Part shown: positions 1 to 64,000 of the stretch, in pieces
How the letters are laid out: every line of letters begins with the position of its first letter
How positions within the stretch are numbered: the first letter of the stretch is position 1
NCBI RefSeq assembly: GCF_032191835.1
Contig: NC_083237.1
Coordinates: 5,456,001-5,520,000 of the forward strand
Direction: 5' to 3'
From: Heteronotia binoei
Lineage: Eukaryota
DNA: 64,000 nt
The notes under the pieces: generated by a model
The model's database searches: none
Told to the model about the DNA's origin: nothing
The model's input: only the letters and a program-made list of their open reading frames with translations
Position numbers and translations under genes: made by a program

Positions 1-635
1 GGAACCTTCCTGAAGCACAGGATCCAACTCAGAATCTTTAGAAGAGAAATGCGACTCTCACCTAAAGACATGCTAGAGACAGTCGCCGTACAGTGGTACA
101 AAAATAGAACTTGTGAAGTACAGGATGTGCTAGCGCAGGGGCGGCCAAATCGTGGCTTGGGAGCCACGTGTGGCTCTTTCACGCATATCGTGCGGCTCTT
201 GAAGCCCCCACCACCCCATCAGCCAGTTTGGAGAAGGCATTTGTCTCTTTAAAGCGCTTCAAGACAAGCCAGCCAGTGGCTTGGAGAATGCATTTAAAGT
301 TAATTTCTTTCCAGCTTTCCCTCCCCCCCCTCCGCATTTATTTGCTTTCCTTCCTTCCATCCCGTGGCTCTAAAACATCGGATGTTCGTGTCTTGCGGTC
401 GATGCTTATTCTGTGTGGCTCTTTCACACCTCCTGTGTTTGTCTTTCACACCTCCTACTGCCTAGTCGCTTTTAACTTTAGATGGCAGGGATGGAACCTG
501 GAACCTTCTGCATGCCAAGCAGAGGCTCTTCCACTCAGCCATGACCCCCCCCCTCCACTGCTAAAAAGCAATCATTGCAACAAATCAAAGCCAATCCTAT
601 TTGGCCCTTAAGAGCCACTGATCGGGAGATCTTAC

Positions 636-697
636 CCAATAGACACCGGAAGTGTCCCACCATGAGCCTGCAGCAGTAAGACTTGAAGCTGTTGAAC
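636..697 (-). CDS. KIF4A: KIF4A coding exon 9 (VQQLQVLLLQAHGGTLPVSI); gene continues beyond window start
   Basis: Matches the KIF4A post-neck coiled coil; CAG acceptor, GTAAGA donor; 62 nt. Confidence 0.92.
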
Positions 698-1021
698 CTG
701 CAAAGGAGCGGGTGGTTACCCTTCACATCCTATCGTGGACCGGGAGTTTGAAAAATACTTTATAGTACCTTTATTTGTATGAATTATTTGGATAATAATA
801 AAATTATTTGCATAATAAAAAGCACAGCCAGTTTCAAGAGAGGATTGGATCAACATCTGGAGCAGAGGTCCCTCAGTGGCTATTGGCCAGAGGGTGTTGC
901 TGGAACTCTATGTCTGGGGCAAGTGATGCTCTGTATTCTTGTGCTTGGGGAAGGGGCAGTGGAAGAGCTTCTAGCCCCACTGGTGGGCCTCTTGATGGCA
1001 CTTGGGGGTTTTTTGACCACT

Positions 1022-1557
1022 GTGTGAAAGAGTGTTGGACTGGATGGGCCATTGGCCTGATTCAACATGGCTTCTCTTATGTTCTTACGTGACACAGAGT
1101 GTTGGACTGGATGGGCCACTGGCCTGATCCAACATGGCTTCTCTTATGTTCTTATGTGACACAGAATGTTGGACTGGATGGGCCACTGGCCTGATCCAAC
1201 ATGGCTTCTCTTATGTTCTTATGTGACACAGAGTGTTGGACTGGATAGGCCACTGGCCTGATCCAACATGCCTTCTCTTATGTTCTTATGTGACACAGAG
1301 TGTTGGACTGGATGGGCCACTGGCCTGATCCAACATGGCTTCTCTTATGTTCTTATGTGACACAGAATGTTGGACTGGATGGGCCACTGGCCTGATCCAA
1401 CATGGCTTCTCTTATGTTCTTATGTGACACAGAGTGTTGGACTGGATGGGCCATTGGCCTGATCCAACATGGCTTCTCTTATGTTCTTATGTGACACAGA
1501 ATGTTGGACTGGGTGGGCCATTGGCCTGATCCAACATGGCTTCTCTTCTGTTCTTAT
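1022..1557 (+). repeat. Tandem array of about 8 x 67-bp units derived from a CR1 LINE 3' terminus
   Basis: GTTCTTA(T/C) unit starts at 1081, 1148, 1215, 1282, 1349, 1416, 1483, 1550. Confidence 0.92.
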
Positions 1558-2037
1558 GTTATTGAAAAACACCTGGTGATGGGAACAAATGAAGTTTTCT
1601 GACTTCAAAGTAGACACACATGACGGATATGAATATCATGGTGATCTTCAAAGTAGGAATACAGGTGACAAATAATGTAACATATAAATAAACTGTGCTG
1701 GAGGAATGAGCAATGATTCACTACGGGTTAAGGATAAAAGTGGAAACTGGAGGTGTGTTGAATAATATCTGCAAAAGAATACTAACCATGTCATGAGTAG
1801 GAGCAGTTGGAAGAAAAGGTCATGGGTAAGAATCAAACATGGGGCTGGGATAAAAGGGAATGAAATGTCTGTTGTAAACTATGTAAAACAGAGATACAGA
1901 TGAAGGACTTTGAATCTCTGCATTTGGAAGAGGCAGACTTTCCTTCTGTTTGAATAAAGCTTTGCTCAAGTGAAGTCTCTGGTCTGTGTATTTCGGCTGT
2001 GCTGGCCAGGCAAAAAAAGCCCTAGATTTGGCTAACA
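1557..2037 (+). mobile_element. Possible solo LTR
   Basis: TGTTA...TAACA termini and an internal AATAAA in LTR-like context; no TSD confirmed. Confidence 0.4.
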
Positions 2038-2174
2038 CTGCCTGGCCACTGACACAATCGAGTGTTTGTGGAAAGTGGTTCACTAAGCATGGGAGGTAGT
2101 CACCAAAGCAGATCCTGCAGCCACACACTTCCCGAGGGACCCTCTTCTCTGCTCCCAGACACAGTGCTTTGTAC

Positions 2175-2350
2175 CTGCAGTCTTAACTGGGTGATCTCGG
2201 CTGCCTGGGGATCGACATTCACGATGGGCTTATTCTTTATCTTCCTCGCCCGGTCGGCGTATCGAAGAGTGTTCAGAGTCTCTTCCATGTTGGAATCCGC
2301 TGGGCTAACGCAGGCGATCATGAGAGTGTGGCTGTTGCCTCCCAAGGAAT
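2175..2350 (-). CDS. KIF4A: KIF4A coding exon 8 ([42 protein letters not shown]...)
   Basis: End of the kinesin motor domain plus neck linker; AG/GT; 176 nt. Confidence 0.96.
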
Positions 2351-2543
2351 CTTGAGGAGATGGAAACAAAAATTTATTCTTGAGACTTGTATCCTGTCCT
2401 ACCCAACAAGCGAGTGGCTCACTACCAATGTTCCCTCTAAGCTGAGTTGGTGTGATCTAGCTCACAATTTTTTAGCCTCCAGCTCATACATTTTTGCATG
2501 AAATGGCCTTAGAGCAAACTAATTTATGCAGTAGCTCACAACT

Positions 2544-3300
2544 TTCCCTATGAAGAAAGGTTAAAACGCTCGGGGCTCTTTAGCTTGGAGAAATGTCGAC
2601 TGCGGGGTGACGTGATAGAGGTTGACAAGATTATGCCTGGGATGGAGAAAGTAGAGAAAGTCCTTTTCTCCCTTTCTCACAATACAAGAACTCGTGGGCA
2701 TTCTGTGAAACTGCTGAGCAGTCAGGTTAAAACGGATAAAAGGAAGTACGTCTTCACCCAAAGGGTGATTAACATGTGGAATTCACTGCCACAGGAGATG
2801 GTGGCGGCTACAAGCATATCCAGCTTTAAGAGGGGACTGGATAAAAATATGGAGCAGAGGTCCATCAGTGGCTATTAGCCACAGTGTGTATATATATATG
2901 TGTGTGTGTGTATGTATATATATATATTTTTTTGGCCACTGTGTGACACAGAGTGTTGGACTGGATGGGCCATTGGCCTGATCCAACATGGCTTCTCTTA
3001 TGTGACACAGTGTTGGACTGGATGGGCCATAGGCCTGATCCAACAGGGCTTCTCTTATGTTTCTATGGTGGCAGCTGCAAGTACAGACAGCTTCAAGAAG
3101 GGATTGGATAAAAATATGGAGCAGAGGTCCATCAGTGGCTATTAGCCACAGTATATATGTGTGTGTGTGTGTGTATACATATGTGTGTATACGTATGTAT
3201 GTATATATACACACACACACATATTGGCCACTGTGTGACACAGAGTGTTGGACTGGATGGGCCATTGGCCTGATCCAACATGGCTTCTCTTATGTTCTTA
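2544..3300 (+). mobile_element. CR1 LINE 3' fragments with embedded (TA/TG/CA)n microsatellites
   Basis: RT C-terminal LFSLEKxRLRGD...TRGH...NMWNSLP motif and GTTCTTAT tail. Confidence 0.85.
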
Positions 3301-3869
3301 TGTTAACTTTAATGCCAGCAATTCGCAAAGTAGAATTTTTGCTCACAAGACTCCACAGCTTAAAGCAGGGATGAACGGTAGCTCTACAGATGTTTTTTGC
3401 CTACAACTCCCATCAGCCCCAGCCGGAATGGCCAATGGCTGGGGCTGTTGGGAGTTGTAGGCAAAAAAACATCTGGAGAGCTACCGTTGGCCACCCCTGG
3501 CTTAAAGGGAACACTGCTTATGACATAGAGTCCAACAGTTAAGATCACACAGTCATTAACAAAACAGTTCATTAAAACATCAACTTGAACAATTAAAATG
3601 TAGTCAACTGTTTCCAAGTACAGCAAGTACTCTCATCTTCTTTCACTGTCTACTGGGCTCATGCCAGGGAGGCGGGGTGTGTTCTGCGTAACCAGATCAC
3701 TGAATCCAGGCACCCGAGACGTAAATAGAGCCAGGGCCGCTTGAGAATTACCAGCATGGGCTCACAAAGCAAAAAGAAAGCCTTTGGGTTTATTGCAACT
3801 GGAAAAAGGGGAAAGGTCTTCAGAGGCACTCGATGACACTCTGCCCCGTAACTCGCACTCCACTCCTAC

Positions 3870-3989
3870 CTTGCAAGAGGCGTGTGAGCTTCGAGTCCCT
3901 ATAAGGGACATAGTTGCCTCGCTTAGTCTCGTCCCCGAGAGCACTGATGACATTTCCCAGGCAGAGGAGGCCTTTGTTAATGTTGATTC
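3870..3989 (-). CDS. KIF4A: KIF4A coding exon 7 ([18 protein letters not shown]...[13 protein letters not shown])
   Basis: Kinesin [12 protein letters not shown] motif; AG/GT; 120 nt. Confidence 0.96.
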
Positions 3990-4139
3990 CTGCAAGCGAA
4001 AACAAAACCGTGACCTCTCAAACAAGACTTCTTGGCTTCCCACCAACAAGGCGGGGGGGGGGGGCGCGGGGGGAGCACCTTGAAAAGAAGCACAAGTGAG
4101 AACTCCCAAGAGTGTTTAATAGATCCAAGCGGGCAGCCG

Positions 4140-4950
4140 CGTTGGTCTGAAGCAGTTGAACAAAGCAGGAGTCAAGTTGCGCCATTAAGACCAACCGACC
4201 AACCCATTTTTATTTGGAACGTCAGCTTTCGTGTGCTCTTAAGCACACTTCATCAGACGAGGAATCCAGCACAGGGAGCAAAGCCATACATAGCTGAGCA
4301 GAGCCACACAGAGCTGGTAGGCAGTGGTCCAGAATGCAACATGGCACAGATTTAAGAACCAATGACAGTGAAGTAAAATTATCTGGTAGGCAGTGGTTTA
4401 GAATGTAAAATGGTACAATGGCAGAATAGTAAAATTAACAAATTGAGCAAACCTTTGATCTGAGTAGCATGAGCACGCGAAAGCAACAAAACAGTAGTAT
4501 GTCAAAATGTGAGATTGTCTGTCAATGACCATGGGAGATGGGTTCAATATATGTAATGGGATAAGCAACCAAAGTCCCTATTTGAGTGTGTCAAAACAGC
4601 TAAAAGAAATACATTGGCTAGTGATTTTCTTGTCCACCTAATTTACTTTTTAACATGTAAACATAATTCTAGTTTGCCATAGGAAAAGGGAATACAATAA
4701 AACAGTGAAAATGGGTAAAGCATATGTAATGAGATATACAGCCAATATCCCTATTTTGAGTATGTCAATACAAATAATTATACTGATACACAATTCTAAA
4801 GGAGAAACACATTGGAATTCTGTGGCTGTATAGCTATACTCACTGAGAGTGGGTTTAGCATCTGTAATGAGATAAAAAAGCCAATATCCCTGTTCAGTCC
4901 TGGGGAGGTGATTGTTCCAAGTTTCATAATAATTACATAATAATGTAAGC
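4140..4950 (-). mobile_element. Penelope-like element remnant with hammerhead-like motif (4220-4260)
   Basis: Terminal sequence shared with many copies in the window; CTGATGA-stem-GAAA core; C-terminal GLN-like remnant. Confidence 0.6.
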
Positions 4951-4979
4951 ACTAATGGCAAGACCAGCCACAGCAAGGG

Positions 4980-5285
4980 CCTTAGATCAGAAATCAGGCA
5001 CTGTTTCTTGTCGGTGGTCTTGTTCTTATGTTCAAAATTTCAGGAAATTAATCATGACTCAAATCCATGATATTACTCATGTACAAGTTCCTCTCCGAAT
5101 GGAAGCTCTACTATTGAATCATTGGCAACCCTATATTAATAACTCAACTAAAATGGAGTTAATAGAAACTCTTTGTGCAGCAGCTAGGGCAGTTCTGGCA
5201 AGATATTGGAAAACTGATACAAAACCTACTCTCCTTGACTGGGTCCTGAAGGCACAGGAGTACTGTATTATGGATAAACTATTAG
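4980..5285 (+). mobile_element. L1/Tx1-like ORF2 C-terminal fragment
   Basis: AARAVLARYWK...PTLLDW motif typical of L1-clade C-termini. Confidence 0.6.
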
Positions 5286-5288
5286 ATT

Positions 5289-5363
5289 AAGAACATAAGA
5301 GAAGCCATGTTGGATCAGGCCAATGGCCCATCCAGTCCAACACTCTGTATCACACAGGGGCCA

Positions 5364-5401
<38 letters not shown>

Positions 5402-5567
5402 TGATGGACCTCTGCTCCAGATGTTTATCCAATCCCCTCTTGAAGCTGGCTATGCTTGTGGCCGCCGCCACCTCCTGTGGCAGTGAATTCCACATGTTAA
5501 TCACCCTTTGGGTGAAGAAGGACTTCCTTCTATCCGTTCCAACCTGACTGCTCAGCAATTTCATTGA
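5289..5567 (-). mobile_element. CR1 3' fragment
   Basis: FTQRVINMWNSLP on minus plus tail. Confidence 0.85.
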
Positions 5568-6875
5568 CCCAAGGTGAAAGACCCTTATACCTCAAAATTT
5601 GTGTCCATTTAGCTTCCATTCTTTAAATTTCTAGCTCATAACCAGAATTTGCATCAATCCTGGAAGCCATCAACATTATTTTCTTTCTTACATATTTAAA
5701 ATCCTATAGGTGAAGTTTTGAAGTTGCCAGGTATTCTCTTTTATTTTTTCTGAATATTTTGATCCTATCTCTAAGTAGTTGTCTTCAATCCCTGGTTATT
5801 TCTAATTATATTTGACTTATTTATGTTTGTATATATGTATTCATGTCTGTTTCAATAAATATTGATTTTTATTTTTATTTTTTAAAGACACGGTTTCAAC
5901 GACTTACCAGAATTCAAAAGCAGGGAAGAAGAGGTGGTTTTTATACCCCACTTTGCTCTCCTCTAAGGAGTTTCAAACTGGCTTACAACTGCACTCCCTT
6001 CCTCTCCCCACATCAGGCACCTTGTGCGACAGGCAAAGCTAAGAGACTTCTGGCCCAAGTTCACCCCGCTAGCTGCAGGTGGAGGAGGTTGGGAATTAAG
6101 CCCAGTTTCTCCAGATTAGAGTCCACCACTCTTAGTCACTACACCACACTATTGCCTCTTTGGATTGCTCCCCCTTGAAGAAGGAAAGGTATTGAATACC
6201 GCAAGAGATCACTGTCCCCGTCAAAGTGGCCACTGCATGAACACATGAAACTTATGGAGCAGAGGTCCACCTGTGGCTATTAGCCACTGTGGGTATAGAT
6301 GCAACTCTCTGTGTGGGGTAGATGCTCTGTATTCTTGGTGCTTGGGGGGGGGCACAGTGGGAGGGCTTCTCGTGTCCTGGCCCCACTGATGGACCTCCTG
6401 ATGGCACCTGGGTTTTTTGGCCACTGTGTGACACAGAGGGTTGGACTGGATGGGCCACTGGCCTGATCCAACACAGCTTCTCTTATGTTCTTATGTCTGG
6501 GGCAGTAATGCTCTGTATTCTTGGTGCTTGGTGGGGAGACAGTGGGAGGGCTTCTAGTGTTCTGGCCCCACTAGTGGACTTCCTGATGGCACCTGGGTTT
6601 TTTTTTTTGGCCACTGTGTGACACAGAGTGTTGGACTGGATGGGCCATTGGCCTGATCCAACACGGCTTCTCTTATGGTCCATCACTGGCAATACTGTCT
6701 ACTCAAACTGGCAGCTGCACTCCAGTGTCTCAGGCAGAGGACTTACATATCACCTCCTGGAGATGCCGGGAACTGAACCTGGGACCTTCTGCAGGCCAAA
6801 CAGAGGTTCGGCGACTGAGCCACGACCTCTCGAGGAGACAAGCCCACGTGGCCATCGAGCATTCGTTCTGCTTAC

Positions 6876-6970
6876 CTTCCCTTAGCCGATCTCCTTCTGC
6901 TTTGGTTTTCTTTTGTCTTTCGGAGCCTGCCAAATCCACAAGGTGCAGCTTGGAATGGAAGCTGACATTC
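6876..6970 (-). CDS. KIF4A: KIF4A coding exon 6 (switch [24 protein letters not shown])
   Basis: DLAGSER motif; AG acceptor, GTAAGC donor; 95 nt. Confidence 0.96.
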
Positions 6971-7262
6971 CTATCACAGATGGAGGAGAGATTTGCGCCC
7001 AAGGCAGCAAGCAGAGTTTGGAAGCAGATCAGCTGGGCTCCAAGGCCCACAATAATTTCCCACTTAACTTTTTAGATATTAAGAGAGAGCTCACACAACC
7101 CAGTTAACAGCTTGCAAAGCTCTGCCCTTCTCGCCTTTCTACTTTAAAAGGTTATACAGGACGTCCTCGCACAATTCCTCTAGTCTGCCACCCCGCTCGG
7201 AGTACTTCGGCTAAAAGCAGTGTTTAAAAAACTGTCTTCCGAGAGGGCAAGCCCTCACTTAC

Positions 7263-7429
7263 GTGTCCTTCTTGTTCCTCTGCTCAACAGAAATGGTGAA
7301 GATGGCATGGGATCGAGACGACTGCGTGTTCATCGCTGTGGCAGCCACCGTTCGAGAATTGTTCCCCTGCTCCAAGCAGATGACTGTCTCTTGAGCACAA
7401 GTCACCACGTGTTCTGTCAGTCCCACAAT
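7263..7429 (-). CDS. KIF4A: KIF4A coding exon 5 (switch [12 protein letters not shown])
   Basis: SSRSH switch I motif; AG acceptor, GTAAGT donor; 167 nt. Confidence 0.96.
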
Positions 7430-7539
7430 CTAGATAAAGGTGGCAGAGGAAAAATAGGCTGCTTCATTCACTCTTCTTAGTTTCTTTTAAATACTGAACC
7501 ATTAAATACTGCAGACAGGTCCAGGTGTTGGCCCGAAGC

Positions 7540-8250
7540 AAAAGAGCAAAGCCGGAGTCCGGCAGCACCTTAAAGACCAACAAAGTTTTATTCAGAGTGT
7601 AAGCTTTCGTGTGCTAAAAGCACACTTCATCAGACAATGAAACGGGGTACAGCGAGCAGAGTTACATATAGCTGGTGAGCAATGAACATATGAAGCTGCC
7701 TTATACTGAATCAGACCATCAAAGTCAGTATTGTCTTCTCAGACTGGCAGAGGCTCTCCAGGGTCTCAAGCTGAGGTTTTCCACACCAATTTGCCTGGAC
7801 CCTTTTTTGGAGATGCTGGGGATTGAACCTGGGACCTTCTGCTTCCCAAGCAGATGCTCTACCACTGAGCCACCGTCCCTCCCTGTGATTATGCATGCAA
7901 TGATAAAGCATGCAAAATAGTACCAAGTCAGAATCTAGGCCAAACCAGTATGGTGTAGATACCATTTGTTGTGTTCGACAACAACTAAGTCAATGAATGT
8001 GTCAGAACTGCAGAGTGTCACAGGCAATAAATGCAGAGTCTGTTGATTGCTCTATGGCTCAAGGCTGGGTTAAACTGAGAACATGTTTTTTTTTCTAAAA
8101 ACCACTGTCCATCAGCTATATGTAAGTTCTGCTCACTGTACCGCATTTCATTGTCTGATGAAATGTGCATGCACGCGAAAGCTTACATTCTGAATAATAC
8201 TTTGTTAGTCTTAAAGGTGCTACTCGACTCCTACTTTTTTCTAATAAATA
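7540..8250. mobile_element. Penelope-like remnant with inverted terminal repeats, interrupted by a tRNA-derived SINE (7682-7883)
   Basis: 7548-7680 and about 8110-8250 are reverse complements, each with a hammerhead-like core. Confidence 0.6.
7598..7636 (-). ncRNA. Minimal type I hammerhead ribozyme motif (PLE type)
   Basis: UGU-CUGAUGA-A-GUGUGCU(UUU)AGCACAC-GAAA-GC-UU/ACA; activity untested. Confidence 0.55.
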
Positions 8251-9599
8251 CTGCAGTGACAGTCATCGGCTGTAACTCTCAAAAGCTCATACCCCTGAAA
8301 ATCTGGTTGGTCTTTGTAAGGTGCTAAGTGACTCAAATTGAGCTCTTTGACTGCAGTCCAACATGGCTCTGAATCCATCTCCAGAGTTCAGTTCCTCTGT
8401 GTCTTTGGTAAGAGGACTCTACTGAATTAGAAGAAGACGACTGCAGATTTATACCCCACCCTTCTCTCTGAATCAGAGACTCAGAGCGGCTTACAATCTC
8501 CTATATCTTCTCCCCCACAACAGACACCCTGTGAGGTGGGTGGGGCTGAGAGGCCTATCACAGCAGCTGCCCTTTCAAGGACAATTCCCGTGAGAGCTGT
8601 GGCTGACCCATTCCTGCAGGTGCAAGCGGAGTGGGGAATCAAACCAGATAAAGAGTCCGCGCACTTAACCGCTACACCAAACTGGCTTACAGTTCGATTC
8701 GATTCCAGTAGCACCCTGCAGACCAACAAGGTTTTCAGAGTAAGCTTTCAAGAGTCAAAGTATCCGACAAAGGGAGTTTTGACCCTTGAAATCTTGTACC
8801 CTGGAAATCTCGCTCATCTCTAAGGGGCTTCTGGACTTAGATTTGTTCCTCCACTGAGGAATAATACGGCTGCCCTCTGAAACCCCTGCAGATCGGCATC
8901 TGTTTGTTATGACATCAGAACAGAAGCCTGTGAAGAAGTGGCTGTTTTGAGACACAAGCGGAAGGCTGCCCATGCCACATTAGCTATTCAGCGTGCCAAT
9001 AATGTAAGGATGGAGGAACAGAAACACAAATTAAGAGAAACCTAAGTTGCCCTTAGCTGCGCCTCTGTTCTCTCTCCTGGAGGCTGCTATTCTGAGTCAA
9101 GAGAAGATCTGAATCATTTTTGTCAGGAGAGGAGGTCTGTTTTATTGGATTCCCAAATGAAACACACCACTGCAAGCCAAGTTTTACCGGATTTCCCACC
9201 ACTGCAAGTCGAGTTGAAGGCATCGCGATTACAAACCCAAGCAAAGCAAAAACACGTAAATGAAGCTGACTTATACTGAATCAGACCAAATCAGACCAGA
9301 CTGAATCCATCAAAGTCAGTATTGTCTAACTACGACCCTCAGTGGCTTTCCAGGGTCTCAGGCAATGAAAAGTTTCACATCACCAACTGCAGGGCCGGAT
9401 CTGGGGGGGGGGGGGGGGAGCGGGCACAGGGGGGGGGCTTGCCCCGGGCACTGACGGAGGGGGGGCCCCCAAATTGGATATGGAGTCCATTGTATTCTAT
9501 GGGACCATAAGACAGAATGGCTCATAAGAGAGAGTCATTTTTTAATTTTGCCTCCCCTCAAAAAAAACATGTAGATCTGATCCTGACCAACTGCTTGGG

Positions 9600-10085
9600 T
9601 TTTTTTAACTGGAGATGCCTGGGATTGAACCTTCTGCATACCAGGTAGAGGCTCTGCACCACTGAGCCACAGCCCTTCTCCTTTAGTCTCCAGGGTCTCA
9701 GGCCAAGGTCTTTCCCATCACCTCCTGCCTGGTCCTTCTAAAGGGAGATGCTGTGGATTGAACATGGGACCTTCTGCATACCAGGCAGATGCTCTGCCAC
9801 TGAGCCACAGCCCTTCTCCTTTAGTCTCCAGGGTCTCAGGCTGAGGTCTTTCCCATCACCTCCTTCCTGGTCCTTTAACTGGAGATGCTGGGGATCGAAC
9901 CTGGGACCTTCTGCATGCCAAGCAGAGACTCTGCCACTGAGCCACAGCCCTTCTCCGTTAGTCTCCAGGGTCTCAGGCTGAGGTCTTTCCCATCACCTCC
10001 TGCCCTGTCCTTTAACTGGAGATGCTGGGGATCGAACCTGGGACCTTCTGCATGCCAAGCAGATGCTCTGCCACTGAGCCAAGGC
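9600..10085 (-). repeat. Tandem array of about 3.5 x 138-bp tRNA-Ala-like SINE (Squam3-like) 5' halves
   Basis: AGTCTCCAGG marker at 9685, 9823, 9960. Confidence 0.8.
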
Positions 10086-10157
10086 CCCTTCGCAGCCACG
10101 CTTCTACAATCTGTTGTCAGCTTCTCCCTAAAATCCCACGCTAGTGCAGAAGCCCAC

Positions 10158-10250
10158 CTTTATGCCTTCCTTGGGGTCTTCACGGATGCTGATTTGAGAA
10201 GAACGTTCTCTGGATGGGGCCAAGAGGTCCAAGATGTCTTCATTGTAGAT
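10158..10250 (-). CDS. KIF4A: KIF4A coding exon 4 ([31 protein letters not shown])
   Basis: Kinesin IYNE..DLL motif; AG/GT boundaries; 93 nt. Confidence 0.95.
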
Positions 10251-10389
10251 CTAAAGAATTTTTTTTTAGAAAAGAAGCTCAGGTCTTGAAATCCAAGAGG
10301 GAACACAGGAGCAACGTGGAAAGGACATTGCAAGACTAACGTTCAGAGCAGAACAAAGCTTATTTATTTGGATTGCCAAAGATCTAGAT

Positions 10390-10980
10390 CAGGGGTGTCA
10401 AACATGCAGTCTGGGAGCCGAGTCAGGCCCCCCAGAGGTCTCCTATGAGGCCCCCGAACTGGCTGTCACCTGCTTCCTTCTCCCTATATCTTGCTTCCTT
10501 TTGCATCACAGTTTGTTTTGCAAGGCTTGCTCAATTGCAAAGGAGCTGCAGAGCAAAACCTCTATTTTCTCCACTGGCTGAGGCTCCTCCCTTGTGGAGG
10601 AAGGGGGGAGGAATAGCTTGCTTTGCCAGGCTCTCTCAGTTGCACAGCAGAGTTACTGAGCCAAGCCTCTCTTCCTTCTATTGGCTAAGCTGCCCCCCAA
10701 GTCCCCTGGGGAAGGAAGGAAAGAGCCAGAGCTTCCTTTGCCCATTTCCCTGGATCGCATGGGAGAGATACAAAGAAAGCGCCTTTAAGACCAATGAGTA
10801 CTAACATTTTAAGCATGCTTGAAGTTTTTTCAAAATATATATCTGTAATTGTGTTTGTCTGTGTCTTTTATAAAGTTTATATTTCTGCTACCTAATCTTA
10901 AATAGATAAGCGCATGGCCCGGCCCAACAAGGTCTCATTTGTGTCAGATTCGGCCATAACAAATGAGTTCGACACCCCTG
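10390..10980. mobile_element. hAT (Charlie-type) non-autonomous element
   Basis: TIRs CAGGGGTGTCAAAC / GTTCGACACCCCTG; perfect 8-bp TSD ATCTAGAT (10382-10389, 10981-10988). Confidence 0.9.
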
Positions 10981-11248
10981 ATCTAGATGCTCCTGCCCTG
11001 GATCTTCTGGAAATCACAACTTTAGAAAAGGGAGAGAAAACTGTACCAAGAATGGTGAATGCTATCACAGTCAGCAGGAAGGAGGAGAAAACTGGAACTG
11101 TTGGGTGTTTGTGGTGACTGACCAAAGCGGAAAACATGCTAGTCCTTTTTCTGTACAGCGTCATGTTGGGGGCAAGGTTTGGGGAGAGAGCGCTAAATCT
11201 TTTAAAGAGGCAACTCAGAGGTACCTAAATCCCAGCCTCATCCAAGGT

Positions 11249-11790
11249 TAGAGATGTGAAGGCCCAGGAAAAAGCCAGAAAAATTCAGGGGGAAAAAAAG
11301 GTATTTTCGGTTTTTTTCCTGAAGTCTTTTTTTGGGGGGTTTTCCGAAAAATTGGAAAAATTGAAGAAAAAAAATTGAAAAAATGAAAAGAAAAGAAATC
11401 AATGACGGAACATTTTATTTTAACATGATGAATAAAATATTTTAAGACAAGGTGTTCAAACAGTAAACAGTTCAGGAGATCACTGCTCCATTTGTTACAA
11501 TTATAAATAATTTTTAAAAAGTAAATTGTTTGTAATAATTGTTCGGATACACTATATTTTTAATAAGCTAGTTGTGATAATTTCATGCCAAGGAAAGTTG
11601 TCCATAGTCATATTTTATGTTCCTAAAGTAACAGAATGACTTTCAATCTGGAAAAGAAAAAAATGCTAATGTAGCATTTTTTTTTCAATGTTTCCAAAAA
11701 TTTCCATTTAAAAAAAAAACAACAAACAAACGGGGAAAAAACTGGGATTTTTTTCAAAGCTTCAAAATGTCTGAAAATTTTACATCTCTA
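11249..11790. mobile_element. hAT (Ac-type TIR TAGAGATG) non-autonomous element
   Basis: Inverted termini; homologous to 22871-23602 in opposite orientation. Confidence 0.7.
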
Positions 11791-11921
11791 GCCTAGGCCC
11801 CAGCACTAAGGTTTCAGTCTTGGATTTCAAGAAGCGAGATAAGCAATGGCTTGGTGCGATACAGCGACGGACCTTAAAAATGACTTGAATGCTGAAAGCA
11901 AAAAAAAAAAATGGCTTCTAC

Positions 11922-12112
11922 CTCTAAATAGGAGACTTTCAGAGAGAACTGCCATTCCGTCCTGTTTTCCATTTCTTGAAAGAGCAGCTTGATCACCCGG
12001 GGGATGACTCCTACTGTGGGATCGTTTCCCTGGTTGGCTGTGTACGCCCCTCCCATAGAATAGGTTTTCCCCGATCCCGTCTGCCCGTAAGCCAGAACTG
12101 TAGAGTTGTACC
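11922..12112 (-). CDS. KIF4A: KIF4A coding exon 3 (P-loop YGQTGSGKT ... VSYLE)
   Basis: ORF 11874..12140 contains the kinesin P-loop; AG at 12114-12113, GT at 11921; 191 nt. Confidence 0.96.
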
Positions 12113-14244
12113 CTGTGAAATTAAGGCCAGGAGAAACCAAGAAGGGTCATTTGCACAAAATGGAATACCTTTCTTTACGTGAGCAAGAATACGGCTGAAG
12201 TCAAGGGTGATGTTTTACCCTTGTGCAACACATAAAATGTGTGCAACACATAAAACTCGGTATTTCAAAAAGTGGACAATATACTAAGGCCATGTATATG
12301 TTACTTAAAGGCCACCTTCTATAGGGAAAGAAATGCCTGAACCGCAGCAACACACCATAATTAGGAATGCCTCAAATAAATATAACTCAAAGCCCAGGGA
12401 TGACGGCTGCCCTCCCAAAATAAATCTATTATCTAAAGAGTCAGCTGATTAGCCTCCAGATTAGCATTTGTAGGCCCTGACCTTTTCGCTCAGACATTCA
12501 GGTAACAGGTTCTCACATACAAGAATACGACTTTCAAGTGCACAGCTAAACACGTACACTTACAATGCAGGAACATCTTTTGTGCTAATTTAGCCCTGTT
12601 GACCCGTCAAACCCCAAAGAGTCCTGAGATGCCCAACTTTTATGCCTCCCCTTCAAATTGGGATACTTTCTCAGACCAAATAAGAAGGTATAGACCAGGG
12701 ATGGCCAAACTTGCTCAACATCAAAGCCACACAGAATAAACATCAGATGTTTGAGAGCCACAAGGCGGGCAGGTGGGCGGAAGGAAATAGTGGGAGGGGA
12801 GGAAGAGAGGTGGAAAGAAAGCAACTTTAACTTTAAATGCATTCTCCAAGTCATCAGCTGGCTTGGCTTCAACAAGTGATTTAAAGAGACAAGTGCCTTC
12901 TCCAAGGCAGCCAATGGGCGCTTGGAGAGCCACACAATATATGCGAAAGAGCCACATGTGGCTCCTGAGCCACAGTTTGGCCACCCCTGGTATAGAGGGT
13001 GCAGCACTGGGTGGGCAGTTTGGGTTCCTCTTTGTGCTTTTTGTAGTGCTGTTTTTAATGCTATGAACCAGGTGGCAAGCGAGCTGCGACCCTTTTCCTT
13101 TATCCATTAAAAAAAAAAAAGGCTTCTGTGTGGAAAATGGGCATCCTAAGAATCACCCGTTAGTACCAGAACTCTAGCACTTGACTTGAGGCTGCTCTTT
13201 TGGTTATGACTTTGCAACAGCCGCACTATGATCCAGGCTCCTAAACACACAACCGCTTTCCCAGTGTAGGGATTCAGTTTTAACAGCAGAGAATTTAAAC
13301 TGTGCCACAGATTGTAATTCATGCAAGCTTGTTAGTGTTATCAGACAAACATGCTAGTTTGAGAGATATTTGCGCAGGCGTTATTTGTGGTCACGCTGAC
13401 CAGACACTGATAATTAATTGGCTGATGTTCGTGGAATGTTATGATGTCATGAAAATAATAAATGGAGGTGCTGGAGGGGGCAGGAAGGTAGTAGACAAAG
13501 AACTTTTCCTTATTTATTTATTTTATTTATTTGGGATTTATATCCCGCCCTTCCCACAAGTGGCTCAGGGCGGGATATAAAGATCTAAAAGCACCTTGAA
13601 ACTTCCAGACGTCTCCCAGAGTTTTCTGTTGCCTTCTAAATCTTTCTTTCTACACCTGATGTTAGAGCTGGATTCTCTAGCACCCAGCATATTCTTTTTA
13701 ATTAAAGCTCACAAAGAGTTCAATTCACCCCCCCATACACACACTGGAAAGGATCCGTTTTGCCCATCCTGGCCAGAGCAGGGCCCTTTGGGGCTTCACA
13801 AGAGCAGATTAATATTCACCACACAAGATTCTGGGTGCAAACAATACAATAATGACTAACAACGGCAACAGACCACATTGTCCACTCACCCTTCCCCCGT
13901 CTTTTCTCCCCCTTAATACAGTGGACAAAAAATATACCCGGGTTAAAAAAAAGGTTGCAAGGCTATCAAAAGAAGCCACCCGATAGGCAAGGAAAAAAGA
14001 ACCAGAAGCAGAGCATAGAAAAGCAAACACAGAAAAGAAACACACAGAGTACAACAGAAGAATGGAGTGGGAAGAACAAAGCAGCAAAGCAGAAGAAAAC
14101 TTCAGAAACATACCCAGTTAGTACTGAAGAGCCTTACAGTACAAAGCAAAGGTGTTCAGAAGGTCCTGGCAACTGTGTTATGTTTAACTTTGCACAACAG
14201 ACCAGCATATCACTAACACAAAGGTCTAGCGATGGGAGTTACAA

Positions 14245-14658
14245 TACCGTGAGGGACAAGAGAACTCAGAGACATTCAATGACATTGCTGAGCAGTCGGG
14301 TTAGAACTGATAAAAGGAAGACCTTCTTCCCCCATAGGGTGATTAACACGTGGAATTCACTGCCACAGGTGGTAGCGGCTACAAGCATAGACAGCTTCAA
14401 GAGGAGATTGGATAAACATCTGGAGCAGAGGTCCATCAGTGACTATTAGCCACAAGGTATTGTTGGAATTCTCTGTCTGGGGCAGTGAAGCTCTGTATTC
14501 TTGGTGCTGGGGGGGCCACAGTGGGAGGGCTTCTAGTGTCCTGGTCCCAATGATGGACCTCCAGATGGCGCCTGGTCTTTTTGGCCACTGTTTGACACAG
14601 AGTGTTGGACTGGATGGGCCATTGGCCTGATCCAACACGGCTTCTCTTATGTTCTTAT
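14245..14658 (+). mobile_element. CR1 3' fragment
   Basis: RVINTWNSLP motif plus 3' UTR and tail. Confidence 0.85.
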
Positions 14659-14766
14659 GTTTTTAGACACAAGCAAACAGAGGCAACATTTTGCCTTCGT
14701 GACACTAGTCCTTATGAAGACAACACCGCCCCCCACAGCATAATCTTGACAAGCACGCTCTCTCAC

Positions 14767-14881
14767 CTTTAAAAATGCCTTTAATGAGGGGTGCAACGCA
14801 AGTATTGAATATTTCCTCTTGTTCAGCAAATGGATCAAAAACATAGTCGTAGGTAAAAGGTTTGTCATTACCCAAAATGAC
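14767..14881 (-). CDS. KIF4A: KIF4A coding exon 2 ([39 protein letters not shown])
   Basis: Kinesin motor FTYDYVFD motif; AG/GT boundaries; 115 nt, phase consistent with neighbours. Confidence 0.95.
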
Positions 14882-15727
14882 CTGTAAGGAGGAAGAGGAG
14901 AGAGTGGAGGTTATGCTGTTGTCTTTTCAAAACTCCCTTCTGTGGAATGACAGGGCTTGCCTGAAGGACACTCCAGTTACCTCCAATTACCCTCATGGGA
15001 GGAGTTTTTTGTCTTATCCATGTCCTCCTCCAGCTCTCCCCACCACCCCGCTTTGGTCTGCTCATTACACTCCCCTCTGTTCTCTCTGGCTCTTCGATTT
15101 GGGGCAAAGTGCCAGCCCTCTGGTTGCAAAAATTGCTCTTGATAGCCCCTGCACTTTCCACCCATCCTTCCTAGCAATGTTCGGGTCTCACGGAAGCTCT
15201 ATTACCCAAGGTGCACTCGTCTACTGCTTTGTTCTATTGCTTCAGACCAATACAGCTGCCTACTGGGACCGCTGTGAGAGCATCTGACTGGATTTCTGCC
15301 CTCCCCCTAACTGCTACTGGTTCTGCAGCAGCCCAGGCTAAACTAGGTGCTAAGACCCAGCAGATTCTCCACTGCCTCTGGGAAGCTCGGTCCCATTCAC
15401 CAACAAGGCTACAGAGCTGATTACAGGTGCCTATTTAGGACACAGCATTGGCACTGTCAATGGCAGCATGAGCCTCCTATAACCCCAAGACCAGCGCCTT
15501 TTTTTGAGCAGGAACACACAGGAAGGCAGTTCCAGCTGGCTTGGGAGTCCGAGGGTGTGGCCTAATATGCAAATGAGCTTCTGCTGGGCTTCTTCTACAA
15601 AAAAAGCCCTGTGTGAAACAGTGGTGATATCAGGGTGTGTGGCCTACTATACAAATGAGTTCCTGTTGGGCTTTTTCTACAAAAAAGTAAGAAAAAAGCC
15701 CTGACCAAAGCTATTTCTGGTAAGTTA

Positions 15728-15907
<180 letters not shown>

Positions 15908-18103
15908 TTAAAGAAACCGGAGAGGACAAAAACGTCATTTCACAGGAAGCACACCAGTGGAAGGAACTGCCGCTAAAGCCGACACAGCCTTCGAGTTGGA
16001 AGCCCCTTTCTCTTGGCAATGTCAGCGAAGAAGATCTCAGACCTGAGAAGGACCAGCCGTGTCGTGGAGACACATGAAGCTATCGATCCATCAAACCTTC
16101 ATTCCATCAAATTCAGCGTCGTGTGCTTACGCTGGCGGCTCTCCAGGGTCTCCGGCTGAGGTGTTGCACATCACCTCCTACCTCATCCTTTAAACCGGAA
16201 AAGCCGGAGGCTGAACCTGAGACCTTCTGCAGAACAACTTCCTTTGAGCCTTGTCTCTGCCCTGAAACTCCAGAGATCTTCTCCATGAGGCTTCTAATCC
16301 CAGCCTCATGCCTGTACTCAGGCCCCACTAAACTCCTCTCCCCAGGAACATATTTATTGACTTTTCACTACAACTCCTCCTGATTAGCCTTACTTATAAT
16401 GAGATAATTTTGGCCTGAACACCAGCCTAAGACATTTTTTAAAAAAATGTCTCAGCCTCGGCTCTGTAATTCCGTCCGGAAATATCACTTCTTAGACATT
16501 ACCTCTTATTACCCCATTGACTGACATGGCATAATCCACCTGCGGTGTCAGCAAGACAAAGGCAGACTAGAAGTAACATTAATGCTTTTACGTGCAGCAC
16601 CCTAATCTGGTAGAAAAGCAGCGCAGAAAAAATGTTTTAAATAAATAAACATGATGTTTAAAATAATACACGCGCATATATATACACACACAAACACAAT
16701 ACCATGAAATTTAAGTAAAGATCTATTAAAATACTACTGATTTTATCTTAACTGTTGTTAATTATGTTTACTTATAATCTCTGTAATAAATAATCTAATA
16801 AATAGCCATTTATAACATCCTCATTTGCATGTGTAACTTGTACAATATTTTATCTACTACATGAAGATATACAGTTTTTACAGTCCTGTCACAATTGGTT
16901 ACTATCAGATGTGGAAATGCGTTGGCTGAAATATATTATTATTCAGAAATAACATACTGAGGTTTAAAAATAAAGGTTGTACGAATCATGAAGAAAAGTA
17001 TAAAATGTATTCATTTAAAACTAAGGCCTATTATAATATTTAAATCTCTTTCCCATTCCCCACATGACTTGGCTATATAATGGAAAGGAAAATTCCGGTG
17101 AAAATTTTACACCCTCTAACTTGGCAATTGGCCTTAATGTCTTTGTCGGTTAAGAATAATAATGGTTCAGATAGCTTCAAGGTCCCTCGGCGCCTAGCTC
17201 TGAATATCACTATGCGGAGAAGGAGTAAAAAGTTTGAAATGCAAGATTAGAAGCAAGTTCTTGTTCACATAAAGAAAGATAGACCATAGACTGGAATGTG
17301 AAAAAAAGATATAAACCAAACTTAATACCAACAAAATACTGACTTTGGAGTAAAAACACCTTTATCATTACAAGGGTCAGCAAAGTATTAGGTCACACCT
17401 TAAATTAATAATAAAATGTTAATTTTAGAGAACATCCCCGTTTTGATTACCCAACAGCATTAGGCCAGGTCAAAAAGGGGTTTTCACCTGTAAAGCCAAT
17501 AATGTATGCTCTGTATAATTTTTCTGTTTATGTCATAAAAGGTACACAATCCGTGGACAACGTTTGTAACCCTTGAAGAACTTTTTAAGCTGGTGAAAGC
17601 TTTCACCTTCTGTATCCAATTCTCTTCCTTTTTATTCAATAAAAATCTGAGTTTTCCACCTCACAGAATCTCAAGGTGCGTTCCTCATTTTACGCCAGGG
17701 AGGCACACCCATCCATGGGTTTGCAGAACACAGATAACAGGGCGGGTTCTCTGGAGGGAGGACAGAAGCCCCTCCTCCAAATAAATAAACAAACAAGACA
17801 TCAAGCACTTTGAATATCCAAGACGTTCCAACTGGGGGGTGGCCCAACTTTGTTAATGCAAGAACCGCATAGACTAAATGGCTGATGGTTGAGAGCTGTA
17901 AGACATGATCATCAGATGTTTGAAAGCTGCAGGACGCAAACATCAGATGTTTGAGAGCCGCAAGACATGAACGTCAGATGTGTGACAGCAGCAAGGAAAT
18001 AGATGGGAGGGAGAGATGGAAAGAAAGCAACTTTAACTTTACATGCATTCCCCCAAGCCCAACTGGCTAGATTGGCTTGGAGAAGAGATTGAAAGAGAGA
18101 AGT

Positions 18104-18315
18104 GAACATATGAAGCTGCCTTATACTGAATCAGACCCTCGGTCCATCAAAGTCAATATTGTCTACTCAGACTGGCAGCGGCTCTCCAGGGTCTCAAGCT
18201 AAGGTTTTTCATACCTATTTGCCTGGACCCTTTTAGTTGGAGATGCCAGGGATTGAACCTGGGACCTTCTGCTTACCAAGCAGATGCTCTACCACTGAGC
18301 CACCGTCCCTCCCTA
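18104..18315 (-). mobile_element. Full-length tRNA-Ala-like SINE (Squam3-like)
   Basis: Head GTGGCTCAGTGGTAGAGC...GGTTCAATCCC and ATATGTTCA tail; other copies at 7682-7883 and 26880-27235. Confidence 0.75.
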
Positions 18316-18859
18316 AGTGCCAGCTGACAGGGTAGTGGGGGCTTCAAGAGCCACACAAGACGTGTGAAAGACCCACATGTGGCTCCTGAGCCACAGCTGG
18401 CCACCCCTGTTTTAACTGAGCCATCATTCGTTTCCTTTTACCTTTTTAAAATCCAAAATGTTTTATTTAAATATTAACCATGCATATAAAATATTCTCCA
18501 CGTACTGAGTAGTCCCATACAATCGTGAGATGTCAAAAGATTTAAGATCAAACTAGACTAGTGCTGTCACCTTACCACTGAGGTTATTAATATTAAGCAT
18601 GTGCATGGGATAAGGCTTTGTCGAGCCAAAACACACACACACTCACATCCACAATAAAACAAAAAAAAGAGGGTGGGGGGGAGAGAGCAAGTAAGGTTAG
18701 TGCAATGCTATTCAAGATAGAAATTCTGCAGTAGGCGTAGAGTAGGAGTGGGGATATTTATTAATATTTCCAGAACCTTAAATGTCTTCCTGTCCCCCCC
18801 ACCCCCATCAGTACTTAAAGCCCAGCCGCCCAGCTCAGCCCAAAGCCAAGAGTCCCACA

Positions 18860-19310
18860 ATGCAACGCGGCAGGGGGGCCACTCCATAGAGACCTTGCCC
18901 TCCCTCTCCCCGCTGGCCCTTCAGCCCCCTTCCCTATTCAAAGGGGGCTCTGGACACTCCCCGCCACCGGTTCTCCTCACCCCGTCCGGGAGCCGCCAGT
19001 CCCGCGCCCGGCCCTCGCTCCGTCTCCCCTCCCGCCTTCAGCCGCTCGTCTTCAACTCCCAACGTTCAAACACGGCGCGCTCATCCGGGGAACTCGGCGA
19101 CGCCACGCCCACGAAGGGGAGGGAGGGGAAAAAGAGAGAAAGACTGCGGGGGTGACGTCAGGTGCCCGCCGGAAGGATCCGGCGAATCGACGGGACTCTG
19201 AGTGTCATGTGATCCGCGTCTCTCTGAGGGGAAAGGGATGGGGCGGAGAAAGAGGGCCGTTACCTTGGCAACCAGGGGAAGAGGCCTTGTTTTAGGATGG
19301 GGGGCGGGCT
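18860..19310. promoter_or_regulatory. CpG-island promoter of KIF4A: CDE-N4-CHR (CGCGC-CGTG-TTTGAA, minus, 19065-19079), CRE TGACGTCA 19153-19160, ETS CCGGAAG 19169-19175, E-box TCATGTGA 19205-19212, RFX X-box-like GTTACCTTGGCAAC 19259-19272
   Basis: Motifs read directly from sequence; high CpG density; CHR elements are typical of G2/M mitotic genes. Confidence 0.7.
18981..19060 (-). other. KIF4A: Putative non-coding first exon of KIF4A (5' end approximate)
   Basis: GC/CpG-rich region; minus-strand donor GG|GTGAG at 18980; directly downstream of a CDE/CHR-like element. TSS not determinable from sequence. Confidence 0.5.
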
Positions 19311-19316
19311 ACCAAC

Positions 19317-19410
19317 ATTAGATAATAATAATGATGATGATAATAATAATGAAGATTATAATAATGATAATAATAATAGTTATGAAGATCATCATAATGT
19401 TAATGGTGAT
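19317..19410. repeat. (AAT/GAT)n microsatellite
   Basis: Direct inspection. Confidence 0.9.
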
Positions 19411-19500
19411 AATAATAGTTATGAAGATACAGTATTAAATAAAAGCTGCGATGTATTTAAACAAAACAATCCCATTTCGTGGGCTCTAGAAATACCTTTA

Positions 19501-20518
19501 AAACAGGGGTGGCCAACGGTAGCTCTCCAGATGTTTTTTGCCTACAACTCCCATCAGCCCCAGCCATCAGCCATCTATTAAGGAATTTTGGACATTTACT
19601 TGTGCCTTTGCAGTGACTTTGGGGGAAGGGTGGATGTTCCTTATGCACCTTTCATGGAATGATTCATTGCTGAGTACTTGCGATGGTTTTGATATTATGC
19701 AGTAAACCAGGTAACTCTCCAGATGTTTTTGCCTACAACTCCCATCAGCCCCAGCCATTGGCCATGCTGGCTGGGGCTGATGGGAGCTGTAGGCAAAAAA
19801 ACATCTGGAAAGCTACCGTTGGCCACCCCTGCTGTAGAGAGTAGACTGTATAGCAGGGGTGGCTGATGGTAGCTCTCCAGATGTTTTTTTGCCTACAACT
19901 CCCATCAGCCCCAGCCATCTATTAAGGAATTTTGGACGTTTACTTGTGCCTTTACAGTGACTTTGGGTGAAGGGTGGATGTTCCTTACGCACCTTTCATG
20001 GAATGATTCATTGCTGAGTACTTGTGATGGTTTTGATATTATGCAGTAAACCAGGTAGCTCTCCAAATGTTTTTGCCTACAACTCCCATCAGCCCCAGCC
20101 ATTGGCCATGATAGCTGGGGCTGATGGGAGCTGTAGGCAAAAACATCTGGAAAGCTACCTTTGGCCACCCCTGCTGTAGAGAGTAGACTGTATAGCAGGG
20201 GTGCTGATGGTAGCTCTCCAGATTTTTTTTGCCTACAACTCCCATCAGCCCCAGCCATCAGCCATCTATTAAGGAATTTTGGACATTTACTTGTGCCTTT
20301 ACAGTGACTTTGGGTGAAGGGTGGATGTTCCTTACGCACCTTTCATGGAATGATTCATTGCTGAGCACTTGTGATGGTTTTGATATTATGCAGTAAACCA
20401 GGTAGCTCTCCAGATGTTTTTGCCTACAACTCCCATCAGCCCCAGCCATTGGCCATGCTTGCTGGGGCTGATGGGAGTTGTAGGCAAAAAACATCTGGAG
20501 AGCTACCGTTGACCACCA
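19501..20518. repeat. About 345-bp tandem triplication containing a fold-back hAT-like MITE
   Basis: ATCTATTAAGG marker at 19573, 19917, 20264; a single MITE copy also lies at about 3365-3499. Confidence 0.88.
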
Positions 20519-20939
20519 ATGTTCTATTTTAACGTGTTTTAAATATATTGAAAGGTGGGTTTTTTAAAATTAAAGGAAACATACACAACGCCATGAAAAA
20601 TACAAAAAAAACCAATTGTCAGAAATTTACATGGTGGAAGTTGGTTTTCCTGTAAATTAATTTTTAAAAACCCTTTTTTCCTATAAAGGCTTATGTTTTC
20701 ATGTAGCAGTTTTATTCATTCCATATTGAAAACATTAGCCTTTATAGGAAAGAGGGTTTTTAAGAAAAAATATTTTACTAAAGGACCAACTGCCATCATG
20801 TAATGCAAGGCAAATTTCTGACACAACGACTTTTTTTGTATTTTTCCTTCATAATTAAGGCTATTTTTCCTTTTGTCATTGCGAGTTTTCTCCAGGAAAA
20901 AAACCCTTTTATTCGGGATTTAATGTGGATTTTAAAGGG

Positions 20940-21246
20940 CATGGGCGTTACAGCCAAGGACTCAAAACCTAGGCGCGCATGCGCAAATTTGGATCTTTCT
21001 TGCACCTACATGACACAGCGTCTTAAATGTCCCGCCCCGTCTCGTCTTATCATCCAATCAGTGCAACGAACACGGCTCACGCAAGGACCGCCTTTCTCCA
21101 GAGAGGCTGCCCAGTCCTGGAGAGGTTTGCTGTCGCTGCTTTTGATTGGTTGTCTGGTGAGACGAGCCTTTCTGGAGTGCAGGAGGAGACTTTGCTTGTG
21201 GGAACCGAGTTTCAGCCTCCCTCTGCCTGGGTTGACCTCTTAAGTG
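20940..21246 (+). promoter_or_regulatory. PDZD11: Putative PDZD11 promoter and non-coding first exon
   Basis: NRF1-like GCGCATGCGC at 20975-20984, GC box, CCAAT/ATTGG boxes, candidate donors GTGAGA at 21157 and GTGAGT at 21247. Confidence 0.5.
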
Positions 21247-21414
21247 GTGAGTGCGAGCAAAGCATTGCAACGCTTTATTAAAGCAGAAGCAATGGGGAGC
21301 ATTGGTGGAGGGTGGATTCCTCCCCTTTGCATCCCAAGGGGAGGCAGAACTGGCGTGCAGGGCATCTATGCTGGCATTAGGCGCTGCAGTCGGTTGCATT
21401 TGGGTGGTGGGTGC

Positions 21415-22500
21415 AGCACGTAAGAAGCAGGCCGAAATTCTGCAGGGAATTGAAAACGGATCAGCCAGTATCATAATGCCCCTGTATAAATCTATGGTGC
21501 GGCCCCATTTGGAGTACTGTCTACAATTCTGGTCACCGCACCTTAAAAAAGATATTATAGCTTTGGGAAAAGTCCAGAAAAGGGCAACTAGAATGTTTAA
21601 AGTGTTGGAACACTTTCCCTATGAAGAAAGGTTAAAACGCTTGGGGCTCTTTAGCTTGGAGAAACGTCAACTGAGGGGTGGCATGAGAGAGGTTTACAAG
21701 ATTATGCATGGGATGGAGAAAGTAGAGAAAGAAGTACTTTTCTCCCTTTCTCGTGGGCACGCCATGAAATTGCTGAGCAGTCAGGTTAGAGCGGATAAAA
21801 GGAAGTACATACTTCAACCAAAGAGTGAATTCACTCCCAAGGGAGGTGGTGGCGGCTACAAGCACAGACAGCTTCAAGAGGGGGTTGGATCAACATATGG
21901 AGCAGAGGTCCATCAGTGGCTCTTAGCCACAGCGTATTGTTGGGACTCTCTGTCTGGAGTAAGTGATGCTCTGCATTCATGGTGCTTGGGGGGGCACAGT
22001 AGGGGGGGCTTCTAGTGTCCTGGTGCCACTGGTGGACCTCCTGATGGCACCTGGGGTTTTTTGGCCACTGTGTGATACAGAATATTGGACTGGATGGGTC
22101 ATTGGCCTGATATAACATGTATGTTCTTGGGTCTGGGGCAAGTGATGTTCTGTATTCTTGGCGCTTTGAGGAGGGGGTCAACAGTGGGAGGGCTTGTAGT
22201 GTCCTGGCCCCGCTGATGGACCTCCTGATGGCACCTGGAGTTTTTTGCCCGCTGTGTGATACAGAGTATTGGACTGGATGGGCCATTGGTCCAATACAAC
22301 ATGTATGTTATGATGTCTGGGGCAGTGATACTCCGTCTTCTTGGTGCTTGGGAGGGGCAACAGTGGGAGGACTTCTGGTGTCCTGGCCCCACTGATGGAC
22401 CTCCTGATTGCACCTGGGAGGTTTTTGGCTGCTGTGTGATACAGAGTGTTGGACTGGATGGGCCTTTGTCCTGATCCAACATAGCTTCTCTTGTGTTCTT
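21415..22500 (+). mobile_element. CR1 LINE RT 3' end with duplicated 3' UTRs in PDZD11 intron 1
   Basis: YKSMVRPHLEYCLQFWSP...VQKRAT...RLKRLGLFSLEKR motifs. Confidence 0.9.
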
Positions 22501-22688
22501 TCCCCCCCCCTCTTGTGTTCTTATGAGATGTCTCCAGCCCCTCCCTGGAGGTTGGTAGCCCTAGCAGGTGAGAAGGTTGGCTTCCTGATTTATTGAAAGC
22601 CTGGTAGGGGACCCCTCTGTTATCTTGTCTCCCCAGTTTAGCCCTGGAACCGTCAGCCGTGCCTCCCCAGCATATACTGACTTCCAGA

Positions 22689-22790
22689 ATGGATGGAGGA
22701 GGAGGAGGAGGTCGGATCCCGTACGATGATTACCCAGTGGTATTCCTTCCTCCCTATGAGAGCCCCCCGGTGTGGATCCCCCCTCATGAG
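22689..22790 (+). CDS. PDZD11: PDZD11 coding exon 1 (MDGGGGGGRIPYDDYPVVFLPPYESPPVWIPPHE)
   Basis: RIPYDDYPVVFLP matches the PDZD11 N-terminus; acceptor AG at 22686-22687, donor GT at 22791. Confidence 0.95.
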
Positions 22791-22870
22791 GTGTGTAGCT
22801 ACAGATCCTGCTCTGTTTATTGTGTCTATTTGATACCAACAGAAGGTTATATTGGAATCCTTGTTTGCAC

Positions 22871-23602
22871 TAAAGATGTAAAATTTCCAGAAATTTTGAA
22901 ACTCGGGAAAAAAACGGAAATTTTCAGAAAAGTTGAAAAAAAAATGCCACTTTTTTCTTTTCCAGATTGAAAGTCATTCTGTTACTTTAGGAACATAAAA
23001 TATGACTATGGACAATTTTACTTGGCATGAAATTATCACAGCTAGCATATTAAAAATGTAGTGTATCCAAACACTTATTACAAACAGAATTTACTTTTTA
23101 AATAATATTTATTTGTAATTATAACAAATAGAGCAACAGTTTCCTGAACTGTTTACTTGGTTATGTGGAACAGACAAAAAAAAAAACCCTCCACAAAACA
23201 ATTTTTAAAAATCCAGAAATAACAATTTTTCGTATTGCCTCTCCACAGTAATAAAAATTAAAAACTAATTCTCATAAAAAGAATTGAAGAGGGGGGAAGT
23301 GTATAGAAGGGAGCGTAGGACAAAGTTTCAATGAACGGGCATGGCTTAGGACTTCCTTGCCCTCGGGGCACAGAATTAGAATAATCTGATACCATACATA
23401 TTTTTTAGAAATGATTTGGAAAATATTTGAACACCTTGTCTTAAAATATTTTATTCATCATGTTAAAATAAAATGTTCCATAGTCAATTTTTTTCTTTTC
23501 TTTTTCAATTTTTCCAATTTTTTTGGGAAAAAACAAGGTTTCAGGGAAAAAACGGTTTTTTCCCTAATTTTTCCGGGTTTTTTCTGGACCTTCACATCTC
23601 TG
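22871..23602. mobile_element. hAT (Ac-type) non-autonomous element
   Basis: Termini TAAAGATGT / ACATCTCTG; TSD GTTTGCAC / GTTTGGAC (7 of 8 match). Confidence 0.8.
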
Positions 23603-23755
23603 GTTTGGACATGCAGGTATCCTTTCAGGGACTCCTGATTTCTTCCCACTCTTCTAAGAGCAGAAGTAGGCATGGTCTTTTAGCACTTAAGACCGTCAGC
23701 CTAAGATTTCCATGATGGAATACACCGTGGCATTCAATATTTGGTTTGTTCCTAG

Positions 23756-23839
23756 AGAATCTACCATTCGGATTATAACAACGAGCTGACCCAGTTCCTG
23801 CCGCGCACAATTGTGCTGAAGAAACCCCCAGGAGCTCAG
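23756..23839 (+). CDS. PDZD11: PDZD11 coding exon 2 (RIYHSDYNNELTQFLPRTIVLKKPPGAQ)
   Basis: Hand translation; AG/GTAAG; 84 nt. Confidence 0.95.
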
Positions 23840-23992
23840 GTAAGATTCAGCTAGCCAGCTGTGGGAGAAACTTTCAAGCGCCTCTGTGTGTGCTGAGACT
23901 ATTATTCTGCTTTGCTATTGAGAGTTTTGACAGCTGAGTATCCACCATTCATGCATGTCGACATCTGCTCCTCTTCTCTGTTTCACCTTTAG

Positions 23993-24049
23993 CTGGGTTT
24001 TAACATCCGGGGAGGAAAAGCTTCTCAGCTGGGAATCTTCATCTCCAAG
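23993..24049 (+). CDS. PDZD11: PDZD11 coding exon 3 (LGFNIRGGKASQLGIFISK)
   Basis: PDZ carboxylate-binding LGF loop; AG/GT; 57 nt. Confidence 0.95.
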
Positions 24050-25496
24050 GTTGGTGGATTTCTTGGCTCTGATGTGTGACTGGCTAGTCCAGCTACTTCT
24101 GTAGCAAGCCATTAATACAAGTTTCATTCATTGACTTTTAAGCATTGTACTTTGCCTTATCACAAGGGCTTTGGACAAATGAAGGATTCAAACATATTCC
24201 TGATTGACCGTTAAGAACATGCAGTTTTCCCCCAAAAGCAACTTTATCCGTATCACTTCTGGCCCCAGTTAGCATCCCTGCATCTCAGTTCTAATCTTTT
24301 TCCTTTGGTTGTTCTTTCAAGCACCGCAAAAGTCAGGCATCTGACTGTGGTCTTAGGAGAGTGGTCAGCAGTATTCCCTCTAAACTGAGTTACTGGGAGG
24401 TAGCTCACCGTTTTTTTAGCCTCTGGCTCACACTTTTTTGTCTCAGCTCAGGTAAAAAAGGCTCCAGAGCAAATTAATTGATGCAGTTGTTCACCACTTG
24501 AATGCCAGTAGGTCACAATGTAGAATTTTTGCTCGCAAAACTCCACAGCTCAGAGGCAGTATTGGTCAGGTAAATAACTGCCTGGGATTGTCAGTTGTGG
24601 TTCAAGAAGAAGATATTGGATTTATATCCCGCCCTCCACTCCGAAGAGTCTCAGAGCGGCTCACAATCTCCTTTACCTTCCTCCCCCACAACAGACACCC
24701 TGTGAGGTGGGTGGGGCTAAGAGAGCTCTTACAGCAGCTGCCCTTTCAAGGACAACCTCTGCCAGGGCTATGGCTGACCCAAGGCCATGCCAGCAGGTGC
24801 AAGTGGAGGAGTGGGGAATCAAACCCGGTTCTCCCAGATAAGAGTCCACACACTTAACCACTACACCAAACTGGCTCTCAGTGACAGAGCCTCTGCTTTG
24901 CATACAGAAGGTCCCAAGTTCAGTCCCTGGTATTATTTTAAAAAGGATCTGGCGGAAGGTGTAAAGTGAAAGACCTTTAAATGAGATCCTGGAGTGCTGT
25001 TGCCAGTCTGAGCAGGCTTATTATTATTATTATTGAATCACCTCATCCCAGTCGAAGTTAGGCTCCAGGTGATGTGCAAAAATTAAAATACATACAATGG
25101 TCATTAAAAACAAACAGTCTCCTCCTCTGTGTCCCTGAAAGAGTTTTATACTCTGCAGACTGAAATCTGCTGGTTATCCCTGGCCCTAAAGAGGTCCAGC
25201 TGTCCTCAATGGGGGACAGGACCTTTTCAGTACTGGCCCCGACCTGGTGGAAAGCTCTGCTGGAAGAGACTAGGGCCCTGCGGGATCTTTTACAATTTCG
25301 CAGGGCCTGTAAGCCAGAGATGCTCCACCAGGCTTTTGCTTGAGGACAGCAACAGTTGCCAAACTGGCACCCCTCCCCTCCCCCCCTTCTAGGGGGCCCC
25401 CATTGCTATGTCTACAATGCAGGAACTGGTCTGAGCAGGCTTATTATTATTATTATTATTGAATCACCTCATCCCAGTCGAAGCTAGGCTCTAGGC

Positions 25497-25839
25497 CAGG
25501 GGTCCTCAAACTACAGCCCGCGGGCCAGATGTGGCCCACTGAGGACGTTTATGCGGCCCGCCGGGTTATGGCAAAATCAGACTGGAAGTGACGTTCGACC
25601 TAAACTCGCGTTAGCAACGCACGCTTCCGGCACTGGGCTGAGGCAGCGGAGACGGAGTGTGAGGTGATACCGAGGTGAGGTGAGTTCCCAGGCCGGGGTG
25701 TGTGGTGTGGGGAAGGGAGAGAGATGCAGAAGATGGAGAACTGACGGCCCGCGGCCTTGTACAGTAACGGCAGTCCGGCCCTCCAACAGTCTGAGGGACA
25801 GTGAACTGGCCCCCTATTTAAAAAGTTTGAGGACCCCTG
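25497..25839. mobile_element. hAT-Charlie MITE
   Basis: TIRs CAGGGGTCCTCAAACT / AGTTTGAGGACCCCTG; TSD CTCTAGGC / ATCTAGGC. Confidence 0.88.
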
Positions 25840-25989
25840 ATCTAGGCGATGTGCCTCCTGATGGCACCTGGGGTTTTTTGGCTGCTGTGTGATGCAGAGT
25901 ATTGGACTGGATGGGCCATTGGTCCAATACAACATGTATGTTCTTATACATGTGATCATCAAATGCATACAGTGATCATCAAAAACAAT

Positions 25990-26460
25990 TTGCTAAAAAC
26001 TAATTACAAACCCAATGACATCTGTTACAAAGTGCGACCAGTTCCTGCATTGTAGGCATTGCAATGGGGGCCCCCTAGAAGGAGGGGAGGGGCGTCAGCT
26101 CAGCAACTGTTGCTGTCCTCAAGCAAAAGCCTGGTGGAGCATCTCTGGCTTACAGGCCCTGCGAATTTGTAAAAGATCCCGCAGGGCCCTAGTCTCTTCC
26201 GGCAGTGCTTTCCACCAGGTCGGGGCGATGACTGAAAAGCTCCTGTCCCCCATTGAGAACAGCTGGACCTCTTTAGGGCCAGGGATAACCAGCAGATTTC
26301 AGCCTGCGAAGCATAAAACTCTTTCAGGGACATAGAGGAGGAGGCGGTCTCGTAGATACATCAGTCCCAGGCCACTCGAGGCCTTAAAGATCGTAACCAA
26401 AACCTCGAATCTAACTCCGTACTCGACTGGAAGCCAGTGTCACTGGCGCAGCAAAGGTAG
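25990..26460 (-). mobile_element. L2-like LINE 3' fragment; inverted partial copy at 25110-25429
   Basis: ORFs 25129..25392(+) and 26100..26333(-) translate to near-identical peptides. Confidence 0.55.
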
Positions 26461-26602
26461 AATATGTGCTTGATGGACCAATGGTCTAATTCAGCACAAG
26501 GCAGATTCATCCATATTCATGCCCAGTAGAACTGGTGGCCACCCCTGTCATTTGCAAAGCTGGCCCAGCTTTGACTGCTCTCACTCCCTCTCCTATTTTC
26601 AG

Positions 26603-26701
26603 GTGATCCCGGATTCAGATGCCCATCGAGCCGGACTGCAGGAGGGAGACCAAGTCCTAGCTGTGAACGATGTGGATTTCCAGGATATTGAACATAGTAA
26701 G
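26603..26701 (+). CDS. PDZD11: PDZD11 coding exon 4 (VIPDSDAHRAGLQEGDQVLAVNDVDFQDIEHSK)
   Basis: PDZ core; AG/GTGAG; 99 nt. Confidence 0.96.
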
Positions 26702-27305
26702 GTGAGGGTCTTCCTTCTCTGAGATTGTCCATTGCAGGGGGCAAAATTTATTTATTGTAAACCATGCCAGCATGACTCAAACTCCAGGAAATGGCCTCAA
26801 AGGCTAGCAATGCACTCTGTGCCTAAGGTCTGCCTGGGGAAGGGACCACAATTTCTGCTACTTTTGAGTTCCAAGGAGGAACATATGAAGCTGCCTTGTA
26901 CTGAATCAGACTCTCGGTCCATCAAAGTCAGTCTTGTCTACTCAGACTGGCAGTGGCTCTCCAGGGTCTCAAGCTGAGGTTTTTCACACCTACTTGCTTG
27001 GACCCCTTTTAGTTGGAGATGCTGGGGATTGAACTTGGGACCTTCTGCTTCCCAAGCAGATGCTCTACCACTGAGCCACCGTCTCTTCCCTGACCAGCAG
27101 CTGCTCTCCAGGATCTCAAGCTTAGGTTTTTCCACCCCTATTTGCCTGGACCCTTTTTAGTTGGAGATGCCGGGGATTGAACCTGGGACCTTCTGCTTCC
27201 CAAGCAGATGCTCTGCTACTGAGCCACCGTCCCTCACCAAAGAGTTTGACCACAGAGAATCTGTTTGGAACGACTCAGTTCCCTTGTTTTCCCTTCCCCT
27301 TCCAG

Positions 27306-27366
27306 GCAGTGGAGATCTTGAAAACCGCCCGGGAGATCGTCATGAGGGTCCGTTTCTTCCCTTATA
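27306..27366 (+). CDS. PDZD11: PDZD11 coding exon 5 (AVEILKTAREIVMRVRFFPY)
   Basis: PDZ C-terminal part; AG/GTGAGT; 61 nt. Confidence 0.95.
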
Positions 27367-27639
27367 GTGAGTGTGTTATTTATTTCCTGACTTCATTTTA
27401 TACCCTGCCTGTGAGGCAGAGCACCTCTGGTCTTCCCCCGAGGATTCATGGGAACCAGCAACAGGCTGGCTTCTACTCCAGCTTTGGTCGCTAAATGGAG
27501 CCTCCAAGTCCAGAGGCAGTATACCTCCGGATGCCTTCATATTTTTGTCGTGGTTGGCCACTCTGGGAACAGGAGGTTTGGTTAGAAGGGCAGGTCCCTG
27601 CGGGCTCTTCCACTTACTGCGTTTTCTCCTTCTTTCCAG

Positions 27640-27674
27640 ATTACCAGAGACAGAAGGAGAGGACAGTTCACTAG
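27640..27674 (+). CDS. PDZD11: PDZD11 last coding exon (NYQRQKERTVH*)
   Basis: Matches the PDZD11 C-terminus; TAG at 27672-27674; total 145 aa. Confidence 0.94.
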
Positions 27675-28014
27675 AAACCTCTTCTCTGCACACAAAGTTC
27701 ACCAGCCTCCAGCCAAATTGATCGATGGATTGCTCTCTCTCTCAGTTCTGTATACGACTCGCACACCTTTCACTTTTCTTCTGCTCAGAGTGGGTGATGA
27801 ATGGGGGGAGGCGCTCAAGCATCACTTTCCAAGGAGACGGCAGGCTTCCGTTTCTTCACTTTGTGCTGCAGCTACAGGGACTTGGGGGGGCAAAACTGAG
27901 ACTTCAGTCTATTCCTAGAGCTAGGAACAAGCTTTGAATTGCACTAAGAGTGCCAAGATCTAGGTGTTTTTTCTGCATCCTGCTTTTCTTCTCTATAAAA
28001 GAGGAAAAGCAGAA

Positions 28015-28020
28015 AATAAA
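28015..28020 (+). terminator. Candidate PDZD11 polyadenylation signal AATAAA
   Basis: First AATAAA I found after the stop codon, about 340 nt downstream. Confidence 0.45.
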
Positions 28021-29107
28021 CTCCAGAAGAAGCTGACGAACAGTTTTTAAGCTGGAGCTTCCTTTGTGCAGGAAGGGGGCCTTCGGGAGTCTCTGTGGGC
28101 ACGGGTCGCGGTATTGCACACTGCTGCATTGAGTCTCCATGGAATGGACGCTTTTTCATTCACTTTACTGACAACTGCAGAAAAAATTCCAGATGGATTG
28201 ATGCCCCTTCCACCTCTTCTGTCTGTACTTTCAGGCCCTCAAATATTGCTGGGATGCTAGAATTAATAGTTCCCATAGAACCCTAGAGGAGGGTTATTTG
28301 TTTGTTTTGCAAAAGAAGTTTCTAGTCCTCATTGTCAAGGATGCCCTCTTCTGCTAAAGGACTGGGTGGGTACAGCATCTTCTGCGGGGAATTTGTTCTT
28401 AAACACGGCTCTGCCATGTTTTAGTTTCCTACCAGTGTTATATTTGTCCCTGTTTCAACAGTCCTTGTTTGAGATAAATATTCAGATTTCGTACACACAA
28501 AGGTCTAACGAGTATTTTTTTTTTAATGACCCCTTTTCCAGAAACCGCGTTTGCCCCTTGACAGTGTTGCATGCAAGCAGAGCTGTGGCTATATTGGCAG
28601 CTCTAACCAGTCTTGGAGGGTAGCTGGATTGCTCTGCGATGGGAGAGCAAGATACAAATCCAGTAGCATCGCAGTGACCAGCTAGATCTTCAGGGTATGA
28701 GCTTTTGACAATCCGAGCTCCCTTTGTCAGATAGGGCTGCATGATGAAGGGAGATTGAACTCTTGAAAGCTTATAACCGAAAAATCTGCCGGGTGTCTTG
28801 TCGGAGTCCTGGGCCACTCCTGGGCCAAAACTCTTTGGGGGTAACTTGGACTGCAGAACACAAAGTTACAAAAACCTGGGGTGTGACTCCTAACACACCA
28901 GCTGGGTAGCCCTTTTGACTATTCCCACAGTTTTAAAAATCAACCCCAGACTTTCCGCGACTAAACAAGAAAGTCCTCCCTGCAAGGTAGACTTGCCGAA
29001 GGAGATTCTCACAAAAGCGATATATTTTGATAGGTTGTCAGCCAGTCTCGGCTCTGGACTTAGACTGAGGTGAGCTGAAGGCAAATAACCACAAAGTAAA
29101 TGTGTAA

Positions 29108-29407
29108 AAAGGTAAAGGTAGTCCCCTGTGCAAGCACCAGTCGTTTCTGACTCTGGGTGACATTGCTTTCACAACATTTTCATGGCAGACTTTTTTAGGG
29201 GGTGGTTTGCCATTGCCTTCCCCAGTCATCTATGCTTTCCCCCCAGCAAGCTGGATACACATTTGACCCACCTCAGAAGGACGGAAGGCTGAGTCAACCT
29301 CAAGCCGGCTAACTGAACCCAGCTTCCGCCGAGATTTAACTCCGGTCGTGAGCAGAGCTTAGGACTGCAGTGCTGCAGCTTTATCACTCTGCATCACGGG
29401 GCTCTTA
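29108..29407 (-). mobile_element. Sauria SINE
   Basis: Diagnostic GTCCCCTGTGCAAGCACCAGTCG...GGGGCTCTT; further copies at 29742-30033, 35516-35700(+), 43826-43990, 44923-45165, 47743-48027, 59146-59449. Confidence 0.85.
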
Positions 29408-31318
29408 TATTATTAAAGTGCAAGGATATTTCCAAAAAGACTGAAACTATGAGGAAGAAAAGAAGAAATCTAGACATTCAAATACTAACTAAAACAGTAA
29501 TACCAAATGTTACCATTCAAAGCTAAAGTTCCAGCAATCTAAAGGCTCTCGTGAAACTCAACATAGCCAGGAGCTGGCTCTTGAAAGCAGCGTTCAAGGT
29601 GGCCCCGCAAAGACAGAGACTGTCTTTCTGAATCTCAGACAGTCACCACCAAGTTATAGACTAGAAACCTACTTAAGGGTAAGGGCCACTGGCCGTCTCA
29701 GGCCTTTAGACTACAAGGGCCCCTGAGTGTTGATGTATAAGTAGATAGTCCCCTGTGCAAACACCAGTCATTTTCGGCTCTGGGGTGACGTTGCTTTCAC
29801 AGCATTTTCACAGCAGGCTTTTTACGGGGTAGTTTGCCATTGCCTTCCTCAGTCATCTACGCTTTCCCCCCAGCAAGCTGGGTCCTCATTTGACCGACCT
29901 CGGAAGGATGGAAGGCTGAGTCAACCTCGAGCCGGCTACCTGAACCAGCTTCCGCTGGGATCGAACTCAGGTCGCGAGCAGAGGGCTCCGACCACAGTAC
30001 TGCAGCTTTACCACTCTGCACCACGGGGCTCTTTATTGATGTATAGCCAATTCCTAAAGCCAATAAGGAACCAGATGCCCTAAACAGTGATATGACCCAG
30101 GGGAGAAGAATTAGAAGTTATTTGCAGCTAGATTCGGCTTCTTTCCCACCAGCGTTTCACTGAATGGAATGCAGCTAATTGGGAGCTGGCACTGAGTTCC
30201 AGAACTCCCCTCCGCAGCTGGTGTTATCTGCATTTCCACAAGGTCAGCATGCTCTGGCATTAGCGAGGCCGTTTTATCCACTGGATTAACCCGCTAGCAG
30301 AACGGACTCAAAGCCTGAACCAGACTTTGAAATGGACGAGAAATTGTAGGAAGCCAGTTTTCTTCGCAATCTCTTAAATTGCTTGCTGGACTTGAATACG
30401 GCAATCCTAATCAGCAGTTCTAGCCTGGAAATTGTGTCTTGGGGGTGCTCAGGATTCTGCCGTTTCCATGACTGGGACACACAACCATCGCAATGCAGTC
30501 AGTTGCATCCTCGTGCCAACGCTTGACCTAAAGCACCGCTATTTTTCATGCATAGTTTATAGGGTTGCCAATCCCCAGGTGGGGGCAGGGGATCCCCCGG
30601 ATTGGAGGCCCTCCAGGGTCATCAGAAAGCGGGCGGGGGGGGGAGATGTCTGCTGGGCACACCCTATTGTTCCCATTGGAAATAATGGAGAATTGATTTG
30701 CTGGTATCTGGGGCTCGGGGGGGCTGTTTTTTGAGGGAGAGGCACCAAATTTTCAGTACAGCATCCAGTGCCTCTCCCCAAATTGCCCCCCAAATTTCAA
30801 AAAGATTGGACCAGGGGGTCCAATTCTATGAGCCCCCAAAGACAGTGCCCCTATCCTTCATTATTTCCTATAGAAGGAAGGCATTTAAAAGGTGTGCGGT
30901 CCCTTTAAATGGGATGGCCAAAACTCCCTTTGGAGTTCAATTCTGCTTGTCACACCCTTGCTCCTGGCTCCACCCCCAAAGTCCCCAGATATTTCTTGAA
31001 TTGGACTTGGCAACTCTAATAGTTTACCAAGATTTCCTCCCCTTTTCCACTTCTTGCTTTGGTTAAATCGTTTGCATTTCAGTCTTGCCAGAGGTGTGGC
31101 AGGGAAACGTGTTCCTCCCCTCCCCGGAAGACGATCCAGAGGAACCTGCTGTTCCAACTTAATCACTGGGTGTTGATCATCCGAGGAAGGCTAGAAGGGA
31201 AGGATGTCCCTGCTTGCAGAAAGGCAGACTTCAACTGGGTTTCTGCTACTATCCCGCTGTAGACAGCCTACACTTGTGGTCTTAAGGAGCTTTTTGGCTG
31301 TTAGTTTTGGACCCTACA

Positions 31319-32050
31319 TAAGAACATAAGAGAAGCCATGTTGAATCAGGCCAATGGCCCATCCAGTCCAACACTCTGTGTCACACACACACACACATAC
31401 ACACACACACATATATATATATATATACTGTGGCTAATAGCCACTGATGGACCTCTGCTCCATATTTTTATCCAATCCCCTCTTGAAGCTGGGTTTGCTT
31501 GTAGCCGCCACCACCTCCTGCGGCAGTGAATTCCACATGTTAATCACCCTTTGGGTGAAGACATACTTCTTTTTATCTGTGTTAACCTGACTGCTCAGCA
31601 ATTTCATTGAATGCCCACGAGTTCTTGTATTATGAGAAAGGGAGAAAAGTACTTCTTTCTCTACTTTCTCCATCCCATGCATAATCTTGTAAACCTCTAT
31701 CATGTCACCCCGCAGTCGACGTTTCTCCAAGCTAAAGAGCCCCAAGCGTTGTAACCTTTCTTCATAGGGAAAGTGTTCCAAATCTTTAATCATTCTAGTT
31801 GCCCTTTAATCATTCTAGTTGCCCTTTTCTGCACTTTTTCCAATGCTATAATATGCTTTTTGAGGTGCAGTTACCAGAACTGCACACAGTATTCCAAATG
31901 AGACCGCACCATCGATTTATACAGGGGCATCATGATACTGGCTGATTTGTTTTCAATTCCCTTCCTAATAATTCTCAGCATGGTGTTGGCTTTTTTATTG
32001 CAATCACACACTCTCTCGACATTTTCAGTGAGTTATCTACCACGACCCGA
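31319..32050 (-). mobile_element. CR1 LINE RT 3' end
   Basis: ORF 31434..31793 is the CR1 RT C-terminus. Confidence 0.9.
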
Positions 32051-34646
32051 AGACCCTGCCTTGTTCTCTACAGAGATTGCTTGGCATCAATAATCTTTTA
32101 ACCACTTACGGTAGATTTTGTGCTGCGAGAAACCCGCTTTTGGAAAAGCAAGCCTCAGATACAACAGGAACTCACAGCAACACAGCTCCTGAGCCTTTCT
32201 GAGGGTTCCTCCCCCTCCTCCTCCCCGCCTACCTTGTCCATGGAATAGGAGGTGCAGCTGCATAACAATCCCTGGATTAGGAGAGCCGGCAGCCAGCCTG
32301 CCACCAGGGGCTTTGCTGCACCCCCAGCAGCCCTCATTAACCCCTGGAGAAGCCCACACCACCCTTTCTTCACTTACGTGATTTTGGGTGGCTTGCTGGT
32401 CTTTTGACTGGGGGGGGGGTGGCCAAAGAGAGCCCCAGGTGAGCGAGGCCTGCTTGAGCTAGCTGGATCTCTAGCCAGCCCAAGCAGGCCTCATTCTCCC
32501 AGGGGTCTCCTTTCTTGCATTGGGTTGCTTTTGGGGGGGGGGGGCTGCATAACCTAATGAGTTACGCTAATAAGCTCCTCTTACCAATTTTTCTACAAAA
32601 CGACCCCTGAGTATACCAGATACTTAGCAAAAAAGCCATCTGTTGCTTGTGACAGAAGCTGGGAGCTCTTCTAGTCAAGCACATATCTCTGCCTCCATGG
32701 AGCCAGTCAGAGAGGACCTCTATGCCTCTCCATGGGCAAAGACCGGCCCCCTGGCAGAAGAGATTCTCCCTGTCTGTTTATCCAGGAGTGTCAAGGAAAC
32801 GGAGGGGCATTTTCCTCCTCTCCTGTTGAGTGGCAGCAGAGCATTCCTTGTGGCGTCATGAATCACACCCTGATGAGCTACTGGAGGAGGAAGCCAGGAG
32901 GGATCTGTGTGTCCAAGAGAGGCTGGCCAGAACTCTTCCAAATTCGTCTCCTGCATTGTGTGACTTTCCCAGCCTCCTTCATACATCCTAGGCAGACGGC
33001 TGTCCCCTGGAGAAGCCCAAATACACCAGCTGTTCTCCAACAGTACTAAGTTTGACTCCAGTGGCACCTTTAAAACCAACACAATTTAATTCCGGGTATA
33101 AGCTTTTGTGTGCACGCATACCGCAACAGATACTTAAATATGTAGGCACGTGAAAGTTTATATCCAGAATTAAACTTTGTTGGTCTTAAACAGGGGTGGC
33201 CAAACTGCAGCTCCGGAGCCACACGTGGCTCTTTCGCACATACTGTGTGGCTCTCGATGTCCCCAGCAGGCAGCCTCTTTGAATCACTTTTCTAAGCCAA
33301 GCCAGCTGGCAGCTTAGAGAATGCATTTAATGTTAAAGCTGCTTTCTTTCCACCACTCCCTCCCCTATCTCTTTCCCTTCCTACCTTCCTTCCTGCCTGC
33401 CTGCTCTCAAACACTTGATGTTCATGTCTTGTGGCTCTCAAACATCTGATGTTTATTCTGTGAGGCTCTTACATTAAGCAAGTTTGGCCATCCCTGGTCT
33501 TAAAGATACCCTTGGACTCAAAATTTGTTCTGTTCCTTCAGACCAACACGGGGGCCTGCCAGAAACTATTCTCCCAAAGTTACTTCAAGGTCCCAAAGAC
33601 ACTGATTGTTCCCTTCCTCCTCCTCTCTGTTTCCAAACGCCTGATGCCAGCTAAAGTCAGAAGGAAGGAACTATCGGCAGAGTTTAGGAAAAATCCGATA
33701 TATGCTTTGGAGTTTATTTTCTATGAATCTGATTATGCAAAAAAGTCAATAACTGAGTGAAGGCCATTAAGGCGACCGAAAGGCCTTCAGAACACAGGCA
33801 CTACGAACAAACCGCAGAGGGAGAGGCTACAAGGGGTGAACTGCAAGAGAAAAACAAAGTTAAGAGTTTAGCGCCCACCCAGATGGATCTATCTGCAAGA
33901 GATGCAAGAAACAAGAGAGATCTACAAGAAATGCCCTCATTTTGGCCCAGGCTTATAACAATAGAGCGATTAGCAGGCATTCTCACATTTGGACATGTTA
34001 CCGTTTTATTGGTTTCTCACGCGCATGTTACCCAGATCAAAGGTTTGCTCAATTTGTTAATTTTACTATTCTGTCATTGGATTTTAAATTTGTACCATTT
34101 TGCGCGCTAAACCACTGCCTACCAGCTCTATGCAGCTCTGCTCACTGTACCCGATTCCTCTTCCGAAGAAGCGTGCATGCATGCATGAAAGCTTACATTG
34201 TGAATAAAACTTTGTTGGTCTTAAAGTTGCCACTTGGCTCGTGCTTTGTTCTACTGCTTCAGACCAACAGAGCTGGCCACTTGGCTGAATAAAACTTTGC
34301 TGGTCTTAAAGTTGCCACTTGGCTCGTGCTTTTTTGTTCTGCTTCAGTCCAACACGGTTGCCCACCTCAATCTATCTACAAGAGAAAAACATTCCGTTAA
34401 ACCCAAAAGACCAGCGAATGCTCCACTGCTCCCCCTAGGGCACAAGCGGAGTAAACTTCTCCTTCAGAAGTATTTACAGCAACATGTCAGCAGTCTTGAT
34501 AGTACCCAGGCAATATTTACAGGAATAACTGGACTCTCAGTAGGGTGTTGCTTCTCTATCAGAGAGGATCTGCCTGTCACCAGAGAGGCTGGCCTGTTTC
34601 ATAACTCCGGAACAAAGATATATGACAAGTAGTTATTTTCGTGGTT

Positions 34647-34718
34647 GGTTCCATGGTGTAATGGTTAGCACTCTGGACTTTGAATCCAGCGATCCGAGTT
34701 CAAATCTCGGTGGAACCT
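34647..34718 (+). tRNA. tRNA-Gln (TTG)
   Basis: GGTTCCATGGTGTAATGG...GGTGGAACCT; canonical cloverleaf and A/B boxes; TTTT just downstream. Confidence 0.97.
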
Positions 34719-35919
34719 CACTTTTGGGGGGACGCGGCTGAAGCTTGCAGGGTCCCTTCCAGAGACCTCTCAGCTTTCAGAGAAGTTTCCATTCGGAAGC
34801 CACGGGGGAAAAGAGTGAGGAATGGAGCTTTCGTCGATCGGAATGGCATCTTTTTTAAAAAAAAAAAATGAGAGAAGCTTGTTTTGATCAGACTTGTCTT
34901 ATTGACTCTTATGCTTTTAGCGTTTAGTTTTGAAATGAACAAAGCAGGAGTCAAGGGTCACCTTTAAGACCAACCCATTTCTATTGAGAACTTGAGCTTT
35001 CGTGTGCTCTTAAGCACACTTCCTCAGACGAGGCATCCAGCACAGGGAGCAAAGCCAGACAGAGCTGAGCCAAGCCATCCATAGCTGGTAGGCAGTGGCC
35101 CAGAATGCAACATGGTACGGATTTATGAACCAATGACAGTGAAGTCAAATGATCTGGGAGGCAGTGGTTTAGAGTGGAAAATGGTACAATGACAGAATAG
35201 TACAATTAACAACCCTGAGCAAACCTTTGATCTGAGTAGCAGGAGCATGCGAAAGCAACAAAACAGCAGTAGGCAGTAAAATTTGTAATTGGTTTAATTT
35301 GTGTTGTTATCCGCCCTGAGCCCACTCGTGGGAAAGGACGGGATGCAAATTAAATAAATAAATACAGTTTTTGCAGGCCTTTTTGGGTTGTTGCTGTTAT
35401 GATGCCATGTTTTAAATTCTTAAAGCGGACAATGGATCATGGACTGTTGATTCCCGAAAGCAGATACTTTCCAGGGAACAAACCCATCGGGTTAACTAGG
35501 TCCTTTCTCCCAACAGCCTTCCATCCTTCCGAGGTTGGTAAAATGAGTACCCAGCTTGCTGGGGGGAAAGCGTAGATGACTGGGGAAGGCCATGGCAAAC
35601 CACCCCGTCAAAAGTCTGCCGTGAAAACGTTGTGAAAGCAGCGTCACCCCAGCGTCGGAAACGACTGGTGCTCGCACAGGGGACCTTTCCTTTTCCTTTT
35701 CTCCCAAGCAGCGGCAGACAAGAGCAAGAGTCCAGTGGCACCTTAAAGACTGCAACGTTTGCGGCAGGGGAGGAGGATTGGGGAGTTTTGAGCAGTGACT
35801 CACGAAAGCGGACTGGAACCGAAGTAGAACTCAGAAGAAGCAGCCGAGAAGTTAAATTATGGAGGAAAAGTTGCAGGGCTTTTTAAATACAGTAGAGTAA
35901 AGCATTTACACATCCAGTT

Positions 35920-35990
35920 GCATTGGTGGTTCAGTGGTAGAATTCTCGCCTGCCACGCGGGAGGCCCGGGTTCGATTCCCGGCCAATGCA
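35920..35990 (+). tRNA. tRNA-Gly (GCC)
   Basis: GCATTGGTGGTTCAGTGG...GGCCAATGCA, canonical vertebrate sequence; oligo-T terminator downstream. Confidence 0.97.
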
Positions 35991-36160
35991 GTTGATTCTC
36001 TTTTTTGGGGGGGGGGATTTAACTTTTTCACGCGGGTACATTTCCGGCTGCAATACAAGCAGTTCTTTTACAAGAACCAATGGAAAGACCCACGAGGGAT
36101 AAAAATTGCCACCCTGAAAGCTACATTAGCTAAGAAATATCAAAGCTGAAGCAGCACCTT

Positions 36161-36233
36161 GCCGAAATAGCTCAGTTGGGAGAGCGTTAGACTGAAGATC
36201 TAAAGGTCCCTGGTTCGATCCCGGGTTTCGGCA
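36161..36233 (+). tRNA. tRNA-Phe (GAA)
   Basis: GCCGAAATAGCTCAGTTGGG...GGTTTCGGCA, canonical. Confidence 0.97.
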
Positions 36234-36782
36234 GAGGGTTAACTTTTAAGGCAACAACAAAAAAAAGTCTGATTAAATTGGGCAACTGGTGCTTTTACTC
36301 CTCAGCCCTATTTTTCTCACCTAACAAAAAAAATGGAATTACTTTTGTCTCGGCCGAGTATGTTTGCTACAGCATTCACGTGTTTATGAAAACCTGAATG
36401 TGGGAATGGAGGTGTGGAGCGGGGCGCTGTTGGAATAGGAAGGTGTAGACCAAACCGTTCTGTCTCAGGTCATGAAGTTTAATTCAGCCTTTCAGAAGAC
36501 AAAATGAAGCACCTGAAATTGAAAAAGACAGGAATGTTTGCAAAGCGGTGCAGCTGGGTTGCCTTGCTGTTCGCAGACTTAGGAGGCCAGATCGACTTTC
36601 AGCCCTTTAAAGGCAACGACTTGCATATTGGCTGGGCTCTAGGAGTTTCCCTCCACTCTCTTAGCCTGTTTCCCATTTTCTCTCGCTTTGCAATGTAAAA
36701 ATATATAGACAGATAAAAGTCCTTGCAAGGGTGGATAATGCTAGGCCAGCACAAAACATGGAGCAAATTTTTTTCATCTTGC

Positions 36783-36864
36783 GACGAGGTGGCCGAGTGG
36801 TTAAGGCGATGGACTGCTAATCCATTGTGCTCTGCACGCGTGGGTTCGAATCCCATCCTCGTCG
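36783..36864 (+). tRNA. tRNA-Ser (GCT)
   Basis: GACGAGGTGGCCGAGTGG...CCTCGTCG with long variable arm; oligo-T downstream. Confidence 0.97.
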
Positions 36865-37339
36865 AGCTGTCTTTTTTTTTTCCCCCTTCTTGCAAAGATG
36901 AAAGGTAAAATTAGGGTTGTTGGGTTTCTTTAAGCCACAGAATGTGTTTTAAGCAAATGACGTTTGAATCCATTGGCACTTTTAAGACCAACAAAGTTTT
37001 GTTCGGGGTATAAACCTTCGTGCGCACAGGCACTTTTTCAGTGCTTGCGCACAAACTCAGAATAAAACTTCGTTGGTCTTAAAAGCTGCCACTGCGCTCA
37101 AACGCTGTTCTGCTGCTTCAAAGCAACACAACTACCCACTTATATCTGCAAACATATAAGCAAAGAAAATTCGTGAAATTAATGTCCACCGCGCGTTTTG
37201 TTGTGTCCCTATTCCCAAAATTTGACTGTAAGCACTTTGGGGCAGAGATCTGTCTTGCTCTGTGTAGAGCAGGGGTGTCCAAACTTTCTTAACACAAGAG
37301 CCACATAGAATAAATGTCAGATGTTTGAGAGGCGCAAGA

Positions 37340-37497
37340 NNNNNNNNNNNNNNNNNNNNNNNNNNNNNNNNNNNNNNNNNNNNNNNNNNNNNNNNNNNNN
37401 NNNNNNNNNNNNNNNNNNNNNNNNNNNNNNNNNNNNNNNNNNNNNNNNNNNNNNNNNNNNNNNNNNNNNNNNNNNNNNNNNNNNNNNNNNNNNNNNN
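37340..37497. other. Assembly gap (158 N)
   Basis: Run of n inside a hAT-like repeat. Confidence 0.99.
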
Positions 37498-38023
37498 GAG
37501 AGGTGGAAAGAAAGCAACTTTAACTGCATTTTCCAAGCTGCTAGGTGTCTTGGCTTGGAGAAGTGATTTGAAGAGAGAAATGCCTTCTCCAAGCCAGCCA
37601 ATGGGACAGTGGGGGTTTTGAGAGTCACACTATATGTGTGGAAGAGCCACATGCGGCTCCCAAGCCACAGTTTGGTTACCCTGGTGTAGAGCATCGTCTG
37701 TTTCCATTACACTTAAAAAAAAAACTGAGCCTAGCAGATTCAATAGGAACAAGGCGTTGCCTTGGATATTTCATGGCCTCCTTCAATTCTCTAATTCTTC
37801 AAGTAGAGAGACGTGGTCCCTGAAACATCTAACTAATGTTCCTCTGGAAAAAAACCCTCCAAAATTGTGCTTCATGTACAACATAAATGTACAACCTAAA
37901 TGCAAAACTCTTAATACCGTTAATAAGGAGAACTGGCAGAGTTAGAAATCAAACCCGAGCTGAAGACTGGAGGTTTAAATCCCCACCTAAGCCACCCACC
38001 AAGTATGGAGGAGACCTTGACCT

Positions 38024-38492
38024 TAAGAACATAAGAGAAGCCATCTTGGATCAGAGCAATAGCCCATCCAGTCCAACACTCTGTGTCACATAACAACATA
38101 AGAGAAGCCACGCTGGATCAGGCCAATGGCCCATCCAGTCCAACACTCTGTGTCACATAAGGACATAAGAGAAGCCACGTTGGATCAGGCCAATGGCCCA
38201 TCCAGTCCAACACTCTGTGTCACATAAGGACATAAGAGAAGCCATGTTGGATCAGGTCAATGGCCCATCCAGTCCAGCACTCTGTGTCACATAAGAACAG
38301 AAGAGAAGCCACGTTGGATCAGGCCAATGGCCCATCCAGTCCAACACTCTGTGTCACATAAGGACATAAGAGAAGCCATGTTGGATCAGGTCAATGGCCC
38401 ATCCAGTCCAACACTCTGTGTCACATAAGAACAGAAGAGAAGCCATGCTGGATCAGGCCAAAGGCCCATCCAGTCCAACACTCTGTGTCACA
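38024..38492 (-). repeat. Second tandem array, 7 x 67-bp CR1 3'-terminus units, opposite orientation
   Basis: Unit marker at 38031, 38098, 38165, 38232, 38299, 38366, 38433. Confidence 0.92.
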
Positions 38493-39061
38493 CAGTGTCC
38501 AAAAAAAACCCCAGATGCCATCAGGAGGTCCATCAGTGTGGCCAGGACACCAGAAGTCCTCCCACTGTGCCCCCCTCCCAAGCACCAAGAATACAGAGCA
38601 TCACCGCCCTAGACAGAGAATCCCAACAGTACACTGTGCATAAGAGCGGCATCATTACAGCAGCATCTTCTTTGAACTGGGGTGACTGGCTATATAGCTG
38701 CCTCCTGAGAACTATGCTCCAATCTACCATTCCAAATCCCGTTTTGCTCTCCTATTCATTATGCTATATTACAATCTACTATTATAATTGATTGTTTCAA
38801 ATAAGAAATCAAGTTAAAAGGACATATGGCCCTTCTGGGAGATTAGTGAGAATACAGATGTAAGGGCTGAATGAGGTTAACATACGTAGTGAGATAAGAA
38901 ACCAATATCCCTATTAAGTCCTGGGGAATTCCAGCTTGCAACACAGCAATGTCTCTTTCTAGTCTATTTCCGAAGTTCCTTTGTAATACAACAGCTCCTT
39001 TGAGGTTCCCCCACTGAATTTCCCGGAAGGTTGATGCTGACTCAGGTGGGCCCGGGTTAGT

Positions 39062-39380
39062 CCGACTTCATCTAGACCTCAGAAGCTATGCAGGACCGGC
39101 CCTGTCTAGTACTCAGGTGAGAGACCACCAAGGAAGTCCAGGCTTGCTAAGCAAAAGCAGGCAATGGCCCACTACGTTTAAAAGTCTCTTGTCTTGTACT
39201 GGTTGTCCCAGACTTGTCAGATCTCGGAAGTTAAGCAGGATTCCAGCTCTGGCCGGCCCTAGACCGTCTGGCACCCTAGGCAAGACTAACTTTTTCACCC
39301 TCAGAAGACAGGCGCTCTAGGCAATCACCTAGATGGAGCTGAGCACTGGTTTGTACTTGGGTGGGATGAAAGACTACGGA
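39062..39380 (+). mobile_element. Degenerate 5S rRNA-derived (SINE3-like) fragments
   Basis: GATCTCGGAAGTTAAGCAGG and CTAGTACTCAGGTGAGAGACC align with the internal 5S A/C boxes. Confidence 0.6.
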
Positions 39381-39909
39381 GGGAGGTCTAGCCTCAGTCT
39401 GCAGAAGTAGGCAAGGGCAGGCCACTTCCGCCCAACTCTTCCCTTGAACACCGCCCCCCCCCTCCAAAAAAATAAATAAATAAGATGGTTGTGACTCAAT
39501 GCCACTTTCCATCTACAAGGTAGGTGCCTTTTTGAATGTTAGGGGAAATGGTGCATCCCTCTGCAGGAAAAAGAGGTTAATTTCTGAAGCTGTGCCCTGA
39601 CCTATAGTAACAGCACAACTCCGGTGATCAACACCAAGGATTAATTCATTGTCCTGCCGTAACGCAATGAGCCACAGTGTTATATAATGCAAACAAACGT
39701 TCTCCGGTAGACAATTCAGGCTCTGAACTTATGGTGCATTCACACCACGTTATTTAGTGTAATGTGAATGCACCATTGGGTCAGCAGCCAGTTTGGGGGA
39801 GGGGGGGGCAGGAGACGGAGGAGAGAAGAAACTGGCAAAACTGCACATTTGGTGTCTAGGCAGACACGGTGGGCAAGCACCACACAGAGATAGAGGGGTC
39901 CTGGCTCAG

Positions 39910-40295
39910 TGGCCAGTTTGGTGCAGTGGTTAAGTGTGTGGACTCTTATCTGGGAGAACCGGGTTTGATTCCCCCACTCCTCCACTTGCAGCTGCCGGAA
40001 TGGCCTTGGGTCAGCCATAGCTCTTGCTAAGTGATTAAGTGCACAGACTCTTATCTGGGAGAACCGGGTTTGATTCCCCACTCCTCCACTTGCAGCTGCT
40101 GGAATGGCCTTGGGTCAGCCATAGCTCTGGCAGAGATTGTCCTTGAAAGGGCAGCTGCTGTGAGAGCCCTCTCAGTCCCATCCACCTCACAGGGTGTCTA
40201 TTATGGGGGGAGAAGATATGGGAGATTGTAAGCCACTCTGAGTCTCTGATTCAGGGAGAAGGGTGGGGTATAAATCTGCAATTCTTCTTCTCCTC
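39910..40295 (+). mobile_element. tRNA-head SINE (Squam2-like) with duplicated head
   Basis: GCCAGTTTGGTGCAGTGGTTAAG head and (TTC)n tail; minus copies at 8433-8690, 24605-24880, 46175-46440, 49045-49500, 52600-53010, 54498-54757, 60664-61035. Confidence 0.75.
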
Positions 40296-41391
40296 CTCCT
40301 GGCATGCAGAAGGTCCCAGCTCCAACCCCCAGCATCTCCAGTTAAAATGATTAGGTAGGAGGTGATGGGAAAGACCTGGGCCTAAGACCCTGAAGAGTGG
40401 CTGCCCGTCAGAGTAGACTATACTGACTTCGATGTACCAAGGTCTGAATCAGTTTAGGCAGCAGTTTCATATGCTCATGAGATACAAGGGTGTAGAGTCT
40501 CTACTTCCAAAGAAAAGCACAAATCCAGTTGTTGTATGGTTTGAAGTGAGGTGGCCAAACTGTGGCTCGGGAGCCACATGTGGCTTTTTCACACATATTG
40601 TGCGGCTCTTAAAGCCCCTGCCAATTGCCTAGAGAGGGCATTTGTTCTTTAAATCACTTCTCCAAGCCAAGCCAGCCAACAGCTTGGAGAATGCATTTAA
40701 AGTTGCTTTCTTGCCACCTTTCCCTCTTTCCTCCATCTATTTCCCTCCCTTCCTCCCTTTCTCGTGACTCTCAGACATCTGTGGTCTCCAGAGAACTATA
40801 AGAACATAAAAGAAGCCATGTTGGATCATCTGCAGCTCTCATACATCTGTTTATTCTATGTGGCTCTTACATTAAGCAAGTATGACCACTCCTTGTTTGC
40901 CGTATTAAAGCTATGTGCCTCTTCAACTTTTCAAAGCGTGTTCTTTTCTTCCAAAAAAAAAGAAGGGGGGGCCATGCAGACCAGTTGATGCTTGTATTGG
41001 TGTGAGGACAGACCATCTCCACAGATTGGCCCTAAATGCTGCTGTTGAAATTTCACAGTCAAGAGGAAAGGAGAAAGGAGGTCCTAACAAAGCCCCCGGG
41101 GGTGGTCCCATCTCCGCTCCCAAGGTAAGGGGTCAAACTATACGTTACATGTTAAAAGGTAAATTAGTTGGATGGCAAAAGTTCTGAGATAGAAATGCTT
41201 TCTTTTTGACCCAGACTTATAATAATAGAATCATTAACAGACATCCTCACATTTTGACATATTCCTGTTTTATTGCTTTGCCATGGTCATGCTACTTAGG
41301 TCAAAGGTTTGCTCAGTTTTGTTAATTTTATACTATTCTGTCATTGGATCTTAAACTTGTACCATTTTGCATTCTAAACCACCGCCTACCA

Positions 41392-41548
41392 GAAGGCAAA
41401 AGAAGAAGGGGACGGCAAAAGATGAGACTGCTGGACAGCGTTACTGATGTAACAAACACTAATTTGAGCAGACTTCGGAGGATGGTGGAAGACAGGAGGG
41501 CCTGGCGTTGCAAAGAGTCGGACTCGACTGTGTGACAGAACAACAAAA
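41392..41548 (+). mobile_element. BovB/RTE 3'-end fragment inside a Penelope-like remnant
   Basis: GAAGGCAAAAG...GCAAAGAGTCGGAC...(AAC)n; second copy at 55034-55190. Confidence 0.75.
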
Positions 41549-41973
41549 CCAGATAATTTTACTATTCTGTCATTAGATCTTAAATTCGTACCATTTTGCA
41601 TTCTGAGCCACTGCCTACCAGCTATGTGTGGCTCTGCTCACTTTACCGGATTCCTCATCAGATGAAGCGTGCTTAGAGCACACAAAAGCTTACAGTCTGA
41701 ATAAAACTAATAGAACAAAGCGGTAGACAAGTGCACCTTTAAGACCAACTAATAATACAATAAATAAAACTGAATAAAACTTAGTGGGTCTTAAAGGTGC
41801 ACTTGTCTACTGCTTTGTTCTATTGCTTCAGACGAACACGGCTGCCCACTGGGATGAATAAAACGAAGTTGGTCTTAAAGGTGCAACTTGTCTCCTAAGA
41901 AGTTAAACATTAAATGGCATAGCCCAGTACTGTAGTGTCAAATAGATTAGATAGGAAAGCGCTCTCAGCGATT

Positions 41974-42045
41974 TCCTCGTTAGTATAGTGGTAAGTATCC
42001 CCGCCTGTCACGCGGGAGACCGGGGTTCGATTCCCCGACGGGGAG
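41974..42045 (+). tRNA. tRNA-Asp (GTC)
   Basis: TCCTCGTTAGTATAGTGG...GACGGGGAG; cloverleaf intact. Confidence 0.96.
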
Positions 42046-42600
42046 AGCAAATATTTTGGAAATTCAAGTCCCAGGTAAATATCTCGATTTTAAAAAACAT
42101 CTTGCAAGGTTCTATTGCAATAGCACTAAAGCATACACGGTTCTTAGTCTAGCGATTCGCTTCTTAGGTTTTCTGCCCTTTTGGGGGGGGTAGTTGTTTC
42201 TTTGTTGGGCAAGTCTGTCCTTTCCTAACAAGACACCAATTACGGCTCGGATTTGCATTTTTAAAAGAGTTTTATCTTCTTTGTCCTTTGATGCAGCTGA
42301 TAAATCCTCTGATGAAGTGGGCAGCTTAATTCTTGCACTCCATTGCAGGCTTTTACATCATGCTCTGTAACATGTTACTCCCCCTCCCCTTAAAAAAATA
42401 TCAGACATACAGAGTGGGGGACTAGAAGGCTATTCAATCCTCAACGCAGTTATCTCGGTTTAGGATTACATTGTAACGCACTACTTCATAGTATCAGAAT
42501 CAATAATTATTTTAAGGGGCACTTCTTTATCTATGGTCTGAACGGTCAGAATCCTGCATAAAGAGCCTTTTCCGTTGTGGTGAATTTAATAAAAAAAATA

Positions 42601-42682
42601 TGGCAGCGGTGGGATTCGAACCCACGCCCCCGAAGAGACTGGAGCCTTAATCCAGCGCCTTAGACCGCTCGGCCACGCTACC
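42601..42682 (-). tRNA. tRNA-Leu (AAG)
   Basis: Reverse complement GGTAGCGTGGCCGAGCGG...CACCGCTGCCA, canonical; oligo-T downstream on minus. Confidence 0.97.
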
Positions 42683-44217
42683 CACTAGACAAAATATTAA
42701 ACCTTTAAATTACTTTTAATATTACCAATATCTTTCCAACGTTCTTGGTCGACTCCCAGAAGGAAAAACAGTTTCTTTGCATGGATTGGATGAAAAAGCC
42801 ATAGCGCAGCTACCGACCAATCAAGTCTCAGTGCGGGACATTTAAAAAAAAAATTCTCTTCCTTTAGTAAACATTCAAGAATGAAGAAAATTAAATTCCA
42901 CGTTAGCTTTATTTGTTGCCCTCACAGATCAAGCAAGATGGCTAAAGATTTAAACCAGGAAACACACGGTGGGAAAATTACACACGCCGCGAGGGCTTTT
43001 ATACCGTGCTTTGAAATATCTCCCCTCCTCCATTCCACTTTCCTGTCCGTGATATCTTCATGCCTTATGTAAACTGCAGCGAGAAGGCATTCATGTCGTC
43101 CAAAAGACTAATGCAGATGGGCAGCCGTGTTGGCCTGAAGCAGTAGAACAAAGTAAGAGTCAAGTTGCACCTCTAACACCAACAAAGTTTTATTCAGCTG
43201 AATAAAACTTCGTTGGTCTTAGAGGGGCGACTTGATTCTTTCTTTCTTTCCTCCCACCCCAGGTGGAGAGGTGATTCAAAGGCATTGGAACTGGAGGAGA
43301 GTTATAAAAGGGGTAGTAGAATATGGCTTTAGAATATGTCTTTAACTGTTGAAATATGGCTTTAACTGAGGAGATGGTGCATAAAACTGAATAAAACTTT
43401 GTTGGTCTCAGAGGTGCCACTTGACTCTTGCTTTGAGGCGCAACTTGACTAGCGTGTTCAAGGTTTGATGCTCCGTTATGAATGAGTTAACGATTCCATT
43501 TTCAGTTTTCAGAAGTTTTATTAGTTTCAGAAAAAGGTGTGTGTGGGGGGTAGGAATAAGGGGAAAATAAAAACGAAAGCACAATACATTCTGACCTTAT
43601 TTTGTATAAAATGCTTTCAAAAATAAAACACAAGTATGATTTTACAATATTTTCTTTACATAAATTGTCCCATATTATTTTGTCTAAGCTGCATATATTC
43701 CATTTTAAAATCTGATGGTAAAAATCTTTTGATATTAACGATTCCATTTTCATACGCCATCTGATGCACAAGAGTGTACTGGCCGAGCTTGCATTCCCAC
43801 GGAAGATACATACTTGTGTAGGAAAAAAGAAAGGTCCCCTGTGCAAGCACCAGTCGTTTCCCACTCTGGGGTGATGTTGCTTTCACAACGTTTTCACGGC
43901 AGACTTTTGACGGGGTGGTTTGCCATTGCCTTCCCCAGTCATCTACGCTTCCCCCCCAGCAAGCCCGGGACTCATTTGACCGACCTCGGAAAGAACAAAA
44001 CGGATGGGGAAAATCTTGTCCAATCATCGAGCGGCGCGGAAAATTTAAATACAGCAATCGATTGGTTGCTGCCGGAATCGAAATACGGCAATTGATTGGT
44101 TGTTACCAGCAGCCAATGAAAGCCAAGGAAAAAAGAGGATAAATACCATTCCGGCGGGCTTAAGTGTATCAGTCGGAGTTGGGTTTGATCGGAGGTGCGT
44201 TTTGCTTTAATTGCTGA

Positions 44218-44631
<414 letters not shown>

Positions 44632-44678
44632 GGTCGCTGAGCGTCGTTACAGTGAAATCCCCCCACTCTATTCCCAAA

Positions 44679-44694
44679 GGCTCTTTTAAGAGCC
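44679..44694 (+). terminator. Histone 3' stem-loop GGCTCTTTTAAGAGCC (H3)
   Basis: Canonical 16-nt stem-loop preceded by AAA. Confidence 0.95.
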
Positions 44695-46530
44695 ACTACA
44701 TAATTCTCAGGAATGGCTGAAATCTCTGATTCTTGCGTTCAATTATATTTTTTCTTCCTAGTGAAAACAGCAAACGTCTTGGTTTTATCCTTGTAAAAGC
44801 CGAGACTGGATAAACCAAATCTCCCTCACGAGCTATTTACGAAGGCTTTTGAAAATCAGAAAGAACCCAAGTATGGTTTAAGATTAGGGCGGACATGAAA
44901 AAATTGTGAGCTCCCGAAAGGAGTGCAAGCACCAGCCATTTCCGACTCTGGGGTGATGTTGCTTTTCACAACGTTTTTACGGGGTGGTTTGCCATTGCCT
45001 TACCCAGTCTCTTACACTTGCCCCCCCCCCAGCAAGCTGCGTACTCATTTTACCGACCTCGGAAGAATGAGTCAACCTCGAGCTAGCTACCTGAAAACCC
45101 AGCTTCCGCCGGGATTGAACACTCGTGAGCACAGTTTAGGATTGCGGCTTTAACACCGCCATGGGGCCGCCTATGAACTCCCAGAAACTCAAAGTTAAAT
45201 ACTCAGAAATTCCACAGGGCATCTTGCTAATCTTACAGAGGGTGACAGTTTTCTAGACCAAAACTTTCAAAGGGATGCATGAAACGCTGCTAACAATATA
45301 ACTTCGTCTGAAATCACTCTTTACAATATATATAGGGCAGGTGGGGTTACATCCTAGCTGTATCTGAGTTAGTGGTGACTCAACCTGTCTCGCCACGCGT
45401 TTTGTTAAAGACTTTTAGGTGCTACGGAATTCTTCCTCTTTACTATTTATAATTGTATTTTAAACAATGCTTTTGGGGGGGGGGCGGTGATAGCAAATCA
45501 TTGAGGGGACACCCGGAATACGACACAGCCATTTGTGTGGCAGGCAAAGCACAGGAAAAAGGTTTAACTGGATTCAATTCGAAATGCTCCCAGCTGATAA
45601 GATAACAAACAATAGTATGAGAGTGATATTTAGCTCTTTACTAGTCAACGATAGATTTAAACTTTAGAGGGAGAGTCTAACGCTGAAGCTACTTAAAATA
45701 ACATTTGCAAATTTGGGCTGGACAAAGGCTCACCCATGAGATAAAGCAATCAGTCTTCTAAATGTGATTGTTCGGTTTACTTCCAGCCGTGATTCAAGGA
45801 CAGGTCCACACCCACTCCGATGCGATTTACTCTTAACCAGGCGTTTAAAAAAACAACCCTGCGGCACAACTAATTAACCCTTTTCTCTCCCCACCCCCTC
45901 CTTTGAATTTCTGGCGCTTTTGATATAATACCTTGTGCATTTTATCCCGCCCAAAGGATAACTTGAACTGGGAGAAAACTCTACTTAAAAACATTGTTTC
46001 ATAAGAAAAAAAATACATTGAAAGTAGAATCACTCTAAAAGAGAAACACTGGAAAACATGCTATTGGCCTTTCGCGCTATACTACAAAGTAAAAAACGGT
46101 AAAGCTGTTACTAAATGCCGTTGGCAATTGCTTTAAAACATGGAAATTAACCAACTAAAATCCACTCCAAAACAAAAGATATTGGATTTATATACCGCCC
46201 TCCACTCCGAAGGGTCTCAGAGCGGATCACTATCTCCTTTCCCTTCCTCCCCCACAACACTCTGTGAGGTGGGTGGGGCTGGAGAGAGCTCTCCCAGAAG
46301 CTGCCCCTTCAAGGACAACCTCTGCCAGAGCTATGGCTGACCCAAGGCCATCCCAGCGGGTGTAAGTGGAGGAGTGGGGAATCAAACCCGGTTCTCCCAA
46401 ATAAGAATACGCACACTTAACCACAACAAACTGGCTCTCCATAAAAGTTATGGTTTCCATAAAAGTCCATAACTCACTACCTTAGATTAGGTTTTTAAGT
46501 GCTTACAGCTCTTTTAGAGAAAACGTGGGT

Positions 46531-46546
46531 GGCTCTTAAAAGAGCC
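46531..46546 (-). terminator. Histone 3' stem-loop (H2B copy 1)
   Basis: Reverse complement GGCTCTTTTAAGAGCC followed by ACCCA. Confidence 0.95.
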
Positions 46547-46574
46547 TTTAGTTCTCAAACAAAATGTTTTCCCT

Positions 46575-47129
<555 letters not shown>

Positions 47130-50100
47130 TCAAATGCTGCGTTTCTATTGGGCAGAACAATACCTCCTTCTCATTGGTTGAGGAGTTTAAACTGGCTTGA
47201 CTGCTAAGAATCTTATTGGACCTTGAGGAACAAATTTCATGATGGGCCAATCAAACTCGTTTTAGTTCAAGCCACAGGGTAAAAATGATAGAAAAATGCG
47301 GACAGCTTGGGGTGGCCTTTTCGAAAACGACAGCGAAGTAATCCTGTGACAAACTAAAGCCGCAAGTGTCCATAGGCTTGCTGGAGGGTTGGTCTCATTA
47401 AATGGTGACCTAGTTTTCGAGTTTCACGGAAGCCTTTCTTAGGTCGGGTGACCAACCGCGGGGGCGATGCAACACGGTCGAACAGGGGAGCCGCCCCCCG
47501 CCCCCCTTCGCAATATGAGACGTTTTCCTTGATTCAGTAAGCTTGCTGCTAATTGATTGCATCGAATGCAGGGAAATTTCATCAAAACCGCATCTGAGCA
47601 ATTAACAGCTGCTCGGCCTTTGATAACCAGCAGTCGTTTGAGTATTGTCTGAAGACTACAGGCCGGTTCCTTTAAGGCAGAGCCCAGAAAAGGTTGTGAA
47701 TGGAGTCCAACCGCAATTCAGAGGCTATAACAAAATTTAGTAAAGGCAAAGGTAGTCCCCTGTGCAAGCACCAGTCGTTTCTGGGATGACGTCACATCAC
47801 GACGTTTCATTGCAGATTTTTTACGGGGTGGTTTGACCATTGCTTTCCCCAGTCTTTTACACTTTTCCCTCAGCAAGCTGGGTACTCATTTTACCCACCT
47901 TGGTAGGACGGAGTCAACCGCAACTTGGCTACCTGAACCCAGCTTCTGCTGGGATCGAACTTAGGTCATGAGCAGAGGGCTCCAACTGCAGTACTGCAGC
48001 TTTACCGCTCTGCGCCGCGGGGCTCTTGACATAGAAAAATTTAGTGCCCCATAAATTTTCATAGTAGTCTAAGTGCGGTTGGTCTTTTTTATGCTGCAAC
48101 GACAAAGCTACCTATGTGGAATTAAGGTGACTGCTATTTCGTGGCAGATCTGATTGGATATAATGCACTGAAAAGAAAAGTTACGTTGGTCTCCAACAGG
48201 GGGAAAAAATTGTATGTAATGTCCCTTTAAAACATTTGTAATACCCTTTATTAAGGCCAATTAAACAAGCCAGTGCATGAGTTTTCCAGAACAATTTAGA
48301 GTAAATCACAGCTGGAATTTTACCCAATTTCTATCAACCCAACCTGACAAGGGCCACCAAGGCAGCTAATAACAAAACACATTTTAATGCCACTGAAATC
48401 AAACCCCCACATACACATCCTTAAACAAATGAAAATCGAGAGTTAAAATAGGCAAACAGAAAACCTTAAAAGCAGCAACTAAAACACTGATTAGTAAGGG
48501 GGGGGGATCATTGAGGGAATGCCAAATGAAACAAAGTCTTCACTCGCTGGCAGAAGAAAACAGGAGAAAACAGGCGAATCTTCCCAGGGGAGAGAGTTTT
48601 TCCAGAGTTTGGGTGCCACAACAGAGAAGGCCGTCTCCCAGGTTGCCTCCCGCCTAGCCTTAGTTGGAAGGGGCAGCTGAAGCGAGGCCTCTAATAATCC
48701 CCCTAGTGGTTGGGCAGCTTCATAAGGGCTTGTCTGGGGGACCCTGTGGAGGCCTCTAGGCAATCAAAATCTCAGGGGCCCCTTTGCAAATTATCTCCTA
48801 ATGCATGCAGGCTGGGGAGGGCTACAGGGAGGGGGGAAGCCTTTAGGCCAGTGCCTACTTGGCCTATTTGTTAATTTGGCCCTGGGGGGACCCTACCCAG
48901 GGACATTGTTAAAAAGACCGTCCTTTCCTACCTATCTGCAGGGCAGAGTACTAAAGCAGCCTCCAGGGCAGATCCATTATTACCTAACGTCTGTCCCGAT
49001 TAAGACCTATGCCAGGGGTGGCCGAGTTTGCTTAACATAAGAATATGAAGAAGAAGATATTGGATTTCTATCCCGCCCTCCACTCCGAAGAGTCTCAGAG
49101 CGGCTCACAATCTCCTCTACCTTCCTCCGCCACAACAGACACCCTGTGAGGTGGGTGGGGCTGGAGAGGGCTCTCACAGCAGCTGCCCTTTCAAGGACAA
49201 CCTCTGCCAGAGCTATGGCTAACCCAAGGCCATTTCAGCAGCTGCAAGTGGAGGAGTGGGGAATCAAACCCGGTTCTCCCAGATAAGAGTCCGCACATTT
49301 AACCACTACACTAAACAGGCTCTCTTACAATCACCTTCCCTTCCTCCCCCACAACAGACACCCTGTGAGGTGGGTGGGGCTGAGGGGGCTCTCCCAGCAG
49401 CTGCCCTTTCAAGGACAACCTCTGCCAGAGCCATGGCTGACCCAAGGCCATTCCAGCAGCTGCAAGTGGAGGAGCAGGGAATCAAACCCGGTTCTCCCAG
49501 ATAAGAGCCACATAGAATAAATATCAGATCTTTGAGAACTGCAAAGTATGAACATCAGATGTCTGTGAGCTGGAAGACATGAATGTCAGATGTTCGAGAG
49601 CCACAAGACATGAACGTCAGATGTTTGATAGCAGGAAGGAAAGAAGGAAAATGGGAGGGAGGTAGTGGTGGAAAGAAAGCAACTTTAACTTTAAATGCCT
49701 TCTCCAAGCTGGCCAACAAGGTGGTAAGGGCTTCGAGAGCCACACAATGTGGGTGAAAGAGTCACAGTTTGACCACCTTTGAGCTATGCTGTGTTGCCTC
49801 TCAAGAAGACTGTAATTCTGTGATATCTCCAGGTGACCCCTGGAGGTTGGCAGTCATAAGGAGCCATCTATCCAGCCAAACTGGCAGACTAAGGGCAAAG
49901 CTGGTAAGACTTCCCACCCTTAACTCTGATCAGAACAAAGAAGTGCTTCAGATTGGAGGTTCACGTAATCGAAGGCTGGAAGCTTTATCTGGAGACTTTG
50001 GGGGTGGAGCCAGTACGGGTGTGGCAAGCACAATTGAACTCCAAAGAGAGTTTTGGCCATCACATTTAAAGGGGCCACGCTCCTTTTAAATGCCTTCCCT

Positions 50101-51049
50101 CCATTTGGAATAATGAAGGATTAGGGCACCTTATTTGGGGGCTCATAGAATTTGATCCCCTGGTACAATTTTTTTTAATATACTTAGGTGTTTTGAGGAG
50201 AGTCACCAGATGCTATGCTGAAAATCTGGTGCCTCACTACATCAAAAAGCAGCCCCTCCAGAGCCCCAGATATGCACAGATCTATTCTCCATTATACCCT
50301 ATGGGAATAGGTCTCCATAGGGAATAATGGAGTGCCCAGCAGACATTTCCCTCCCCCCCCCCCCCCGCTTTCTGATGACCCTGAAGCAGGAGGGCCTCCA
50401 AACCGGGGGATCCCCTGCCCCCAACTGGGGATTGGCAACTCTACACCTGGCTCCACCTCCAAAGTCCCCATGTATTTCCTGTTGGACCTGGCAATCCTAT
50501 GAGACGAGTCCAGGAGCACTTCTAAGACCAACGAAGTTTTATTCCCAGTATAAACTTTTGTGTGCACGCAAACAGTGGAACACAGCCTCCTCGACCATTA
50601 CATAAGGGGGGTTGTTGTCAGGAAGGGCCATTTAGCATCCAGATGCAATAAATACTAGGAGATTGTGGCTGAGATTGGACGTAGGAAAAATCTGTGAATG
50701 GCAGTAAATTACAAAAAGGCAACGAAGTCAGCTAGAAAGGGGGGGGGAAACGGGGGCAATCAGGGGACTCCAGCAACCTTCCTCCGTTTTCAAAAGTTTT
50801 TTTTGTTTCAGAAAAGATTGGGGGGGATAAGGATAGGGGGGGAAAGAAAGATAAAAGCATAATACATTCTGATCTTGTTCTACATAAAATACTTTCAAAA
50901 AGCACAAGGATGATTCTATAATATTTGCTTTACATAAATTGTCCCATATTATTTTGTCTAAGCTGTATATAATCCATTTTTAATTTTTTATCATTTAAGT
51001 CTTATGTTATTATCTAATAATTTTGACAATTCCAGTAAAGGTAAATTTT

Positions 51050-51560
51050 ATAATATAAAATACAGGAAAAAAGAATAAAGAAATCAGTTCGCACCAGAGA
51101 ATCTTAAGAGTCTTCAATCTCCAAACAAGCATATGATTTCATCCAATATTTTCTTACTTCTTTAGATTTCCCAGCAATCAGCTGAGATAGAAAGTCCAGT
51201 TCTGCTGTCTCTAGAATTTTTCCCACCAAGTCCATTTTCGTGGGAATTTCCTGCAATTTCCATCTGCTCCAGAATGATCCTAGCTGCTGTGATAAAATGT
51301 CTCATCTCTCTCGAATAGTCCTCAGGAAATATGTTCAATAAAAAATAGTTCTGGTTTGAAATGGATCTGAGTCTTCATGATCTTCTGTAATGTTTCATGC
51401 ACTATTTTCCAATAGCCTTTCACCATCTCACACGTCCACCACATATGGTAAAAGGTACCAATCTGGTTAGTACATTTCCAACATTTGTTAGACATGTTGG
51501 TCCCAGCAACCTTCCTTAGCAGCGCCATCAGCCTCTCCCCAGAAACATTTGAGAGTGTGT
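51050..51560 (-). mobile_element. L1/Tx1-like ORF2 C-terminal (CCHC) fragment
   Basis: CWKC...GTFYHMWWTC zinc-knuckle motif. Confidence 0.75.
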
Positions 51561-53265
51561 AACTTTTTGGAGCTGATGAAAGGCATTCTTGGATCTAAAA
51601 AAAATGACAAAAGACATCCACCAATCCTTTGCAGGAGACTAAAAAAACGCTAATGGAAAAGGCTTCTTTTGCAGTACCATGCTCGTCGAAGGTGGGAGGG
51701 GAAATGCAGCTCTCCAGACTACAGAGATCAGTTCTCCTGGAGAAAAGGGATGCTTGGAGGGGTGGACTCTCTGGTGTTGTACCCCACTTCGGTCCATCAT
51801 CCCCAGGCCCCATCCCCAAATCTCCAGAGCCAGATCTAGACGCCCCTCCACACACCACCACCACCCACTGCCAGTGACCAAGAAAGATCGGGCAACTACT
51901 AGCAAATCCAACATTGGGTGGTTTGTTGTAGGTGTGGAGAGGGGGAGAACAAACGTTCCCCGTTCGGGTAAAGGTCACCTTGTCGTCCTGAAGCAGCAGG
52001 ACAAAGTTCAAGGCCAGTGACGCCTTTGAGACCAACAAAGTCTTATTCTGGGTATAAACTTCCGTGTGCACTTCCTCAAATACAGCGGAGCAGATTTTCC
52101 TCAACCGCTACTTATAAAAGGAAGAAGACCGTAGATTTATACCCCGCTGGGTTGTTGCCTTTCCCAGTTCAGAAATCTTGAATCACAGGTTAACATGTTT
52201 TGTACAAGGTGTCTTCTCGACACACCTTTTTTTAGCCATGGGAAACTGCACAGTGACCTCTCTGTATTATCTGCACTTTTGGGGGGTGGGAAGAAGCGGT
52301 GAACCATTTATAAAACAGAAACATGTATTGACAGATTATATGTAACTTGCCCACTAACTTTTTATGACCCCATGATGCCCTGCACCACGTGTAAACTTCT
52401 TTGAAAATGATTATATTTCTAGAATCTCCATAAGAGATTCTCCTCCCGAGTACAATGTAGGTTGTTTTGTGACCCTATGTGGTCCTATCTTGGCTTGCCG
52501 CTTTAAGGAAGGACTGGGGGAGTAGCGAACAACAATTTGAGTTGGTTTGGACCCCTGGTTGGATCAAAGTGTAATATCAAATACTGCACACAAAGAAGCA
52601 AGCCGGCTGAAACTTTGTTGGCTCCCTTATATCCCACCCTCCACTCCAAATCTCAGAGCGGCTCAATCTCCTTTTTCTTCTTCCTCCACAACAGATACCC
52701 TGTGAGGTGGGTGGGGCTGAGAGGGCTCTCACAGCAGCTGCCCTTTCAAGGACAACCACTGCCAGAGCTACGGCTGACCCCAAGGCCATTCCAGCAGCTG
52801 CAAGTGGAGGAGCAGGGAATCAAACCGGGCTCTCCCAGATAAGAGTCCGAACACTTAACCACTGCACCAAACTGGCTCTTTCAACCACCCTTTCAAGGAC
52901 AACCTCTGCCAGAGTTATGGCTGACCCAAGGCCATTCTAGCAGCTGCAAGTGGAGGAGTGGGGAATCAAACCTGGTTCTCCCAGATAAGAGTCCACACAC
53001 TTTATCACTACAAGCGCCATGATCTGTGCTGAAAACCAAAAATGTAGCAGATCGAGGCTTTCTAACTATAAAAGCAGAGCACAGCATTATATACTCTGAC
53101 TCATGAGCACAGTCTTGTGGTTTCTGGAAATGGCTTCCCCTTCCCCAGTGCAGGTTTTCAAACCTCACATAGCCCCTGTTAAGAGTTCCTGCTAAAAGCA
53201 TCAAAGCACAAGAAAGGCGGCCACAGAAACCAGTAGCCTGTGAAATGAGGCATGAAACTTCAACG

Positions 53266-53271
53266 TTTATT
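53266..53271 (-). terminator. Candidate polyA signal AATAAA of the Harbinger-derived gene
   Basis: TTTATT on plus, about 205 nt past the stop codon. Confidence 0.55.
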
Positions 53272-53475
53272 AAAATTTTAAAAAGGACAACAAAACATGG
53301 CGAATATCCAAACCGCAAACCAGCAGCTAAGAGTAGCCGGTCTTCAGCAAACAACGAAAAGGTTCAAAAACAAAACGGTTACAGCCATCCCAGCAGCATA
53401 AACCCGAACAGCAGCTTCGCGAGGTTCCCTCATCCAGAACACAGCGCCGTCGCCGTACAAAAGGGGACAGGACAA

Positions 53476-54198
53476 CTAGCCACCCGCCATCACCCTCAAA
53501 CAGTGGCGCCGGCTGGCCAGCATGAATCTGGCCACCACGTCACGCACCTCCTGTCCCTCTAGAAGATGGCTCGTGACAGGGGGATCTCTCCACTTGAGCA
53601 CGACCGTTTTTGGAGCTGCGCGTCGGGCGAGTGGAGGGCCCCGCCCATTCTCCTCGCAGATGTTGTGGAGGACTATGCACGCCAAGACGATCCGATCCAC
53701 ATGTCCCTTTTGAACTTGGAAAGGCGCAGTGAGGCACCCCCAACGGGACTTCAGCCGCTCAAAAGCGTACCGTGCCTCGTATTGCGCCAGGCCCGCGGTG
53801 TGGTTGAAGTAACTTTCAACTGGGCCCCTGCACAGCCGGTAAGGAGTCATGAGCCACCGTCTCATAGGGTACGCCCAGTCCCCAACGATCAGGGGCGGAA
53901 CTGCAACACCGTCGAGAGTGAGAGTCGGGTTCCCCGGAACAAATGCCCCAACATCCATACCGTGGCAGAGTGCAGATGTGTGGAGCAAGAAGGAACCGTA
54001 GGTCCTTCCAGCCAGTGCAAGCTCCACATCTATGAATCTCCCCGTGTGGTCCACTGTGCCCTGAACCACGACGGACGAGTAGTCCTGCAGCCAGTCGCTG
54101 CTTTCAGGCACATTTTCCGAAACAGGGAGACGGAACGATGCCTCGTCTATAGCTCCAATACAGTGCGGGAATCCCAGGCTGCTGAACCCCGACATTAT
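53476..54198 (-). CDS. PIF/Harbinger transposase-derived protein, exon 2 (RNase H-like domain)
   Basis: T-rich CAG acceptor at 54200-54199; 240 aa open with GFPHCIGAID, VDHTGRF, GDWAYP, AFERLKSRWGCL and ACIVLHNICE motifs. Confidence 0.9.
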   Translation of the reverse strand: MMSGFSSLGFPHCIGAIDEASFRLPVSENVPESSDWLQDYSSVVVQGTVDHTGRFIDVELALAGRTYGSFLLHTSALCHGMDVGAFVPGNPTLTLDGVAVPPLIVGDWAYPMRRWLMTPYRLCRGPVESYFNHTAGLAQYEARYAFERLKSRWGCLTAPFQVQKGHVDRIVLACIVLHNICEENGRGPPLARRAAPKTVVLKWRDPPVTSHLLEGQEVRDVVARFMLASRRHCLRVMAGG

Positions 54199-56464
54199 CT
54201 GAAAAAAAAACCAGGAAGCGTTAAAGAATGTTAAAAGAACAACTTACTAGGAAAAAGGGAAGGAAAGGTCCCCTGTGCAAGCACCAGTCGTTTCCGACTC
54301 TGGGGTGATGTTGCTTTCACAAAGTTTTCACGGAAGACCATTTGACCGGGTGGTTTGCCATGGCCTTCTACGCTTCCCCCCACAGCAAGCTGGGGACACA
54401 TTTGACCGACCTCGGAAGGATGAAAGGCTGAGTCAACCTCGAGCCGACTACCTGAAAAACCAGCTTCCACCAGGGATTGAACTCAGGTCATGAGCAGAAG
54501 ATGATATTGGATTTATATCCCGCCCTCCAGTCCGAAGAGTCTCAGAGCGGCTCACAATCTCCTTTCCCTTCCTCCCCCACAACAGACACCCTGTGAGGTG
54601 AGTGGGCTGAGAGGGCTCTCACAGCAGCTGCCCTTTCAAGGACAACCTCTGCCAGAGCTATGGCTGACCCAAGGCCATGCTAGCAGGTGCGAGTGGGGAA
54701 TCAAACCCGGCTCTCCCAGATAAGAGTCCACACACTTAACCACTACACCAAACTGGCAGAGCTTAGGACTGCAGAACTGCAGCTTTAACACTCTGCGCCA
54801 CGGGGCTCTTGCCTCTTACTGGGCTACAAAAACTTTATACCACTTGGTTGGGCACAGCTACAGAGACAGTTATAAAAATTGCTTTTCTAGGACTTGAAAT
54901 GTTATCACTGTTTGTTACAGTGAGCCAGTTTAAAGTGTGCGGACTCTTATCTGGGAGAACCGGGTTTGATTCCTCACTCCTCCACTTGCAACTGCAACAG
55001 AATAGAACAAAATCCAGTGGCTCCTTTAAGAAAGAAGGCAAAAGATGAGATGGCTGGACAGTGTTACTGATGTAACAAACACGAATTTGAGCAGACTTCG
55101 GAGGATGGTGGAAGACAGGAGGGCCTGGCGTGACTTGGTCCATGGGGTCGCAAAGAGTCGGACTCGACTGTGCGACTGAACAACAACAAAGCACCTTTAA
55201 GACCAACAAAGTTTTATTCAGAATGTAAGCTTTCCTATGCATGCATACTTCATCAGTCAATGGAATGGGATAAAGAGAGCATAAGCTAATTTGCTATGTA
55301 TTGAATGTTGTCTGTGTAATTCTAATCTCAACTTTAACAAAGTTAATTTTTTAAAAAAAGAGAGAACAGACATTTTCCCAAAGTGACGGAGGCAATGCAC
55401 TTTATCTTTGGTCCGTTGGAAGCTCAGCCTGTTGGACCTGCAGTTCAATAAATCCCCAAACGTACGAAGTAATACAGATTGTCCAATGGGACGAAGGTGC
55501 CATCCACTCAGTGGCAAATTTAAGACCAACAAAGTATTTTCAAGGCATTAGCTTTCATGTGGACACACAAGAGGGCAGCCGTGTTGGTCTGAAGCAGTTG
55601 AATAAAGCGGGAGTCAAGTTCACCTTTAAGACCAACCAAGTTTTATTGCTGAAGTGTGCTTAGAGAGCACAGGAAAGCTTACGTTCTCAATAAAACTTGG
55701 TTGGTCTTAAAGGTGCCACTTGACTTTTGATTTGTTCACGTGGGCACACTCTTTGCGAGACAAATGAAATGGCATTGGAAACAGAAATTATATGGCTGCC
55801 CACCTAGACCTATTCCCCTATGGGCCCACAACTATGCCAGGGGTGGCCAAACTTTCCTAATGTAAGAGTCACATTGAATGAATGTCAGATATCTGAGAGC
55901 CACAACATATGGATGTCAGATATTTGAGGACAGGCAGGAAAATAGATGGAGGATGAAGGAGAGATGGAAAAAAAGCAACATTAACTTTAAATGCAGCTGG
56001 CTTGGCTTGGAGAAGTGATTTAAAGGGACAAATGCCTTCTCCACGCTGGCCAATAGGGTGGAGGCGAGGCTTCTAAGAGTCACACAATATGTGTGAAAGA
56101 GCCACAGTTTGGCCACTCCTATATTTAAAAGTTAGTAGAAAGCTGGGCCTGGTGAACTCACACTCCAGTGCAGGGGGGGGGGGGCAAACTTGCTTAATGT
56201 AAGAGCCACATAGAATAAACATCAGATGTTGGAGAGCCACAAGACGGGAAGGAAAGCAAGTAAATGGAGGTGGGGGAGAGAGGTGGGAAGAAAGCCACTT
56301 TAAATGCATTTTTCAAGCCGCCAGCTGGCTTGCAGAAGTGATTTAAAGCTGGCTGCAAGGTGGCGGGGGGGGGGGGGGTTCGAGAGCCACACAATAGGTG
56401 TGAAAGAGCCACACTAACGCATCCGTGGCAAGGCAACATTTTTAACAGGACAAAAGAAAAATAC

Positions 56465-56884
56465 CTCCATGACATTGGGACCCAGGCAAACAACCTTGCT
56501 GAGCAGCTCCTCCTCGATCGCTGAGCAAACTTCCACCACCGCGTCTTCCACTGTGGCCAGCTCCACGCCAAAGCGCTCCGCGAGGTCTCGGAAGGGATAG
56601 CCGCTGGCCAGGTAGAAAAGGGCCAGGGCCACCCGCTTCTCCACTGGAAGGCGCCGCACCCCGTCCGCCTGCTGCAGGCGCCCTTGCAAAGCCTCCACGA
56701 GTTGGGCAAAAGCAGCCTGGGTCATTCGGAAATGCTGACGCCATTCCCTCTCGCCCCCCTGGGCCTGCACGAAAGCCTCCCACCAGCCATGGCCCCGGGA
56801 GAAGGAAAACCCAACTCCTGATGCTGGAGAGGCCCCAGCAAGAGCGCGCCGGCGCCTCTTCGGAGCTCTCCCCCCCTGCAGCAT
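56465..56884 (-). CDS. PIF/Harbinger transposase-derived protein (HARBI1/ALP1-like, DDE_Tnp_4 family), exon 1; start codon uncertain
   Basis: WWE...W..HFRM and PVEKRVALALFYLASG...FRDLAERFGV..ATV HTH motifs; donor GAG|GTAT at 56464, phase 0. Confidence 0.85.
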
Positions 56885-57218
56885 TTGCAAGCCTGACTCT
56901 CCTTCTCGCTGCGGCCAGAGCCGTCGGTGGGCGATCTTGGCTGTCTCTGAGCAAACCGAGAATCAGCGGCAGCGTTGCCCGGACCAGCATCTACCGGGTC
57001 TCCTCCATCCCTGGCTCCCGGGAAGCGCACACACCTGGAGGACCAGAGATTCTATTTCAAAGCATCCGGCAAAAGTGCCTCCCTGAGATTGGCGCAAAAC
57101 TGGCCAATGAGGAGAGAGTCCCGCGAAACTCAGCGCGGGGGGGGGGAGGAGGAGAGGGAGACAGCGACCCCTGGTGGGGAAAGGCCGCGGAGTTCCCCGC
57201 GCAAAAGGAAAAGGAAGG

Positions 57219-57773
57219 AAAGTGTCTAGTGCAAGCACCAGTCTTTTGCGACGTTTTCACGGCAGGGGTGGTTTGCCATTGCCTTCCCCAGTCTTTTACA
57301 CTCCCCCCCCCCCCCCCCAGCAAGCTGGGTATTCATTTTACCAACCTCGGAAGGATGGAAGGCTGAGTCAACCTTGGGCCGGCTACCTGAACCCAGCTTC
57401 CGCTGGAATCGAACTCTGGTCGTGAGCAGAGAGTTCAGATCACAGTACTGCAGTACTGCTGCTTTACCACTCTGCGCCACGGGGCTCTTAAAAGGAAAGG
57501 TCCCCTGTGCAAGCACCAGTCGTTTCCGTCTCTGGGGTGACGCTGCTTTCACAACGTTTTCACGGCAGACCTTTTTACGGGGTGGTTTGCCATTGCCTTC
57601 TCCAAGTCTTCTACACTCCCCCCCCCCCCACCAAGCTCATTTGACCGACCTCGGAAGGGTTGAAGGCTGAGTCAACCTCGAGCCGGCTACCTGAACCCAG
57701 CTTCCGCTGGAATCGAACTCTGATCGTGAGCAGAGGGCTCCGACTGCAGGACTGCAGCTTTACCGCTCTGCGC
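57219..57773 (-). mobile_element. Two head-to-tail Sauria SINEs upstream of the Harbinger-derived gene
   Basis: Two consecutive copies, 57219-57489 and 57490-57773. Confidence 0.8.
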
Positions 57774-58603
57774 ACAAAAGAGGAAAATGCAAATCCCCGC
57801 GCCGCACAAAGGGATAAGCGGATCCTGCAGCTTTCCCTCCCCCCCCAGCCGTGACCCCCAACCCCCAGCGGGCGACAGGGCAATGGCCAGGACGCCGCGG
57901 AGGTCGCCCCGCAGTGGGGATTTGCTTGCAGGCCTCGCTCCTGAACGGAACCTTTTCGGAGAGTTCCACCTCTTCCTTCCCACCTTGTCCATTGCATAGC
58001 AGGTGCAGCTGCATAACAAACCCTGGATGAGCTGCACCACCTTTTTTCCCTACAAAACGACCCCTTCTGGAGAAGGCGAGAGGTGGGAGGGATTGATTCT
58101 CATCTGTGTTTTCGAGACAAGGGGGTGGGGGGAGAAATAATACCATCGAGCTGCAATGCTGTGATTCCGCGTTTTCAAGGCAAGAGAGGAGCACAGACGC
58201 ACACCCTTATTTTTGTCCCACCTGGCCGTGGTTCCCTGGGAGGAAATGTTTGTTTCACTATCACCCCCTCCCTATTTCCCACAATGAGAAGAAGCATGAC
58301 TAGTCCAGCGCTGTCTGTGCCTATTAAGTCTTAACTGTGGTCAACCGCTTTACTCTCGAGTAAACTTGCAGGGCTCAATTGCAGCCTAAAGTTGCTCAAA
58401 GGATCGATCACGCGCCCCGCTAAAGCGCAGTAAGGGAAGTAAGACCAGTTCAGTGTGTCCTTGTCCCCCCCAATATTAGGGGTTTGTAGAAACTCTGTGG
58501 GTATTTCACGTTAGGCTAGCAACTGAAAAATATATCCAGAGTGGCGACTCTTGATTCCAGACAGAGTTCTTTTTTTATAAGAAAGGGGGTAAAAAAAAAC
58601 TAC

Positions 58604-58675
58604 TGGAGATGCCGGGGATCGAACCCGGGGCCTCATACATGCAAAGCATGCGCTCTACCACTGAGCTACATCCCC
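58604..58675 (-). tRNA. tRNA-Ala (TGC)
   Basis: Reverse complement GGGGATGTAGCTCAGTGG...GGCATCTCCA; paired acceptor stem; T9 terminator, and no SINE body follows. Confidence 0.95.
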
Positions 58676-59645
58676 GCCCGTTTCATCAACTCTCATTCCA
58701 TGTTGTTGCATACACCAACCAGCAGAGCACCGACGCGAAAATAATTCCAGCACAAATAAAAGGATTAAGACGTTCGAGGACAAGACCTCTTTTTTGGTCG
58801 TCCCGTTCTCGGTTTAGCAGAGAATATTAACTGAAAGATACCAAGAAGCTAGCGGTCTCGAAAAACAGCGAAAAAAATCTACCTTATTCCCATGAATGAG
58901 CGGTTATTACAAGTACTCCTAAACCAGAGGTGGTCAGACTGTGCCTCTTTCGCATATAATTGTGTGGCTCTCAAAGCCCCCACCTTGTCGGCCAACTTGC
59001 AGAAGGCATTTCTCTTTTAAAGTCACTTTTCCAAGCCAAACCCAGCGTGGAGAACGCATTTAAAGTCGACTTTCTTTCCACCTCTCCCTCCCCCATCTAT
59101 TTGTCTTCCTTCCTACTGTCAAACATCTGACGTTTATTCCATATGGGGAAAAGAAAGGTCCCCTGTGCAAGCACCAGTCGTTTCCGACTCTGGTGTGACG
59201 TTGCTTTCACAAAGTTTTCACGGCAGACTTTGGACGGGATGGTTTGCCATTGCCTTCCCCAGTCAGCTACACTTCCTCCCCAGCAAGCTGGGGACTCATT
59301 TTACCGACCTCAGAAGAATATAAGGCTGAGTCAACCTCGAGCCGGCTACCTGAAAACCCAGCTTCCACCGGGGATCAAACTCATGTTGTGAGCAGATTCA
59401 GACCAGTGCTGCAATACTGCTGCTTTACCACTCTGGGCCACGGGCTCTTACATTAAAAGTTTGGCCCTCCCTGTCCTAAACCTTCAAAGAGCAGCTGCTT
59501 TGAAATGCGCTTTAAAAACCCACTAATTCAAAGCAAACAAAATGAGGTGAGTTTTCCAAGACCAAAGCTTTGGCAGAGCCAAACGCTTTCAGAAACGATC
59601 AGTTAACTAAGTTAAGAGTAACAGCTCTTTCATGGAGACGTGGGT

Positions 59646-59661
59646 GGCCCTTAAAAGGACC
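59646..59661 (-). terminator. Histone 3' stem-loop variant GGTCCTTTTAAGGGCC (H4)
   Basis: 6-bp stem with one U-G pair, followed by ACCCA. Confidence 0.9.
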
Positions 59662-59694
59662 TTTTGTGCGTCTGTGTCGTTGGCGGCGGAAGCC

Positions 59695-60009
<315 letters not shown>

Positions 60010-62889
60010 CTACAGTGTATTTCTCCCGATGTCTAACCAAACAATGGTAACAACCGCCAGGCCAAATGAGCTTTTATAGGCCTATGACGGACCAGAATGA
60101 AAACTAGCAAAGAGGCACTTTCCCGCCTTTCCTAACCGCCTCATCGCGCGGCAGTCTCGTGAATGCCCCGCCTACGACAGCTTTGGCCAATCAGCATCGA
60201 AAGCAAAATAGCCAATCAAAGCATTTGAAGCAGCTTTTCATGTATCCACCCCAGTTTCAAAAAAATGAACTCGATAATATCCATCCATCTCTCTAGATAC
60301 GGATTTAAGAACTGCACGCTGGTGGGTCAGGAAACCTCAGCGTTAATTTTGAGCACCAAAGGCGATTTAGTGGGCTCCTGGACGAAACTTTCGGGAACCT
60401 GGTTTACAACTTGTCCACTCCTTACTGACACAGCAAAGTCTTATTGTAGTTTATCTACTATCAGATTACTTGTGGCACAGATATAAGCAAGATGGTAGGT
60501 ATCACTATACCACAAGGCTCTTCTTTTGCCACAGAGAGATTAGCCCAAGCTGTGATTTCTACAACAGTTTAACATACCTGCTCCTCTAGATGAGTCACAG
60601 GCCCTAACATAAGAACATTCAAAAATTATACTAGCTGTTCATCTAGTCTACTCTTGTCTCACACAAGAAGATATTGGATTTATATCCTGCCCTATACTCA
60701 GAGCTGTCACAATGTCCTTTAGTGCCCCCTCCCCACCAACAGACACCCTGTGAGGTGGGTGGGGCTGAGAGAGCTCTTACAGCAGCTGTCCTTTCAAGGA
60801 CAACTCCTACGGGGGGGGCTATGGCTGACCCAAGGCCATTCCAGCAGGTGCCAGTGGAGGAGTGCGGAATCAAACCCGGTTCTCCCAGTTAAGAGTCTGC
60901 ACACTTAACCACTTAGCAAGAGCTATGGCTAACCCAAGACCATTCCAGCAGATGCAAGTGGAGGAGTGGGGAATCAAACCCAGTTCTCCCAGATAAGAGT
61001 CTGCACACTTAAGCACCACACCAGACTGGCTCTCACCGTGACCAACCAGTTCCTCTGGAGAGCCAACAACCAGGCACAGAGACTAAGGCCTTCCCCTGAG
61101 TTGCCTCCTGGTTCTGGGATTCAGAGGTTGACTGCCTCTGAACGTGGAGGTTCCCTTTAGCCAACCTATCCTCCATTACTTCAACTCCCTTTTAAAACTA
61201 TCTGGGCCTGTGGCCATTGTTGCATCCTCTGGCAGCTGACAGGTTATACTTTGTACAATAATGCTTGTTTTCTGAGGAAACCTGAAACCCAGGACTTAGT
61301 CCTGAAGTGAATAGTATGCCATACCGTGTACTTTAAGGCAAAGAGGATGATGATTGTCTAAGTATTTGCACATTTCAACTCCATTAAAGTCTGGAAGGGT
61401 ATCAGCTGTTATTCAACAGCTTCCTTATTAGCAGTGGAAAATACCCTCAAATCATGGCTGATTCATGGTGACCTCGTGGGGTTTTCAAAGCTTCCATAGT
61501 AGAACAGTGCTTGTTACCCTCACCTATCCCATGAAAGGCTGGTCTGGCTTTCCTCAACAGGAGAAAAAAAAATTGTTCGAATAGGGAAAAAAATATTAGA
61601 AACATAGACTAGAAGGGATCTTAAGGGTATCTAGCCCAACTCCCTGCACAATGCAGGAAATTCACAACTACCTTCCCCTCACGTACAAACTCCAGTGACC
61701 CTTGCTCTGTGCCCAGAAGAAGAAAAAAACAACCCCCAAACCCTCCAAGATGCCTGGCCTGGAGGAAAATTCCTTCCGGACCCTAAAATTGGCAATCAGC
61801 ATTTCCTTGGGCATGTATGAAAGGGCCAGGAGAGCTATGCTCTGATTCATCCCTTTCTGCCCTCCCTCTCAGTCTGCCTGAATTCTAAAATATATCCCCA
61901 CCACCAAGCACTCCTGTGGATGCCTCCCATCATCCTTTCTCACGAGGAAACATGAAACAGAGGAATAAAGTCACGTGCAACAGCACCTTTAAGACCAACG
62001 AAGCTCTATTCGAGGTAGGAGCTTTTTAAAGAAGCGTGCTTGCACGCAAAAGCTCCGACCTTGAATTAAACTGTTGGTCTTAAAGGTGGAGCTGGACTTT
62101 TGACTTTGTTTGCAGCTCCCACCAATAGAACTAGTCATATCGGACTGCTCTCCTCATTCAGTTTCATAGTTCTACTTCTGTTGCCTTGTACATTTCATTC
62201 CATATTGCTGTTCATATTAACCTGCCGTTTTGTGCACTCCTAGGCATATGACATCATGTAAAATCTTTATAGCGTAGGATTTTTTTCCTGTTCTGCAGTC
62301 TTGGTGAGAAAGGCAGCTATAAATAAATGCTAAATAAATTAGGACATCAGAAATTATTTCCAATGTTTTCAGCTCACTGTACAGTCAGCAGAACAAAGCA
62401 GTAGATAAGTGCATCTTTAAGACCAACAAAGTTTTATTCAGAATATCAGCAGTAAATGACATCAGGTTCCAGGGAGTCGCCTTACGATGCATTGGTAAAC
62501 TGGACATTAAACCAAGGCCTTTAATGCAGAACTGAATTGTCCAAGGGCTTGCTTTTCTGCAAGGTAGCACTGCAATAAAGTTCAATCACGGAAAAATTTT
62601 CAGGGACTGCAGTCTACATTGGTTCCTTGTGTATAGCTTACTGAGATCCTATTACACATTTCTGCAATGGGTTAATGCTTATACACAATGTTTTATATTT
62701 TAGATTGTAGTTGCAGCTTTCCACCAACATGGCTTTTACTGTAGCCCACCTTGATATATTGGGGAGGGGAAGTATAATTTGCAAATAAAAATTACTGATT
62801 CCATCCCTTACCAAAGAAACAAAACTTATTAAGTAAACTTCAAACTCAGTTATGAAACAAGTGATTCAGATCTCTCAGAAAAAGTGGGT

Positions 62890-62905
62890 GGCTCTTAAAA
62901 GAGCC
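62890..62905 (-). terminator. Histone 3' stem-loop (H2B copy 2)
   Basis: Reverse complement GGCTCTTTTAAGAGCC followed by ACCCA. Confidence 0.95.
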
Positions 62906-62938
62906 TTTGGGTTTTTCCTGGAATTGATGGAAAACGAG

Positions 62939-63364
<426 letters not shown>

Positions 63365-63379
63365 CTATTGGAAGCGCCT

Positions 63380-63640
63380 TTTGCGAGCCCTGGTATTTAT
63401 AGGAGCCCGAGGCCCGCCAGAACTCAAATTCTCCAGCCGCGATTGGCCGGCAAAACCAGCGCGAGGCGCCTGCATGCAAATAAGAGGATGAAAAGTAGAA
63501 GTCGGCTTCTTATTGGTTAAAAAAAATCAGCGCGAGGCGCCTGCATGCAAATAAGAGGATGAAAATGGGAAGTCGACTTCTTATTGGTTGAAACGCAGCT
63601 TCGCTCCCATTGGCGCAGGCTCCGCCACCGTCCAATCAGA
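63380..63640 (-). promoter_or_regulatory. H2B copy 2 promoter: TATA, two octamers (63474-63481, 63545-63552), multiple CCAAT boxes
   Basis: Motifs read directly; the octamer is the established H2B-specific element. Confidence 0.85.
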
Positions 63641-64000
63641 AGTGCCATTGCGGTACGAACGAGAAGTAAGGGGGAAAGTCGAAAGCTTTCCAGATTCTCT
63701 GCAGTTTGAAGGGTTCTCGCTCTTCTGTAATGTCATTTGGGCCGGTTAGGCAGACAGAGGCGCCGCTGCAGCCCCCCTCCCCCGGCAAAAAAACCCCACT
63801 TTGGGTCTAGCAGCAGAATAAAACAGGAATCAAGTGGTACCTTAAATACAAGCAAACAATGAGGTGTGGCTGGTTCATGGCCTTCAAACCCCTACATTTA
63901 ATTACTTCTTAGGACTAGAGTCTAGACCAGGGGTGGCCAAAATGTGGCTCTTTCACATAATATTGTGTGGCTCTTGAAGCACCCCCCCCATCTCATTGGC

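What the first reader, a model, noticed from the sequence alone, without database searches (positions are those of the whole stretch)
53266..56990. Spliced, intact Harbinger-transposase-derived gene with a broken DDE triad inside a tRNA/histone cluster: candidate squamate domesticated chromatin factor
Seen: two exons (56884-56465 and 54198-53476) join through a canonical phase-0 GT-AG intron of 2266 bp (GPNVME|IMSGF) into an open frame of at least 380 aa. The N-terminus is basic (PKRRRR), the HTH region is intact, and an AATAAA lies about 205 nt after the stop. The intron is riddled with SINE, hAT, PLE and BovB insertions while the exons have none. Against the recalled PIF/Harbinger consensus, D1 (GAID) and D2 (GDxAY) are kept, but the catalytic E of (V/I)ExAFG is R (codon 53770-53772), the NRKG and HD motifs are gone, and GAIDG has become GAIDE. 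I saw no TIRs, TSD or Myb/SANT partner ORF. Established: Harbinger transposases have been domesticated as HARBI1 (vertebrates) and ALP1 (plants; catalytically degenerate, PRC2-associated). Inference: this is a separate, non-catalytic domesticated gene, possibly chromatin-related, placed between H2B and tRNA-Ala/H4.
Basis: partly seen in the sequence, partly recalled or inferred. Interest (0 to 1): 0.78.

Follow-up and report, generated by a model that had tools for sequence, protein, structure and literature searches.

The report
Gecko-specific dead Harbinger transposase gene
This is a real, spliced gecko gene that was captured from a jumping-gene (Harbinger) enzyme, has lost a key DNA-cutting residue, and has been kept intact at the same spot in a histone/tRNA cluster in at least two gecko genera; it is a young new example of a known kind of gene birth whose function is untested.

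Summary
The two exons (56884-56465, 54198-53476, minus strand) join into the 380-aa protein that NCBI already predicts as LOC132584296 of Heteronotia binoei. A transcript contig spans the exact 54198|56465 junction.

The protein has a Harbinger HTH plus a DDE_Tnp_4 core with D158, D247 and R283 in place of the catalytic E.

I found a syntenic orthologue in Gekko kuhli: the same H2B-H4-tRNA-Ala-[gene]-H2B block, the same intron phase, an intact 415-aa frame, and the same derived states (GAIDE, DWAYP, E to R). dN/dS is about 0.4 (bootstrap CI 0.33-0.54). No stops or frameshifts occur where neutral drift predicts 7-9 stops and about 26 indels.

The same interval is empty in Sphaerodactylus and Eublepharis. 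The pair nests inside an all-gecko Harbinger clade that includes elements with TIRs and Myb partner genes.

So this is a gekkonid domestication. It is not squamate-wide and not HARBI1. The intron is inherited from the transposon, so splicing is not evidence of domestication. A chromatin role is untested.

The scan noted other Harbinger-derived genes elsewhere in this genome (s1-321090, s1-328417, s1-318574), but not this locus.

The parts
56885..56975 (-). 5' UTR (minimum extent); the transcription start lies at or upstream of 56975
   Evidence: Transcript contig of run X1 covers 56709-56975. Depth falls to 0 by 57086.
56465..56884 (-). Exon 1 CDS, aa 1-140 (start ATG at 56884-56882)
   Evidence: 74% nucleotide identity to Gekko kuhli L003:10184-10535.
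56846..56860 (-). Basic stretch KRRRR (aa 9-13); a poly-Arg run is also present in the Gekko orthologue
   Evidence: A nuclear-localisation role is inference only.
56537..56656 (-). HTH_Tnp_4 helix-turn-helix (aa 77-116), part of a sigma-region-4-like domain spanning aa 54-130
   Evidence: Pfam 26.6 bits. VIA-align matches to sigma region 4 at Z 5.3-6.7. Lowest dN/dS of the gene, 0.17-0.32.
54199..56464 (-). Phase-0 GT-AG intron of 2266 nt, 71% interspersed repeats
   Evidence: Junction 54198|56465 seen in a transcript contig. Same position as the 217- and 260-nt introns of leopard-gecko Harbinger elements.
53476..54198 (-). Exon 2 CDS, aa 141-380, plus the stop at 53478-53476; DDE_Tnp_4 / RNase H-like core
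   Evidence: 71% nucleotide identity (with the 3' UTR) to L003:14132-15189.
54145..54147 (-). Codon of D158 (first catalytic Asp, kept; the context is GAIDE instead of GAIDG)
53878..53880 (-). Codon of D247 (second catalytic Asp, kept; the context is DWAYP instead of DGAYP)
53770..53772 (-). Codon of R283, at the position of the catalytic Glu (E in 90% of 70 relatives; R in both Heteronotia and Gekko)
53266..53475 (-). 3' UTR with AATAAA at 53271-53266
   Evidence: Covered by transcript contigs of X1. Alignable to the Gekko 3' UTR (71% identity). Gekko has a poly(A) signal about 211 nt after its stop.
58604..58675 (-). tRNA-Ala(TGC), upstream synteny anchor
   Evidence: The same tRNA lies at L003:7236-7309, L007:12212-12283 and L010:13027-13098.
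59695..60006 (-). Histone H4 gene, synteny anchor
62939..63319 (-). Histone H2B gene, upstream synteny anchor
46575..46955 (-). Histone H2B gene, downstream synteny anchor

Best explanation
LOC132584296 is a host gene of gekkonid geckos, born from the transposase gene of a gecko-specific Harbinger transposon that landed between tRNA-Ala(TGC) and an H2B gene of a histone/tRNA cluster.

Timing: the capture happened after Gekkonidae split from Sphaerodactylidae and Eublepharidae, and before Heteronotia and Gekko diverged.

What was lost and kept: the element's ends and its Myb partner gene(s) are gone. The transposase gene kept its own intron, promoter-proximal exon and poly(A) signal. Before the two genera split, the protein lost the catalytic Glu (now R283) and several other conserved active-site-region motifs, so it very probably cannot cut DNA. 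The sigma-4-like HTH and the RNase H-like fold have stayed under purifying selection.

Inferred mechanism (not shown): it acts as a non-catalytic DNA- and/or partner-binding protein. It would use the HTH, which is the most constrained part, and the dead core as a scaffold, as in other domesticated Harbinger transposases that work with a Myb/SANT partner. My odds: about 0.85 that it is a selected, catalytically dead host gene; given that, about 0.45 for a regulatory/chromatin adaptor and about 0.25 for a decoy that restrains related Harbinger elements.
For: Gene model and transcript:
- The model equals the NCBI protein.
- A contig of run X1 joins 54198 to 56465 exactly. X1 covers the exons and UTRs but not the unique intron or flanks, so it behaves as a transcriptome.

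Orthologue in Gekko kuhli (L003):
- The block H2B, H4, tRNA-Ala(TGC), gene, H2B is collinear.
- The intron has the same phase and position, and the 415-aa frame is intact.
- It shares the derived states GAIDEASF, loss of NRK and HD, DWAYP, and E to R.

Selection:
- dN/dS is 0.42 by NG86 (bootstrap CI 0.33-0.54), 0.34 by YN00 and 0.37 by ML. It is 0.42 without CpG codons.
- Neutral drift at the local non-coding divergence gives P(no stop) of 5e-5 to 1.4e-3.
- About 26 gap events are expected; 4 are seen and all are in frame (P = 1e-7 and 0.0014).
- Identity between the two orthologues rises from 0.43 to 0.83 with family-wide conservation (Mann-Whitney p = 2.5e-8).

Fold: the AlphaFold2 model has pLDDT 89 and pTM 0.87. 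It matches piggyBac and Tn5 transposases at Z 9.6 and integrase cores at about Z 7.

Origin:
- The pair (support 100) nests in a 22-row clade (support 99) made only of gecko sequences.
- That clade includes leopard-gecko elements with Myb partner genes; one of them (L002) also has 25-bp TIRs and a 3-bp TSD. Both have an intron at the same codon as here.

Empty orthologous interval: Sphaerodactylus townsendi (2.5 kb), Eublepharis macularius (4.8 kb) and assembly GCA_029204185.1 (1.1 kb) have no remnant of the gene.

Effect of the E to R change: mutating a single DDE residue drastically reduces PING's ability to catalyse transposition (PMC4671723).
Against: - Only two species carry known orthologues, and transcription is shown only in Heteronotia.
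- Constraint is moderate. dN (0.27) is close to the divergence of alignable non-coding flanks (K2P 0.27-0.39). dS (0.66-0.78) exceeds the dS of the neighbouring H4 (0.27). The C-terminal 55 aa evolve almost neutrally (dN/dS 0.6-0.9).
- Three 2026 RNA-seq runs from two samples show almost no reads on the exons.
- The expressed allele in X1 carries a -2 and a -1 deletion in two G runs (at 56870 and 56754). Together they put aa 5-43 out of frame before the frame is restored.
- No protein product, partner or binding site is known.
- Loss of catalysis is inferred from sequence, not assayed.
Confidence: 0.8

Rival explanations
1. It is a host-encoded decoy. A dead transposase that still binds the ends or the Myb partner of related Harbinger elements would dampen their transposition, as truncated P-element repressors do. 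It would have been kept because the same transposon lineage stayed active in geckos. This is a rival for the mechanism, not for domestication.
For: The source lineage is gecko-specific. It includes elements with Myb partner genes in the leopard gecko, one of them with perfect 25-bp TIRs, and annotated relatives in Heteronotia itself. The gene evolves fast, with a long stem branch (0.84) and tips of 0.42 and 0.49. The HTH is the most conserved part.
Against: No test of binding or inhibition exists. Identity to the nearest transposases is only 38-48%, so recognition of their ends or partners may be lost. Two sequences cannot show positive selection.
Confidence: 0.2
2. It is a transcribed but functionless relic of a transposon copy whose frame is open by luck.
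For: Expression is low in three RNA-seq runs. One allele has a compensated frameshift in the N-terminus. dN is near the non-coding divergence.
Against: The frame is intact in two genera separated by about 0.33 substitutions per neutral site. Simulated P(no stop) is at most 1.4e-3. Four in-frame indels are seen against about 26 expected. dN/dS never reached 1 in 1000 bootstraps (maximum 0.65). Conservation tracks the family's structural core (p = 2.5e-8).
Confidence: 0.05
3. It is still part of a mobile Harbinger element, either autonomous or mobilised in trans.
For: It shares domains and the intron with true elements.
Against: There are no TIRs, no TSD and no Myb gene. It sits at the same chromosomal site in two genera. 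The catalytic Glu is replaced in both. No close paralogue exists among annotated Heteronotia proteins: its 90% cluster has one member and the next hit is 45% identical.
Confidence: 0.02
4. It is the ordinary vertebrate HARBI1 orthologue.
For: Automatic names of several relatives read 'putative nuclease HARBI1'.
Against: It nests with 99% support in a clade of gecko-only sequences that contains Harbinger elements with Myb partner genes. The site is empty in two other gecko families. The triad is broken. A verified HARBI1 sequence could not be put in the tree, because none of the 10 candidates I looked up was one.
Confidence: 0.01

Closest known systems
Gecko Harbinger transposons with Myb partner genes (e.g. 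Eublepharis macularius L002 and L001; transposases P0005 and P0006)
   Same: They share the HTH_Tnp_4 + DDE_Tnp_4 architecture and a phase-0 intron at the identical codon (K|I before M-D/S-G-F). They fall in the same all-gecko clade and are 42-44% identical in protein sequence.
   Different: The elements keep the D-D-E triad and all conserved motifs and carry Myb-like genes; L002 also has 25-bp TIRs and a 3-bp TSD. The gene here has none of these, is fixed at one syntenic site, and has R at the catalytic Glu.
HARBI1 (vertebrate domesticated Harbinger transposase; Kapitonov and Jurka 2004, as cited in PMC12262214 and PMC4671723)
   Same: Both are host genes derived from a Harbinger transposase without TIRs.
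   Different: From my own knowledge, HARBI1 is ancient across vertebrates and keeps the acidic triad. This gene is a separate and much younger capture inside geckos with a broken triad.
ALP1 of Arabidopsis (PRC2-associated domesticated PIF/Harbinger transposase; PMC4671723) with its Myb-derived partner ALP2 (PMC7282668)
   Same: It is a domesticated Harbinger transposase with non-conservative changes in the DDE triad (DGA in ALP1; D-D-R here) that presumably acts as a non-catalytic adaptor.
   Different: It is an independent event in plants. Association with PRC2, or with any partner, is untested here.
HDP1/HDP2 of Arabidopsis (PMC5339849) and the co-domesticated PIF gene pairs of insects (PMC9710019)
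   Same: These are recurrent domestications of Harbinger transposases as regulatory proteins.
   Different: Those cases involve a co-domesticated Myb partner. No partner was found in this window, and the rest of the genome could not be searched.
The 'apparently domesticated' Harbinger element that anchors the harbiTRIM locus of squamates (preprint PMC12262214)
   Same: It is a Harbinger-derived, transcribed gene kept at a fixed locus in squamates.
   Different: That locus is described as about 200 My old, shared by iguana, common lizard and leopard gecko, and flanked by TRIM, butyrophilin and PRY-SPRY genes. The gene here is absent from the leopard gecko's orthologous interval and lies between histone genes.

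Membership tests
PIF/Harbinger transposase superfamily (homology) | HTH_Tnp_4 plus DDE_Tnp_4 domains | tested here: met
   DDE_Tnp_4 scores 61.4 bits (cut-off 24.8). HTH_Tnp_4 scores 26.6 bits (cut-off 27) and is supported by the fold.
PIF/Harbinger transposase superfamily (homology) | RNase H-like catalytic-core fold | tested here: met
   The AlphaFold2 model has pLDDT 89.3. VIA-align gives Z 9.6 to piggyBac and Tn5 transposases and about Z 7 to retroviral integrase cores. Foldseek alone gave nothing below E 1e-3.
Active Harbinger transposon | Intact D-D-E catalytic triad | tested here: not met
   The triad is D158, D247, R283. E is present in 90% of 70 relatives. R is shared with Gekko.
Active Harbinger transposon | Terminal inverted repeats and a 3-bp target-site duplication | tested here: not met
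   The only inverted repeats around the gene are SINE copies. No match to the L002 TIR was found in the window or in L003.
Active Harbinger transposon | Adjacent Myb/SANT-like partner gene | tested here: not met
   tblastn of the two L002 Myb-like ORFs against the whole window gave E above 9. The same query finds the partner in L001 at E 4e-34.
Active Harbinger transposon | Multiple dispersed, similar copies | tested here: inconclusive
   There is one copy in the window and no annotated paralogue above 45% identity. The whole genome could not be searched at the DNA level.
Domesticated transposase gene | Orthologues at the same chromosomal site in different species | tested here: met
   Heteronotia and Gekko kuhli share the collinear block H2B-H4-tRNA-Ala-gene-H2B.
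Domesticated transposase gene | Purifying selection on the coding sequence | tested here: met
   dN/dS is 0.34-0.42 (CI 0.33-0.54). The frame is kept against neutral expectation. Site conservation tracks the family core.
Domesticated transposase gene | Transcribed as a host mRNA | tested here: met
   A spliced contig with the exact junction is seen in run X1, with cover of the UTRs. Only trace reads are seen in three other RNA runs.
HARBI1 orthologues | Falls in the vertebrate HARBI1 clade and at its conserved locus | tested here: not met
   It nests in a gecko-only transposon clade. It lies in the histone cluster, and that site is empty in two other gecko families. No verified HARBI1 sequence was in the tree.
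ALP1-like PRC2 accessory proteins | Physical association with PRC2 or a Myb-derived partner | not testable with these tools
   This needs AP-MS or co-IP.

The most novel reading that the evidence does not exclude
The gene is a fixed, host-encoded 'dead transposase' decoy that restrains the gecko Harbinger lineage it came from. It would do so by occupying the elements' ends or titrating their Myb partner. Its fast evolution would then reflect an arms race with those elements. It would be a young vertebrate case of a transposase turned into a repressor of its own family.
Probability: 0.2. Interest if true: 0.75.

Novelty: new member of a known kind. Interest (0 to 1): 0.5.

Why it matters
Domesticated Harbinger transposases (HARBI1, ALP1, HDP1 and the insect pairs) are old, so the steps of their capture are blurred. 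In this case the steps are still readable:
- The donor transposon lineage survives in related geckos with the same intron.
- The empty orthologous site survives in two gecko families.
- Two genera carry the captured gene with the same active-site changes.

That gives a dated before-and-after comparison for how a transposase becomes a host protein: loss of ends and partner, then loss of catalysis, then retention of the HTH. It also gives a tractable system to ask whether such genes start as repressors of their own transposon. Together with the other Harbinger-derived genes the scan noted in this genome, it suggests that Harbinger capture has happened repeatedly in squamates.

Tried and rejected
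- TIR and TSD search around the gene: only SINE-to-SINE inverted repeats were found. The leopard-gecko TIR has no match within 4 mismatches in the window or in L003.
- Myb partner search in the window: nothing.
- Word-index protein searches with exon 2, an exon-2 profile and an exon-1 profile: no further orthologue, and the best other hits are 45% identical.
- Only the exhaustive phmmer search exposed the exon-1-only Gekko kuhli model P0055.
- The nearest tree neighbours, P0183 (Eublepharis) and P0023 (Sphaerodactylus, a KRAB fusion), were checked as possible orthologues. Neither locus has histones or tRNA-Ala.
- I tried to identify a bona fide HARBI1 among ten hits of about 340-356 aa. None was one, so HARBI1 is not in the tree.
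- PDB sequence search: no relative. Foldseek: nothing below E 1e-3.
- Raw RNA-seq runs X3-X5: near-zero depth on the exons, so they give no junction, strand or end information.
- A published date for the Heteronotia-Gekko split was not found in the papers I opened.
- dS as the only yardstick was rejected. It is about twice the local non-coding divergence, so I added tests based on stops, indels and site pattern.
Full report
**1. The observation**

On the minus strand, 56884-56465 and 54198-53479 are open frames of 140 and 240 codons. They are joined by a GT...AG intron of 2266 nt in phase 0, with the stop at 53478-53476. The joined 380 aa are identical to the NCBI prediction 'uncharacterized protein LOC132584296 [Heteronotia binoei]' (P0001). 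The window is GCA_032191835.1, CM063339.1, at about 5.5 Mb.

Pfam finds HTH_Tnp_4 on exon 1 (26.6 bits, cut-off 27) and DDE_Tnp_4 on exon 2 (61.4 bits). AATAAA lies 205 nt after the stop.

- D158 and D247 are kept.
- The residue at the catalytic Glu is R283 (codon 53772-53770). E is present there in 90% of 70 relatives.
- GAIDG has become GAIDE, and the following His is Ser.
- The NRK and HD motifs are gone, and DGAYP has become DWAYP.

There are no TIRs, no Myb/SANT ORF and no second copy in the window. 71% of the intron consists of repeats that recur in the window, against none of the CDS. I did not verify the repeat class names.

**2. Transcription**

The one reads call gave mixed results.

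Run X1 is labelled 'DNA?' but behaves as a transcriptome:
- It covers the exons and UTRs (53266-54198 and 56528-56975).
- It has zero depth on the unique intron and on both flanks.
- It holds a contig that joins 54198 to 56465, skipping exactly 2266 nt. The predicted splice is therefore real.

Three raw RNA-seq runs of 2026 (two samples, about 6% of each read) show almost nothing on the exons. Expression is therefore low or tissue-restricted.

The X1 allele differs from the reference. It has a 2-nt and a 1-nt deletion in two G runs (at 56870 and 56754). Together these put aa 5-43 into another frame and then restore it. The reference frame is the one that matches Gekko and the transposon family (poly-Arg and the WWE motif), so I take the X1 form to be a variant allele. 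This remains unexplained.

**3. The intron is not evidence of domestication**

The nearest proteins (38-48% identity) are gecko and lizard 'HARBI1/ALP1-like' predictions.

Two of them in the leopard gecko belong to Harbinger elements with Myb partner genes:
- L002 has perfect 25-bp TIRs, a 3-bp duplication and two Myb-like ORFs.
- L001 has a Myb partner.

This agrees with the earlier scan note s1-325727.

Both transposase genes have a phase-0 intron (217 and 260 nt) at exactly the codon where this gene is split. The intron was therefore inherited from the element. Here it has merely been inflated by repeats.

**4. An orthologue and synteny**

The exhaustive phmmer search turned up a 176-aa Gekko kuhli model (P0055). 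It is 60% identical to aa 4-140 and ends at the same exon boundary.

Its locus (L003) is collinear with the window: H2B, H4, tRNA-Ala(TGC), the gene, H2B. Alignable non-coding DNA lies between these genes.

Exon 2 is not annotated there, but it is present and intact. The structure is a GT donor, an intron of about 3.6 kb, a CAG acceptor before ATA-ATG, 239 codons, a stop, and a poly(A) signal about 211 nt later. The product is 415 aa.

Gekko shares every derived state: GAIDEASF, loss of NRK and HD, DWAYP, and Arg at the catalytic Glu. The active site was therefore already broken in the common ancestor. Both lineages have kept the frame since.

**5. Selection**

dN/dS between the two orthologues:

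| Method or subset | dN/dS |
|---|---|
| NG86 | 0.42 (bootstrap CI 0.33-0.54, never above 0.65) |
| YN00 | 0.34 |
| ML | 0.37 |
| NG86, codons without CpG | 0.42 (CI 0.28-0.60) |
| HTH region | 0.17-0.32 |
| Core | about 0.34 |
| Last 55 aa | 0.6-0.9 |

A caveat applies. dS (0.66-0.78) is about twice the divergence of alignable non-coding flanks (K2P 0.27-0.39) and twice the dS of the neighbouring H4 (0.27). dN (0.27) is therefore not far from the local neutral rate.

For that reason I added three tests that do not rest on dS:
- Stops. Neutral drift at K 0.27-0.36 leaves the frame stop-free in 5e-5 to 1.4e-3 of simulations, with 7-9 stops expected.
- Indels. The flanks carry 41 gap events in 1779 nt, of which 8 are multiples of three. 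The CDS carries 4 internal gaps in 1134 nt, all in frame (Poisson P = 1e-7; P = 0.0014 for all four being in frame).
- Site pattern. Identity between the two orthologues rises from 0.43 at columns that vary in the transposase family to 0.83 at columns that are at least 90% conserved (Mann-Whitney p = 2.5e-8). The old fold is therefore still constrained.

In short, the gene is under real but moderate purifying selection and evolves fast.

**6. Fold**

With a 73-row alignment, AlphaFold2 gives pLDDT 89.3 and pTM 0.87. The first 30 or so residues are disordered.

VIA-align matches:
- piggyBac and Tn5 transposases at Z 9.6
- Tn4430 TnpA at Z 8.3
- retroviral integrase cores at about Z 7
- aa 54-130 to sigma-factor region 4 at Z 5.3-6.7

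There is no solved Harbinger relative by sequence. Foldseek alone found nothing significant. I could not measure how close R283 lies to the two Asp residues.

**7. Origin and age**

In a 59-row tree, the Heteronotia-Gekko pair has support 100, a stem of 0.84 and tips of 0.42 and 0.49. It sits inside a 22-row clade with support 99. Every named member of that clade is a gecko: Eublepharis, Sphaerodactylus, Euleptes, Paroedura and Heteronotia. The clade includes the two leopard-gecko elements with Myb partner genes described in section 3. Non-gecko squamates lie outside it.

A look-up with the window's H2B protein fetched the same histone/tRNA block from other species. In each, the interval between tRNA-Ala(TGC) and the next H2B has no trace of the gene:

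| Species or assembly | Locus | Interval length |
|---|---|---|
| Sphaerodactylus townsendi | L007 | 2.5 kb |
| Eublepharis macularius | L010 | 4.8 kb |
| GCA_029204185.1 (species not identified) | L015 | 1.1 kb |

tblastn at E up to 1 gave only chance-level hits in these intervals.

The usual gecko tree, which I give from memory and did not test, is Eublepharidae, then Sphaerodactylidae, then Phyllodactylidae plus Gekkonidae. On that tree, one gain on the gekkonid stem is more parsimonious than repeated loss. The gene is thus gekkonid as far as shown, not squamate-wide. It cannot be HARBI1, which is ancient in vertebrates.

No annotated orthologue exists in Paroedura or Gekko japonicus. That says little, because even the Gekko kuhli annotation missed exon 2.

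**8. How it probably works**

Shown: it is a spliced mRNA encoding a protein with a constrained HTH and RNase H-like core, lacking the catalytic Glu and other family-conserved residues.

From the literature: changing one DDE residue drastically reduces the rice PING element's ability to catalyse transposition. ALP1, another Harbinger derivative with a broken triad, works as a non-catalytic partner in a chromatin complex (PMC4671723).

Inferred: this protein binds DNA and/or a Myb/SANT-type partner without cutting. The lowest dN/dS lies in the HTH, which fits retained DNA or partner binding.

Two mechanisms remain open:
- a decoy that restrains related Harbinger elements.

The decoy reading fits three points: the donor lineage persisted in geckos, the gene is young, and it evolves fast. 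Neither mechanism was tested.

The position in the histone cluster is conserved, but nothing shows that it matters for function.

**9. Novelty**

The gene model is already in RefSeq as an uncharacterised LOC. I found no paper on it.

The 'apparently domesticated' Harbinger element at the squamate harbiTRIM locus (PMC12262214) seems to be a different, older gene. It is shared with the leopard gecko and flanked by TRIM and butyrophilin genes.

The scan has noted other Harbinger-derived genes elsewhere in this genome (s1-321090, s1-328417, s1-318574). I did not check those notes, and none covers this locus.

Verdict: this is a new, well-supported member of a known kind. Its value lies in its youth and in the surviving donor elements and empty sites.

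Noticed in passing
window 56754 and 56870 (exon 1): The transcript allele in run X1 lacks 1 nt in a G6 run and 2 nt in a G7 run. This shifts aa 5-43 into another frame and then restores it. It also carries P80A, Y96D and a synonymous D360 change. It could be an allelic variant, a divergent H. binoei lineage, or a homopolymer error; this is unresolved.
   Followed up: partly
L002:9485-19225 (Eublepharis macularius, GCA_028583425.1 CM053277.1): This is an apparently complete Harbinger element of about 9.7 kb. It has perfect 25-bp TIRs, a TAC duplication, a two-exon transposase, a Myb-like ORF (12781-13407) and a second Myb-like ORF on the other strand (15719-16276).
   Followed up: partly
L005:10001-14455 (Sphaerodactylus townsendi, P0023): This is a 546-aa protein with KRAB plus DDE_Tnp_4, next to a RING-finger gene. 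Salvator merianae P0025 is named 'KRAB domain-containing'. These may relate to the KRAB-Harbinger fusion noted by the scan (s1-328417) or to the harbiTRIM-linked element of PMC12262214.
   Followed up: no
L003:10001-10903 (Gekko kuhli KAL8177154.1): The deposited model holds only exon 1 of the orthologue and is tagged 'UNVERIFIED_CONTAM'. It nonetheless lies on a 62-Mb chromosome collinear with the Heteronotia locus. The intact exon 2 at 14165-14881 is unannotated.
   Followed up: yes
window 34647-63319 versus L007, L010 and L015: The whole block H2B, H4, tRNA-Ala, H2B, H3, then tRNA-Leu/Asp/Ser/Phe/Gly/Gln keeps its order across gecko families. Neighbouring blocks in several squamates hold a ZBED1-like gene of about 900 aa beside H2B (L008, L009, L011, L013, L016).
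   Followed up: partly
window 7808-27234: ARAGORN calls seven minus-strand tRNA-like genes with anticodons unusual for vertebrates (Pro-GGG, Thr-GGT, Ala-GGC). They may be SINE heads or wrong-strand calls.
   Followed up: no
P0012 (Paroedura picta): A 418-aa Harbinger transposase of the gecko clade is named 'M-phase inducer phosphatase 3 isoform X4' in RefSeq. This is probably a mis-joined or misnamed model.
   Followed up: no
run X1: The run is listed as 'DNA?' but covers only exons and carries the spliced junction, so it is best treated as RNA-derived.
   Followed up: partly
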